Source: Candidatus Enterousia sp.
GTDB lineage: Bacteria; Pseudomonadota; Alphaproteobacteria; Rs-D84
Assembly: GCA_045592905.1 (NCBI GenBank)
Contig: JAZNVR010000030.1
Location: forward strand, 6,029 to 70,028
Reading direction: 5' to 3'
DNA: 64,000 nt
The stretch's first letter is position 1; each line of letters begins with the position of its first letter. Of the stretch, positions 1 through 64,000 are shown piece by piece. Under the pieces are notes generated by a model that saw nothing but the letters and a program-made list of their open reading frames with translations, was not told where the DNA came from and did not search any database. The position numbers were made by a program, and so were the translations under genes.

Positions 1-2
1 TA

Positions 3-371
3 GGGATTGCTAAATCCAAAAATGCAATCATTCGCACAACAGTATGCAGCAAGGCATACAGCTGTGGCAGTGCATTGGCAATTATTGGCACACCAGGATT
101 CCGAATAATGTATTCTAATGCATATCATCTGATTCATTTTGGGTCAATGTGCCGAACAGCCAAACTGGAAAGCGAAATTGAATCTGTAGCCAATAACATG
201 AAAGAAAATCATGTTAATTGGAACAATCTGTATCTAAACAACACAAAAATATCACAGAAAGAACTGAAAAAATTAATGACCAAAGACAGTTTTATATCCG
301 CCAATCAAGCACTTAAACTTTCATTCTGTGATTGGATAATCAATGAACAAGGCTTAACACATACTAAATAA
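3..371 (+). CDS. ClpP/S14-family serine protease-like protein, C-terminal part (5' end outside window)
   Basis: The frame is open from the window edge. The translation ...IRTTVCSKAYSCGSALAIIGTPGFRIMYSNAYHLIHFG... resembles the ClpP Ser (AASMG) and His (MIHQP) motif regions. It is divergent and is followed by a hairpin terminator. Confidence 0.45.
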   Translation, partial: GIAKSKNAIIRTTVCSKAYSCGSALAIIGTPGFRIMYSNAYHLIHFGSMCRTAKLESEIESVANNMKENHVNWNNLYLNNTKISQKELKKLMTKDSFISANQALKLSFCDWIINEQGLTHTK

Positions 372-398
372 AAAAATGGGGCACAGCCCCAATTTTTT
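371..398. terminator. Bidirectional intrinsic terminator between convergent genes
   Basis: A-run, then stem tggggc/gcccca (377-382/386-391), then T-run. Confidence 0.7.
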
Positions 399-1779
399 AT
401 TCCTTTACATCCAATGTTTCAGCATCGGATTCAACCACCGGTTGTTTTGATTGCAGTTTTCCCATCGCAACAACCATATCCATAGCACGTTGTAACTGAT
501 AATCCAACGCATCTTTTTCTTCGTCTGTCAAATCTTTAACATCTTCTTCGTCTTTATCTTTTTTATCAGACTTCTTTTTTGCCTGTTCGTTTTTTAATGC
601 ATTTTTGAAAGATGCCTCTGAATAAGTACTTTCTTTTTTCTCTATTACTTCTATTTTAGATTGCAAAACTTCAACATCAGGTGTAATACCTTCGTTCTGA
701 ATTGAACGACCAGATGGTGTATAATAACGTGCAATCGTAATATGTATCGCAGTGCCATCACCCAATGGTTTTTGTTGTTGCACACTACCCTTGCCAAATG
801 ACTGTGATCCCATTACCAAACCACGACCATTATCCTGTAATGCACCAGCCAAAATTTCAGATGCAGATGCAGAACCATGATTTATTAACACAACAACAGG
901 TTTTCCATTTGTTAAATCGCCTGGTTTTGCATAAACACGATCAATATCTGTATCCTTTTTACCACGTGTTGATACAATTTCGCCATTATCCAAGAACGCA
1001 TCTGACACATCAATTGCAGCCGTCAGATAGCCACCTGGATTATTACGAACATCCACAACATAGCCAACAACATCTTTTTTTTCTAATGCGGTTAACGCTT
1101 CTGTTAAATCACGTGCTGTTGTTGCACCAAAATCAGATATTCTAACATATCCTATCTTCGGTGTATCTTTATCTTCTAAATCTGCACCAGCCAACGTTTT
1201 TTCTTCATACTTAACAGATTTTACCTTAATAATATCACGTTTAAGCGTTAATGTTTTTGGCTCGCCATCTTCGGATATAACTGTTAATTTAACCTTGGTA
1301 CCGGGTCTGCCCTTCATTTTCTTGACAGCTTGATTTAATGTCAAATCAAATACTTGTTCACCATCAATATGTGTAATATAATCCCCTGCTTTGATTCCTG
1401 CCTTTTCTGCGGGCGTATCGTCAATTGGCGAAATAACACGTACAGCCCCCCTGTCACTGGTAATCTGGATACCCAACCCACCAAATTCACCATGTGATTT
1501 TTCACTAAACTCCTTGAAGTCATCGGCAGACAAATACGAAGAATGCGGATCCAATGCCCCCAGCATTCCATTCATTGCTGCTTCCAACATCTTTTTTTCA
1601 TCGGCCTCTTCAACAAAGTTTTCACGTGCAACCTCAAAAACCATGGCCAATTTTTTTAGTTCTGTATAAATTTGTTCATCTGTTAAATGGACCACAGGTT
1701 CGTCTTTTTTCTTTTTATCTGCACCATTTGCAACAAATGGTGTAATCAATGCAATTAAAACCAAGATTTTTCTTAACAT
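397..1779 (-). CDS. C-terminal processing peptidase (S41, Ctp/Prc-like), secreted
   Basis: 460-aa ORF with an N-terminal signal peptide, a PDZ-like segment (GGLGIQIT...ISPIDDTPAEKAGIKAGDYITHIDG) and S41 core motifs (NPGGYL, GSASASEILAGAL, SFGKGSVQ). ATG at 1779 is preceded by an AAAGGA RBS. Confidence 0.85.
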   Translation of the reverse strand: MLRKILVLIALITPFVANGADKKKKDEPVVHLTDEQIYTELKKLAMVFEVARENFVEEADEKKMLEAAMNGMLGALDPHSSYLSADDFKEFSEKSHGEFGGLGIQITSDRGAVRVISPIDDTPAEKAGIKAGDYITHIDGEQVFDLTLNQAVKKMKGRPGTKVKLTVISEDGEPKTLTLKRDIIKVKSVKYEEKTLAGADLEDKDTPKIGYVRISDFGATTARDLTEALTALEKKDVVGYVVDVRNNPGGYLTAAIDVSDAFLDNGEIVSTRGKKDTDIDRVYAKPGDLTNGKPVVVLINHGSASASEILAGALQDNGRGLVMGSQSFGKGSVQQQKPLGDGTAIHITIARYYTPSGRSIQNEGITPDVEVLQSKIEVIEKKESTYSEASFKNALKNEQAKKKSDKKDKDEEDVKDLTDEEKDALDYQLQRAMDMVVAMGKLQSKQPVVESDAETLDVKE

Positions 1780-1874
1780 ATACCAATCCTTTCAATTTAT
1801 TCATGCTGTACCATAAAACAAATTTACCCCATATTCAACACGATTTTTACAGAAAATAAAAACTATATTTATAT

Positions 1875-1902
1875 TTGACATTTTATTTTTTTGTACTACA
1901 AT
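1875..1902 (+). promoter_or_regulatory. Sigma70-like promoter TTGACA-16-TACAAT immediately upstream of the 1911 ORF (possible leaderless or very short leader mRNA)
   Basis: TTGACA at 1875-1880 and TACAAT at 1897-1902. The ATG at 1911 is only ~9 nt downstream of the -10 element and no RBS is visible. Confidence 0.45.
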
Positions 1903-1910
1903 CATGAACT

Positions 1911-2966
1911 ATGAAAGACATCAGCACAACAAATTTTATAAAAGTATCACTTGACAAACCAGACAAACTGGAACACACGACCAGCATGGATTTATCAGCC
2001 CCATGTATATTAATATTAGGCGGTGAAAACACAGACACACTTATATGGGCACATAATTACTGCATTACTATTGCAAAAACGTTGCATCTTAACGAAATTA
2101 AAAGCGGATTGAATATATATTCTGCATTTTATAAATTTCGTGATCGCAATGCTGGTTTGGATCGTCTAAATTTATTTCGTGAATTTCGTGAAACCAATCA
2201 GTTGTTAAGTTATGGCAACGGGTTAACAATGACCGATATTGCATATATGAACCAGTCTTATCCATTAAGTAACACATATCCAAGTTACATATATGATATT
2301 TTTAATTTTGCGTTTATTCCACGCTTGGTTGGACGCAACAGTCAAATGTTGCCCCCAAAGAAAATAAAAGAAAATTTCAGAAACATGCTTATTTTCACAC
2401 ATTGTCATGGCACATACGTATTGCGAATGATAGAAAAATATCTGCACCAAGAATCTACTAAATTCACGTACAGTTTATCAGACATGCATGAAGCACAAAA
2501 AAATATATTAGCAATAAATCATGCACCATTTGCACCACTGGAACATTGCAAATTTTCAGCAGTATCATTTCTTAGTGCGTCCGATCCCCAGGTAAACTAT
2601 TATAATGAACTGGGTTATAATATGCGACAATCACCAGACAAATTCCAACCTGCGTTTTTCGGTCATAAATTTGGCAATGTAATGATTGCAAACCGAATAA
2701 AAAAAGACATAACCAAAGAACACAGCCAAGTTGGACTTAGCGGGGATAAAAAAACCGGACATACATTGACTGCAAATGGGCAAATATTATTTGCCACAGA
2801 ACGCAATGCATTACTAGAAGGGACACGTGCCATGCTTGCGGGTAAATCTGTTCCGGAAATATCAAAACTAATCTGTATTCCGGATAAAAATGCAGAATTT
2901 GATTTCAGCGACTTTAAGAATCGTGGTCAAAAAATATGCACAGATTTAAACATAAAAACACGTTAA
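1911..2966 (+). CDS. Hypothetical protein (351 aa), possible alpha/beta-hydrolase-like fold with Cys at a nucleophile-elbow-like motif
   Basis: Long ORF with an ATG start and no signal peptide. The motif IFTHCHGTY resembles sm-x-Nu-x-sm. I recognise no family. Confidence 0.45.
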   Translation: MKDISTTNFIKVSLDKPDKLEHTTSMDLSAPCILILGGENTDTLIWAHNYCITIAKTLHLNEIKSGLNIYSAFYKFRDRNAGLDRLNLFREFRETNQLLSYGNGLTMTDIAYMNQSYPLSNTYPSYIYDIFNFAFIPRLVGRNSQMLPPKKIKENFRNMLIFTHCHGTYVLRMIEKYLHQESTKFTYSLSDMHEAQKNILAINHAPFAPLEHCKFSAVSFLSASDPQVNYYNELGYNMRQSPDKFQPAFFGHKFGNVMIANRIKKDITKEHSQVGLSGDKKTGHTLTANGQILFATERNALLEGTRAMLAGKSVPEISKLICIPDKNAEFDFSDFKNRGQKICTDLNIKTR

Positions 2967-2994
2967 TACAAGATTGTTGTAATAACAAAAATAT

Positions 2995-3711
2995 TTATTC
3001 CAGCACTTGATTCTGCAAATCAATCAACTGTTGACATCCCTGTCCTGCCAACGTCATCAATTCGGATAATTGCGATGCATCAAATGGATGTTGTTCACCA
3101 GTGGCTTGGATTTCAACAAATTTACCAGACCCAGACACAACAAAATTTGCATCCATTTCTGCGACACAATCTTCTTCATAATCTAAATCCAAAATTAAAT
3201 CACCATGCCACAACCCAGCAGACACAGCCGCAACACTGTCTATAATTGGATTTTCAGCAATACGCCCACGTTCTAATAACCAGCGCACCGCCAAACTTAA
3301 TGCGACAAACGCCCCTGTGATACTGGCACATCTGGTACCACCATCTGCCTGAATAACGTCACAATCAATTGTAATTGTGTGCTTACCCAATTTTTCCATA
3401 TCCACAACACTTCGTAATGAACGCCCAATCAAGCGAGATATTTCAGCACTACGATTATCTTTCATCAATGCTTCACGTCCTTTGCGTGTACCATTTGCAC
3501 GTGGCAACATTGCATATTCAGCAGTAACCCAACCACCTGTTTTATTTTGCATACGTTTCCATGTTGGCTGATTCAAATCAACAGACGCATTACACAACAC
3601 ATGGGTTCCACCAACTTTAATCAAACAAGACCCTTCGGCCCATTTATTCACCCCTGTTTCCAATGACACATGACGCATTTGATTTGCCTTACGCAATGAT
3701 GGACGCAACAT
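2995..3711 (-). CDS. rph: Ribonuclease PH
   Basis: The sequence MLRPSLRKANQMRHVSLETGVNKWAEGSCLIKVGGTHVLCNASV... is collinear with RNase PH, including the GGTRCASITGAFVAL motif. The ATG at 3711 with an AAGGA RBS is preferred over the longer ORF start at 3747. Confidence 0.9.
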   Translation of the reverse strand: MLRPSLRKANQMRHVSLETGVNKWAEGSCLIKVGGTHVLCNASVDLNQPTWKRMQNKTGGWVTAEYAMLPRANGTRKGREALMKDNRSAEISRLIGRSLRSVVDMEKLGKHTITIDCDVIQADGGTRCASITGAFVALSLAVRWLLERGRIAENPIIDSVAAVSAGLWHGDLILDLDYEEDCVAEMDANFVVSGSGKFVEIQATGEQHPFDASQLSELMTLAGQGCQQLIDLQNQVLE

Positions 3712-3838
3712 ACAAAATCCTTTTATTTTTATTATTGACGAACACATTATATATACAAACAGCTGTTTTGCAATTTTTTTTAGATTTGCATTTTGATATA
3801 ATATTGTTATCCTATCAATCGCATTAAAAAGGATTTTT

Positions 3839-4861
3839 ATGTCAACCCAGACAAAACGCCTGATTAAAAAGATAATAAGTTATTCAGGTATTTTCTTTTT
3901 TGTATTGGCCGCAGGTATGTTATGGTGGCAATTACGAAATTACAGTTTATCAGACATTGCAGATGCGATACTAGACATTCCATTTACAAACCTGCTTTTG
4001 GCATGTATCGCATGTATTGCCGGATATTTAGCATTATCTTTATATGATTACCTGGCACTACACTATGTCGGTGGCAAGGTTACATGGTGGAAATGGATGC
4101 TGGCTGGCATGTTGGGCTTTGCAATCAGCAATAACGCAGGACACGCAGTTGTCAGTGGCGGTGCCATACGTTACAGATTGTATACTCGCTGGCGAATTCG
4201 TGGTTCTGACATATTAAAAATGCTGACAATATCTGGATTTACATATTTTCTGGGTGCGTCTGCGATTGTTGTTATTGGATATTTTCTAATTCCACGTGCC
4301 ATATTTGATAATTCCACCGGAATCAGCATGGGATTAAATACATTATTTATATTCTGTGCCACTGTATTACTAACATATTTTGCAATAACATTAATATTTC
4401 ACAAAAAAAGCATTAAACTTGGGAACGTTAAATTTCAGGTTCCATCAACACAAATGGCATTTGGACAAACTGTTCTTGGGATAACAGACAGTGTGTTGGC
4501 TGGATTGGTACTATATTTTTGTCTGACACCATTTGTTGATATACCATTTACCACATTTATTGGCCTGTTTGTTATTGCACAAACAACTGGCGTATTCAGT
4601 CAAGTACCTGGGGGAATTGGCGTTTTTGAAAGTGTGTTTTTAATAGCATTGCCAGATACAGTTGATAAAGCAAACATATTCGGTGCATTATTGGCATATC
4701 GCATAATATATTATGTATTACCACTAATTGGGATTGGCACATTATTCTTTATATACGAACGCTGGTTGCGTTCCCGTATGAAACGCTGGTTGGCCGAAGC
4801 CAAAGAAAAAATACCAACCAAAATTAAGCATATCGCCACAGAAATAAAAAACAGAAAATAA
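3839..4861 (+). CDS. Polytopic inner-membrane protein, UPF0104 / lysyl-PG synthase (MprF) TM-domain-like
   Basis: 340 aa with about 8 hydrophobic helices. The N-terminal region resembles the YbhN/MprF flippase-domain family. RBS AAAAAGGA. Confidence 0.55.
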   Translation: MSTQTKRLIKKIISYSGIFFFVLAAGMLWWQLRNYSLSDIADAILDIPFTNLLLACIACIAGYLALSLYDYLALHYVGGKVTWWKWMLAGMLGFAISNNAGHAVVSGGAIRYRLYTRWRIRGSDILKMLTISGFTYFLGASAIVVIGYFLIPRAIFDNSTGISMGLNTLFIFCATVLLTYFAITLIFHKKSIKLGNVKFQVPSTQMAFGQTVLGITDSVLAGLVLYFCLTPFVDIPFTTFIGLFVIAQTTGVFSQVPGGIGVFESVFLIALPDTVDKANIFGALLAYRIIYYVLPLIGIGTLFFIYERWLRSRMKRWLAEAKEKIPTKIKHIATEIKNRK

Positions 4862-4899
4862 ATACCTTGATAATCTATATATTGTCATGTTAAAATAGC

Positions 4900-5065
4900 C
4901 TTTGTGTATGACATAGGATTATAAAAGTGTTTATATTGTCACTCATTTCAACGATTTGCATGGCACTGATGATTATCGTGGTGCATTCCCTTGGCATGGG
5001 CATGGACGCCCCATGGGGACAGACCGTTGCTGTATCATACACTGCCAAAACAAAAGGATTATTAA
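4900..5065 (+). promoter_or_regulatory. Structured, locally GC-richer 5' leader of rne (possible autoregulatory UTR)
   Basis: The stretch gcatggcactgatg...ggcatgggcatggacgccccatggggacagacc contains palindromes (ccccatgggg). The overlapping short ORFs lack an RBS. Confidence 0.25.
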
Positions 5066-6859
5066 ATGTCAAAAAAAATATACGTGGATGCAGTCCACCC
5101 AGAAGAAACACGTGTTGTCGTTGTTGATACTGCGACCGGTCGTGTTTCTGATTTTGATGTTGAAACAACGACCAAGCCACAAATAAAAGGAAATATTTAT
5201 TTGGCCAAGGTTATACGTGTTGAACCATCATTACAGGCTGCATTTGTTGATTATGGAACTGGGAAAAATGGTTTTCTACCATTTTCTGAAATACATCCAG
5301 ATTACTATCAGGTAACCCCAGAACAAAAGAAAAAATTACTGGAACTGGCACATGCAAATATCGTTGATGACGACGACGACCCAAATGACGAAGAAGACGA
5401 AGTTGCAGAATACGATGATCACAGTGCAGGTGAAGACAACAATGAATTTATCAAACGTGCACGTGAATTCAAGATTCAAGATGTAATTAAACCAAAACAA
5501 ATCTTGTTGATTCAGGGCGTAAAAGAAGAACGTGGCCAGAAAGGTGCATCAATGACAACATACTTGTCATTGGCGGGTCGCTTTGCTGTGCTGATGCCTA
5601 ATTCACGCAAGCGCAACAGTTATGGCATTTCCAAGAAAATTTCTGACAAATCAGAACGTGCCAGATTACGTGAAATTTTACACGACTTGAAAATTCCAAA
5701 GGGTATGACAGTTGTACTGCGTACTGCGGCCATGGGTGCAACCGCATCAGATATTGCTGCAGACTATGATTACTTGGTTGGCTTGTGGAACGAAATCCGC
5801 AAAACAACATTGGCATCTGTTGCCCCTGTAACAATTCACACCGAAGATTCTTTGTTACGTCGTGTTGTTCGTGATTTTGTTAGCGATAAAGAAGACGTAC
5901 TAACAATCCAAGGCGAAGAAGCATTTGATGCCGCAAAACAATATTTTCAACAAATGTATGGTCGTGCACCACGCAAACAGTTGGTGCATTACAAAGACAC
6001 TGCCGTTCCATTAATGGTCAAAGCAGGCGTTGAAAAGCAACTGGAAGGGTTACATGGTCCATATGTTCAATTACCATCTGGTGGTTCGCTGGTTATCAAC
6101 CAGACCGAAGCAATGGTTACCATTGACGTAAATTCATCACGTGCAATCAAAGAAAAAGATATTGAACAAACAGCATTAAATACAAATTTAGAAGCAGCCG
6201 AAGAAATCGCATTACAATTGCGTCTGCGTGATTTGGCGGGCATCATTGCTGTTGACTTTATTGACATGGAAGAAGAAAAAAACAACCGCAAGTTGGAACT
6301 GAAAATGCGTGAAGTTATGAAACGTGATCGTGCACGTACCCAGGTTGCAAAAATCAATAACTTTGGTGTATTGATGTTATCACGTCAAAGATTACGCAGC
6401 AGTTTTATGGAATCATCGTACGTTCCATGCCCACATTGTATGGGGGCCGGTGTTGTTCCTTCTATTCAAACTGCATCAATAATCTTGTTCCGTCATTTGC
6501 AAGAAAAACTGTTGGCAAAATCTGCCCAAAAAATCATAATGACAGTACCAACAGATGTCGCTGTATATTTACTGAATCACAAACGCAGCGAACTGGCAGC
6601 AATGGAATCTGAATTTGAAACAGAAATCGTAATTGTTGGCGATGACAGTTTATTAAATATTGACCAATATTCAATTCAGCGTGTCGCCCCAGAACAAAAT
6701 AAAACTGACGATTTATTGAATGCACATGCACCATCAACAGATATAAAAAAGAAAAACGCCCAGCACACTGATGCCAAGCGTACAACAGTATCTGCGAATC
6801 GTCGTAAAAAGAAGAAACAGCCCAAAAAGCAAACTTTTTGGCAAAAACTGATTGGTTAA
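5066..6859 (+). CDS. rne: Ribonuclease E/G family endoribonuclease (compact RNase E)
   Basis: S1 domain (IKGNIYLAKVIRVEPSLQAAFVDYG), catalytic core (VTIDVNS..., IIAVDFIDM), Zn-link CPHC and a basic C-terminal tail. ATG at 5066 with an AAAAGGA RBS. Confidence 0.85.
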   Translation: MSKKIYVDAVHPEETRVVVVDTATGRVSDFDVETTTKPQIKGNIYLAKVIRVEPSLQAAFVDYGTGKNGFLPFSEIHPDYYQVTPEQKKKLLELAHANIVDDDDDPNDEEDEVAEYDDHSAGEDNNEFIKRAREFKIQDVIKPKQILLIQGVKEERGQKGASMTTYLSLAGRFAVLMPNSRKRNSYGISKKISDKSERARLREILHDLKIPKGMTVVLRTAAMGATASDIAADYDYLVGLWNEIRKTTLASVAPVTIHTEDSLLRRVVRDFVSDKEDVLTIQGEEAFDAAKQYFQQMYGRAPRKQLVHYKDTAVPLMVKAGVEKQLEGLHGPYVQLPSGGSLVINQTEAMVTIDVNSSRAIKEKDIEQTALNTNLEAAEEIALQLRLRDLAGIIAVDFIDMEEEKNNRKLELKMREVMKRDRARTQVAKINNFGVLMLSRQRLRSSFMESSYVPCPHCMGAGVVPSIQTASIILFRHLQEKLLAKSAQKIIMTVPTDVAVYLLNHKRSELAAMESEFETEIVIVGDDSLLNIDQYSIQRVAPEQNKTDDLLNAHAPSTDIKKKNAQHTDAKRTTVSANRRKKKKQPKKQTFWQKLIG

Positions 6860-6885
6860 AAAATGCCCCAAACGGGGCATTTTTA
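6858..6885. terminator. Bidirectional intrinsic terminator
   Basis: The sequence aaaaa-atgcccc-aaac-ggggcat-tttt serves rne (+) and the small ORF 6883-6987 (-). Confidence 0.7.
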
Positions 6886-6987
6886 TTTATTACATTTTGG
6901 TTTGTTTTCTGATTTTTTATCATCTTTTTGTCCATGCATCCCAGAACAATTTTTACAACCACATGTTTTATTTTCTGATTTTGACAT
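6883..6987 (-). CDS. Small Lys- and Cys-rich peptide (34 aa): MSKSENKTCGCKNCSGMHGQKDDKKSENKPKCNK
   Basis: I translated this by hand codon by codon. ATG at 6987 is preceded by AAAGGAAG at 5-12 nt. A candidate TTGTAT-17-TAATAT promoter lies upstream, and the stop abuts the hairpin terminator. The ORF falls below the ORF-track length cutoff. Confidence 0.4.
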   Translation of the reverse strand: MSKSENKTCGCKNCSGMHGQKDDKKSENKPKCNK

Positions 6988-7127
6988 TTTATCTTCCTTT
7001 GTTTTTCATTGTTAATTTCGTCCGGACCTTAAAATATTACAGATACATTCACAAATATACAACACGCACATTTTCCCAAAAAAGTATTTGTAATTTATGC
7101 ATATAAATAATAAGATGCACATACCGT

Positions 7128-7204
7128 CGGGGTGTAGCTCAGCCTGGTAGAGTACTTGCATGGGGTGCAAGGGGTCGCAGGTTCAAATCCCGTCACCCCG
7201 ACCA
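7128..7204 (+). tRNA. tRNA-Pro (anticodon GGG), CCA encoded
   Basis: Cloverleaf read by hand: acceptor CGGGGTG/CACCCCG, anticodon stem cttgc/gcaag with loop atGGGgt, and a TTCAAAT T-loop. There is one A.C mismatch in the T-stem. Confidence 0.9.
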
Positions 7205-7221
7205 TATTTTCTATATAATAC

Positions 7222-7249
7222 TTGACAAATCCTATTATTTGTTTATATT
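7222..7249 (+). promoter_or_regulatory. Sigma70-like promoter TTGACA-16-TATATT
   Basis: TTGACA at 7222-7227 and TATATT at 7244-7249, upstream of the 7290 ORF. Confidence 0.55.
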
Positions 7250-7289
7250 TCTTATACACAGTTTACAAAAAAACTAAAAGGATTTGATT

Positions 7290-8330
7290 ATGTTTAAATT
7301 GTTTAAACAAAAAAATGTAGAAAAACAAACAGCAGATAATGTAGCAAAACAAACAGCAGATAGTGCAAAATCAATGTACGAAGAGCAAAATGCCAAAGCG
7401 TTATCAGAACGTTATATGAGCCCTTTTGCATTTGTACAAAGAGTAATTTTACCAATTATTCAATCCAACAGACCTGTAAATACAGTAAATCGTGATGCAT
7501 TTCGTCAAAAAAACAATGAAAAAGCATTGAAAGATTTAGAAAAAGGAATTTGGTACTTATATATTGATAAATTATATTCTTTCAAGAAATACAATGAAGA
7601 AACACCATATAATAAAATGTTAATGTGGGGTGCGTTATTAGTAACTTTGAACGAGATTTTCTTTTCAAATAATAAATTAGTATTGGATGTCAAAAAAATT
7701 GATGCAACAGAATATAATAAATTGCCAAAACGTTATCGTGGTGCGTTTAGAAAAAGCCCATATAACCCAAATACATATATTTATACACAAAAGAATGTCA
7801 ACAAAGATTTCAATCTGTTTTATGACCCAAAACACCCAAATTATAAATTGTTAAATAAAGATATTCGTAATTTATTCGCAACATTGTATCAAGAAGAAGT
7901 CGTACGCAGAACAATGACAACCGACGGATACACTATAGATGATTTTGGAAACAGACAATGGATTGAAAAAATAGAATATAGTTATGGTATCAGACCATGT
8001 AAAGATCCAAAATTATCAAATCGTATCTCTGATGAACAGATGGAAGCAATGGCCAAGTTACAAGATTATTTTGCGACAATTGCATCTATGTGCATCGTTA
8101 CAAAACCAAAATACGGCAGCCAGGAAATATTTAATGAATTAAACGCAGAAAAATCACAGGAAAACATCTTTGTCAAAGCACAGAATTTAACCAAGATGGC
8201 AAAAAATACTATGGATACAATTCATAAAACAGATGAATTATGCACAAAAGATCAAATGAATGCTGCCAGTAAGTATTATTCCGATTTGAAAAAAGACATC
8301 TTGTGGAATTTGCGTATAAAAACCAAATAA
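7290..8330 (+). CDS. Hypothetical protein (346 aa), no signal peptide, Lys/Asn-rich orphan
   Basis: Long ORF. The ATG at 7290 with an AAAAGGA RBS is preferred over the TTG at 7284. A terminator follows. I recognise no family. Confidence 0.5.
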   Translation: MFKLFKQKNVEKQTADNVAKQTADSAKSMYEEQNAKALSERYMSPFAFVQRVILPIIQSNRPVNTVNRDAFRQKNNEKALKDLEKGIWYLYIDKLYSFKKYNEETPYNKMLMWGALLVTLNEIFFSNNKLVLDVKKIDATEYNKLPKRYRGAFRKSPYNPNTYIYTQKNVNKDFNLFYDPKHPNYKLLNKDIRNLFATLYQEEVVRRTMTTDGYTIDDFGNRQWIEKIEYSYGIRPCKDPKLSNRISDEQMEAMAKLQDYFATIASMCIVTKPKYGSQEIFNELNAEKSQENIFVKAQNLTKMAKNTMDTIHKTDELCTKDQMNAASKYYSDLKKDILWNLRIKTK

Positions 8331-8332
8331 AG

Positions 8333-8357
8333 CACCGCCCGATTGGGCGGTTTTTTA
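8333..8357. terminator. Bidirectional intrinsic terminator
   Basis: Stem ccgccc-gatt-gggcgg followed by tttttt, between convergent ORFs. Confidence 0.7.
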
Positions 8358-8795
8358 TTCGCTTGTGCAATTTAATTTTATCATATCTGCAATTTGCTGT
8401 TGCTTTGCAAATTCACGTGCAGATGGCACCGCACATGGATCGCAATCCCGACGAACTTGTCCTGGCACACAAACAAATGCAACATCTTGGCATATGCCAT
8501 ACATGCGAACTGTTATTTGTTCATTCAAGTATTCCATCGCAATATTCCAGTATTTATCTGGCACAGACTTTGGATCGTATTCCCACATTTTTTCTACGGT
8601 ATCTATACTTCTTTTTACGCAAGGTTGCGAGTTCGTTAAATGCATAACTGTTGTATGAATGTTATTTTTTGGCGTGGCATTATGTCTTGAAATCATAATC
8701 CATGCAACCAATGTAATACACAGTCCCACCACCAGAAAAAACAAGATATAATGTGCGATTGTAAACGTATTGATATTTGTTCTAAATTTTGGCAT
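8355..8795 (-). CDS. Membrane-anchored hypothetical protein (146 aa) with a Cys-containing C-terminal domain
   Basis: Strong RBS AAGGGGG 7 nt upstream of the ATG at 8795, and an N-terminal TM helix (IAHYILFFLVVGLCITLVAWIMI). The overlapping + strand ORFs lack both features. Confidence 0.5.
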   Translation of the reverse strand: MPKFRTNINTFTIAHYILFFLVVGLCITLVAWIMISRHNATPKNNIHTTVMHLTNSQPCVKRSIDTVEKMWEYDPKSVPDKYWNIAMEYLNEQITVRMYGICQDVAFVCVPGQVRRDCDPCAVPSAREFAKQQQIADMIKLNCTSE

Positions 8796-8932
8796 ATATA
8801 CCCCCTTGTATACGAATACAATATTATCACTGTTGTCGCACGATAAATACGGTTTTGTATTCCTATAAAAAGTTGCAAATTCAGAAAAAATGATATAATA
8901 TTACCCCTGAAAAAAATCAAAGGAGAGTGTAC

Positions 8933-9817
8933 ATGTTTGTTACAGAAAAATTGAAAACATTCTCTTGGGTCAACGTTGGAAACCCAGACCATGAAGACTT
9001 TGAAAAACTGCAAACAGAATACAAAATTGACGAAGATACCATTTCTGACATTTTGGACCCAGATGAACAACCACGTCTGGAAATAGAAGACGATTACAAG
9101 GTTATTATCTTACGATTTCCAATTATAAATCGTGAAAATTATACAATGTGGCACACAGAACCGCTGTCCATTATTTATTCATCTAATCGTGTAATAACTG
9201 TTTGCCGCAAACGATGCGATTTACTGGACAAAATTAAAAAGTCTGAAAAGACATCACGTGAAGAATTTATTCTAAACATCATGTACTATATTGCAGAATC
9301 ATACCTGCGTATGTTAAAAGAATTAAACAAACGTGTTCTGGCATCAAAGCGTGTCTTGCAAGAACGCATACGTAAAACAGAATTAATGGATTTATTAGAC
9401 GTTGAAAACAGTTATACTTTATATATGGCCGGCATCAAGGGAAATGTTGCTGTGTTGGACAAGTTAGAAAAAGTTCGTGGTTTTGTTAAAACAGATGATG
9501 CCGAAGAACTGGCCGAAGATGCCAGAATTGAATTTGCCCAGGCAACCGAAGTCGTAACATCTTACAGTAAAATGTTAAAATCTATCAAAGAAACATTTGA
9601 AAGCGTTATTAACATGGATTCCAACACTAACATTAACAGATTAACCATGTGGAATATTATTTTGGTTGTACCAACTGTCATTGTTGGCTATTACGGTATG
9701 AATATGCGGTTACCATTCGCAGAATATGAACAAACTGCAACATGGATATTTATATTTATTATGATTTTATTATTGGGCTTTGCACTATTCGGAATACTTC
9801 GTCGCAGAATATCATAA
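8933..9817 (+). CDS. corA: CorA-family Mg2+/Co2+ transporter
   Basis: C-terminal YGMNMRLPF (GMN motif) between two TM helices. ATG at 8933 with an AAAGGAG RBS; the track start at 8927 is GTG. Confidence 0.8.
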   Translation: MFVTEKLKTFSWVNVGNPDHEDFEKLQTEYKIDEDTISDILDPDEQPRLEIEDDYKVIILRFPIINRENYTMWHTEPLSIIYSSNRVITVCRKRCDLLDKIKKSEKTSREEFILNIMYYIAESYLRMLKELNKRVLASKRVLQERIRKTELMDLLDVENSYTLYMAGIKGNVAVLDKLEKVRGFVKTDDAEELAEDARIEFAQATEVVTSYSKMLKSIKETFESVINMDSNTNINRLTMWNIILVVPTVIVGYYGMNMRLPFAEYEQTATWIFIFIMILLLGFALFGILRRRIS

Positions 9818-9845
9818 AAATCCCCCAAATTGGGGGATTTTTATT
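9816..9845. terminator. Bidirectional intrinsic terminator (tccccc/ggggga type)
   Basis: The sequence aaaaa-tccccc-aaat-tggggga-ttttt lies between the convergent corA and ABC genes. Confidence 0.75.
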
Positions 9846-11658
9846 TGTCTTGCAAGAATCCACCTGATTGCATATTCCACAATCGTGCATATTCACCATG
9901 TTTACGCAATAATTGTGCATGCGATCCCTGCTCTATAATATGTCCATCTTTTAATACAACAATTCTGTCCATATTACGCAACGTTGATAATCTGTGTGCA
10001 ATCGCAACAGTTGTACGTCCCATTGCCAATTCATCAAATGACTTTTGGATTGCAACCTCTGTTTCGCTATCCAACGCAGATGTTGCTTCATCCAAAACCA
10101 AAATTGGTGCATCTTTTAGAAACGCACGTGCAATCGCAACACGTTGCTTTTGACCACCAGACAATTTTATACCACGATCACCAACCATAGAATCGTACTT
10201 TTTGTCTGTACCCATGATAAAATCATGTGCTGCAGCACGCTTTGCGGCACGACGAATTTCTGCATCTGTTGCCCCAGCCTTGCCATATGCAATATTTTCA
10301 CGCAGTGTACGATTGAACATCGTTGGTTCTTGTGGAATAAACGCAATATTTTCACGTAATGAATCCTGGGTTATATCACGAATATCCTGGCCGTCAATCA
10401 AGATATTTCCCTGGTTTGGGTCATAAAACCGCATCAGCAAATGAACTAATGTTGTTTTACCTGCACCACTGGGCCCAACCAATCCGACACGTTCACCTGG
10501 TTTGATTTTCAAATCAAAATTACGTAAAATCCACTTACGTTTATATTTAAACGACAGATTTCTAAATTCAATTTCACCATGTGAAACATTCAGTGTCTGT
10601 GCATTTTCTGTATCTTGAACATCAACTGGTACAACTAATTCCTTGTACGCCTTCAATGCAGCCCCCAGTCGTTCTGTTATATTTGGTATTTGGTTTACAA
10701 TCATACCAATTGTTCCCATTACATTAAAGAATACAGAATTTGTAAACACGATTTCCGCAATTGTTATCTGGCCCTGTGAATACAACCAAACACATAACAT
10801 CAACGTTAATCCGTAACAGACATCCCAAATTATCATTGGTATACCCCAGAAAACACGCTGAACAAAAAAAGTATGTATAAAAGCCTTGATGCTTTTTCTA
10901 CGTATTGGTTCCAAATATTCACGTTCACGACGCATTCCTGCGAACAGTTTTACAACTGAAAAGTTTGACAAACTGTCAACCACACGCCCTGCTGTTTCGC
11001 TGTTTGCGGCACTTTGATTTTTTGCAGCATTATTCAATGGTTTTATCATAACCCAGCTGTATATCGCACGAAATACGAATACAATACCAAAAATAATCGC
11101 AACATATTTGTTAATAGACAATATCAAGCCCACATTTATTGCAACAATGAACAGCAAACATAATATCCGCCACAAATCTTCAATGGCACGAAATCCATCT
11201 GCTACATAATTTATCTGTGTATGAATTTTTCCAGACATACGTCCTGTCCAAAACGACATAGACTGACTATGTACATAATCATTCAATATAACAGATACAC
11301 GATTTTTCACATTTGGAATCCAACGTCCTGCACATGTGCTACGTATCAATGCACTGATATCTATTGTTAACAACAATACGACGATTAAAATTATTGTTGG
11401 CATTGCATATTCTACTAATGTCATACCTGCCGGCACCGGATTTTCAAACAACGCAATAAACCAGCGCTGAAAATTCGGAAATAAAACACCGTCCAAAGAC
11501 ACAATAAAATAGAACAAAGCCCACAACGCAATAGCAATTCGTGAACCACGTATCGTGTGCTTACAGTAAAATCCCCACAATGATTTAGGCAGTTCTAAAT
11601 CTTGCGACTTTCGTTTTTTATTGGAAGACTTTGGCCATCCAATGATTCTGCGTAACAT
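9841..11658 (-). CDS. ABC exporter, fused permease/ATPase (MsbA/lipid A-type family)
   Basis: N-terminal 6-TM domain, Walker A GPSGAGKTT, signature LSGGQKQR and Walker B ILVLDEATSALD. ATG with an AAAAAGGA RBS. Confidence 0.85.
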   Translation of the reverse strand: MLRRIIGWPKSSNKKRKSQDLELPKSLWGFYCKHTIRGSRIAIALWALFYFIVSLDGVLFPNFQRWFIALFENPVPAGMTLVEYAMPTIILIVVLLLTIDISALIRSTCAGRWIPNVKNRVSVILNDYVHSQSMSFWTGRMSGKIHTQINYVADGFRAIEDLWRILCLLFIVAINVGLILSINKYVAIIFGIVFVFRAIYSWVMIKPLNNAAKNQSAANSETAGRVVDSLSNFSVVKLFAGMRREREYLEPIRRKSIKAFIHTFFVQRVFWGIPMIIWDVCYGLTLMLCVWLYSQGQITIAEIVFTNSVFFNVMGTIGMIVNQIPNITERLGAALKAYKELVVPVDVQDTENAQTLNVSHGEIEFRNLSFKYKRKWILRNFDLKIKPGERVGLVGPSGAGKTTLVHLLMRFYDPNQGNILIDGQDIRDITQDSLRENIAFIPQEPTMFNRTLRENIAYGKAGATDAEIRRAAKRAAAHDFIMGTDKKYDSMVGDRGIKLSGGQKQRVAIARAFLKDAPILVLDEATSALDSETEVAIQKSFDELAMGRTTVAIAHRLSTLRNMDRIVVLKDGHIIEQGSHAQLLRKHGEYARLWNMQSGGFLQDK

Positions 11659-11835
11659 AAGTTATCCTTTTTGTTAAAAATTAAATTTTTATTTCTAAAA
11701 TATTGCCCCCCAAGACCCTATGGCCCAAATATTTTGACGGACAACATTACATATACAGCAATATCACTGGTGCCTCCTTTTAATATTGGTTAAATGATAA
11801 TGCGGCTAGTGTTATAACACAAAAACATATCGTTG

Positions 11836-13611
11836 TCAATATTTTTTTTGAATTATTTCCTTGAATATTTCTGCCGGGATTGTTCCACCTGTTATCTTGG
11901 AATTCATTGGTGTAAAATCATCATTTCCCATCCATACGCCAATAACTATATCATCTGTTGCACCAATAAACCACGCATCACGATTACCATTACTGGTTCC
12001 TGTTTTTCCGCCCAAAACACCATCTGTTCTGGCACGTCCCCCTGTTCCACCGGGTGCCACAACATCTGCCAGCAGTTTTGACATATATTCAACAGTTTGC
12101 GGTTGTAATACCTGGATTGGTTCAGATGGATTACGTTCATAAATAATATTTCCAGATGCATCTGTTACCCTGGTTATTGAATATGGTCGCACAGAAAAAC
12201 CATTATTCCAAATAACTGCGTAAATATTTGTTAAATCTAGCAAACTCATTTCAGAAGCCCCCAAAACAGTTGAGTATTCACGACGCAACTTTGTTCCGAC
12301 CCCCAAACGATTTGCCATATTTAACACAGAATCAATTCCATATTCTTTGGTTAATTTTAATGGTACAGAATTAACGCTTTTTGCGAACGCTGTTGATAAC
12401 GTAATATCGCCATAATATTTTTCATTATAATTCTTTGGGTTATAGTCCCCAACCGCAAACGGGGAATCATTTACGTACGCATCTGGTGTCAAGCCATTTT
12501 CCAATGCAACCAAGTATACAACTGGCTTAAAACTGCTGCCTGGTTGGCGTGGTGAAGTTGACCGATTAAATTGACTGGTTTGGTAATCGGTACCACCACT
12601 CATTGCACGCAACGCACCATCAACTTCCATTGCAACAACCGCTCCCTGATAATCACCGGTTTTATCAGCCAATATTGCGGCAACATCATCCTGGACACCC
12701 ATATCCAGTGTGGTATACACATATAAATCAGATTCAAACTCTCCTATTCTGGAACGTAATTCATCCATTACAAAATCTGTCCAATATCTGTATTGATTTG
12801 TATTTCCACTTGGGACAGCAGGTCCTAAACTTTGTGCTGCGATACGTGCCTGATTTATATCAATATAGCCTTGACGCACCATTTCAGTTAATACCACCCT
12901 GGCCCGTTCTATATTTTTTTGCGGATTACGCAACGGACTGTATGTTGTTGGTGCCTTTAACATTGCAGCAATTTGTGCTGCCTGTCCGACTGACAATTTA
13001 CTGGCGGGCACTTGAAACATGACACGTGCAGTTGCATCAATTCCACGCATTCCGCCAACCAGTGACACACGATTCATATATAAATCCAGGACCTGATTTT
13101 TAGTAAAACGATTTTCCAACCAATATGATAGAATCAATTCTTGTACTTTTCGTGAAATCTTTTTTTCACGCGATAAAAATATATTTTTTGCTGTTTGCTG
13201 TGTAATCGTAGAACCACCCGCAGCAATTCGCCCAGATGCCAGATTAGAAAAAATTGCACGTGTTATTCCACGCAAATCAATTGGTCCATGCTTAAAGAAA
13301 CGCTTATCTTCAATTGCAACAATCGCCTGCCAAACATGTGGAGGCAATGTTTCTACGGACACAGGGGTTCCCATTATACGATTTGCACTGCGAATTTCAT
13401 TCCCATCTTTGTCCAAGAACATAACCGCTGCTGGTCTGGTTTCATGCAAAATTGCATCTAATGATGGCATACGTAAATATATATACCCAACATACCCAGC
13501 AACACCAACACCACACAACAAAACAAAATTCAACAGATAAACAATCAGTCGCCATTTCCACGACTTCTGCGGTTGTATTTTTTCAATTTTTTTATTCTTT
13601 ATTCGTTGCAT
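11836..13611 (-). CDS. Class A penicillin-binding protein (glycosyltransferase GT51 + transpeptidase), compact
   Basis: Signal anchor, GT51 motifs (EDKRFFKHGPID, GGSTITQQ), and transpeptidase motifs SSFKP, SVNS and KTGTS. Confidence 0.85.
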   Translation of the reverse strand: MQRIKNKKIEKIQPQKSWKWRLIVYLLNFVLLCGVGVAGYVGYIYLRMPSLDAILHETRPAAVMFLDKDGNEIRSANRIMGTPVSVETLPPHVWQAIVAIEDKRFFKHGPIDLRGITRAIFSNLASGRIAAGGSTITQQTAKNIFLSREKKISRKVQELILSYWLENRFTKNQVLDLYMNRVSLVGGMRGIDATARVMFQVPASKLSVGQAAQIAAMLKAPTTYSPLRNPQKNIERARVVLTEMVRQGYIDINQARIAAQSLGPAVPSGNTNQYRYWTDFVMDELRSRIGEFESDLYVYTTLDMGVQDDVAAILADKTGDYQGAVVAMEVDGALRAMSGGTDYQTSQFNRSTSPRQPGSSFKPVVYLVALENGLTPDAYVNDSPFAVGDYNPKNYNEKYYGDITLSTAFAKSVNSVPLKLTKEYGIDSVLNMANRLGVGTKLRREYSTVLGASEMSLLDLTNIYAVIWNNGFSVRPYSITRVTDASGNIIYERNPSEPIQVLQPQTVEYMSKLLADVVAPGGTGGRARTDGVLGGKTGTSNGNRDAWFIGATDDIVIGVWMGNDDFTPMNSKITGGTIPAEIFKEIIQKKY

Positions 13612-13708
13612 ACAGACAAAATCCTTGGGTATATTTTACCATAAACGCCTTGCTTTTTTTAGTACAATTTATAATGATAATAACACAAACAGACAAAGGA
13701 ATATTATC

Positions 13709-14314
13709 ATGAAACAACCTATTATTGCATTGGCATTAATATTGACAGCACACCCTGTTATTGCATACGGTTATAATGGCACAGACATACAACAACGTGA
13801 TACATATGTCGGCATCAGAATACATAAAAACGAAAATATTGCATTTGAATACAAACCATCAGTCGGTGATGAAACGACAGTACGTCGGGACAGTTTCGGT
13901 ATTGGTGGCACATTTGGCAACAGATTAAGCGACCATATTACCGTTGAATTTGAGACATCATACACAGGTGCATCACAATCAAATTTTGATTATGATATAT
14001 GGTCAAACATGTTTAACACATATTTATTCCAAGAATATTCTGGTGCAATATCGCCATATATTGGTCTGGGCATTGGATTTGCCAGCATTTGGGGTGATAT
14101 TACAACAAATGAATATCAGATATCTGATTCTACGTTTGATTTATCTTTCCAAACCATGCTGGGGGTAAATTTTGCATTAAATGAACGTATTGATTTTAAT
14201 CTTGGTATAAAATATCAATATTACGGTGTACTTGAACACAACAAGTATGGAAAGACAACTGCTGATGCCACAGAATTTTACTTTGGTGCATCTTATAAAT
14301 TTGGATTAAAATAA
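13709..14314 (+). CDS. Outer-membrane beta-barrel protein (Omp25/31 / OMP_b-brl-like)
   Basis: Signal peptide MKQPIIALALILTAHPVIAYG, an alternating beta-strand pattern and an aromatic-rich C-terminus (FYFGASYKF). ATG at 13709 with an AAAGGA RBS. Confidence 0.55.
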   Translation: MKQPIIALALILTAHPVIAYGYNGTDIQQRDTYVGIRIHKNENIAFEYKPSVGDETTVRRDSFGIGGTFGNRLSDHITVEFETSYTGASQSNFDYDIWSNMFNTYLFQEYSGAISPYIGLGIGFASIWGDITTNEYQISDSTFDLSFQTMLGVNFALNERIDFNLGIKYQYYGVLEHNKYGKTTADATEFYFGASYKFGLK

Positions 14315-14341
14315 AAATCCCGCAAATGCGGGATTTTTTTA
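14314..14341. terminator. Bidirectional intrinsic terminator
   Basis: The sequence aaaaa-tcccgc-aaat-gcggga-ttttttt. Confidence 0.75.
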
Positions 14342-14344
14342 ATC

Positions 14345-14551
14345 TTAGAAACCGAAAACCATACGTTGTTTAGATTGACGTTTCTTTTCATTACGAACGG
14401 CTTCTTCTTTCAAGCGTTTACGTTTTGTTGTTGGTTTTTCAAAACGCTGACGTTCTTTCATTTCGCGGTACAGACCTTCTTTTTGTGATTTGCGTTTTGC
14501 AACACGCAATGCCTGTTCTACGTTATTATCGCGAACCAAAACTTTTACCAT
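14345..14551 (-). CDS. rpsU: 30S ribosomal protein S21
   Basis: The sequence [46 protein letters not shown]... is a typical S21. RBS AAAAGGGGG. Confidence 0.9.
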
Positions 14552-14625
14552 ATATATTCACCCCCTTTTGGCGAATTTGTATTTATCTTGTTAAAAAGGG
14601 GATTTATATCCCCTTTCCTGTGTTT

Positions 14626-14701
14626 TGGTGGAGCTGATCAGGCTCGAACTGACGACCCCCTGCTTGCAAAGCAGGTGCTCTACCAACTGAGCTACAACCC
14701 C
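14626..14701 (-). tRNA. tRNA-Ala (anticodon TGC), CCA encoded
   Basis: Reverse complement is GGGGTTGTAGCTCAGTTGGTAGAGCACCTGCTTTGCAAGCAGGGGGTCGTCAGTTCGAGCCTGATCAGCTCCACCA. The G3:U70 identity pair is present and the anticodon loop is ttTGCaa. Confidence 0.9.
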
Positions 14702-14820
14702 AAAACTTTGCACCTTTATTACTAAAAGCGAATTGATTTTATACATTATCAAAACAAATGTCAACAGAAAAAATATTTATAGATTAAAAACAACCTTCTG
14801 CAACAACATGGCATACAATC

Positions 14821-14848
14821 AAAAAAACGCCACTTTTGGCGTTTTTTA
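14821..14848. terminator. Intrinsic terminator downstream of the LRR gene
   Basis: The sequence aaaaaa-acgcca-cttt-tggcgt-ttttt. Confidence 0.65.
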
Positions 14849-14865
14849 TATATTGTGTTAATATT

Positions 14866-15765
14866 CTATTTCATATTTTGTTTAGCCCGTCTGGCCAACT
14901 TGCCAGAAATTTCTTTTTGCTTGGCTGCAACACGTGCCGCCAGTTGTATTTGTGCATATTTCGCTTTCAAAGACTCTTTATCACAAATAAAATCACCGCC
15001 AATTTCTGACGTAAAACCATCTAATGACATTAATAATTTATTTCCAGAACAATCAAAATCGTCACCAACAGTTTGCGGTGCACCATCCAGTGATGTTAAT
15101 TGGTTATCAGAACAATCAAAATACCCACCGACACTTTTTGGTGCACCCGCTAGTGTTGTTAATTGGTTGGCCCTACAATTAATACCACCACCAACAGTTT
15201 GCGGTGCGCCATCCAATGTTGTTAATTGGTTATCATAACAATCAAAATCCCCACCAACGCTTTTTGGTGCACCCGCCAGTGATGTTAATTGGTTACCAGA
15301 ACAATCAAAATGCCTTTCAACCTTTTCTGGTGCACCCACCAGCGATGTTAATTGATTATGATAGCAATAAAACATACCACCAACACTTTTTGGTGCACCC
15401 ACCAGTGATGTTAATTGGTTACCAGAACAATCAAAACGCCCACCGACACTTTTTGGTGCACCCGCCAGTGATGTTAAATCGTTAGAAATACAATTAAAAT
15501 CCCCTTCAACCTTTTCTGGCGCACCCACCAGCGATTTTAATTGGTTATCATAACAATAAAAATCACCGCCAACACTTTTTGGTGCACCCGCCAGTTTTGT
15601 TAACTTGTTCCAACTACAATTAAAATCCCCAGTTACAGTAACAGCGGACAAGTCTGGCAATTCTGTCAATCCCATATTCGACAAATCCAAATTACCCATT
15701 AACACCATATCATCTGGGATTGTTATTGTTTGAATTTTCCTATTGACTCTACATTTTATTTCCAC
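14866..15765 (-). CDS. Leucine-rich-repeat protein built from about 11 tandem 22-aa Cys-containing repeats
   Basis: Repeats of NQLTSL(A/V/D)GAP(K/E/Q)xVGGxF(D/N/Y)C(S/Y)x. GTG start at 15765 with an AAGGAG RBS 7 nt upstream. No obvious signal peptide. Confidence 0.7.
   Translation of the reverse strand: MEIKCRVNRKIQTITIPDDMVLMGNLDLSNMGLTELPDLSAVTVTGDFNCSWNKLTKLAGAPKSVGGDFYCYDNQLKSLVGAPEKVEGDFNCISNDLTSLAGAPKSVGGRFDCSGNQLTSLVGAPKSVGGMFYCYHNQLTSLVGAPEKVERHFDCSGNQLTSLAGAPKSVGGDFDCYDNQLTTLDGAPQTVGGGINCRANQLTTLAGAPKSVGGYFDCSDNQLTSLDGAPQTVGDDFDCSGNKLLMSLDGFTSEIGGDFICDKESLKAKYAQIQLAARVAAKQKEISGKLARRAKQNMK
14960..15650 (-). repeat. Tandem 66-bp coding repeats (22-aa LRR units)
   Basis: Repeated ggtgcacc(c/a)(g/c)cc/agtgatgttaattggtt... 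blocks are visible on the + strand throughout this span. Confidence 0.7.
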
Positions 15766-15866
15766 TATACAACTCCTTTATTCTAGACACAGAATAACAC
15801 AAAAGTCGATAAAGTCAACAACCTATAATTAGCAGGTAAATTAAATAGAACAGTTTAGATAAAAGC

Positions 15867-15913
15867 AAAACGGGAATCGTAGTGTACATGACGCTACATG
15901 AGATTCCCGTTTT
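15867..15913. terminator. Long hairpin between the LRR gene start region and the clpB stop
   Basis: Stem aaaacgggaatc (15867-78) pairs with gattcccgtttt (15902-13), with A/T runs on both sides. Confidence 0.55.
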
Positions 15914-15935
15914 GATTTTAGATGAATTGTTATAT

Positions 15936-17993
15936 TTAATTTACGGTCAGGTCTTTACCTTTGACATCTATATACACAGTACTGCCTTCACCAATGGTGC
16001 CGGACAATATCAGGTCCGCAATTTTATCTTCAACCGCAGATGTTATCAAACGCTTTAATGGACGAGCACCAAATACGGCATCATAACCGTTGTCGCCCAA
16101 CCACTTTATTGCCTTGTCTGTGATATTCAGGTCAATTCTGCGTTCTGCCAGACGTTTTTCCAAACCACGCAGTTGAATCCGAACAATACCAGCCATCACA
16201 TCTTTGCCCAGTGGGTTAAAGAATACAATTTCATCAACACGATTTATAAATTCTGGACGAAACTGTCTTTTAACTGCTTCCATATCTGGCAAATTGCTGG
16301 TCATTATAATGATAGTATTGGTAAAGTTCACAACATGCCCCTGGCCATCTGTTAAACGACCATCGTCCAAGATTTGCAAGAACACATTGAAAACATCTGG
16401 GTTTGCCTTTTCAATTTCATCAAACAACAAGACTTGATATGGTCTGCGTCTGACACTTTCGGTCAGCACCCCACCCTGTTCATATCCGACATACCCTGGG
16501 GGACTGCCGATTAAGCGTGACACAGAATGTGGTTCCATATATTCACTCATATCAATTCTTGTCATGGCCGTATCATCATTAAACAAGTATTCTGCCAATG
16601 CTTTTGCGACTTCGGTTTTACCAACGCCTGTGGGACCCAAGAACATAAAACTGCCCATTGGTCTGCGTGGATCAGACAATCCCGCACGACTGCGACGAAT
16701 CGCCCTTGCAATAACCCCCAGTGCATGATCTTGGCCAACGACACGATTTCGCAATGCATCTTCTATATTTAATAACTTTGATTGTTCTTCGGCATTTAAT
16801 CTGTCTGCCGGCACACCAGTCCATTTACTGACCACTGCCGCAATATGTTCTGGCAAAACAGTTTTGTATTCTTTTGCGTCTGCGTTCATTTTGGCAATTT
16901 TATCTTCCAGTTCTGGAATTTTACCATATTGTAATGCAGATGCCTTTTCATAGTCCCCATTACGCATTGCGGTCGCAACTTCGGCTTTGGCCACATCCAG
17001 TGCCGCCATTGCATCTGACAGGCCACGCATTTTTTGTTGTTCCGCATGCCATTGGGCTGTTAAGTCTTTGGATTCAGCCTCTACACTTTTAATAATATTT
17101 TCCAAATCTGCCAGACGTTTTTTAGATTCGTCATCTTTTTCTTTTTTCAATGCCTGTTGTTCTATTTTCAACTGCATCAAATGTCTGTCTACTTCATCTA
17201 GTTTATCTGGCTTGGATGCAATTTCAATACGTACACGTGCAGCGGCTTCGTCAATTAAATCAATTGCTTTATCCGGCAAGAATCTGTCTGTGATATAACG
17301 ATTTGATAATTTCACAGCAGACACTAATGCAGCATCTGCAATACGCACACCATGATGACCTTCGTATTTTTCTTTCAAGCCACGTAATATAGAAATTGTA
17401 TCATCAACAGTTGGTTCATCAACATATACAGGCTGAAAACGACGTGCCAACGCAGGGTCTTTTTCAATATACTGGCGATATTCATCCAATGTCGTTGCAC
17501 CCAAACAGTGTAATTCACCACGTGCCAACATTGGTTTTAATAAATTTGCAGCGTCCATACTGCCTTCACCTTTGCCGGCACCAACCAAGGTATGCAATTC
17601 ATCAATGAACAAAATTATTTTACCATCTGCATCTTTGACCGCTTTTAATATTGCTTTCAATCTGCCTTCAAACTGTCCACGAAATGACGCACCGGCCATT
17701 AACGCCCCCATATCCAGGCTTAACAATTGCTTTTTCAACAAATTTTCTGGTACATCCCCAGAAATAATACGTGTTGCCAGTCCTTCTACAATTGCGGTTT
17801 TACCGACACCCGGATTACCAATCAGCACAGGATTATTTTTGGTACGACGGCTTAACACCTGGATAGTGCGACGAATTTCTTCATCCCGTCCGATAACAGG
17901 ATCCAATTTTCCGTCTGCTGCCAATTTTGTAAAATCTGTTGTATATTTTTCAATTGCCTGTTGTGGCGTTTCTTGTAAATCATCTGGATTCAT
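15936..17993 (-). CDS. clpB: ClpB disaggregase lacking the N-terminal domain (starts at the position equivalent to the E. coli ClpB-80 internal start)
   Basis: The sequence [73 protein letters not shown]... is followed by two AAA+ modules and a middle coiled-coil. The 27 codons upstream in the ORF are not ClpB-like. Confidence 0.85.
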
Positions 17994-18159
17994 AAGAACA
18001 CTCCTTAAATCTGTTTTTTCTGCGATATATATAGTGCCACAAAAAAACCTTTCAAGACACAGGAACGAATACATAATAAAAAAGTTAAAACAACACTTGA
18101 CTTTTCTAGAAATTTATTATAAATTTAGTCCGCTATATAATAATTTAAGGATAAGTATT

Positions 18160-18528
18160 ATGCCACGTGTATGTAAAGTTACAGGTAAGAAAACAGAAGT
18201 TGGGATGAATGTATCTCACTCTCATCGTCGTACAAAACGTACATTCTTACCAAATCTGCAAACATTAAAGTTCCACAGTGATATTTTGGGACGCGATTTT
18301 TCATTACGCATTTCAACTGCTGGTCTGCGTACATTGACCAAGCATGGCGGTTTGGATGCATACGTAATGGCAAAACCAGTATCACGTCTAACAGAAGATA
18401 TGGCTGCAATCAAAAAAGCCATTGAAAAAAAGGCTGGCAAACCAGCGGCACCTGCAAAAAAGCCTGCACACAAGGCAAACCGCAGTGCACGTTTGGTAAA
18501 AAAAGTTGAAGCAAAGAAAGCCGCTTAA
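18160..18528 (+). CDS. rpmB: 50S ribosomal protein L28 with a Lys/Ala-rich C-terminal extension
   Basis: MPRVCKVTGKKTEVGMNVSHSHRRTKRTFLPNLQ... with ATG at 18160. The track ORF 17572-18528 is a read-in artefact antisense to clpB. Confidence 0.9.
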   Translation: MPRVCKVTGKKTEVGMNVSHSHRRTKRTFLPNLQTLKFHSDILGRDFSLRISTAGLRTLTKHGGLDAYVMAKPVSRLTEDMAAIKKAIEKKAGKPAAPAKKPAHKANRSARLVKKVEAKKAA

Positions 18529-18548
18529 TAAACGCTTTCTGATGCCAT

Positions 18549-18633
18549 GGCCCCGTGGCGCAATTGCTAGACGCGCCTGTCTCAAAATCAAGTTCTGCAA
18601 GGAGTGTCGGTTCGAGTCCGACCAGGGCCACCA
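18549..18633 (+). tRNA. tRNA-Leu (anticodon CAA), type II long variable arm, CCA encoded
   Basis: Acceptor GGCCCCG/CAGGGCC, T-arm gtcgg-ttcgagt-ccgac, anticodon loop ctCAAaa. Non-canonical pairs: C.A in the acceptor stem, and C.A plus U.U in the anticodon stem. Confidence 0.75.
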
Positions 18634-18890
18634 GATTAATAAACATCCCATTTGGGATGTTTTTTATTTTTCCTGTGTCGGACGAAGAACCGACCGGTTC
18701 GAGCCGCAGGCGAAAGGGGCCCATAGAGCAACAGCGAATATGGGAATTTACAGTCCGACCAGGGCCACCAGATTAATAAACATCCCATTTGGGGTGTTTT
18801 TTATTTTTCCTGTGTCGGACGAAGAACCGACCGGTTCGAGCCGCAGGCGAAAGGGGCCCATAGAGCAACAGCGAATATGGGAATTTACAG
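18617..18890 (+). repeat. Tandem direct repeat, 2 x 137 bp (1 mismatch), each unit beginning with the last 17 nt of tRNA-Leu
   Basis: Unit 1 is 18617-18753 and unit 2 is 18754-18890. Each unit reads tccgaccagggccaccag, then a terminator hairpin (aaacatccca-tttgggatgttttt), then ~90 bp containing a second degenerate T-arm-like fragment (gtgtcgg...ggttcgagcc). Confidence 0.9.
18643..18668 (+). terminator. Intrinsic terminator after tRNA-Leu (duplicated at ~18780-18805)
   Basis: Stem acatccc-attt-gggatgt followed by tttttatttt. Confidence 0.65.
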
Positions 18891-18956
18891 TACGTACACA
18901 TATCCTATTTTACCAACACTTATTCTAGAACGACCTTGATTTTTATACAAATTTTA

Positions 18957-18984
18957 TTGACAAACAAGATATTTTGTTTATAAT
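18957..18984 (+). promoter_or_regulatory. Consensus sigma70 promoter TTGACA-16-TATAAT
   Basis: TTGACA at 18957-62 and TATAAT at 18979-84, upstream of the lipoprotein gene at 19017. Confidence 0.65.
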
Positions 18985-19016
18985 ATGTCAAAACATTCCA
19001 ACAAAAGGACACAAAA

Positions 19017-19394
19017 ATGAAAACAAAAAATACATTATTGGTTTTAGCTTCATCATTAGTTATGGGGGCATGCAATTTTGATCCAACGATTACAGAAGCA
19101 AATCCAGAAAACAGATCGTCAAACCAGAACGACACAATTCGTATAACAGGTGTATTTACACAAGGTAAAAGTTATACTAATGGCAGATATAAGTATTTTG
19201 ATGCAGTGAATAAAAACGGAAAGAAATACTTTATTAACTATGATGTAGACGATGTTGCATATAAACTCATAGAAACAGACGCAAGAATTGCTGCTTTCAC
19301 AGAACGTGGTGATACAGTAGTAATACAAAATGGTAAATTTTTCAAAAACCTGACCCAAGAAAGATTACAATCAGAATTCGTAAAAAGTAAATAA
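19017..19394 (+). CDS. Small lipoprotein (125 aa)
   Basis: Signal peptide with lipobox (LVMGAC). RBS AAAAGGA. A terminator follows. Confidence 0.55.
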   Translation: MKTKNTLLVLASSLVMGACNFDPTITEANPENRSSNQNDTIRITGVFTQGKSYTNGRYKYFDAVNKNGKKYFINYDVDDVAYKLIETDARIAAFTERGDTVVIQNGKFFKNLTQERLQSEFVKSK

Positions 19395-19412
19395 CCTTTT
19401 GTGAATCATATG

Positions 19413-19438
19413 AAAAAACCACCAAATGGTGGTTTTTT
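19413..19438. terminator. Bidirectional intrinsic terminator
   Basis: The sequence aaaaaa-ccacc-aaat-ggtgg-tttttt. Confidence 0.7.
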
Positions 19439-19453
19439 ATATAAATTCCAAAA

Positions 19454-20287
19454 CTATTCATCAAGTGCCAAAATAAATATTTTACGTTTATCCGCCTGTT
19501 TAATAACATCTGGCTTATTAACAACAAAGCAAGTCTTGGTATTTACAACAATTCCTTTTAGATGTGCATCTGCAACCGAATTTACTGTATCAACCCCAAT
19601 CGCAGGAATATCAATACGTAAATCCTGACCTGGTTTTGTCATTTTTGCAAAAACACCACTTGATTTCCTTTTTTTAGCCCGCATTGCAACCACACGATCC
19701 AACATTTTTGCTGTACCTTCGGCAGCCTCTACTGCAATAACCTGTTTATCAACCACAACAGATGCACCAATATCTTCACGTCCAATTGTATGCGAAACCT
19801 GGATTGCACGCTCAATATTCTTGGTATCTGCAGCAGTTGGCTTCACACGTGTTTTAATGCCCGCTGTTTCAAACGCCAATTCTGGTGCCAAATCTTGGGC
19901 AGCGACAACTTCCAATCCTTGTTTTTCCATAATTTTATTTATCGCAATCGCCATTGAATCATACCCCCGTTGATATTTCAGAAAAGTAAACAATGCACGC
20001 AAGGTCCAAAAATCAGGACGTAAATCTGACAAATCAGGATGTCCCAACGAACCAACAAATGTAACCTTGGATATCCCCATACGTTTTGCAGCACGAATTG
20101 CACGCCCACCACCGCCCAATCGTATTACCATATCTGGATTTAGTTTTTCATCATAAAAATTCTTTAACCCAATAACAAAGACATCCCAACCTGCCCTTTT
20201 TAATGCATCACGTGTTAAAAAAGGCAAATCATATGCACCTGCAACCAATGCTATTTTATTATTTACATTTTTCTTTTTCATACCCAT
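19454..20287 (-). CDS. lpxI: UDP-2,3-diacylglucosamine pyrophosphatase LpxI (DUF1009 family)
   Basis: IALVAGAYDLPF... then DIGASVVVDKQVIAVEAAEGTAKMLDRV... then KPGQDLRIDIPAIGVDTV, matching conserved LpxI blocks. The start is at ATG 20287 or 20281. Confidence 0.75.
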   Translation of the reverse strand: MGMKKKNVNNKIALVAGAYDLPFLTRDALKRAGWDVFVIGLKNFYDEKLNPDMVIRLGGGGRAIRAAKRMGISKVTFVGSLGHPDLSDLRPDFWTLRALFTFLKYQRGYDSMAIAINKIMEKQGLEVVAAQDLAPELAFETAGIKTRVKPTAADTKNIERAIQVSHTIGREDIGASVVVDKQVIAVEAAEGTAKMLDRVVAMRAKKRKSSGVFAKMTKPGQDLRIDIPAIGVDTVNSVADAHLKGIVVNTKTCFVVNKPDVIKQADKRKIFILALDE

Positions 20288-20374
20288 ATGGTACGAATAA
20301 ATCAGACTGGAATCAAGTTTCAATTTGTGCTAAAATAACAAATAAAGAACAAATAAAGCAACAAAGACAAAAAA

Positions 20375-21145
20375 ATGATAAGAAAATCTTATTTAATTGC
20401 AATTTTTGGAACAGTTATTACAACATGCACATTTGCATCACCATATAACATCAAAGATTTTAAGAAAGAAGTTACCACAGGTTTGGACGTGTACGTTGCA
20501 CCAGATTTAGCAAAATTACCTGATATTGCATATGGTGAATTGGGTGAAAACGTATATGAAGTTCAAGGTACTGCCGATACAACAAATATGAAAATGTTTA
20601 TACCAACATCTAAGTACATTCGCATAGGTGCTGGTGTAAACATAAATTTGGCAACTGAAATGGCTGACTATTTTGGAACACGCCATAAAACCACAGACAG
20701 TTATACCATACAAATTGGATTGGGATGGAATCTGTCATCTTATGTACGCACAGAACTAGATTTCCAGACAACTACCCTACAATTTCAAGATTTAAATAAA
20801 TTACATGCAAATTATAACACAATTGGTGGAATGTTATATTTTGATTTTGCACGCAGATACATTCAATCTGGCGATATAACTCATCATCGTACATTTGTCC
20901 CATTTATGGGCATTGGTGCTTCAATTGGCACATACGAATTTCAAGGTCCATCTGGGGCAGACGGTCTGGTTATTGCGGCACCACGTGCAACATTTGGATT
21001 TAATATTATGTTCAATGATTTGATTGGCATTGATATTGCATATCAGTATCAGATGATGATTGGAAATGGATTTGGTTGGGGAACATCAAATGGTGGTGTA
21101 AACAGTATCAGCAACATAATGGCAACCATACGAGCTAATTTTTAA
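20375..21145 (+). CDS. Outer-membrane beta-barrel protein (OMP_b-brl-like)
   Basis: Signal peptide, alternating strands and a C-terminal ...MATIRANF (terminal Phe). Confidence 0.55.
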   Translation: MIRKSYLIAIFGTVITTCTFASPYNIKDFKKEVTTGLDVYVAPDLAKLPDIAYGELGENVYEVQGTADTTNMKMFIPTSKYIRIGAGVNINLATEMADYFGTRHKTTDSYTIQIGLGWNLSSYVRTELDFQTTTLQFQDLNKLHANYNTIGGMLYFDFARRYIQSGDITHHRTFVPFMGIGASIGTYEFQGPSGADGLVIAAPRATFGFNIMFNDLIGIDIAYQYQMMIGNGFGWGTSNGGVNSISNIMATIRANF

Positions 21146-21177
21146 TATGCAAACACCCAGATAAAGGAAATACATAA

Positions 21178-21837
21178 ATGAAAATCAAATTATTATTTGC
21201 ATTCACAATACTATCTTTATTTCCTGTACTTACAAACGCAGATATTATATACCGCGTTGAACAGACAGAAATTCCAAAAATTCAATCGTCAAACGGCATT
21301 GACAATCAATCATTATCAAGATTAAAACGTTTTTATGTTGGTGGATATTATAATTATTCCATGTGGCAATCATATACAGATGACATTGGCACATATACAG
21401 ATGGTAATGATACATCTTCATACGAAGTTGTCGCTGGCATTCGCCTGTATGACACATTTCGTGTAGAAGCAAACTATGCAAGAACCCAGGCACAATGGAA
21501 TACATTATCAATATCCGGTGATACATTCACAATGAATGCCATATTGGACGGTCGCATTGGAAATTTATATCGTGTACTTTATCAACAAACATTTGTTCCA
21601 TATATTGGTATTGGTGCTGGTGCATCATGGAATTCTGGCAAGAATGGAATCAATTTAACAAACAAGGTATCGCCTGTTATATCTGCAATGGCTGGATTCA
21701 GTATTGAATTTAATAAAATTTTTGCACTTGATATTGGATATAAATATATTCATATGTTTGATGGCAAAAATAATATTATACCTGAATTATCACCAACTGC
21801 ACATCAAATACGTGCTGGTGCCCGTATACATTTCTAA
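21178..21837 (+). CDS. Outer-membrane beta-barrel protein (OMP_b-brl-like), paralog-like neighbour
   Basis: Signal peptide MKIKLLFAFTILSLFPVLTNA, and the protein ends ...RAGARIHF. RBS AAAGGA. Confidence 0.55.
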   Translation: MKIKLLFAFTILSLFPVLTNADIIYRVEQTEIPKIQSSNGIDNQSLSRLKRFYVGGYYNYSMWQSYTDDIGTYTDGNDTSSYEVVAGIRLYDTFRVEANYARTQAQWNTLSISGDTFTMNAILDGRIGNLYRVLYQQTFVPYIGIGAGASWNSGKNGINLTNKVSPVISAMAGFSIEFNKIFALDIGYKYIHMFDGKNNIIPELSPTAHQIRAGARIHF

Positions 21838-21852
21838 GACGGAACGATAACA

Positions 21853-22785
21853 ATGTCAGCATGTCCATTTTTTGGCAAATGCGGTGGATGTAAATATGAC
21901 TTTACATCATCTGAATATCAATCTGAAAAAATAAAATCTTTACGTTGTATACAACCAACACAATCACCCATTTGGATTACCCCAGGTACTCGTCGTCGTG
22001 CAGACTTTTGTTTTACTCCGAACAAATTTGGATTTTTTGAATCCAGAACAAAAAATATAATTCCCGTAAATAATTGTCCAAACTTGTTACCGGAAATAAA
22101 TGCCATTTTACCACAAATGCAAAATGTACCATGGTGCGGTTCCGGTTCATGTTTGATTACAAAGTGCGACAATGGTCTGGACATTGCAATAACATCCAAC
22201 ATGCCATATTATACGCCTGAATTAAAATCCGCCATAATGCAAGTACCTGCAATACGTATAACATGGAATGACAAGATTATTATTCAAACTAAAATTCCGA
22301 TTATTAAATTTGAAGAACATGTTATTGAATATCCATCAGGGGCATTTCTACAGCCCAGCGAATCTGGTGCTGATACATTACGTAATTTAACGAAACGATA
22401 CGCAAATCAACACAAAAAAATTGCAGATTTGTTTTGTGGGCTTGGCAATTTTACATTTGCATTACATGCAGATGGCTTTGATATTGTTGGCACTGGTACA
22501 AAACGTGATTTATTCAAAAACCCATTATCAGTTGGAATGTTAAATCAGTATGATTGTATTATAATGGATCCGCCACGTGCAGGTGCATCCGCACAATGCC
22601 ACGAATTGGTACACAGCGATATAAAACGTATAATATACATATCTTGTAATCCCACGACATTCAAAACCGATTCTGAAATTCTGACACGTGGTGGTTATGA
22701 AATAACCACACTGATACCTGTTGACCAATTTGCTGGCAGCAGTCATTGGGAGATATTTTCTGTGTTTGATAAAACCATAAAATAA
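21853..22785 (+). CDS. RNA (uracil-5-)-methyltransferase, RumA/TrmA family (no TRAM domain)
   Basis: N-terminal Fe-S Cys cluster CPFFGKCGGCKY, and SAM motifs DLFCGLGNFTFAL, DPPRAGA and YISCNPTTF. Confidence 0.75.
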   Translation: MSACPFFGKCGGCKYDFTSSEYQSEKIKSLRCIQPTQSPIWITPGTRRRADFCFTPNKFGFFESRTKNIIPVNNCPNLLPEINAILPQMQNVPWCGSGSCLITKCDNGLDIAITSNMPYYTPELKSAIMQVPAIRITWNDKIIIQTKIPIIKFEEHVIEYPSGAFLQPSESGADTLRNLTKRYANQHKKIADLFCGLGNFTFALHADGFDIVGTGTKRDLFKNPLSVGMLNQYDCIIMDPPRAGASAQCHELVHSDIKRIIYISCNPTTFKTDSEILTRGGYEITTLIPVDQFAGSSHWEIFSVFDKTIK

Positions 22786-22815
22786 AAATCATCCCATACA
22801 GGGATGATTTTTATT
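22785..22815. terminator. Bidirectional intrinsic terminator
   Basis: The sequence aaaa-atcatccc-ataca-gggatgat-tttt. Confidence 0.7.
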
Positions 22816-25042
22816 TTCCAAATTTTCCACTACGTGGAAATCCAACAGGCACAGTGCGTCCCTGGGATGCACGTTTACCACGCCATGGCGACCAGTCATC
22901 CATTTTTGATGTACCACGACCCGTCGTCCAGCCAAAACCATCGCTTTCATTAAAGAACATAATATCCAGAACATATGTACGCTCTGCATTATATTTCTGT
23001 AATATCACACCCTTGCCCCTGGACATTTCAGGTATTTCTGAAGTTGTAAATATCAACAACTTGTCATTAGACCCAGACATCGCAATCATATCACCAGCAA
23101 CACGCACACACATATGTGCAGTATTTTTACCGTCAACATTCATAACCTGTTTGCCATTTTTAGTCTGAGCCAAGCAGTTTTCACCAGATATTATAAATCC
23201 ATTACCATGACGCGTTACCAATAAATACTTGGCTTTTACATCCAATACGAATGCATGAACGATATCTTCATCTGCCCCAATATCTGCCATCATACGCACT
23301 GATTCTCCAAATCCACGTGCCGATGGCAAATCATTTGCAGACAATGTAAACATTTTACCAGACGAACCAAACAAATTAATCTTGTCAGTTGACATGGCAT
23401 GGAAGGCCGTTTGCAATTCATCCCCTTCTTTGAATTTCATATCCAGTGCATTTAAATCCAAATGTCCCTTGGCCGCACGAATCCATCCCATTGTTGACAG
23501 AATGATTGTTAATGGTTCTTTTTCAATAAATTCATCTGCATTAACGACAATTTCCTGGGTATCTTCGGCCCATGTTGTACGACGACGACCCAATTTAGTC
23601 TTTTTATCATATGTCTTTTTAATATCGTTAAACCAGGCCTTTAACTGTTCGTTTTGTACATCTTCACTGGCTAACAGGGCCTGTAATTGTTCCTGTTCTG
23701 CACGCAATGCGGCATCTTCACGTTTGATTTCCATTTCTTCCAGTTTACGCAACGAACGCAAGCGTGTGTTCAATATTGCCTCTACCTGAATTTCTGTCAG
23801 GTTAAATTCAGCCATCAATACAGCCTTGGCATCGTCTTCATTTCTGATGATTTCAATTACCCTGTCCAGATTCAGATATACAACCAGCAACCCACCCAAG
23901 ATTTCCAATCTGCGGGCAATGTTATTCAAACGCCACTGTGTACGACGACATAAAACATCCTTTTGATGTGCAATAAATTCACGCAGTACATCACCAATCG
24001 GCATTACACGTGGTGCACCCTTGGAATCAATAACATTAAAATTCATATTAAACCGATATTCCAAGTCTGTCATTGCAAACAGATGAGCCATCATCTTGTC
24101 AGCCGGTATACTGCGTGATTTTGGTGTGATAACAATACGAACATCTGTGGTTGATTCATCAACAATATCGTCCACCAACGGCAACTTTTTCGCATCAATC
24201 AATGTTGCTATCTGCTCTACTAATTTAGACTTTACAATACCGTATGGAATTTCGGACACTACAATCTGCCAGCCACCACGTTCCAAATTTTCAATTTCCC
24301 ATCTGGCACGAATACGAAATGCCCCCTTGCCTGCGTCATAATTTTTAACAATGGTTTCAAAACCATCAATTAAAATACCACCTGTTGGGAAATCTGGCCC
24401 GACCATTTTTTTCATAATCTGGGCAGTTGTTGCATCAGGCTTATCAACAACCAGATTCAGTGCATCACAAACTTCGGCCACATTATGTGTTGGAATATTT
24501 GTTGCCATACCAACCGCAATTCCCATACCACCATTTGCCAGCAAATTCGGAAATGCCCCCGGCATAACGACCGGTTCCAGTGTTGTACCGTCAAAGTTCG
24601 GCATCATATCAACACTGTTTTCATCCAGCCCTTCCATAATCAGCATGGCTGCTTCGGTCATTTTAGATTCTGTATAACGATATGCCGCCTGGGGGTCGCC
24701 GTCAATATTACCAAAGTTTCCCTGACCATCAATCAATGGGTATCGTACAGAAAAATCCTGGGCCAGACGAACCATTGCGTCATACACAGAACTGTCCCCA
24801 TGTGGGTGATAGTGACCCAACACATCACCGACAACAGTTGCACATTTGCGAAAAGCGGCATTTGGCGACAATTTCTGACGCAGCATAGAATATAAAATTC
24901 TGCGGTGTACAGGCTTTAACCCGTCACGCACATCAGGCAACGCACGGGATACAATCGTACTGACCGCATACGACAGATAGCGTTCAGACAACGCATCTGA
25001 TAACTGTTGTGAATCAATATTTTCAATAATTTCCTTACTCAT
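22811..25042 (-). CDS. parC: DNA topoisomerase IV subunit A
   Basis: 743 aa. The N-terminus ...[34 protein letters not shown]... and the active-site region AAYRYTE are present. Length and the lack of an obvious GyrA box favour ParC over GyrA. Confidence 0.75.
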
Positions 25043-25110
25043 AACAGTTAGAATTTAGAACATTTGAAAAAAAATAACAACAGAAAAAACAGCAGAATCT
25101 GTATTATTTT

Positions 25111-25138
25111 TTGATTTTTTTTACATATGTGTTATAAT
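25111..25138 (+). promoter_or_regulatory. Sigma70 promoter with extended -10: TTGATT-16-TGtTATAAT
   Basis: TTGATT at 25111-16, TG at 25130-31 and TATAAT at 25133-38. Confidence 0.55.
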
Positions 25139-25144
25139 TAAAAC

Positions 25145-25337
25145 GAACCTGATGGGAATTGGGTTCGGGGCTGTGGTAGGCCCAGAGTATTCGGTGCAGT
25201 CGCATCGTTAAAAAACCCTGACCGCAATGGTCGGGGGGCTGTTTTGCTATACAACAGGGATTAACCCAAAAGCGACAGAATCATTAATACTCTGATTTAC
25301 CAACTCCCCGACCGTCAATCCTTGGCGGTTTTTGTTT
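25145..25337 (+). ncRNA. Candidate ~190-nt structured sRNA or cis-regulatory leader
   Basis: Starts downstream of the promoter above and is locally GC-rich. Internal 8-bp hairpin at 25216-25236. 3' hairpin gaccgtcaa-tcc-ttggcggtt (25310-25330) followed by tttgttt. The 5' and 3' ends are partially complementary. The family is not identified. Confidence 0.3.
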
Positions 25338-25358
25338 AATAAAAAAAAGAGGGTTATA

Positions 25359-25934
25359 ATGACAAACTTAGACAAACTCACAGGCGATAAAGTAATAGAA
25401 GTAGACGACACAGCCGATAAAGTAATAGACGTAATCACAATAAATCTTGCAGACAAAGAAATAGTCGTAGATGAATACATCGTGACAGAAATAAAAAATC
25501 AATTCGACCTTATGCGTCCTGTTATTCAAAACCCAAATTGTCACGATGATATACGTAAATCTGTTATCAATATCATTCTCAACTGGACTAACAACTTTGT
25601 GGACAGACATACAAACAACGCAGACAAAGAAGTTCTAAAAGAATATATATATCTGAATAACCCTGATTTCTTTCCAAAAGAATCTGCACTTATCAAGGCG
25701 AAATTAAACACAAAGCAAAAGATAGAAAAAATTAAACCAGAAATAAAAAAACGATTACAAGGGATAAAAACAGAAGATAGAATATCTGGGGTTGTGGCGG
25801 CAGATAAATTGGCAGAAGGTGTAAGAATGGGACTTATCGATACACCAAAAGACACAAAAACAGCAAATCGTCTTGCTTTAAAAGTTCGGAAAAGGCTAGC
25901 TGAAAAGATATTAGATGAAAGAAATTATAAATAA
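25359..25934 (+). CDS. Hypothetical Lys-rich protein (191 aa)
   Basis: The ATG at 25359 with an AAGAGGG RBS is preferred over the TTG at 25332. A terminator follows. I recognise no family. Confidence 0.45.
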   Translation: MTNLDKLTGDKVIEVDDTADKVIDVITINLADKEIVVDEYIVTEIKNQFDLMRPVIQNPNCHDDIRKSVINIILNWTNNFVDRHTNNADKEVLKEYIYLNNPDFFPKESALIKAKLNTKQKIEKIKPEIKKRLQGIKTEDRISGVVAADKLAEGVRMGLIDTPKDTKTANRLALKVRKRLAEKILDERNYK

Positions 25935-25954
25935 AATCACAATTTAGTTCATAT

Positions 25955-25981
25955 AAAAAATCCCCAAACGGGGATTTTTTA
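25955..25981. terminator. Bidirectional intrinsic terminator (tcccc/gggga type)
   Basis: The sequence aaaaaa-tcccc-aaac-gggga-tttttt. Confidence 0.75.
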
Positions 25982-27340
25982 TTTGTTGATAATTTCCAGA
26001 ACTTGTTTATTTACATCGCTGATTGGTATACGAACCTGTTCCATCGTATCACGATAACGCAATGTTACTGTGTTATCTTCCATTGTCTGATGATCAACAG
26101 TGATACAAACTGGCGTTCCAATTTCATCATGTCTGCGATAGTTTTTACCAATATTACCAGAATTTTCCAGTTCAATACGGCCAATTCCCAATTTACGCAA
26201 TCCAGATACAATGTCATTTGATATTGTCAACAATTCTGGAACATTTCGTGCCAGTGGAATAACCGCCGCCTTGACCGGTGACAGTGCCGGCTTTAATTTC
26301 AAGACAGTACGTGTTTTACCATCGCCCAGGTCTTCTTCGTTATACGCTTCTAACATAACGGCCAACATTGCACGATTTACACCCATCGCTGTTTCAATTA
26401 CATATGGGATAAAGTTTTCGCCACTTTGCGGATCAGAATAAGACAATTTTGTTGTACTGTCCTTGTTTTCCAATACATTTGCGTGGATTTGGAATTCATT
26501 TTGCCCCTTGGTATGTGACCCCAGGTCAAAGTCTTGACGATTGTGTATACCTTCTACTTCATCAAATCCGTCTGGGAATTCATATTCAATATCAACTGCC
26601 GCCTTGGCATAATGTGCCAATTTTTCATGTGGCATAAAGCGTAATTTTTCAGCCGGAATTCCTAATACATTTATCCACCATGCCAAACGTTCATCCATCC
26701 ACATTTTATGGAATTTTTCATCATCGGCCGGATTAACAAAATACTGCATTTCCGCCTGTTCAAATTCACGCATCCGGAACACAAATCCACGTGGGGAAAT
26801 TTCATTACGAAACGCCTTGCCAATTTGAACAATACCAAATGGCAATTTGTGTGGTCGTGCATCCAAAACATTCTTAAAGTTTGTATATGTTGTTGTTGCT
26901 GTTTCTGGACGTAAATACGCATTAATTGCACCGTCTGCGGTTGCCCCGATTGACAGCCCCATCATCAACTGATACGCACGTGGTTCTGTGATTTCAGTAC
27001 TGCCACAGTTATCACATTTTGATTGATCTTTCATTTTATCCTGACGCATGCGGGTACCACATTTTTTACATTCAACCAATGGGTCTGAAAATCCTGCTTC
27101 ATGCCCAGAATATTTCCACAACAAACGATTTGTAATCAAGGCCGCATCCAGCCCCTCAATATCATCACGCGAATAAACCATTGCATTCCACCATGCGTTG
27201 CGAATATTCTTCATCAATTCAACGCCATATGGGCCATAATCATATGTTCCACCCAATCCACCATAGATTTCAGAACCTGTAAAAATAAAACCACGACGCT
27301 TGCACAATGCGACAATATCATTAACTGTTTTTGCTGGCAT
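25979..27340 (-). CDS. glyQS: Glycine--tRNA ligase, homodimeric alpha2 (GlyQS) type
   Basis: MPAKTVNDIVALCKRRGFIFTGSEIYGGLGGTYDYGPYGVELMKNIRNAWW... is collinear with single-chain class II GlyRS and has a C-terminal anticodon-binding domain. Confidence 0.9.
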   Translation of the reverse strand: MPAKTVNDIVALCKRRGFIFTGSEIYGGLGGTYDYGPYGVELMKNIRNAWWNAMVYSRDDIEGLDAALITNRLLWKYSGHEAGFSDPLVECKKCGTRMRQDKMKDQSKCDNCGSTEITEPRAYQLMMGLSIGATADGAINAYLRPETATTTYTNFKNVLDARPHKLPFGIVQIGKAFRNEISPRGFVFRMREFEQAEMQYFVNPADDEKFHKMWMDERLAWWINVLGIPAEKLRFMPHEKLAHYAKAAVDIEYEFPDGFDEVEGIHNRQDFDLGSHTKGQNEFQIHANVLENKDSTTKLSYSDPQSGENFIPYVIETAMGVNRAMLAVMLEAYNEEDLGDGKTRTVLKLKPALSPVKAAVIPLARNVPELLTISNDIVSGLRKLGIGRIELENSGNIGKNYRRHDEIGTPVCITVDHQTMEDNTVTLRYRDTMEQVRIPISDVNKQVLEIINK

Positions 27341-27399
27341 ATTTCAATCCTTAAATTTATAACCACATATATATTATACTGTTTAAAAAAATTTACAAT

Positions 27400-27427
27400 A
27401 AAAAATCCCCAACAATGGGGATTTTTA
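27400..27427. terminator. Intrinsic terminator after rplQ (tcccc/gggga type)
   Basis: The sequence aaaaa-tcccc-aacaat-gggga-ttttt. Confidence 0.7.
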
Positions 27428-27447
27428 TCAAACACATACAAAACGAA

Positions 27448-27879
27448 TTATTCTGCTTGTTCTGCTGTTTCAGCATTTTCTTGAACAACTGGTTCTGCGA
27501 TTTTTTTTGCATTTACATCACGATCAACCAATTCAATGATTGCCATTGGTGCTGCATCGCCATAACGGAAGCCAGCTTTCAGAACACGTGTATAGCCACC
27601 TGGACGGTTTGCATAACGTTTACCCAAAACATCAAACAACTTTTTAACAGTTGCAGCAGAAGAATTACCCAATTCTGATGCTGTCAAACGACGGTTTGCA
27701 ACAGTATCAACCTTGGCACGAGTAATCAGTTTTTCAACGACACTGCGTAAATCTTTTGCCTTTGGCAAAGTAGTTTTAATCTGTTCTTTTTCAATCAAAT
27801 TTTTTGCCAGACCAACGAACAAGGCCTTGCGTGCATTTGTGTCGCGATTGAATGTACGACCTGCTTTCATATGTCTCAT
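27448..27879 (-). CDS. rplQ: 50S ribosomal protein L17
   Basis: [56 protein letters not shown]... with an AAAGGAG RBS. Confidence 0.9.
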
Positions 27880-27996
27880 TGATTACTCCTTTTGTTTCTG
27901 CCCTACTCTGCCGAGTGGGATTTTTTGAGACACCACAACCCAATTTTTCAGTATTGTGGGATTAAATTTCTGTTTTGAACCAATATTTATTCAAAA

Positions 27997-28161
27997 CTAT
28001 CTTAAACTGCGCGAACCCGGATTACCAAAAATCATCCGAATCCAAGAGGCAATATCTCCTATAAGACTATCTTCCAATGCATCCAGTCTACGATCTCTAC
28101 GCTCTTGTCTGCGCTTTTTTACTTTTTGTGCAGCCTGGTTAAACTTATCTTTAACGGACAT
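27997..28161 (-). CDS. Small basic hypothetical protein (54 aa) lying between rpoA and rplQ
   Basis: Hand translation gives MSVKDKFNQAAQKVKKRRQERRDRRLDALEDSLIGDIASWIRMIFGNPGSRSLR. ATG at 28161 with a GAGGT RBS. The ORF falls below the track cutoff. Confidence 0.3.
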   Translation of the reverse strand: MSVKDKFNQAAQKVKKRRQERRDRRLDALEDSLIGDIASWIRMIFGNPGSRSLR

Positions 28162-28344
28162 TTTTACCTCTTTCGTGCAATTGTAACAAAGATATTACCA
28201 TTTGCAATATTTTTCTTTTCCACACCATAACCGGCGCCAAGAAATTAAATTATGTGAGATGATTGTTGGTGTTTCACAGTTCCGACGTGTATTGGACATA
28301 CACGAGGAATCTGTGAACGCCAACAGGCGTCCACAGAATTTATT

Positions 28345-29373
28345 TTATTTGTATGGGTCTTCGTATTTCTTGGCCAATTCCGCAATATTTTCTGGTGGCC
28401 AACCAGGTACTTCCATACCCAAGCCCAGACCCATTGCTTCTAATTGAACTTTGATTTCATTCAAAGACTTACGGCCAAAGTTTGGTGTTTTCAACATATC
28501 GGCTTCTGTCTTTTGAACCAATTCACCCAACCAATTGATTTTATCGTTCTTCAAACAGTTGTTTGCACGAACAGACAATTCCAATTCATCAACATGCTTT
28601 AACAATTTTGGATCAAATGGCAATGCATCTTTTGCAGCATCTTCATCATTTGATGCACCTGTTTGTGCAGGATCTTCAAAATTAATAAATACAACCAACT
28701 GATCTGTCAAGATACGTGCAGCGAATGCGATTGCATCTTCTGGTGATACAGAACCATTTGTTTTAACAGTCAATTCCAATTTATCATAATCTGTTGATTG
28801 ACCAACACGTGTTTGAGAAACACTGCTGGCAACATTCAAAATTGGCGAGAATATAGAATCAACCGGTATTACACCCAATGGCAAACCATCAGCATGTTGT
28901 GATGCAGGAACGTATCCACGACCTGTTGCCAATGTTATTTCCATATCCAGGTTCGCCCCTTTGTCCAAAGTGCAAATTTCTGCATCTTTGTTCATAACTT
29001 CAACGCCACCAGATGTTTCAATCATACCTGCTGTAACAACTGCTGGTCCTTTAACCTTCAAATAAGCTTTATGTTGACCTTCTGTCAAGGCTTTAAAATA
29101 AACACCTTTTAAATTCAAAACGATATCTGTTACATCTTCACGAACGCCAGAAATGCTAGAAAATTCGTGTTGAACCCCATCAATTTTAATACAAATTGGT
29201 GCACAACCCTGCAATGAAGACAACAATACACGACGCAATGCGGTACCCAATGTCAAACCGAACCCTTTTTCCAATGGTTCTGCGATTAATGTTGCAATAT
29301 TTGGATTATGTTCATCAACTTTGACAGTCAATTTTTTTGGCTTAATCAAAGTCATCCAGTTCTTTTCAATCAT
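28345..29373 (-). CDS. rpoA: DNA-directed RNA polymerase subunit alpha
   Basis: Full-length alpha with both NTD and CTD (...[23 protein letters not shown]...[14 protein letters not shown]). RBS AAAAGGGA. Confidence 0.95.
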
Positions 29374-29441
29374 AATATTTCCCTTTTAGCTTAGTTTATT
29401 ATTTTCGCCAAACGGCCACACACAATGCGTATGCAGCAAAG

Positions 29442-29470
29442 ATTCTATATTATCAACACATAAAAGTCAA
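29442..29470 (-). promoter_or_regulatory. Candidate dedicated rpoA promoter TTGACT-17-TAGAAT (minus strand)
   Basis: Plus-strand agtcaa at 29465-70 and attcta at 29442-47. It lies directly downstream of the terminator of the Cys-rich gene. Confidence 0.4.
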
Positions 29471-29471
29471 T

Positions 29472-29500
29472 AAAAAACCGCCCGTTTGGGCGGTAATTTC
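29472..29500 (-). terminator. Intrinsic terminator after the 29507-31786 gene
   Basis: Stem accgccc-gttt-gggcggt with an A-run on the + strand (T-run on the - strand). Confidence 0.7.
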
Positions 29501-29506
29501 ATAAAA

Positions 29507-38270: not shown

Positions 38271-40601
38271 ATGAAAAGGAAATTAGTTTTTCTTGTCGCA
38301 CTGTTTATCGGTGTTGGCATTGCCAACGCTGCTGTTCGTGATGAAAAAACAATTGTACGGACTGCAAATTCCACACTGCAAAGAAGTGCAACATCACGAC
38401 AAAACACAACATCATCCCGATCATTAACCAGTCGTGCAAACACAAAAAACACCACCGCCAGGAAATCTGTATCTTCACGTGGGACACAACGTTCTGCCAC
38501 TGCACGCAGTGCCACAACAAAAACCGCGCAACGTCCCAACCGTCAACAAACATCTGTTGGACGCAGTTCTGCAATAAACATGTCAAACATTGTTGCATCC
38601 CCTGTTCGTGGTTTAAGTATTGCACGTGCATCAAACACCCCCAGCACTACAATTGACCCATCAACAACACTGGGTGCGGATTACACAAAATGTCGTGATG
38701 CATACTTTGCATGCATGGATCAATTTTGTGCTGTTGCAGATGAATCTTATCGCAGATGTGCGTGTTCATCACGTCTGACAACGGTTCAATCCCGCGAACG
38801 TGCATTGGTTCAGGCTGCAGAACAACTGACAGATTTCAAAAATCTGAATTTAGAAGTTATTAACAAAAGTTCCGATGAAGTAAAGGCTATGATTTCTGCA
38901 TCTGTGGGTGAATTGGCACAACAAAACGCCAAGGATACATCAGACAGTGCAAAACAATTATCCGGAATAAATGCAGTATTGGAAAAAACAAAACGTGAAT
39001 CTTTGGCAACCCAGGGTTCTTTGGATATTGCTGGCGATATAAATGAAATATGGTCCACCACCGATTTGGCCGGTGGTGTAAACATATCAAACCTGACGGG
39101 GGAAGCGTTATATAACGCAGTCCACGCCCAATGTGCAGAAATGGTGGATTCAATATGCCCCAGCACAGATGTACGTACAATGATTGTATCTGCGTACGGT
39201 ATGTATATTGAAAATGATTGTTCGTTAATATTAACCGGTCTGGATAAAAAATTAACTGCTGCCAATGCCACAATACGTGATGCGGAATACGAAATGGGCG
39301 ACAGACGACTGGAAAACTATAACGCCCACAATTCAACATCCATTAACGACTGTATTGCCAGGGTACGCATGGACATCACCGCAGATACCGCATGTGGCAA
39401 AGATTATGTTCATTGCTTGGATGTAACCGGTCGCTATCTAAACTATGATACAGGCGAACCAATTTATTCCGCTGAATTTTTCCAACTAAATACACTGACA
39501 TCATTATCCGGTGATTTATTAAAAAATCAAACAAATCGCTTGTTTATTGAACGCTTGAACAGTATGCGTCAATACGCACAAGGCAGTCTGGATACATGTC
39601 GTGATATTGCAGATGATGTATGGGATGAATTTATGCGTCAATCAATCACAGAAATTCACCAAGGACAACAAGAACGAATACGAATGGTCAAAGAAGAATG
39701 TTTAGATGTTGTAAATACATGCTATGACGAACAAAATCAAACATTAAAAGATTTTAGTAACACAGATGAAGCGTTATTATTGGGATCACGATTGGAATTA
39801 TCCGAACAATTATGCAAGGAAAAAATGAACACATGCAGTAATTTATATGGTGGTGGTCCAAACGGTATGGCAGAAATGTTAACCGCAATGCATGACATTG
39901 TCAGTCAACAAATCGCCCAACAATGTTTAATTGCACTGCAAGATTATTCTAAAAAATTATGTGCTGTATCTGGAAAAGATACATTGCATGCATACCCATA
40001 TGGCTGTCGTGCATACACACCTGGGACCCAGGAATATGCGATTAAACCAGAATGTAATAATGCCACCGCAACATCAACCGGTAAGGTTCTGACCAATAAG
40101 GTACAGCGATACACAACCGGCAGTTGTGGGAAACATTATACCTACTGTAACCCTGGATATTATATGGTACAAACAAATAATACGTATACACTGAATTCCG
40201 ACCGAGGAGAAGAGCATGCTAACACCTGCTTAAAATGTCCAGAAAACCATTACTGTAAAGGAGGAGGAACCATTGATGGCACCAAACCACAACTACTTGA
40301 CTGTGGTGCTGATTACGTTGGCAGTTTATATTATAAATTAGCAAATTATGCAAACGAAGTATGTGTCCGCCCATCCAAGGCAGATGAACCATTACCGCAC
40401 GCTGTATTACAAGATATAAACGTTGTAATGGATCAAATACGTGCAGATATGTCTGTTGAATTGGCCAAAGAATGCGAGCGTCTGGGTGGCAAATGGGTAA
40501 CAAACGCATTAAATGAAAATGATACAACAATAAAAACACGACATGCATTCTATTCTGCAACTGGTGCCAATACCCAATGGGGATACTGTGCATATCAATA
40601 A
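38271..40601 (+). CDS. Secreted Cys-rich protein (776 aa), CxDAYxxCMDxFC-head family, with a basic Arg/Ser/Thr-rich N-terminal tract and a eukaryote-like CxxCPxxxYC C-terminal region
   Basis: Signal peptide MKRKLVFLVALFIGVGIANA, R/S/T tract (RSATSRQNTTSSRSLTSRANTKNTTARKSVSSRGTQRSATARS...), head KCRDAYFACMDQFCAVADE, unit ADTACGKDYVHC, and late motifs CNPGYYM...TCLKCPENHYCKGGG and ECERLGGKW. Confidence 0.7.
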   Translation: MKRKLVFLVALFIGVGIANAAVRDEKTIVRTANSTLQRSATSRQNTTSSRSLTSRANTKNTTARKSVSSRGTQRSATARSATTKTAQRPNRQQTSVGRSSAINMSNIVASPVRGLSIARASNTPSTTIDPSTTLGADYTKCRDAYFACMDQFCAVADESYRRCACSSRLTTVQSRERALVQAAEQLTDFKNLNLEVINKSSDEVKAMISASVGELAQQNAKDTSDSAKQLSGINAVLEKTKRESLATQGSLDIAGDINEIWSTTDLAGGVNISNLTGEALYNAVHAQCAEMVDSICPSTDVRTMIVSAYGMYIENDCSLILTGLDKKLTAANATIRDAEYEMGDRRLENYNAHNSTSINDCIARVRMDITADTACGKDYVHCLDVTGRYLNYDTGEPIYSAEFFQLNTLTSLSGDLLKNQTNRLFIERLNSMRQYAQGSLDTCRDIADDVWDEFMRQSITEIHQGQQERIRMVKEECLDVVNTCYDEQNQTLKDFSNTDEALLLGSRLELSEQLCKEKMNTCSNLYGGGPNGMAEMLTAMHDIVSQQIAQQCLIALQDYSKKLCAVSGKDTLHAYPYGCRAYTPGTQEYAIKPECNNATATSTGKVLTNKVQRYTTGSCGKHYTYCNPGYYMVQTNNTYTLNSDRGEEHANTCLKCPENHYCKGGGTIDGTKPQLLDCGADYVGSLYYKLANYANEVCVRPSKADEPLPHAVLQDINVVMDQIRADMSVELAKECERLGGKWVTNALNENDTTIKTRHAFYSATGANTQWGYCAYQ

Positions 40602-40658
40602 ACAAACTTGTTACATTTCATAAAATGTGATAAAATGATAAAACAAGAGAAGATAACA

Positions 40659-41369
40659 ATGACAAAAATAATTTTATCATCTTTGTTGGCATTTGCTTGC
40701 GTAAACACAGCAATTGCAAATATTGCATGGTGGGACCAGATTACAATTTGCCGTATAGATACGACAAAATGTTATACCACAATGGGTGCCGGATTTGACC
40801 CAGATATATGGGATACAGATGCAGGTTGTCGTGGCATGAAATATATTTGCCCAGAAGCATTGATAAAAAATACAATTCATCCAGAATTAATTGGCAAAAA
40901 ACAATTAACAGATAAAAAAATAATAAAATCCGATTACAATACAGATTTACTATCAGAAACAGGTGATTGTTTTGGCCGTCGCACATCAAATGATACAGGT
41001 TCCCAGGTTTTGGTTAATGGCAAATATGTAAACGTGTATTGTCATGGCGTATTAAGCAAGTCAGACGAAATTCTTGATAATGGTGAAATTGTATATGACA
41101 CGCAACCAACATGCGAAACATTAAAACAGAATGAATACATTGCTGCAGACAATGGAAAGTGTTATGGCAAATATCTTGATTCATCAAAATATCATATTGA
41201 ATGCAGTGATGATTTAAATGATTTGTTACCAGAACGTATCATTGTCTTGAACGGTGCGGACTTAATCCCCGCAACCAACAATCCCATCAGCAGCAAGGAT
41301 GCAGATAAATTATTCAAAAAAATGCAATCTGTATCTAAAAAACAAAAAGAGCAATATTTCAAAAAATAA
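40659..41369 (+). CDS. Secreted Cys-containing protein (236 aa)
   Basis: The ATG at 40659 gives the signal peptide MTKIILSSLLAFACVNTAIA. The mature part contains multiple Cys. It is co-directional with 38271-40601 and a terminator follows. Confidence 0.55.
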   Translation: MTKIILSSLLAFACVNTAIANIAWWDQITICRIDTTKCYTTMGAGFDPDIWDTDAGCRGMKYICPEALIKNTIHPELIGKKQLTDKKIIKSDYNTDLLSETGDCFGRRTSNDTGSQVLVNGKYVNVYCHGVLSKSDEILDNGEIVYDTQPTCETLKQNEYIAADNGKCYGKYLDSSKYHIECSDDLNDLLPERIIVLNGADLIPATNNPISSKDADKLFKKMQSVSKKQKEQYFKK

Positions 41370-41393
41370 AAAACCGGTAAAACCGGTTTTTTT
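41368..41393. terminator. Bidirectional intrinsic terminator
   Basis: The sequence aaaaaa-ccggt-aaa-accgg-ttttttt. Confidence 0.7.
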
Positions 41394-41838
41394 AATTTCT
41401 GGCTTTTTGTTTCAATTCATTAATATAAGAACATATATCATCATTTCTTATAAAAGATTTTGCACGTAATTCATTTACCTTGGATGTAAAGCACCATGCA
41501 CGTGGATTAGCCTTGATATTTTTAACACGTGTACGTAAAGCCTTTTCTGGCGTACCATAAAAACGGCTGTAATGTGAACTTGGGTTTATGCCATTTGTAC
41601 GTAATATATATTTAACCAATCGCATGTCTTCTTCAGATTGTGTAAAACAATAAAAATATTCCTTGCTATTTCTGGCATACGTAAAAAATGCACGATATGA
41701 TGTTAAATATAATAATGCCTTGGCATCCATCTCTGGGTTTGTAGATTCAGGAACATAAAATTTATTCTGAAACGTTGGTACCAAATTTTTTACATAATCA
41801 ACAACAGTATGAAACTTACTACTTAATTTATTATTCAT
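41392..41838 (-). CDS. Hypothetical cytoplasmic protein (148 aa)
   Basis: ATG at 41838 with an AAAGGG RBS and no signal peptide. I recognise no family. Confidence 0.45.
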   Translation of the reverse strand: MNNKLSSKFHTVVDYVKNLVPTFQNKFYVPESTNPEMDAKALLYLTSYRAFFTYARNSKEYFYCFTQSEEDMRLVKYILRTNGINPSSHYSRFYGTPEKALRTRVKNIKANPRAWCFTSKVNELRAKSFIRNDDICSYINELKQKARN

Positions 41839-41898
41839 CAAAAATACCCTTTATGTTTGACAAAATACTAATTTACAAAACACTATTTGTCAAGAATA

Positions 41899-44800
41899 TT
41901 ATATTCCCAATGAATGTGTCAACTTTATCATAAACACAGATTCATCACCAAAATAATCTGTATTATTTGGATTTTGACGATAAATAAATCCGATTGCACC
42001 ATTTGTAAATTCACCAAAATTATGACGATATGTTGCACCAAAACGTATTTCACGCTGTTCAGATGCCAATGATAAATCTGCAACATGTGCATCTATAACA
42101 TTCAGATTATATATACCGTTACCATTATCTGTAACATCATACTTTGCATACGAATAACGTAATACACCATCTGTTATCGCCAATGGCTGTGAAATACTGA
42201 AATCAAAGTTCCCCACCGTCAAACCAATACCAAATGCATTTGATTTTATTTCAGATAACCCCAGCACAAAATCACCAGACGCATCAGATACAGTATTGGC
42301 AAATGTTGCACGCATTGTTAATTCTATAAATTCAGAAAAATCATATTTTGCTTCTATATCTGTGTATATTGTTTGCCCTGCCCCAAAATTCAACAATCCA
42401 TCAGAATATGCACCTAATAATGTATTTGATTCTTGGACAACACCCACAGATGTATTTAAATCCAAACCATTTTTATTCCAAGAAATACCTGTTTCTAAAC
42501 CATGTGCCAACCCTAATTTTGCAGGCATATATTGTGCCGCAATCGTTGGGTCATTTTCCAACAATCCTTCGTCCGTAATTGCCCCAGATATTGCACGACC
42601 AGAAAAACCCCAGTTACCAATTTGATATTTAACATCTGTTGTTACGGCATTTGAAATCAATCCCATAATTGGATTGTGTAATCCAGAAAATCTAGAACTG
42701 CCATCTGTTAAATAACGTTGATACGTTGCACCAAAATTCCAATTTCCAGAATCATATGATAAACTTAAATTATCTAACCCACCCATATAATCAATGTATT
42801 CACGTGATGAAATCGCCATCGCAAAGTCTAAATTACCAATTTTTACAGATTGTTTATCATTACGTACAGTCTTTAAATCCCCCAATATATCACCCATATA
42901 TAACGCACTGGCATCTGATGCACCCAACGCAAATTCATTTTCCCAAACACGTGGCAAAGACATCTGACCATCAACACTGTGCAGAACATCAAAGAACGGT
43001 GCACTGATTGACGCACCACGCAAATTTAACGTTGCAGATGGCTTGAACACAGTATCAGATGCTGCACGCCAATAAGAATTACCATCCGCAGATACAATCT
43101 TGTTTTTATTACCATTATAATAGTATATAGAATGTCCAGGTGTCATTGCACGTTCCAAATTAATCAATCCATAACCATACACCTGTGCAAACGCATCCAA
43201 ATATTTATCAACACTTAACGTGTTTGCAAAATATTCTGGTGGCAATGCATATTTCTGCTTTAAATATGTAACCAATGTATCCTTGGTAAACGCATTCCCC
43301 GCAGCATCAGTTGCCAGCAAATAACCATCAGACGTCAACGCCAATAACTGAAATATTTCATTATTAGTCATGTATCCAAACGCCCCCTTGACAGCAGCCA
43401 CAGCACCTGCGGCTGATGCGGTTGCCATTTCTGCTGTTGGACCAGCAGCAGCAAAACACCATGGATCAACATTTCCGCCACCAACACCAGAAATACCACA
43501 TTGACGAGATGAATACGTAACCCCATCTTTTTTATACAAAGACAGATACAGCGGTCCATACTTTGTACCAAATCCATCACCATAACCAACAATCGTAGAT
43601 GCTTCTGTCGTACCTTTTGAACCGCTATGTTGTACTGCAACGACTGTCATAAAATTATGATTCAGATTATCATATCCATCAACCAACGGTGCGTAATTTT
43701 CAAACGTTGCATCTAAAACACTGGTGGACATGCCGTCCCCTGTACCAAACTTGAAATCGCCTGCTGGCATAACCAACATTGGCACCCCAGATGCCGCACT
43801 GGCTGGTCCATATCCACCAAACAACGCACTGGCATATGCCCCCTGGGCCAAGGACAGACCTGTATCAGTATTATTCGTATAATATTCATTAATCAAATTA
43901 ACATACGCAGAACTGTCTTTCAAATTATTAAGTCCTGCATATCCCAGCACGCCAGAAATTTGCGTATAGTTTGCATTTTTTGACGCTTCCAGCACAGATA
44001 CATTTGCAATAACATCACTGCCGGTTGATTGATACGCATATCTAAGTGCCTCAAAATTTCTGAACGCTGCATCCTGCAATGTTTTTGCGTTATACAAATT
44101 ACCATTATTTAGCACATAAACCGCATCAATCGTATTTCCACCACTGGTATTAACATACAACAAACCATCTGTATCTTGATAAATCGCAATATCTGAATCG
44201 GTACATCCATCATCAGCACACTGACCAACCAACATTTGACTATTTGCATCCAGTTTATATGTTGTATCACCAACCGTTACAACAGGTTCTGTTTCAGATG
44301 TTTCATCCAGTGCTAATTTAAGATTATATGTTACACCATTCAAGACAATTACATCCCCAGAACCAATAACATCATTATTATTTGCATCTGACAATGTACC
44401 GACGACAGTACCACTGGTCGGGTTATCTATGTTTACCCACTGTTGACCATTACCTGTTCTAAAAATTCCCAATCGTCCATCTGGTACAAATCCATAAAAA
44501 TCACCATATGGACGTGCGTCTGTTTCACTTTCTGCACCTTCCCAACCTGCGACAAATTTTCCCAATGCACTGTCGTAAACAGACGCAAATGGATTCATTG
44601 CTGTACCGCTGCCAGATAAATCAAAAAAAGTTTTTTCTTCACCCAATGCATTAGTTGCCTGATTCGGATTATCGTAATTCAGATATTTATCAACCAAATA
44701 AGTCTGTGCATCCGCAGCAGCCGACGTAGCATATAAAATTCCATTACCACGTGCAGCCGACCCAGTTGGATTTAATCCATTCGCAGTAACCAGCGACACA

Positions 44801-45639
44801 GACACAGGTTCGCCACCATCAGCACCATTTGCAGACCACAAAGGATTCTTGGTTGTTGCATCACGAAAAATCCCCATACCGGTATACCCATTTGCAAATG
44901 AAGAATAACCATGCATCATTAACAGATAATTTTGCACCTGAAAATTTGTAATTCCATCTACAATATAGTTGTTTTCTGGCTGTGCACTTGGATTAAAATA
45001 ATTGAAATCTAGTTTATGCATCGGATTAGATAACCAGCCTTCTAAATTCTTCTGATATAAATCACTATTAGCATCAACCTTGCCATCCGTCTTGTTTACA
45101 TACACAGGACTGTATGGCACTGTTGTCAACAGACTGCCAGGTCCACTGGTTCCACCATCATTTGGATTATTATCTGGACGACTGCCCCCACCTTGAACAG
45201 CATTATTTTCATTACCTGGGTCAAAAACATCCGTTAACAAAAACAGACCACCTACAACAACAGCGGCACCTGCCGCTGCTAATGTAATATTTTGTGCAGA
45301 CGACAGCCCGCTGAACAATCCGCCAGTTGGCTTGGGCTTTGTCCTGTTATTATAAATCTTGATTTGATTATCGCATTTTGATGCATCTGCACCATACATT
45401 TGCAAAATTTGTGCGGCCCGCACATCATTATTCATCAATGCAGTACAAACAATTGACAGTCCTGTTGCATCAACAAAGTTAATATCAGCACCTGCATTAA
45501 CCAGACTTTGCACCTGTTGTACATCCGCATTCTTGGCCGCAGCCAACAACTGTGCAGCCATTGTAAATTCAGGCGTTGCCCCAAATGACGCAATCGGTGC
45601 AAAAAACAACGAAAACAACAAAATTCTGATAAATTTCAT
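41899..45639 (-). CDS. Large exported protein (1246 aa): signal peptide, ankyrin repeats, hydrophobic Gly/Ala segment, long passenger-like region, and a C-terminal beta-barrel-like (autotransporter-like) domain
   Basis: Signal peptide MKFIRILLFSLFFAPIASFGA. ANK-like sequence LLAAAKNADVQQVQSLVNAGADINFVDATGLSIVCTALMNNDVRAAQILQMYGADA. Hydrophobic segment ITLAAAGAAVVVGGLFLL. The last ~330 aa show an alternating beta-strand pattern but end ...LTHSLGI, with no terminal aromatic residue. Confidence 0.65.
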   Translation of the reverse strand: MKFIRILLFSLFFAPIASFGATPEFTMAAQLLAAAKNADVQQVQSLVNAGADINFVDATGLSIVCTALMNNDVRAAQILQMYGADASKCDNQIKIYNNRTKPKPTGGLFSGLSSAQNITLAAAGAAVVVGGLFLLTDVFDPGNENNAVQGGGSRPDNNPNDGGTSGPGSLLTTVPYSPVYVNKTDGKVDANSDLYQKNLEGWLSNPMHKLDFNYFNPSAQPENNYIVDGITNFQVQNYLLMMHGYSSFANGYTGMGIFRDATTKNPLWSANGADGGEPVSVSLVTANGLNPTGSAARGNGILYATSAAADAQTYLVDKYLNYDNPNQATNALGEEKTFFDLSGSGTAMNPFASVYDSALGKFVAGWEGAESETDARPYGDFYGFVPDGRLGIFRTGNGQQWVNIDNPTSGTVVGTLSDANNNDVIGSGDVIVLNGVTYNLKLALDETSETEPVVTVGDTTYKLDANSQMLVGQCADDGCTDSDIAIYQDTDGLLYVNTSGGNTIDAVYVLNNGNLYNAKTLQDAAFRNFEALRYAYQSTGSDVIANVSVLEASKNANYTQISGVLGYAGLNNLKDSSAYVNLINEYYTNNTDTGLSLAQGAYASALFGGYGPASAASGVPMLVMPAGDFKFGTGDGMSTSVLDATFENYAPLVDGYDNLNHNFMTVVAVQHSGSKGTTEASTIVGYGDGFGTKYGPLYLSLYKKDGVTYSSRQCGISGVGGGNVDPWCFAAAGPTAEMATASAAGAVAAVKGAFGYMTNNEIFQLLALTSDGYLLATDAAGNAFTKDTLVTYLKQKYALPPEYFANTLSVDKYLDAFAQVYGYGLINLERAMTPGHSIYYYNGNKNKIVSADGNSYWRAASDTVFKPSATLNLRGASISAPFFDVLHSVDGQMSLPRVWENEFALGASDASALYMGDILGDLKTVRNDKQSVKIGNLDFAMAISSREYIDYMGGLDNLSLSYDSGNWNFGATYQRYLTDGSSRFSGLHNPIMGLISNAVTTDVKYQIGNWGFSGRAISGAITDEGLLENDPTIAAQYMPAKLGLAHGLETGISWNKNGLDLNTSVGVVQESNTLLGAYSDGLLNFGAGQTIYTDIEAKYDFSEFIELTMRATFANTVSDASGDFVLGLSEIKSNAFGIGLTVGNFDFSISQPLAITDGVLRYSYAKYDVTDNGNGIYNLNVIDAHVADLSLASEQREIRFGATYRHNFGEFTNGAIGFIYRQNPNNTDYFGDESVFMIKLTHSLGI

Positions 45640-45763
45640 ACCTACACTCTTCTAATACAAATAATATCTTATCATAACTAAGATTTATCTGTCTAGATAA
45701 AAAACAAAAAAAATTGGCCTATCAAAATTTGACAGACCAATAACAATATTATTAACCACAGAA

Positions 45764-46336
45764 TTATCTGCAACGGCCATTACCATATGTACAAACATAG
45801 ATACCAGATACCGTAAAACGTTTTGCTGTATCACAAGGTTGTGGTTGTGGCTGTGGTTGTGGCTGTGGATTTTGCACAACATAAACCGTATCATGTACAA
45901 CCTTTGGCTGTGGTTTTGGCTGTGGTTTTGGTTGTGGTTTTGGTTGTGGTTTAACAACTTCTATAACCAAAGTATCCTTGCGTGAATTATTTTCCACAAC
46001 AACATCATTGTTATTTTCAACAACAACTGTATTACCAACTGCAACTTTGCTGTTATTTTTTACACGTGCATTGCCACCAGCAGACACACTGTTTTTATTA
46101 GATACACTGACATCATTGCCAACTGCAACTCTGCTGTTATTTTTTACACGAACATCATTACCAACAACGATATTGTTATTATTTACAACTTCAATTTTTG
46201 GTACCTTTTTTTCGCATGGTTTTTTATTGTCTGATTTACCAGAACACTGTGTAACACCAAACAATGTTGTCAAAACAATCAAAGATCCCGCAGTAAAACA
46301 TAATGCGATATCTCTTACTTTATTATTAGAAGCCAT
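45764..46336 (-). CDS. Membrane-anchored repeat protein (190 aa): 14-aa beta-solenoid-like repeats plus (PQPK)n and (PQ)n tracts
   Basis: N-terminal anchor IALCFTAGSLIVLTTLFGV. Repeats VGNDVRVKNNSRVA / VGNDVSVSNKNSVS / AGGNARVKNNSKVA / VGNTVVVENNNDVV. Tracts PQPKPQPKPQPKPQPK and PQPQPQPQPQPQP. RBS AAAAGGGG. Confidence 0.6.
   Translation of the reverse strand: MASNNKVRDIALCFTAGSLIVLTTLFGVTQCSGKSDNKKPCEKKVPKIEVVNNNNIVVGNDVRVKNNSRVAVGNDVSVSNKNSVSAGGNARVKNNSKVAVGNTVVVENNNDVVVENNSRKDTLVIEVVKPQPKPQPKPQPKPQPKVVHDTVYVVQNPQPQPQPQPQPCDTAKRFTVSGIYVCTYGNGRCR
45836..45951 (-). repeat. Short tandem coding repeats (6-bp PQ and 12-bp PQPK units)
   Basis: The + strand shows ggttgtggttgtggctgtggttgtggctgtgg at 45836-45869 and ggctgtggttttggctgtggttttggttgtggttttggttgtggttt at 45905-45951. 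Confidence 0.85.
45976..46168 (-). repeat. Periodic coding repeat (14-aa units; 32-bp near-identical block repeated at an 84-bp offset)
   Basis: The block ccaactgcaact(t/c)tgctgttattttttacacg occurs at ~46034 and ~46118. Confidence 0.75.
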
Positions 46337-46434
46337 TTATATCCCCTTTTTTATCTGTTTATTTAACTACTTACGCAAATAATATAGACAAATAATATCA
46401 TTTTGTCAAGTGATATATAAAAATATTTTTTTCT

Positions 46435-46464
46435 TTGCTATGTTTACGCCATTTGTGTTATAAT
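46435..46464 (+). promoter_or_regulatory. Sigma70 promoter with extended -10 (TTGCTA-18-TGtTATAAT) for the four-gene Cys-rich operon
   Basis: TTGCTA at 46435-40, TG at 46456-57 and TATAAT at 46459-64. It shares the string tgtgttataat with the promoter at 25128-38. Confidence 0.5.
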
Positions 46465-46483
46465 GCACCAATAAAGAGAGAAT

Positions 46484-47344
46484 ATGAAAAACACGATTTT
46501 AATTTTATCGGCATTATTTATGATAACGCCTGCTGCTGATGCAGCGTCTAAGTGTTCACGTGCGAATTTAACCCGTTGTTTAGATTCTGCATGTGCAATA
46601 AACATATCATCAAATCCATCTGCCCGATGTCAATACTGTGGTTCGGCCAGTGCTGGCATACCGAATGAAAAGAATGCAATGCGTGCAGTTGCGGCTGGTG
46701 CGTCTGCAAAATATAACATTTCTGACAAGGATTTAAAAAAAGCACCAACAGATCCTGGCGAACGATACATGTGGGCAACTGCGAAATGCATTGGCAAGGT
46801 TGCTGGATGTACTGCTGATGATGTAACAGATGTGTATGACCCATTAATTGAACAATCATGCAAGGCTGCGGGCATATCTGCAAAAATGGAAAGATTACAG
46901 GCAGATGCCAGAAAAACAAAAACCCAAACGGAATGCGAATCGGAAATAACATCATGCTTATTGGATTCTAAGTATTGCAATCCAGACTATCGCAATTGTG
47001 AAGCAAATGAAAATTTTGATAAATTTTTTGCTGCATGCGGTGTTGAATCAACGGGGTGCGATGAATTTGTATCTGGAATTCGTGAAAAATTGTTAAGTGC
47101 ACGTGATTCTGCGATTAAGAACGCAGATGAGGCGTTGGCTAAGATAGTTGCCACGTACCAAAACACACGTGAAAAGAAGTTGGCTGATATCAAAAGCGGT
47201 TGTACAGACGACAAAGAATTTACCAACTGCGTTGAAACCGTATGCGACAGAAACATGCCAAACAAATGTGCAGAAAATTCAGAAAAGGTTTCTGCAGGTT
47301 TACTATGCCAGTTTTATAAAACTGCATGCAAAACACTAAGATAA
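46484..47344 (+). CDS. Secreted Cys-rich helical protein (286 aa), first gene of a four-gene operon
   Basis: Signal peptide MKNTILILSALFMITPAADA. I count 20 Cys by hand. Motifs KCSRANLTRCLDSAC, SCLLDSKYCNPDYRNC and NCVETVCDRNMPNKC. Confidence 0.65.
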   Translation: MKNTILILSALFMITPAADAASKCSRANLTRCLDSACAINISSNPSARCQYCGSASAGIPNEKNAMRAVAAGASAKYNISDKDLKKAPTDPGERYMWATAKCIGKVAGCTADDVTDVYDPLIEQSCKAAGISAKMERLQADARKTKTQTECESEITSCLLDSKYCNPDYRNCEANENFDKFFAACGVESTGCDEFVSGIREKLLSARDSAIKNADEALAKIVATYQNTREKKLADIKSGCTDDKEFTNCVETVCDRNMPNKCAENSEKVSAGLLCQFYKTACKTLR

Positions 47345-47354
47345 TGGAACAAAT

Positions 47355-48893
47355 ATGATTAAAGGCAACATGACTTTCGGTATAAAATATTTAACATCTG
47401 CATTTGGTTGTCTGGTTATATTGCTGTGCACAACAACGTCTGCGACATCTGCAATGGTTCAGGTTGAAAACAAATCTGCACAATTTGAAGTTGCAATAGA
47501 TGATGTCCAAGAAACAATTGGTTCCAACAGTGAAAGCGAACTGGCTGAAAAAATTCGCAAACAACGTGCTGCATTTAATGCCCAATCTGCCCTGACATCA
47601 TCCAAGGCAGCTGCGGCTGTTGTTAATACAGGCAATAATGAATGCGACAAAAAATTACGTTCATGTATGCAGTCAAAATGTGGCAAAGATTTTTCTAAAT
47701 GTGCGGGTGATACAGATACACTATGGGGTGATAAACTGGACTTATGTCGTATGGATATAAAGTGTACAGGCGAAGAATATCGCTTGTTTACCGCAGAAAT
47801 CAAGGCCGATCGTGATCAAAATGCGATGCTGTTGCACTATAATTCTATTATTGATTGTGGAAATCAATACAACGATTGCATAATAAAAGAATGTGGAAAA
47901 ACATTTACAAATTGCTTGGGCAAATCTGCGGGTGATGCAGCAATCCAAAAATGTTCAACAATTGCACGAAATTGTACAGAACAAGACAGTGGCATGTCAT
48001 CACGTGCAATGGAAACATTTGCAAACCTGCGTCAAGATGCGGAAAAAGCAATTGTACGTGACGAAAAACGTTTACATGAATTACGTGACACAATGCGTTC
48101 TGCATGCAATCGTCTGGGTGCGATGTTTGATGAACGAACACTGGACTGCGTATATTCTATTGAATTTCGTGCAGGTGGCGACAATACATTATACGCATCT
48201 AAAAAGGCATATGCCGGTTCAACATTTAACTGTGATCAAAACTGGTTTGGTGTTGATGTAACAACATTTATGGAAAATGCATTTCGTTTAACACGTGCCC
48301 AAACATCTGCATCATCTGCGGCATTGGGTTCTGGTGTTGGTATGGCGGCGGGTGCGATAACATCTGGTGCGATTGATCGTGCGGTTGATCGTGCCAAGGC
48401 CGAACGTGCACTGGGTTCAGAATTATGCGATTATACTGGTGGTAAATGGAACAAGGCATTTAATTCATGCAACTGTCCAAAGGGTGCAAAATTTGACAAG
48501 GAACAAGGATGCGTTGCCAAAGACGACGATTTTGGTGTAACAATGGGTAAAATACAGTCTAACGATAATGACGATTCTGATGACGAAGAAGAATTTGATA
48601 CAGATAACCTGTTATCTGAATTAAGTAATTTATCAGAAGACGAGTTAGCCAAATATAAAAACGACCCATACATACAAAAAATTGCCACAGAAAACGGCAT
48701 AGATTTAGAAAACCTGTCTCCTGATGATATATCAACATTACTAAGCAACGAAGAATTGGATTTAAGCGAAATAGATATGGAAGGACTACCTAAAATAGCC
48801 CAACGATATCTAAAAAATCGTGCAAAACGCGCAGCAAAGGGTAAATCTAATTTTATAGATAGAATAGTAGATAAAAAACTAGGTGGCGAATAA
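47355..48893 (+). CDS. Secreted Cys-rich protein (512 aa) with CGKxF units, a glycine-zipper, one C..G.W[ND]..CxC..C unit and an acidic Leu/Ser-rich tail
   Basis: Motifs CMQSKCGKDFSKC, CIIKECGKTFTNC, SAALGSGVGMAAGAITSGAI, LCDYTGGKWNKAFNSCNCPKGAKFDKEQGCV and the tail DDSDDEEEFDTDNLLSELSNLSEDEL.... There is a 10-nt gap to the upstream gene. Confidence 0.65.
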   Translation: MIKGNMTFGIKYLTSAFGCLVILLCTTTSATSAMVQVENKSAQFEVAIDDVQETIGSNSESELAEKIRKQRAAFNAQSALTSSKAAAAVVNTGNNECDKKLRSCMQSKCGKDFSKCAGDTDTLWGDKLDLCRMDIKCTGEEYRLFTAEIKADRDQNAMLLHYNSIIDCGNQYNDCIIKECGKTFTNCLGKSAGDAAIQKCSTIARNCTEQDSGMSSRAMETFANLRQDAEKAIVRDEKRLHELRDTMRSACNRLGAMFDERTLDCVYSIEFRAGGDNTLYASKKAYAGSTFNCDQNWFGVDVTTFMENAFRLTRAQTSASSAALGSGVGMAAGAITSGAIDRAVDRAKAERALGSELCDYTGGKWNKAFNSCNCPKGAKFDKEQGCVAKDDDFGVTMGKIQSNDNDDSDDEEEFDTDNLLSELSNLSEDELAKYKNDPYIQKIATENGIDLENLSPDDISTLLSNEELDLSEIDMEGLPKIAQRYLKNRAKRAAKGKSNFIDRIVDKKLGGE

Positions 48894-48906
48894 GCAGGCA
48901 TCAATC

Positions 48907-51642
48907 ATGAAAAAATTTTTATTATATTTTTTAACAATCACAGCAACCACCCTGCCCACATTTGGTGCCACTGATTCTAGGAACAACGAATTTTTATTTT
49001 CTGTCAAGGCAAAACTTACAGGCTATACTGACATGGCTCCTGGGGCAAAACCTCAGGCAAAAATAACTTCACCATCCGATTGTAAATTTCTTACTTACAG
49101 CAAAAACATAAAAGATAACTCAAACCCTCAAATTTCTACCACTATAACAGACACGTTTGACACATCTGTTACATGTCCGACAGGCACAAGCAGCATTACA
49201 CTAGAGTTTATATCAAACAAAACACCTGTTGGTTCACCTAAATACAATATCCAAAATCCGACACATACAATAGAATTAAAACCAAACAAAAAGAATTATA
49301 AATTACCAGATATCGTATTGGAACAAACGAACAAACCAACATCCACTTCAGATGACAAAAAAACAACATCAGTAATTGCACGAGGCACAACAAATAACAC
49401 ATCTGCAGACAACAGCCCCAGTTTTGCATCACAAAGTGCTGCAATAAATGCAAGCAACGATACCAGTTTACGTGCAAATTCAACACCTGAACAGACACCC
49501 GCAAAATCAGAACGTCAACAGGCCGTTGAACAAAATATGAAAAAATCATTAACGGTTCAGAATACGCAAAAGGCACCAAACGTAAAGTTAGATGATCCAA
49601 AACTGTCTGAATCAAATCCATTGGCAGAAACCACAAAAAAACAAAACGAAAAAGCAGCGGCTGATTTAGAAAATAATTTTGACTTTGCATCTGCCAGTGC
49701 AGGCACAAACAATGAAACCATTGCTCGCAGTGGCTTGGGTGCAACACCAACGGAACAGACACCTGAAAAATCAGAACGCCAACAGGCCATTGAACAAAAT
49801 ATGAAAAAATCGCTGACTGTAACACAAAAATCATCTGTACAAAAGACAGGAATCAGTCAATCACCAGCAGAAAAAGAACGTCTGGTAAGAACAGCACTTA
49901 CAAAATTCTGTGATGATGCTGGATTCGTGTATAAAAAGAATGGTACAGAAACTGCATCTTTGGGCGAAATTGATGCTACATGCAACGAAAATTCTGCAAG
50001 TCAAATTTATTTCTACTGCTATAAATACAAAAATTTAACAATACCAGAAAATGAAATCCGAACACATCTTGCATATTATTGTTTTACAAATAAAACAACT
50101 CCTGTAAATCCAAAACAAAAGCAACGTCCATCTGACCATTATGACAAGAAAAAAGCAGATCGTGCAGCCAAACAAGAAGAAAATAAAGTCGGCAAACGTT
50201 GCGAAATTGAAAACGCAACATCTGCAAAATACGTCAAAAAACCGTCTGGAAAAATTGTTTGTGAACCAGATGACTGTATTTGCGGATATGAAATTGTTGA
50301 AAAGAATTTCCAATATTCATGCCAAAAATGGCGTCAAAATAACCCAAGTTGCTATATGCACGAAAGTATGCCTGACAACGCAACCAAGGCACACTATGAA
50401 TGCAACAAAAACAACAAAAAAATATGCGTTGTTGACGAATGCAATTACAAGACACATTATCTGAACAAAGAAAAAAATAAATGTATCGCAAAAAGTACTG
50501 TAAAATGTGCCAATGATGAAATTGTTAATAACGTTGGTCAATGCCAGAAAAACCCAACCGATTTGGCAAAACCAAACGACCCCAGCAAGCAAGAAATGTC
50601 ACAGGCAGACATAGAACGGGACAATTGTGTCAGAAATCAACAGAAAAACCATACAAAGTATGAAAACAATAAATGCGTTTGCGAAAGTGCAGATTACGAA
50701 ATGCAAGACGATGGTGTTTGTACATTAAAACGTGCAAAATGTCTTGAAAAAGATCATACCAAATATGTCAAGGGTCGCTGTGTCTGCGAAAGCGACAAAT
50801 ATGAAATGCACTCCGATAACAATTGTTATATGACACGTGCTGCACTGGATGCCGAAGCATCAGAAATGGAAGATGCCGACAATGCAGCAAAAGACGAACA
50901 GTTGTTCTTGGAAACACGCCAAAAAGCATGTGCAACAGATAATCTGGGCGAATGGGATGAGAAAACAGGCAAGTGTAAATGTAAAACAGGATATAAACTG
51001 GGTGATGATTATGCATGTCATGCAACAAACAAAACTGTGACACAAGAAACATTACAGGCACTGTGTTCTAATACAAATGGCGATTGGGACAAAAACAAGT
51101 GTAAATGTAAAAACGAAACACATACTTTTGATAAAGAAAAAGGATGTATACCGGATGACAAAAAGGTTAAACGTGCAGAAAAGCAACAAGAAAAAGAAAT
51201 TGCATCATTAAATGCAGACAGGGACAATGCTGAAAGAAAGGCTTTTTGTGATAATACTGGCGGTGACTGGAACGAAAAAACAAATAAATGCAAGTGCAAG
51301 AAAGGTTTTGAACTGGTTGATGACGGTTGCGAAGAAACAGAAAAATCACAAACAAACACCAAGAAAAAAGAACTGTGCGAAAAAAATGGCAACTGGAACG
51401 ACGCATTAAATACATGCAATTGTAAAGGAAAAGATTTCTTTGATGATGACGAAGGATGTGTTTCAGAATCATCAGAATTCTTGTCTTTACAAAACACATT
51501 TAATACGATGAAGGAACAATTAACACAAAGAATTACCGAAATTGATGCAGAACTGGCCGCAGCAGAGGAATCAGATGCTGAATCAGACGCTGAATCAGAT
51601 GCTGAATCAGATGCAGAAACCGAAACAGAACAACAGTCATAA
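48907..51642 (+). CDS. Secreted mosaic protein (911 aa): Thr/Ser/Asn-rich region, an 88-aa internal duplication, many Cys units including four C..G.W[ND]..CxC..C units, and an acidic (ESDA)n tail
   Basis: The ATG at 48907 gives the signal peptide MKKFLLYFLTITATTLPTFGA. Motifs: KSERQQA(V/I)EQNMKKSLTV x2, HTKY..xxCVCES..YEM x2, ACATDNLGEWDEKTGKCKCKTGYKLGDDYAC, LCSNTNGDWDKNKCKC..., FCDNTGGDWNEKTNKCKC... and LCEKNGNWNDALNTCNC.... Confidence 0.65.
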   Translation: MKKFLLYFLTITATTLPTFGATDSRNNEFLFSVKAKLTGYTDMAPGAKPQAKITSPSDCKFLTYSKNIKDNSNPQISTTITDTFDTSVTCPTGTSSITLEFISNKTPVGSPKYNIQNPTHTIELKPNKKNYKLPDIVLEQTNKPTSTSDDKKTTSVIARGTTNNTSADNSPSFASQSAAINASNDTSLRANSTPEQTPAKSERQQAVEQNMKKSLTVQNTQKAPNVKLDDPKLSESNPLAETTKKQNEKAAADLENNFDFASASAGTNNETIARSGLGATPTEQTPEKSERQQAIEQNMKKSLTVTQKSSVQKTGISQSPAEKERLVRTALTKFCDDAGFVYKKNGTETASLGEIDATCNENSASQIYFYCYKYKNLTIPENEIRTHLAYYCFTNKTTPVNPKQKQRPSDHYDKKKADRAAKQEENKVGKRCEIENATSAKYVKKPSGKIVCEPDDCICGYEIVEKNFQYSCQKWRQNNPSCYMHESMPDNATKAHYECNKNNKKICVVDECNYKTHYLNKEKNKCIAKSTVKCANDEIVNNVGQCQKNPTDLAKPNDPSKQEMSQADIERDNCVRNQQKNHTKYENNKCVCESADYEMQDDGVCTLKRAKCLEKDHTKYVKGRCVCESDKYEMHSDNNCYMTRAALDAEASEMEDADNAAKDEQLFLETRQKACATDNLGEWDEKTGKCKCKTGYKLGDDYACHATNKTVTQETLQALCSNTNGDWDKNKCKCKNETHTFDKEKGCIPDDKKVKRAEKQQEKEIASLNADRDNAERKAFCDNTGGDWNEKTNKCKCKKGFELVDDGCEETEKSQTNTKKKELCEKNGNWNDALNTCNCKGKDFFDDDEGCVSESSEFLSLQNTFNTMKEQLTQRITEIDAELAAAEESDAESDAESDAESDAETETEQQS
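49489..49830 (+). repeat. In-frame duplication at a 264-bp (88-aa) offset
   Basis: The block gaacagacac...tcagaacg(t/c)caacaggcc(g/a)ttgaacaaaatatgaaaaaatc starts at 49489 and again at 49753. Confidence 0.8.
51568..51615 (+). repeat. 12-bp tandem repeat x4 (gaatcaga(t/c)gc(t/a)) encoding ESDAESDAESDAESDA
   Basis: Read directly from the sequence. Units start at 51568, 51580, 51592 and 51604. Confidence 0.9.
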
Positions 51643-51648
51643 AAAACA

Positions 51649-53790
51649 ATGAAAAAATTATTTTTATCATCTTTGCTAGTTATATTATCAATACCTGCCA
51701 TCGCAGCAGATGCCCCAGGATTGGCGGCACGACCTGTGCCCACACTAACTGTTGGGCCATCTGCCATGGATACACCAGTAAATCTAAATCTGAAACCAGG
51801 CAGTCCTTTTGCATCTGCAAAAACACCAGATGAAGCATGGCAAATATTTGAATCAGAAACACAAAAAATACTGGATAAAGTAAAAAATAAACTGAGACAT
51901 TCTGAATATAAAAAGTTATCCGCATTACGTGACGAAATGCTGGCCGAAAAGCTAAGTGCAACTGAACTGAATAAAAAAACAACGACAGAAAAGACAAAGA
52001 AAGAAAAAACAAAGAAAGAAAAGAAAGATAAAGACAGCAAAAACGATACCGAAGAAGACGCAAGCAAGGTTGTTACACAACGTAAATTATCCAAAGAAGA
52101 ACAAGAAAAGAAAATTTCTGAATTACGTGACAACGCAACCGCAATGAAAGAAAAAGAACAATCGTTGGCAAACAGAACATTGGGTGCTGCTGCGATTGGT
52201 GCGACTGGGATTGGCGGAATGCAGTTGGCATCTGCAATGTCTGAACAACAGGCAGACGCTGATGCGGAACAAGCCATGCGTGCATATCTGGCAACATTTA
52301 CATGTAATTATGCCGACGGCAAATATTTCAAGGGTGGCGAAAAAGACATTGAATTACCAGGCAGTGCAGAATTGATAAACCTGTACAGCGAATATGTTAC
52401 ATTGGCAAATGATTTGAAAACCCGCAAAACAGCATTGGGAATAAAACCAGGTATTGAATCAGAAAGTATTCTGGACGGTGCCACATCTGGTCTGTATGAC
52501 GATGTTGGTATGGGCAAAACAACTGGTGCATATGCATCATTGGCACGTGCATTACAAAATCCAGATGGCGAAGATGCCAAAATGTGGGCTGCACAAAAAG
52601 AAGAAACGGCAAAAAAACTAAAAACAGGTGCAATTACGGCTGGTGTCGGTGCAGTGGGTGGTCTGATTGGAAATATTGCCATTAACGCCAGGGCCCCAAA
52701 AGAACGCTCGGCTGAAATAAATGCAAAATACGAAAAACTGAAAAAAGAAATTGTAATAATACAAAAAAAGATTAATCGTCTGCCAAAACCAAAATGCGAA
52801 GATTTTAATGCAACAGGTGTATGGGATGACTGTAAATGTAACGAAGCAAATCATATTTTCTCAAACAGTCGTTGCGTAGATTGTGGTCAAGGATACAAAG
52901 CCATCGGGAACGAATGTGTTCTAAAAGAATGTGAATTAACCGGTGATGTTGTTACAGGTCTATATGATTGCGAATGTCACCCAGATGCAGAACAGCAAGG
53001 AAATGACTGTGTATGCAAACTGACTGGTATGAAAAAAGAAAATTATTGTGAATGCGTTGATAACGCAACTAAAAATGCACAAGACGTATGTGAATGCAAT
53101 GACGGTTACGAAGAATCAGATGGAAAATGCGTTCCAAGGGCACAATGTCAATTAAGCGATACATTGGCAGATATAGAACAATGTCAATGCGTGGAAAATG
53201 CAAATGATGATGATAATGACAGTCTTTGCGAATGCAATGACGGCTATGAAGAATCAGATGGAAAATGCGTTGAAATCGTTGCCGAAAATCCAAAACCAAT
53301 CGTAATCAATGTGCCTGCGGATACATTCTTTAACAGTGGGGATTATACAATATCCGATGAAAACAAACAACAATTGATTGCTGATATTATGGATACAATC
53401 AAAGCACAGGCACCAAATGAAGATGCAGCAACACTGTTATCGTCATCATGCATAACAATAACCGGATACGCAGACAGATCTGGGGCACACTTAAAAAACG
53501 AAAGATCAAACCAAAGATTGTCCGAAAGACGTGCACAAACGGTCGCAGACATCTTGAAACAAAAAGCCAAGGATGAATTACAAGACGGTGTTAATCTGCG
53601 TGTATCGGGTCGTGGCCATACAGATTGTACCGAGGCACAATATCCAACACCAACAGATTATGCAAAGTGCCGTCGTGTGGATATTTCTATAAATTCTGGA
53701 ACATGTAATGGGTCAACCCCAGATTCAGGGCAAACATTACAAAATGTAATAGATGGTGTTGCGTCTGTAATAAACAGACCACAACAATAA
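51649..53790 (+). CDS. Secreted/anchored protein (713 aa) with a Lys-rich coiled coil, two glycine-zipper segments, EGF-like Cys units and a C-terminal OmpA-like peptidoglycan-binding domain
   Basis: Signal peptide MKKLFLSSLLVILSIPAIAA. Glycine-zippers TLGAAAIGATGIGGMQLASAM and GAITAGVGAVGGLIGNIAI. Cys units CEDFNATGVWDDCKCNEANHIFSNSRC and CECNDGYEESDGKCV x2 (138-bp offset). OmpA_C-like ITGYADRSG...NQRLSERRAQTVADIL...CRRVDISI. Confidence 0.75.
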   Translation: MKKLFLSSLLVILSIPAIAADAPGLAARPVPTLTVGPSAMDTPVNLNLKPGSPFASAKTPDEAWQIFESETQKILDKVKNKLRHSEYKKLSALRDEMLAEKLSATELNKKTTTEKTKKEKTKKEKKDKDSKNDTEEDASKVVTQRKLSKEEQEKKISELRDNATAMKEKEQSLANRTLGAAAIGATGIGGMQLASAMSEQQADADAEQAMRAYLATFTCNYADGKYFKGGEKDIELPGSAELINLYSEYVTLANDLKTRKTALGIKPGIESESILDGATSGLYDDVGMGKTTGAYASLARALQNPDGEDAKMWAAQKEETAKKLKTGAITAGVGAVGGLIGNIAINARAPKERSAEINAKYEKLKKEIVIIQKKINRLPKPKCEDFNATGVWDDCKCNEANHIFSNSRCVDCGQGYKAIGNECVLKECELTGDVVTGLYDCECHPDAEQQGNDCVCKLTGMKKENYCECVDNATKNAQDVCECNDGYEESDGKCVPRAQCQLSDTLADIEQCQCVENANDDDNDSLCECNDGYEESDGKCVEIVAENPKPIVINVPADTFFNSGDYTISDENKQQLIADIMDTIKAQAPNEDAATLLSSSCITITGYADRSGAHLKNERSNQRLSERRAQTVADILKQKAKDELQDGVNLRVSGRGHTDCTEAQYPTPTDYAKCRRVDISINSGTCNGSTPDSGQTLQNVIDGVASVINRPQQ

Positions 53791-53794
53791 AAAT

Positions 53795-53821
53795 AGTCCG
53801 CCAAATGGCGGATTTATTTTT
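53795..53821 (+). terminator. Intrinsic terminator ending the four-gene operon
   Basis: Stem tccgcc-aaat-ggcgga followed by tttatttt. Confidence 0.65.
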
Positions 53822-53842
53822 GCCCTGCTCTTTTTTTAGGAC

Positions 53843-53876
53843 AAAAAAAAATCCCCTTGATTGGGGACTTTTTTAT
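53843..53876 (-). terminator. Intrinsic terminator for the FKBP gene (tcccc/gggga type)
   Basis: The sequence aaaaaaaaa-tcccc-ttgatt-gggga-cttttttatttt. Confidence 0.65.
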
Positions 53877-54202
53877 TTTTCCAAGATATCAACTATCTTT
53901 ACCTTAAACACTACTGGTTTACCAGCCAAACCTTCTACGTATTGTTCTGGGAATGTGATATTAATATCACGTTCTTCGCCTTCTGCCATACCAACCAACT
54001 GTTCTTCAAACCCAGGTACAAATGCACCACTGCCCAATTCCAATGGATAATTTTCTGCAGTACCACCAGGAAACTGAACACCATCTAAGAAACCAGCAAA
54101 ATTAATAACAACCGTATCACCATTTTTTGCAGTTGTTGTTCCATCACATCCAGCCAATCCAACCATTGCTAACACCCCCATAATTGATACTACTTTTTTC
54201 AT
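53873..54202 (-). CDS. FKBP-type peptidyl-prolyl isomerase lipoprotein, resembling the trigger-factor PPIase domain
   Basis: The ATG at 54202 (RBS AAGGGGA) gives [19 protein letters not shown] (lipobox). [50 protein letters not shown]... is collinear with the trigger factor/FKBP PPIase core. Confidence 0.7.
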
Positions 54203-54221
54203 ATTTTTCCCCTTGGTTAAT

Positions 54222-54782
54222 TTAATTATTGTAAACACATCTAAAGCCATATTCACGCATTGTTGCACCTTCGGCTTCTATTTTATAATCAAAATACGGT
54301 GTTGGACGCATAACATCAAACGCAGGTTTGTCATATACCATAACAATACTATCTGCATTACGGCCACAAACACGTTTCATTTCAAAATCTGCAACATTTG
54401 CCAACACTGAACGAATATCACCATCAATATCCATACCATCTGCGTTTTGCATTAAACGTAATCTCATTTCTCTCATATCTGTATTACCCAGCAAGATTTC
54501 AACACGAACCATTGTACCCTTGTACTCTTGCCAGCGAGTTTCCTTTCTGGCTGTATTCCAACGGTTGCTGGTCTGTTCTTTTTCTGCGGCTGTTTTCGGC
54601 TTAAACGAATCAATATTAGAATACTGATTATCAGCCTGCATAAAACCACTGGTACGTTCGTTATACAGCGGTGCATCTGGTCCACCCTGTTCAAAATCAG
54701 TTTCATTGTACGGCATACTGCCAGATGTACACCCAGACAACGCAATTGCACCCAAGAATAAAAACAATAATGATTTTTTCAT
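54222..54782 (-). CDS. Lipoprotein (186 aa), function unknown, divergent from virB11
   Basis: [18 protein letters not shown] (lipobox). RBS AAGAGAGA. Confidence 0.55.
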
Positions 54783-54863
54783 AATATTTCTCTCTTACTT
54801 TTTTTTAATTTTATCAAATAAACAGTTTTGATTCAAGTCAGGATTTATGATAAAATTAAATTG

Positions 54864-55823
54864 ATGTCAAATGTTGTATTAGAATCTTTATTAAAACCAT
54901 TAGAAGAATTCTACAAACCATCGTTCGTAGAAGAAATCGCAATTAACCATGCTGGCGAAGTATGGATGCGATTGCATGGTGCACGTGTTCCATGGGTGTC
55001 ATACCAGTCAGATGTGTTAACAAAACAATATCTGATTGATTTAATACATACTGTTGCAAATATTTATGAACGGCCATTTGATCCAATACATGGAATGCCT
55101 GTTGTTTATGCAACACTGCCTGGCAACCATCGTTTTACTGCAATTGCAGGCCCAAATGTTCAATATGATGAACATGATGTAACCGGTGGTGTGGCATTAA
55201 ATATTCGTGGTGGCGGTGCACACGAAACCAGTTTTGAAAATTATCACTTAAGTCGTGGAAAAAAACTATTAACAGTAAAATCACGACAAACTGTTCGGCC
55301 AGATGACCCATATGACCGACTGATGTCCGCAATAAATGACGGCAGCCCAATATTAATCAGTGGTGCAACATCAACAGGAAAAACAACTTTTCTGAATCAT
55401 ATGTTAACATTAATTGATAAAAACAGTCGTGTTATTACTGTTGAAGATGCACGTGAAATTCGTGTTCCCCAGGCGAATCGGGTACACTTTGTTTTATCAC
55501 GTACAGAACAAACAAATGACTTTAATTATGCCCGACTGCTGGATTTAGTTGTGCGTATGACCCCAGATGTAATTATTGGTGGTGAAATTTCAACTGACAA
55601 CGCATCTGTACTATGGGAAATGTTGGGTACAGGACACGATCATTTCTATACAACAATTCATGCAGAAAGTGCAGAAGCCGCATATGCAGCATTCGCAGAC
55701 AGAATTTTACATACACAGCCGGCATATGACCGCACAGATTTAATTGCTGAAATGAAAAAGAAAATTCGTGTTGTACAATTATCACGTGATGGTTCACTGC
55801 GTGCCGTTACCGAAGTCGTATAA
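54864..55823 (+). CDS. virB11: VirB11/TrbB-family type IV secretion ATPase (orphan in this window)
   Basis: LLKPLEEFYKPSFVEEIAINHAGEVWM... matches the VirB11 N-terminus. Walker A GATSTGKTT, Asp box ITVEDAREI, Walker B DVIIGGEI and His box TTIHAES are present. ATG at 54864. Confidence 0.8.
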   Translation: MSNVVLESLLKPLEEFYKPSFVEEIAINHAGEVWMRLHGARVPWVSYQSDVLTKQYLIDLIHTVANIYERPFDPIHGMPVVYATLPGNHRFTAIAGPNVQYDEHDVTGGVALNIRGGGAHETSFENYHLSRGKKLLTVKSRQTVRPDDPYDRLMSAINDGSPILISGATSTGKTTFLNHMLTLIDKNSRVITVEDAREIRVPQANRVHFVLSRTEQTNDFNYARLLDLVVRMTPDVIIGGEISTDNASVLWEMLGTGHDHFYTTIHAESAEAAYAAFADRILHTQPAYDRTDLIAEMKKKIRVVQLSRDGSLRAVTEVV

Positions 55824-55848
55824 AAATCCCCAAAACGGGGATTTTTTA
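55822..55848. terminator. Bidirectional intrinsic terminator (tcccc/gggga type)
   Basis: The sequence aaaaa-tcccc-aaaac-gggga-tttttt. Confidence 0.75.

Positions 55849-64000: not shown

Follow-up and report, generated by a model that had tools for sequence, protein, structure and literature searches.

In Chlamydia, a host-dependent bacterium with a reduced genome, the omcA-omcB operon encodes very Cys-rich exported envelope proteins that accompany an outer-membrane β-barrel, MOMP. The locus described here, with an operon of four Cys-rich proteins (P1 to P4) and a barrel, resembles this cysteine-rich outer-membrane complex by functional analogy only, and P1-P4 were rejected as OmcA/OmcB homologs because no such family appeared in a Pfam-A scan at E≤0.1. 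Unlike the chlamydial complex, the P1-P4 module includes a predicted wall-binding domain, which is of the type present in OmpA, Pal, YiaD, MotB and TssL (PF00691). The locus lies in a window of 64,000 nucleotides, the whole stretch of DNA analysed, from Candidatus Enterousia of the alphaproteobacterial order Rs-D84. These bacteria have genomes under 1 Mb, are thought to depend on a partner and are widespread in animal and human guts, where their surface is undescribed; Rs-D84 is reported to lack respiratory chains and to keep rod-shape and peptidoglycan genes (PMC12306168). We place at about an even chance that the cluster is a Ca. Enterousia / Rs-D84-specific module building a proteinaceous cell-envelope or surface structure.

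An extended -10 promoter at 46435-46464, four ORFs separated by 10, 13 and 6 nt and a terminator past the last of them had been described in a sequence-only reading of this DNA, and all were found as described. The four plus-strand ORFs encode 286, 512, 911 and 713 aa with 20 (7.0%), 21 (4.1%), 42 (4.6%) and 27 (3.8%) Cys, respectively, whereas most housekeeping ORFs of the window encode 0-2% Cys. Each protein has a predicted N-terminal Sec-type signal peptide with a plausible SPase I site (ADA/A, TSA/M, TFG/A and AIA/A, from sequence reading and a hydropathy scan), which upholds their description as secreted Cys-rich proteins. The predicted sigma-70-type promoter (46435-46464, plus strand) reads TTGCTA-18-TGtTATAAT and matches the consensus in 10 of 12 positions plus the TG. 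The consensus scan by itself is not significant: it found 23 promoter-like sites where shuffled sequence leads one to expect 32. The locus was compared with 83 loci in 80 species genomes of Ca. Enterousia / order Rs-D84, in which a common arrangement of -35, TG -10 and RBS, CTTTGCa-N17-TGaTAtAaT-N12-AGAGAGAAtATG, lies at a fixed distance upstream of P1. The -10 is TAnAAT in 67 of 82 loci and TGnTAnAAT in 56 of 82, and most of the displayed loci matching neither pattern have TATAGT or TAGAAT in the same position. At the other end, a bidirectional intrinsic-terminator-like hairpin (53795-53814, plus strand; 8 bp, 5 GC) begins 4 nt past the P4 stop and is followed by a T-run, TATTTTTG, with a second hairpin at 53852-53867. 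Of 47 loci, 29 have a GC-rich hairpin with a T-run 0-33 nt past the P4 stop. Since both signals are kept across relatives, the P1 promoter and the P4 terminator are credible despite the non-significant scan. No strong plus-strand terminator was found inside the operon, where the only candidate is a 5-bp stem at 48512, and in the great majority of related genomes the genes are separated by a few to about 30 nt. With conserved signals at its ends and short gaps in relatives, P1-P4 is therefore likely one transcription unit, as had been proposed: the genes share one strand, a single promoter and terminator and short gaps, and by genomic comparison their order is kept.

P1 (46484-47344, plus strand) is a predicted exported protein of 286 aa and belongs to an orphan family with 692 homologs (identity 55-100%). 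The family is rare, accounting for 66 clusters among 1.84 billion representatives, and relatives were found in 261 species genomes. All 20 Cys are invariant in an alignment of 24 sequences; in one of 104 sequences 19 are invariant and C275 nearly so. The AF2 model consists entirely of helices (pLDDT 78). P1 matched nothing in Pfam, NCBIfam or PDB by sequence, nor any PDB fold, and the Pfam-A scan of P1-P4 (E≤0.1) returned just OmpA, a cEGF trace and, for P1, a sub-threshold HEPN_RES_NTD1 trace. One invariant Cys spacing, C-x6-8-C-x4-C-x6-7-C, recurs in both P1 and P2. In P2 (47355-48893, plus strand), a predicted exported protein of 512 aa, the conserved Cys-rich core covers residues ~37-353 and has a Gly-zipper-like segment (322-340) at its end; beyond it come a single 4-Cys repeat (358-386) and an acidic tail that varies. 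The P2 homologs among the matches listed are 408-840 aa long, the variation being in the C-terminal part, and P2 had no match in Pfam, NCBIfam or PDB.

P3 (48907-51642, plus strand) is a lineage-specific, predicted exported protein of 911 aa. Its mechanical ORF begins with GTG at 48883, which would overlap P2 by 11 nt, and the ATG at 48907 was taken as the start. An S/T/N/K-rich, internally duplicated N-terminal half precedes a Cys-rich repeat region (residues ~432-851) built of 4-Cys units, C-x11-14-C-x-C-x10-12-C, and a C-terminal tail of acidic SDAE repeats. Nothing above threshold was found for P3 in Pfam or PDB. EGF-like domains have six Cys paired 1-3, 2-4 and 5-6. Four units in P3 and P4 fit the EGF signature C-x-C-x2-G-[FYW]-x4-8-C exactly and, like EGF-like arrays, stand in tandem, but they have four Cys (or, in P4, a CxC-x10 ladder) and not six. 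An assignment as EGF domains was rejected, the cEGF score being 15.2 bits against a cut-off of 26.6 with no PDB sequence match. By tblastn, P3 was found in just 7 of the 83 loci, all in close relatives, and its counterpart in the closest species is about 85% identical, with an indel in repeat copy number. The four genes had been suggested to form a stoichiometric unit, and this is not borne out, most genomes having three genes with the Cys-repeat arrays inside a longer P4.

P4 (51649-53790, plus strand) is a predicted exported protein of 713 aa. Its N-terminal region is charged and K/E-rich; next come a conserved central domain of about 220 aa with Gly-zipper-like helices on both flanks (residues ~146-365, nt 52084-52743), CxC/EGF-signature repeats (383-540, nt 52795-53268) and an OmpA-like domain (~545-690, nt 53281-53718). 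Residues 560-659 match Pfam OmpA (PF00691) with 34.9 bits (cut-off 27.2, E=2e-8) and 543-684 match a PHROG OmpA-type family, in agreement with the earlier statement that only the last protein has a recognisable domain; the motif quoted there is present, ITGYADRSG...NQRLSERRAQTV, next to a family consensus of TGHTDRTG...NQKLSENRANAV. P4 thus carries the peptidoglycan-contact motif G-x-[TA]-D ... N-x2-LS-x2-RA-x2-V, in which the D of G-x-[TA]-D and the R of LSxxRA are the positions tied to diaminopimelate binding in OmpA-like domains. As judged from these residues, the C-terminus of P4 is a canonical OmpA-like peptidoglycan-binding motif, and binding is predicted. Like P4, YiaD joins Gly-zipper-like helices to an OmpA-like end. 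P4 differs from OmpA-type proteins in the Cys-repeat arrays and the orphan central domain that precede the OmpA-like domain, and in that this domain is lost in some lineages; the N-terminal 8-strand barrel of OmpA is absent, and nothing beyond the OmpA part matches MotB, TssL, Pal or YiaD. P4 was rejected as a Pal, YiaD, MotB or TssL equivalog, since it has no lipobox (no Cys at the signal-peptide cleavage site) and its NCBIfam matches, all confined to residues ~540-690, score far below their cut-offs (TssL-OmpA 52.5 against 139.8, YiaD 38.7 against 175, Pal 15.3 against 125, MotB at most 28 against at least 250). The profile of the central domain found no relative in PDB or Pfam. Of 49 complete P4-like proteins, 40 have the OmpA domain and nine lack it, among them those of close relatives in which HAD and SSB genes come next. 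Of the proposal that the assembly is tethered to the wall through the last subunit, the motif thus stands, while the absence of the anchor from these nine proteins indicates that wall anchoring is dispensable in some lineages.

That the best NCBIfam matches of the P4 C-terminus are the OmpA extensions of TssL and DotU, and MotB, could also mean that P4 is a two-helix inner-membrane protein of the MotB/TssL/DotU kind, with two Gly-rich helices across the inner membrane, a cytoplasmic centre and a wall-binding periplasmic C-terminus, and that the operon encodes the periplasmic part of an inner-membrane machine. Cys are abundant on both sides of a stretch (residues ~198-326) that contains a single invariant Cys, as if it were cytoplasmic, and in two divergent genomes MotA/ExbB-like and OmpA-domain genes lie 1.4-1.6 kb downstream. 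These matches, however, cover the OmpA part alone and fall far short (52 against 140 bits), and the central-domain profile matched no DotU, TssL or MotB structure. The first Gly-rich helix is below the Kyte-Doolittle span threshold of 1.2, only 327-345 reaching 1.62, and the charges around helix 1, as read from the sequence, oppose the positive-inside rule. Such an arrangement is considered very unlikely.

Two divergently oriented genes, overlooked in the sequence-only reading, are linked to the operon as tightly as the operon genes themselves. The first (45764-46336, minus strand) has a promoter-like site of its own (46409-46381) and encodes a predicted membrane-anchored protein of 190 aa. 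In this protein an N-terminal TM anchor leads into QCSG, N/V-rich and PQPK repeats come next, and the C-terminus is basic and β-like. A gene of this type (150-310 aa) stands in the same place, at a distance of ~115-165 nt from P1, in about 70 of 77 loci, a count in which the barrel-gene N-terminus came back instead in a few. The second (41899-45639, minus strand) encodes a predicted outer-membrane barrel protein of 1246 aa; between the two are a terminator-like hairpin (45713-45741, minus strand; 13 bp and T8) and a weak promoter-like site (45695-45666). The 1246-aa protein starts with a signal peptide and ankyrin repeats (residues ~27-92, nt 45364-45561) and a hydrophobic Ala/Gly-rich segment (118-136, nt 45232-45288; Kyte-Doolittle 2.18), and a globular region of ~700 aa precedes the C-terminal β-barrel, which has ~16-18 strands in the AF2 model (residues ~876-1242, nt 41902-43014; pLDDT 78, pTM 0.64). 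Ankyrin repeats apart, it matches no Pfam, NCBIfam or PDB entry as a family. Gly-zipper-like segments occur in P2, P4 and the barrel protein alike, suggesting that the three have a membrane or oligomer interface in common. Foldseek of the model against PDB gave 51 matches below 1e-3, mostly 16-strand porins, along with an equivocal fold-level match to fusolisin, a subtilase-type autotransporter of Fusobacterium (8axg; E 5.9e-5, TM 0.27), which likewise combines a C-terminal barrel with an extensive globular part at the N-terminus. The 1246-aa protein has an end motif, YGYGLINLERA, similar to the one in subtilisin. The N-terminal ankyrin repeats and the hydrophobic segment set the protein apart from subtilase autotransporters, and it was rejected both as a type Va autotransporter, with no PF03797 match in the C-terminal 376 aa at E≤10 and ~16-18 strands instead of 12, and as an S8 subtilase, with no Peptidase_S8 Pfam match at E≤10. 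A true autotransporter elsewhere in the window (59084-61930) scored 9e-32 with Pfam Autotransporter. The Ser-motif position reads PTAEMA and not GTSMA when aligned by eye, and hhalign aligned only 12 residues with an approximate sequence of subtilisin BPN'.

The comparison of gene order that had been called for turned out in favour of a conserved cluster. P1 and P2 stand side by side in 82 of the 83 loci. A P4-like protein was found in 59, and 77 have a barrel gene linked to P1. In the closest species all of P1-P4 occur in identical gene order. The barrel-gene linkage survives rearrangement: in L064, L075, L077 and L078 the gene lies 54-178 nt past P4 on the same strand, and in these four loci the post-P4 terminator is absent (4/4). 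Sequence comparison places the conserved core in P1, the N-terminal ~350 aa of P2 and the ~220-aa central domain of P4. The short-Cys-repeat arrays, which are found in P3, in the tail of P2 and midway along P4, vary between lineages. Co-regulated neighbours drawn from the genome's pool of exported Cys-rich proteins, serving for example metal or redox buffering or nutrient binding and forming no assembly at all, would be at odds with a P1-P2-P4 order and barrel linkage kept across at least 77 loci, even where rearranged, while the flanking genes differ. The linkage also holds in the most divergent genomes (37-38% identity), gaps of a few nt suggest translational coupling, and 20 (near-)invariant Cys with 55-87% P1 identity speak for a precise fold and a defined partner surface more than for generic buffering. 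Such a pool does exist, with at least five further exported Cys-rich orphans between 29.5 and 41.4 kb of the window; P1, P2 and the window paralog family have just a short Cys motif in common (hhalign probabilities 10-39%), and by our own reasoning Cys in a quinone-less anaerobe could be metal ligands instead of disulfides. A mere set of neighbours is accordingly thought improbable.

For an envelope module the following working mode is envisaged, modelled on OmpA/Pal-type tethers and a complex of the chlamydial kind, with no homology beyond the OmpA-like domain. The exported Cys-rich proteins would fold with disulfide (or metal) staples and join the barrel protein in an outer-membrane assembly, and in most species the OmpA-like domain of P4 would pin them to peptidoglycan. 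The result would be an envelope scaffold tying the outer membrane to the wall, with the repeat arrays as spacers or displayed elements. The cluster of ~12 kb makes up roughly 1.3% of such a genome and encodes almost exclusively exported proteins without known relatives; because so much conserved orphan sequence is kept in partner-dependent genomes of less than 1 Mb, an important structural or interface role is argued for. Against the scaffold, segment 118-136 of the barrel protein would be awkward for crossing the inner membrane en route to the outer membrane, and P4-like proteins reach 1588 aa and 113 Cys, with arrays that seem, by our own estimate, too long for a purely periplasmic spacer. 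The reported lack of respiratory chains also leaves, in our reasoning, no obvious quinone-dependent disulfide route.

Array length is better accommodated by a surface adhesin or attachment fibre, in which the barrel would be a translocator or platform (type V or two-partner secretion), the Cys arrays of P3, the P2 tail and the N-terminal part of long P4 forms would be exposed and bind a host or partner cell, and the OmpA-like domain would merely fix the base. The longest arrays exceed what we estimate the periplasm to hold, and their length and copy number vary greatly between species (P4-like proteins have 310-1588 aa and 1-113 Cys), P3 being lineage-specific. CarboxypepD_reg-like β-sandwich modules are found in the variable C-terminal part of two P2 homologs, the operon is genetically linked to a barrel the size of a porin, and the organism is presumed to live as an obligate symbiont or parasite in need of partner contact (PMC12306168). 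The barrel, however, best matches general porins and not FhaC/TpsB or Omp85-type translocators, and has no POTRA or Autotransporter Pfam domain. P3 is as conserved between the two closest species (~85%) as P1, P2 and P4, which speaks against fast short-range diversification, and no adhesin family was found among the window proteins in Pfam, NCBIfam or PHROG. An adhesin is thus possible but rather unlikely. It is unlikely, too, that the locus encodes an undescribed envelope or attachment apparatus of new folds docked on the porin-sized barrel, an interface that would hold a partner cell and perhaps draw metabolites from it. Its components would be the 20-Cys helical protein, a second Cys-stapled protein, the orphan Gly-zipper-flanked domain and a barrel protein bearing ankyrin repeats in the periplasm and an inactive subtilase-like domain, and it would imply a novel way of stabilising dozens of exported Cys in a non-respiring anaerobe.

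Should the cluster encode the main envelope or attachment structure, its proteins would give antibodies, FISH-coupled imaging and enrichment something to target in an uncultured lineage, and would supply new folds for study and a test case for the handling of Cys-rich exports in an anaerobe without respiratory quinones. If its members are merely co-regulated orphans, the cluster would still be a useful lineage marker. Among the other exported Cys-rich orphans of the window, one has 57 Cys and three are mutual paralogs.

The four + strand ORFs P1 to P4, which a sequence-only reading had taken for one operon, were located as claimed at 46484-47344 (P1, 286 aa), 47355-48893 (P2, 512 aa), 48907-51642 (P3, 911 aa from its ATG, the mechanical ORF starting with a GTG at 48883) and 51649-53790 (P4, 713 aa), and the intergenic gaps of 10, 13 and 6 nt were confirmed. 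The promoter-like site TTGCTA-18-(TG)TATAAT (46435-46464, +) and the terminator-like hairpin with a following T-run after P4 (53795-53814, +) are also present. The promoter consensus scan alone was not above chance, giving 23 sites versus 32 in shuffles. Among 83 related loci from 80 species genomes, most carry CTTTGCa-N17-TGaTAtAaT-N12-AGAGAGAAtATG at a fixed distance upstream of P1. The -10 element there reads TAnAAT in 67 of 82 loci and TGnTAnAAT in 56 of 82, and most of the displayed loci that fit neither pattern have TATAGT or TAGAAT in the unchanged position. In 29/47 loci the last gene is followed by a GC-rich hairpin and T-run, and of the 35 loci whose gaps were inspected the large majority have a few to about 30 nt between genes. 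P2 lies next to P1 in 82 of the 83 loci, and a P4-like gene turned up in 59, contig ends cutting many of the others. In the closest species, with a P1 87% identical, the gene order is the same (proteins of 293, 509, 979 and 719 aa) and the global identity of P1 to P4 is 79-85%, like that of neighbouring genes. Given the conserved promoter, terminator, short gaps and gene order, transcription of P1-P4 as a single unit is accepted here as a well supported prediction. The coding strand shows a strong A-over-T skew at 48000-54000 (AT skew 0.23-0.33); the long antisense ORF found at 51018-52277 (-) most likely arises from this composition and is not a gene.

Each of the four proteins has an N-terminal hydrophobic signal sequence with a plausible signal-peptidase I site, and their Cys content is 3.8-7.0%, most housekeeping ORFs in this stretch having 0-2%. 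P1 is conserved over its whole length, all 20 Cys being invariant in a 24-sequence alignment, and in 104 sequences 19 remain invariant and the 20th nearly so. Its model is all-alpha (pLDDT 78); a fold search with the model gave no match (best E 2.7), nor did sequence and profile searches against the PDB. The conserved part of P2 is its first ~350 residues (55-69% identity across species) and that of P4 a central domain of ~220 residues (146-365; 53-68%) flanked by two Gly/Ala-rich zipper-like helices, and profiles of P2 and of this domain found no relatives in PDB and Pfam. A recurring C-x6-8-C-x4-C-x6-7-C spacing is common to P1 and P2, which resemble each other weakly (BLASTP E 0.026; hhalign E 0.003, probability 10%). 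Comparison of P1, P2 and an upstream Cys-rich family by hhalign gave probabilities of 10-39% with a short Cys motif in common, and paralogy of the three is possible but unproven.

The four-gene layout itself was upheld only in part, the order being kept in the closest species but P3 being detected in just 7 of the 83 loci, most genomes having three genes. There the P4-like proteins are longer, reaching 1588 aa and 113 Cys, and bear arrays of Cys repeats N-terminal to the central domain, which suggests that P3 of the window is this variable array module in separately encoded or expanded form. In the repeat unit, C-x11-14-C-x-C-x10-12-C, the CxC often has G-x-W ahead of it and G-[FY] behind it; P4 additionally has a CxC-x10 ladder. 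The EGF signature fits four repeat units with a Pfam score below threshold, and sequence and profile searches of the P3 repeats found no match in the PDB. At the nucleotide level a 12-nt GAATCAGATGCT tandem repeat encoding SDAE lies at 51568-51618, and a K/E-rich 15-nt coding tandem repeat at 51974-52022.

That only the last protein has a known domain was borne out: residues 560-659 of P4 match Pfam OmpA with 34.9 bits (cut-off 27.2), the rest of P4 matches nothing in Pfam, NCBIfam or PHROGs, and P1, P2 and P3 match nothing in the same three collections. The NCBIfam matches of P4 (TssL, YiaD, MotB, Pal and others) are confined to the OmpA part and fall far below their cut-offs, and we regard a MotB/TssL-like topology, with P4 as an inner-membrane protein, as improbable. 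Anchoring through the last subunit would apply to the 40 of 49 complete P4-like proteins that carry the OmpA-like domain but not to the nine that are without it; by their sequences, the P4-like proteins of most species carry a canonical wall-binding motif. In two genomes with a short P4 (L010 and L011) a split-off OmpA ORF downstream was ruled out, and the anchor is truly lost, since the next genes encode HAD and SSB proteins. Among the genomes with a P4-like protein lacking the OmpA domain, two divergent ones have, 1.4-1.6 kb downstream of the operon, genes for a weakly MotA/ExbB-like protein and for a 360-aa protein with an OmpA domain (L066, 18217-20473; L080, 15740-17984). These may form a stator or Tol-like pair of their own, or stand in for the missing anchor.

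Two genes divergent from P1 had been omitted from the sequence-only reading. The nearer one (45764-46336, -) encodes a 190-aa protein that has a membrane anchor at its N-terminus and then QCSG, N/V-rich repeats, PQPK repeats and a basic C-terminus; roughly 70 of 77 loci examined have a gene of this type in the corresponding position. PQPK-coding 6/12-nt tandem repeats lie at 45837-45952. The promoter-like site of the 190-aa gene on the - strand (TTGACA-17-TATATT, 11/12 matches) stands back to back with that of P1 within 46381-46464, with only ~25 nt between them, and the divergent pair suggests that both arms of the cluster may be under coordinated control. The second gene (41899-45639, -) encodes a 1246-aa protein, here called the barrel protein; 77 of 83 loci have a homolog beside the operon. 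In four loci (L064, L075, L077 and L078) the barrel gene has been relocated directly behind P4, on the same strand, with gaps of 54-178 nt, and in exactly these four the terminator after P4 is missing. The operon is genetically coupled to a predicted outer-membrane barrel and a small membrane-anchored protein, and this linkage of the barrel gene, outlasting rearrangement, argues more strongly for a functional unit than any other finding here. Mere co-regulation of the genes, with no assembly of their products, has in our judgement little probability.

The barrel protein begins with a signal peptide and ankyrin repeats (residues ~27-92, matched in PDB and Pfam), followed by a hydrophobic Ala/Gly-rich segment at 118-136. 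The AlphaFold2 model of residues 130-1246 (pLDDT 78, pTM 0.64) has a mixed alpha/beta region of ~700 residues and a C-terminal barrel of ~16-18 long strands. Foldseek returned 51 PDB matches below 1e-3, nearly all outer-membrane barrels and the best of them 16-strand porins (TM 0.46-0.48), and one match was the subtilase autotransporter fusolisin (E 5.9e-5). Profile tests rejected assignment to the classical subtilase autotransporters: neither the Autotransporter nor the Peptidase_S8 profile matched, and just the final motif, YGYGLINLERA, aligned with subtilisin. In our own alignment PTAEMA stands at the position of the catalytic-Ser motif. A true autotransporter with an orphan passenger at 59084-61930 (-; PF03797 beta-domain, E 9e-32) was easily found and served as positive control, showing that the barrel protein is not of that type. 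By its model the latter is a predicted outer-membrane barrel protein, and its large N-terminal domain is probably non-catalytic.

The cluster would encode a putative envelope-anchored protein complex. With moderate confidence we favour a Cys-stapled scaffold that the products would build in the periplasm and outer membrane; it would be attached to the barrel and, in species with the OmpA-like domain, also to peptidoglycan, with the repeat arrays as spacers or displayed elements. The main rival, a surface attachment fibre with the barrel as translocator or platform, accounts better for the very long and variable arrays but is doubtful, there being no translocator signature whatever. The scaffold would work most like OmpA/Pal-type tethers and the chlamydia-like Cys-rich outer-membrane complex combined, although the module belongs to neither family, the OmpA-like domain alone passing a membership test. 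Any model of the cluster has to account for the oxidation or metal binding of dozens of exported Cys in a lineage reportedly without respiratory chains, for passage of the barrel protein to the outer membrane despite a strongly hydrophobic internal segment, and for loss of the wall anchor in some lineages.

P1, the P2 core, the P4 central domain and the barrel protein each represent a hitherto undescribed family confined to a single order. The 692 relatives of P1 (55-100% identity) are annotated no further than 'MAG: Alphaproteobacteria bacterium', and scanning one genome for each GTDB species gave 261 stretches with relatives, the best 80 all from gut MAGs of Candidatus Enterousia or Alphaproteobacteria bacterium (cattle, sheep, goat, deer, yak, buffalo, chicken and others). 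When the P1 profile was run with HMMER against all of 1.84 billion cluster representatives, it gave only 66 clusters and no distant tail. Genomes of this order, Rs-D84, are mostly below 1 Mb, lack biosynthetic pathways and respiratory chains, retain MreB, RodA and MrdA, and probably belong to obligate symbionts or parasites (PMC12306168). The cluster is unlikely to be a mobile element or to have been acquired horizontally in recent times: its GC (0.37-0.40) equals that of the remaining window, and the locus occurs across the whole clade. A phage or defence origin was rejected, with no PHROG match beyond the OmpA-type one.

About 24 kb of the window codes for exported Cys-rich orphans. Apart from the cluster there are a 759-aa protein with 57 Cys (29507-31786, -), three paralogs (32975-35560, -; 35582-37771, -; 38271-40601, +; BLASTP 1e-10 to 1e-46 among them) and a protein with 10 Cys (40635-41369, +), none with a Pfam or NCBIfam match. 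The three paralogs open with C-x6-C-M-D-x2-C, a motif as in P1 and P2, and Gly-zipper-like segments as in P2 and P4 were also seen in 29507-31786 and 35582-37771. On the other side, a VirB11-like ATPase (54828-55823, +; TIGR02788 1e-43, below cut-off) stands alone, with no further type IV secretion genes next to it, and is more conserved than anything else nearby (90-93% identical in relatives). A type IV secretion link was dismissed and the gene taken as ordinary local synteny, since it adjoins the cluster only in close relatives (6/83 loci). Within 53873-54782 (-) lie genes for a 131-aa lipoprotein-like PPIase of FKBP/trigger-factor type (lipobox-like LAGC) and a 186-aa lipoprotein-like orphan (LSGC); a periplasmic folding helper next to a Cys-rich exported cluster may or may not be coincidence. 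Both genes are convergent with the operon, with 67-88% identity in close relatives.

Follow-up and report, generated by a model that had tools for sequence, protein, structure and literature searches.

Modules of the EGF type are characteristic of extracellular proteins in eukaryotes. The EGF-like domain contains six conserved cysteines that form three disulfides (1–3, 2–4, and 5–6), and the PROSITE signature EGF_2 describes its C-terminal part as C-x-C-x2-[GP]-[FYW]-x4-8-C. To our knowledge, bacteria have few families of EGF-type modules, and these are poorly catalogued. The Myxococcus surface receptor TraA contains tandem cysteine-rich repeats, which are thought to form a stalk. Here, a rare four-cysteine EGF derivative, which has no family in Pfam or NCBIfam, was defined together with the part of the EGF domain that it matches. 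The module was found in a 64,000-nucleotide stretch of Candidatus Enterousia sp. DNA (the window; JAZNVR010000030.1:6029-70028), in two strongly conserved and wholly uncharacterised envelope families, each with more than 700 clusters, of uncultured, tiny-genome gut alphaproteobacteria. Its profile, boundaries, and copy-number behaviour provide a handle for annotation and for testing how the envelope is built and how partners are contacted.

The three module-bearing genes were taken from the ORF list, and code on the + strand for proteins of 512 aa (47355–48893), 911 aa (48907–51642), and 713 aa (51649–53790). They are adjacent and run in the same direction, and a sequence-only reading of the window had called them an operon. 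This view agreed with the genomic setting and could be extended upstream by the gene of a 286-aa cysteine-rich exported protein (46484–47344, +). The four genes look like one operon, with intergenic gaps of 6–13 nt, a promoter-like site on the 5′ side (46435–46464, +; a consensus match only, 10 of 12 positions with a TG extension), a terminator-like hairpin on the 3′ side (53795–53814, +; 8 bp in the stem, 5 of them G-C, followed by a T tail), and conserved synteny, which for the 286-aa gene was kept in the relatives L001 and L004. The 286-aa protein contained 20 cysteines (7% of its residues) and no GGxW unit. N-terminal hydrophobic leaders, indicating an export context, were readable in the sequences. 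The window also codes for PBP1, LpxI, a SurA-like protein, and an autotransporter, which points to a diderm with peptidoglycan. Rs-D84/Enterousia genomes are smaller than 1 Mb, lack standard transporters, and code for many unexplained membrane proteins with a proposed role in cell–cell interaction (PMC12306168). Such a genome spends about 7 kb on the operon, and about 21 kb on the wider cysteine-rich locus.

The sequence-only reading had proposed that a mini-module, C..G.W[ND]..CxC..C, was shuffled among these genes; its observation was confirmed in part and its interpretation supported in part. The peptides that it quoted were all found where it had placed them. When the regular expression C.{2,8}G.W[ND].{0,8}C.C.{6,16}C was run on the six-frame translation of the window, six units were matched, all within the 512-aa, 911-aa, and 713-aa OmpA-like genes, and no match was found elsewhere in that translation. 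When each protein of the locus was shuffled 20,000 times with its composition preserved, the expression turned up in 3 shuffles or fewer, and it never did so with the 512-aa and 911-aa sequences. The motif is real and lies far above chance expectation.

A leave-out HMM was built from 35 units, all from orthologues of the 911-aa protein. It matched the unit of the 512-aa protein (CDYTGGKWNKAFNSCNCPKGAKFDKEQGC; 48426–48512, +) with 32.1 bits (E = 3.4e-9), and the units of the 512-aa and 911-aa proteins are a true module family. BLASTP of one protein against the other aligned essentially the module alone (best pair 45% over 38 aa, 5e-6). The idea of a module common to three consecutive genes stood firmly for these two, whereas the unit of the OmpA-like protein (52795–52875) gave only 6.8 bits (i-E 0.28) with the same HMM and was joined to them by a distant profile–profile link. 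The repeated unit is a bacterial four-cysteine domain of about 30 residues with the consensus [L]-C-x2-4-[ST]-G-G-x-W-x2-7-C-x-C-x2-G-[YFW]-x5-9-C. Across 59 diverse units only four cysteines were invariant, compared with the six of an EGF domain, and the Gly and Trp residues were at least 90% conserved. Significant matches (E ≤ 1e-3) were obtained for 51 of 1.84 billion (1.84e9) proteins, mostly bacterial, with carriers from NCBI, JGI/IMG, ENA, and Logan assemblies. The carriers included mutually unrelated bacterial architectures (P0020, P0022 with a cytochrome c domain, P0024, P0025, P0030, and P0045 from a Bacilli MAG), and the module family thus reaches beyond the genus Candidatus Enterousia, though it is rare. 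In some related proteins, the units were interleaved with CarboxypepD_reg beta-sandwich domains.

The 512-aa protein was composed of a cysteine-rich conserved core, a Gly-rich segment, one GGxW-CxC unit, and an acidic tail. No Pfam, NCBIfam, or PDB match was found for it, and its more than 740 homologues are all unnamed or ‘hypothetical’; the best 120 of these were 53–99% identical across most of the core. The unit lay directly 3′ of an AERALG anchor, an arrangement kept in the orthologues, and the number of units in the family was 0–4. The 911-aa protein had only 15 homologues (29–79% identity, none annotated), and its start was placed at the ATG at 48907, where the orthologues begin, instead of the GTG at 48883 given by the ORF list (919 aa). 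It contained four GGxW-CxC units (50929–51018, 51064–51147, 51247–51330, and 51376–51459, +; 22–34 bits each with the orthologue-unit HMM), separated by K/E-rich linkers, and of the five Trp residues encoded by the ORF 48883–51642, all but one were within the motif. The four units had been recognised in the sequence-only reading, which overlooked two upstream four-cysteine units of the same module class (HTKY...CVC...YEM...C; 50626–50721 and 50740–50826, +). When these HTKY-type units were compared with the GGxW profile, hhalign gave 76% probability (P = 2.3e-5, z = 3.6 over Cys-preserving shuffles). The number of units among 911-aa orthologues ranged from 2 to 6. The units would alternate with the charged linkers and be followed by a C-terminal helix; neither an outer-membrane anchor nor a secretion signal was recognised in this protein.

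The 713-aa protein was composed of a signal peptide, a K/E-rich region, a conserved core with two Gly-zipper-like segments, a cysteine-rich stalk, and a C-terminal OmpA-like domain, and its more than 719 homologues shared the same layout. The OmpA-like peptidoglycan-binding domain (aa 560–659; 53326–53625, +) matched PF00691 with 34.9 bits against a gathering threshold of 27.2 (2e-8), and OmpA C-terminal domains in the PDB with E = 0.002–0.07. The stalk (52795–53271, +) was a chain of C-x10-CxC units, the first of which (52795–52875, +) was the regular-expression match quoted in the earlier reading. This unit is the orthologue of a unit kept in more than 700 homologues with the consensus GT[YF]P[DN]CxC. 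Few members of the family have its Trp, which among the sequences listed was present in the close orthologues of the window protein and in two others. When the orthologue profile of this first unit was compared with the GGxW profile, hhalign gave moderate scores (83%, z = 3.9, 0 of 150 shuffles), which indicates that it is probably a distant subtype of the GGxW module class. The AF2 model of the stalk (pLDDT 84.6) showed short beta-hairpins throughout. The chained unit variant would form a rod between the Gly-zipper core and the peptidoglycan-binding domain.

The resemblance to EGF that the sequence-only reading had noticed was upheld by several comparisons. The EGF_2 signature was present in CKCKTGYKLGDDYAC and CKCKKGFELVDDGC of the 911-aa protein and twice, as CECNDGYEESDGKC, in the OmpA-like protein, and other units deviated from it (e.g. 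CNCPKGAKF). None of the Pfam EGF-type families was matched by a unit above its gathering threshold, and the best whole-protein match was cEGF with 15.1 bits against 26.6. Single units repeatedly gave sub-threshold matches to cEGF, FXa_inhibition, and Pvs28-EGF; cEGF was matched by 9 of 22 units, all below threshold, with a best E of 1.7e-4. The unit profile matched EGF5 of thrombomodulin in the PDB (1adx, E = 0.0033) and, in the 1.84-billion-protein library, the matrilin-like multi-EGF protein P0036 (E = 4.2e-6). Alignment of the unit profile with the EGF repeats of P0036 by hhalign gave 95% probability (P = 3.4e-8) with an EGF profile of low diversity, drawn from one protein (Neff 1.7), and this score was reached by none of 150 Cys-preserving column shuffles (z = 9.2). 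In this register, Cys1 of the module corresponded to EGF Cys3, the CxC to Cys4-x-Cys5, and the last cysteine to Cys6; with Cys1 aligned at EGF Cys3, the first EGF loop is missing. These profile alignments argue that the four-cysteine module is related to the back half of the EGF domain, from Cys3 to Cys6.

A single unit was predicted by AF2 to fold as two short beta-hairpins (pLDDT 83.4). In Foldseek, the EGF domain of FXa, the cbEGF of fibrillin, Pvs25, and EGF-A of LDLR ranked at the top at an insignificant level (E at least 1.2). After export, the hairpins would be stapled by Cys1–Cys2 and Cys3–Cys4 disulfides. The module shares with EGF domains (cEGF, FXa_inhibition, and thrombomodulin EGF5; PF12662, PF14670, and PF09064) the CxCxxG[YFW]x(5-9)C half and the preceding hairpin, and the occurrence as tandem arrays in exported proteins; as predicted, its two-hairpin fold may also be of the EGF kind. 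However, it has four cysteines, with the EGF Cys1–Cys2 loop replaced by a short helix and the GGxW strand; its implied Cys1–Cys2 staple has no EGF equivalent; and its distribution is almost wholly bacterial.

The likeness to TNFR, also suggested in the sequence-only reading, may lie in the predicted architecture of the stalk. No Pfam TNFR match was found for whole proteins or single units. The stalk, as a continuous chain of C-x10-CxC hairpins with a predicted rod shape, recalls TNFR CRD, furin-like, and laminin-type EGF stacks, and the Foldseek matches listed for it were all multi-EGF, TNFR, or furin-repeat proteins, with TNFR1, the insulin-receptor CR region, RSPO2 Fu1–Fu2, and the EphA2 CRD among the best. 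These matches were insignificant (E at least 0.02, TM 0.13–0.23; for TNFR1, E = 0.14–0.3 and TM about 0.17), the spacing and number of cysteines per repeat differ, and a sequence-level match to the stalk was absent. At its OmpA-like end and in its Gly-zipper-like segments, the 713-aa protein resembles OmpA/MotB/TssL-type anchors and YiaD-like Gly-zipper/OmpA lipoproteins, and it matched NCBIfam YiaD_Gzip_OmpA at 8.5e-10, with all NCBIfam matches far under their cut-offs. Its cysteine-rich stalk of about 160 residues and its conserved core of about 190 residues have no counterpart in those families. By description only, TraA is similar as a bacterial envelope or surface protein with a cysteine-rich repeat stalk, and it differs in phylum and anchoring system.

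Considering these features, we favour, with a probability of about 0.6, a reading in which the anciently shared four-cysteine EGF-like units act as disulfide-stapled stalk or spacer beads in exported envelope proteins of the operon-like block. The units would be rigid beads, and their location, for which the adjacent OmpA-like domain is the sole pointer, may be periplasmic or at the surface. Alternatively, the units may primarily bind ligands or adhere, with the GGxW surface recognising a partner cell, a host glycan, or a protein, and the 911-aa protein would serve an epibiotic or parasitic bacterium as a surface adhesin. We consider this possible, if rather unlikely. It would suit the fast evolution and variable unit number of the 911-aa protein, the nearly invariant Gly and Trp, the interleaving with CarboxypepD_reg domains in related proteins, and the proposed dependence of Rs-D84 bacteria on partner cells (PMC12306168), but the OmpA-like stalk lies next to a peptidoglycan-binding domain, in favour of the periplasm, and the 911-aa protein has no recognised anchor or secretion signal. 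The structural description of the module is compatible with both functions, which differ in function alone. Instead of being a purely structural residue, the conserved Trp could indicate a binding site. Beyond the favoured stalk or spacer role, a doubtful and more far-reaching proposal is that the GGxW-CxC module is an undescribed, bacteria-specific ‘half-EGF’, and that the 286-, 512-, 911-, and 713-aa operon codes for an envelope-spanning, disulfide-rich, peptidoglycan-anchored apparatus, with stalk length tuned by unit number, by which reduced-genome gut alphaproteobacteria of the order Rs-D84 would attach to partner cells or exchange material with them.

The sequence-only reading had attributed the shared units to module exchange within the locus, and proposed dating the duplications by DNA identity. 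Recent copying among the three genes by within-locus recombination would be in keeping with their adjacency and common direction, with the module-only BLASTP link between the 512-aa and 911-aa proteins, and with a genuine conversion patch inside the OmpA-like gene (see below). However, the units were only 47–65% identical at the DNA level, without long common tracts, and for each unit of the 911-aa protein the best partner was the unit at the corresponding position in an orthologue from a different species (0.85–1.0 normalised score, compared with at most 0.56 for its neighbours), so that the sharing is ancient. In addition, the position of the 512-aa unit was unchanged in orthologues that were 61% identical, the OmpA-like unit is a separate subtype, orthologous to one that mostly lacks the Trp in its family, and a supposed copy in a 776-aa protein was insignificant. 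Recent exchange between the genes is thus largely refuted, and we regard it as very unlikely. The shared unit would instead reflect ancient domain accretion and divergence. For mini-modules common to neighbouring genes, DNA-level and orthologue checks are needed before recent shuffling is called.

Recombination was visible within genes only, as differences in unit number between species and as one short conversion patch in the OmpA-like gene. Here, the sequence-only reading had described a 138-bp in-frame duplication. The tandem copies are real, but they are diverged copies of a six-cysteine supermodule (copy 1, CKLTG..CEC..NAT..CECNDGYEESDGKCV, 53014–53133, +; copy 2, CQLSD..CQC..NAN..CECNDGYEESDGKCV, 53146–53271, +; by protein alignment). 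The near-identical segment spanned only 45 nt (53089–53133 and 53227–53271; 93% identity, 138-nt spacing), and the rest of the 138 nt was about 30% identical without gaps. The supermodule is single in most homologues and doubled in the window and in the relatives L005 and L001. Within a maximal tract of 53110–53133 (+), copy 1 of the window was the same as copy 2, whereas L005 (97% identical) and L001 (84%) both read GAAGAATCAAATAATCAATGCGTT; five changes were clustered at 53119–53125. The older duplicated supermodule therefore carries a recent, short gene-conversion patch, in the direction from copy 2 to copy 1. The present dynamics would thus lie inside genes, with units gained or lost from species to species and with short conversions occurring occasionally between tandem copies.

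Two further explanations concern the chemistry and the origin of the module. The four cysteines might bind metal in the manner of a zinc knuckle instead of forming disulfides, since a CxC with two distal cysteines could in principle chelate Zn; moreover, this is an anaerobic organism with no respiratory chain (PMC12306168), and oxidising machinery for many disulfides is for this reason not obvious. This is highly improbable, given the export leaders on all carriers, the alignment of the profile with the disulfide-bonded Cys3 to Cys6 of EGF, the absence of His/Asp co-ligands and zinc-ribbon spacing, and predicted hairpins that would fit EGF topology. Horizontal transfer from EGF domains of a eukaryotic host, which the EGF-type similarity and the gut association might suggest, is hardly credible for a module that lacks EGF Cys1 and Cys2, has its own GGxW half, reaches no Pfam EGF threshold, occurs in several mutually unrelated bacterial architectures from the assemblies named above, and matches eukaryotic proteins only marginally, through its C-terminal half.

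The segment ECERLGGKW of the 776-aa protein (CERLGGKW, 40473–40496, +) had been taken as a truncated copy. On its own it was at chance level (2.2 bits, E about 4–7), and as the CxC and the fourth cysteine at module spacing were absent from this region, it was no demonstrable unit. Distant homologues of the 776-aa family (P0025 and P0020) end in GGxW arrays, and in light of these the segment is possibly a vestige of the unit.

The modules were encoded in a block of four co-directional genes, which specified a 286-aa protein (46484-47344), a 512-aa protein (47355-48893), a 911-aa protein (48907-51642, with a GTG start at 48883 by the ORF finder) and a 713-aa OmpA-like protein (51649-53790). The genes were separated by gaps of 6-13 nt and were flanked by a promoter-like site on the 5' side (46435-46464) and a terminator-like hairpin on the 3' side (53795-53814). 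The window was a chromosomal stretch of ~38% G+C. The gene order of the block was kept in two other Enterousia MAGs, and the 911-aa protein was 79% identical to its orthologue in one of them (JAZOTB010000029.1). Enterousia is a member of the order Rs-D84, uncultured Alphaproteobacteria of the gut with genomes below ~1 Mb, no TCA cycle, no respiratory chain and numerous unexplained membrane proteins; they have been proposed to rely on partner cells (PMC12306168). Elsewhere the window encoded ParC, RpoA, PBP1, LpxI, a SurA-like protein, ClpB and an autotransporter, a gene set that indicates a diderm cell with peptidoglycan and LPS. Exact-sequence look-up of the 512-aa protein returned no match, and neither this protein nor the 911-aa protein found one among PDB sequences. 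Over all locus proteins, the only Pfam and NCBIfam matches were to OmpA, VirB11 and, weakly, ankyrin. Literature searches on Enterousia, Rs-D84 and bacterial EGF-like repeats yielded no account of the block proteins.

The repeated unit was a mini-domain of ~30 residues with four cysteines, in which a GGxW segment is followed by CxC and a last Cys. All peptides quoted in the sequence-only reading were found essentially where that reading had placed them, and its observation of a common module was largely correct. In a six-frame translation of the window, the motif C..G.W[ND]..CxC..C occurred six times, always in the 512-aa, 911-aa and OmpA-like genes. Composition-preserving shuffles of the locus proteins (20,000 each) produced it no more than 3 times for any protein and never for the 512-aa or the 911-aa protein. 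A unit HMM was built from 35 distinct units, drawn solely from 911-aa protein orthologues to avoid circularity. This HMM scored the four units of the 911-aa protein at 22-34 bits and that of the 512-aa protein at 32.1 bits (E=3.4e-9), and the BLASTP alignment between the two proteins was essentially confined to the module. The unit of the OmpA-like protein received 6.8 bits, which was not significant (i-E 0.28). The ECERLGGKW peptide of the 776-aa protein (38271-40601 +), which had been read as a truncated copy, scored 2.2 bits and was indistinguishable from chance.

Two further four-cysteine units, of the HTKY...CVC...YEM...C type, were located just upstream of the GGxW units in the 911-aa protein (50626-50826). 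When an alignment of 59 GGxW units was compared by hhalign with these units and with the first stalk unit of 43 OmpA-like protein homologues, the probabilities were 76% (P=2.3e-5) and 83% (P=8.8e-6), respectively. In shuffles of the target (n=150), in which the non-Cys columns were permuted and the Cys columns were fixed, the observed score was matched once for the HTKY-type units (z=3.6) and never for the OmpA-like units (z=3.9). Therefore, on the test that the sequence-only reading had named as its possible refutation, both are distant relatives of the GGxW module class, and the relation exceeds Cys placement. A chance resemblance of Cys-rich sequences was rejected on these profile shuffles, the motif shuffles and the Cys-preserving shuffles of the EGF comparison below. 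The first unit of the OmpA-like protein formed a distinct subtype, whose consensus over more than 700 family members was C..atGT[YF]P[DN]CxC. Trp at that position was rare in the family and was found in the close orthologues of the window's protein and in two other listed sequences.

The module was not covered by any Pfam or NCBIfam model, either in the locus proteins or in distant carriers. Single units (n=22) matched EGF-type Pfam models only, always below threshold and through the C-terminal half (cEGF 9/22, FXa_inhibition 8/22, Pvs28 EGF 3/22). Against the PDB, the unit profile found EGF5 of thrombomodulin and the EGF domains of LDLR (best E=0.0033). One of the significant profile matches among representative proteins was eukaryotic and matrilin-like, and its repeats are genuine EGF domains (cEGF 9e-40). 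The hhalign comparison of the module profile with these repeats gave a probability of 95% (P=3.4e-8), and none of 150 Cys-preserving shuffles came near the observed score (z=9.2). The likeness to EGF that had been suggested was thus supported at the profile level. In this alignment, Cys1 of the module fell on Cys3 of EGF, the CxC on Cys4-x-Cys5 and the last Cys on Cys6; the GGxW strand coincided with strand one of the major hairpin, and the Cys1-Cys2 loop of EGF was missing from the module. The placement on Cys3 to Cys6 therefore defines the module as an EGF-like domain without the Cys1-Cys2 loop. By the same alignment, the disulfides of the module are inferred to pair Cys1-Cys2 and Cys3-Cys4.

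AlphaFold2 predicted a short helix and two β-hairpins for the unit alignment (pLDDT 83.4), and an all-hairpin rod for the stalk of the OmpA-like protein (169 residues, pLDDT 84.6). In Foldseek searches of the PDB, nearly all proteins returned for either model were of the EGF, TNFR, furin-repeat or ephrin-CRD kind. These matches were thematically consistent although none was significant, so the fold assignment rests on the profiles and not on the Foldseek statistics. The module represents a new variant, with four cysteines, of the EGF-like class. The envelope protein families that carry it belong to gut alphaproteobacteria with reduced genomes and are uncharacterised but strongly conserved.

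The proposal that modules were recently shuffled among the neighbouring genes was not supported. The six units shared 47-65% DNA identity and 23-58% protein identity in pairwise comparison, and the repeat finder detected no long tracts common to units. For each unit of the 911-aa protein, the nearest unit was its positional counterpart in a different species (normalised score 0.85-1.0); scores were at most 0.56 against its own neighbours and ~0.47 against the 512-aa protein unit. Even in orthologues only ~60% identical, the 512-aa protein unit directly followed the same conserved anchor. The low identity between units and their positional orthology indicate ancient sharing of the module by the three genes. 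Neither the unit DNA identities nor the orthologue comparison gave any sign of recent inter-gene transfer, and concerted evolution of the 911-aa protein units was rejected because of their positional orthology. Copy number, in contrast, did vary: orthologues of the 911-aa protein carried 2-6 units, although a 96-97% identical strain (L005) had the four units of the window. Among the best 120 homologues of the 512-aa protein, 46 contained one to four units and 74 contained none.

Of the 138-bp in-frame duplication reported for the OmpA-like gene, only 45 nt (53089-53133 and 53227-53271) were 93% identical, and ungapped identity over the remainder of the period was ~30%. Protein alignment of the stalks identified the duplicated element as the family's terminal six-cysteine supermodule, C.LTG..CxC..NAT..CxCN.GY..C, which was present in tandem in the window and in the 97% and 84% identical relatives, with the first two-thirds diverged. 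Copy 1 read GAAGAATCAAATAATCAATGCGTT in both relatives and GAAGAATCAGATGGAAAATGCGTT in the window, and GAAGAATCAGATGGAAAATGCGTT was also the reading of copy 2 in the window and both relatives. Five changes were located inside 7 nt of copy 1 (53119-53125), and the surroundings were otherwise 96% identical. With the 84% relative as outgroup, this recent event is best explained by a short gene conversion in the lineage of the window, in which copy 2 overwrote a tract of 7-24 nt in copy 1. No other direct trace of recombination between modules was found, and this patch was confined to one gene.

The unit profile matched only 51 of 1.84 billion representative proteins at E<=1e-3. Besides 911-aa protein orthologues, these included several other bacterial architectures: relatives in which units alternated with CarboxypepD_reg domains (P0023, P0026, P0042 and P0046), lipoprotein-like unit arrays (P0024, P0030, P0034 and P0043), a carrier with a cytochrome c domain (P0022), a carrier from a Bacilli MAG (P0045), and two very long proteins (P0020 and P0025). 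The N-terminal regions of the two long proteins were homologous to the 776-aa protein and its paralogues, and their C-terminal arrays contained ~8-10 units. P0020 was located among three tandem paralogues of the 776-aa family in a different low-GC genome, and its gene's neighbours included an alphaproteobacterial-type ROS/MucR regulator. Because the 776-aa family and unit arrays are recurrently associated, the C-terminal CERLGGKW of the 776-aa protein could conceivably be a vestigial unit. The 776-aa protein was paralogous to two other Cys-rich exported proteins, of 861 aa (32975-35560 -) and 729 aa (35582-37771 -), with BLASTP values of 1e-10 to 1e-46, and an N-terminal C[RK]xxYxxCMDxFC motif was visibly common to the 729-aa and 776-aa proteins. 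Three tandem homologues of these proteins were present in a low-GC genome other than that of the window (L006), where one ended in ~8 GGxW units.

Every block protein carried a hydrophobic export leader at its N-terminus. The stalk of the 713-aa protein ended ~20 residues before an OmpA-like peptidoglycan-binding domain, which was above the Pfam threshold. Across the family, the stalk was ~95 to 170 residues long and connected the OmpA-like anchor with a core that was strongly conserved and included two Gly-zipper-like segments. From the export leaders and the position of the stalk beside this anchor, the chained units are read as a spacer, which would be rigid and disulfide-stapled in the cell envelope. 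In the 512-aa and 911-aa proteins, the GGxW units would be similar beads, with charged linkers between them. The oxidation route for a spacer with many disulfides is, however, not obvious in an anaerobe without a respiratory chain. A serious alternative for the fast-evolving 911-aa protein is that the conserved GGxW face would serve in binding, for example in partner-cell contact.

Other repeats were observed in the block proteins. The N-terminal half of the 911-aa gene contained a 76-nt direct repeat (49481-49556 and 49745-49820; 86% identity, spacing 264 nt), and the 979-aa orthologue P0001 had one extra copy of this repeated ~88-aa TPE(K/Q)SERQQA(V/I)EQNMKKSLTV segment. The acidic (ESDA)n tail of the 911-aa protein was encoded by a 12-nt tandem repeat, GAATCAGATGCT x4.2 (51568-51618), with two copies fewer in the 96%-identical strain L005. 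Near the N-terminus of the OmpA-like protein, an A/G-rich tandem repeat of 15 and 30 nt (51974-52043) encoded a K/E-rich (KKEKT)n stretch. A second Cys module type, C..NAT.AKY....G..C...C.CGY......C, was found in the 911-aa protein (50200-50322). Similar modules were seen by eye in the N-terminal extensions of the OmpA-like homologues P0087, P0090 and P0094, and in an extra 501-aa gene of the syntenic locus L004 (13137-14642), which was inserted between the 911-aa and OmpA-like orthologues. Gly-zipper-like segments (e.g. ALGSGVGMAAGAITSGAI, GAAAIGATGIGGMQLASA and GAITAGVGAVGGLIGNIAIN) recurred in several locus proteins, at 48316-48380 (residues ~322-340 of the 512-aa protein), at 52180-52250 and 52630-52710 (713-aa protein), and at the C-terminus of the 729-aa protein; these may be membrane-embedded or oligomerising helices.

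A VirB11-like ATPase gene (54828-55823; TIGR02788 E=2e-43, below the cut-off) adjoined the block, also in the relatives' loci L001 and L004. A link to type IV secretion was dropped, since the window held no second T4SS gene and the neighbours were housekeeping genes. A 1246-aa protein (41899-45639 -) had an export leader, conserved synteny and weak N-terminal ankyrin-repeat matches (Ank_4 E=0.001), with no family match beyond that region. A 190-aa protein (45764-46336 -) combined runs of (KPQP)n and (PQ)n with several occurrences of the motif VGN(D/T)V..NN.
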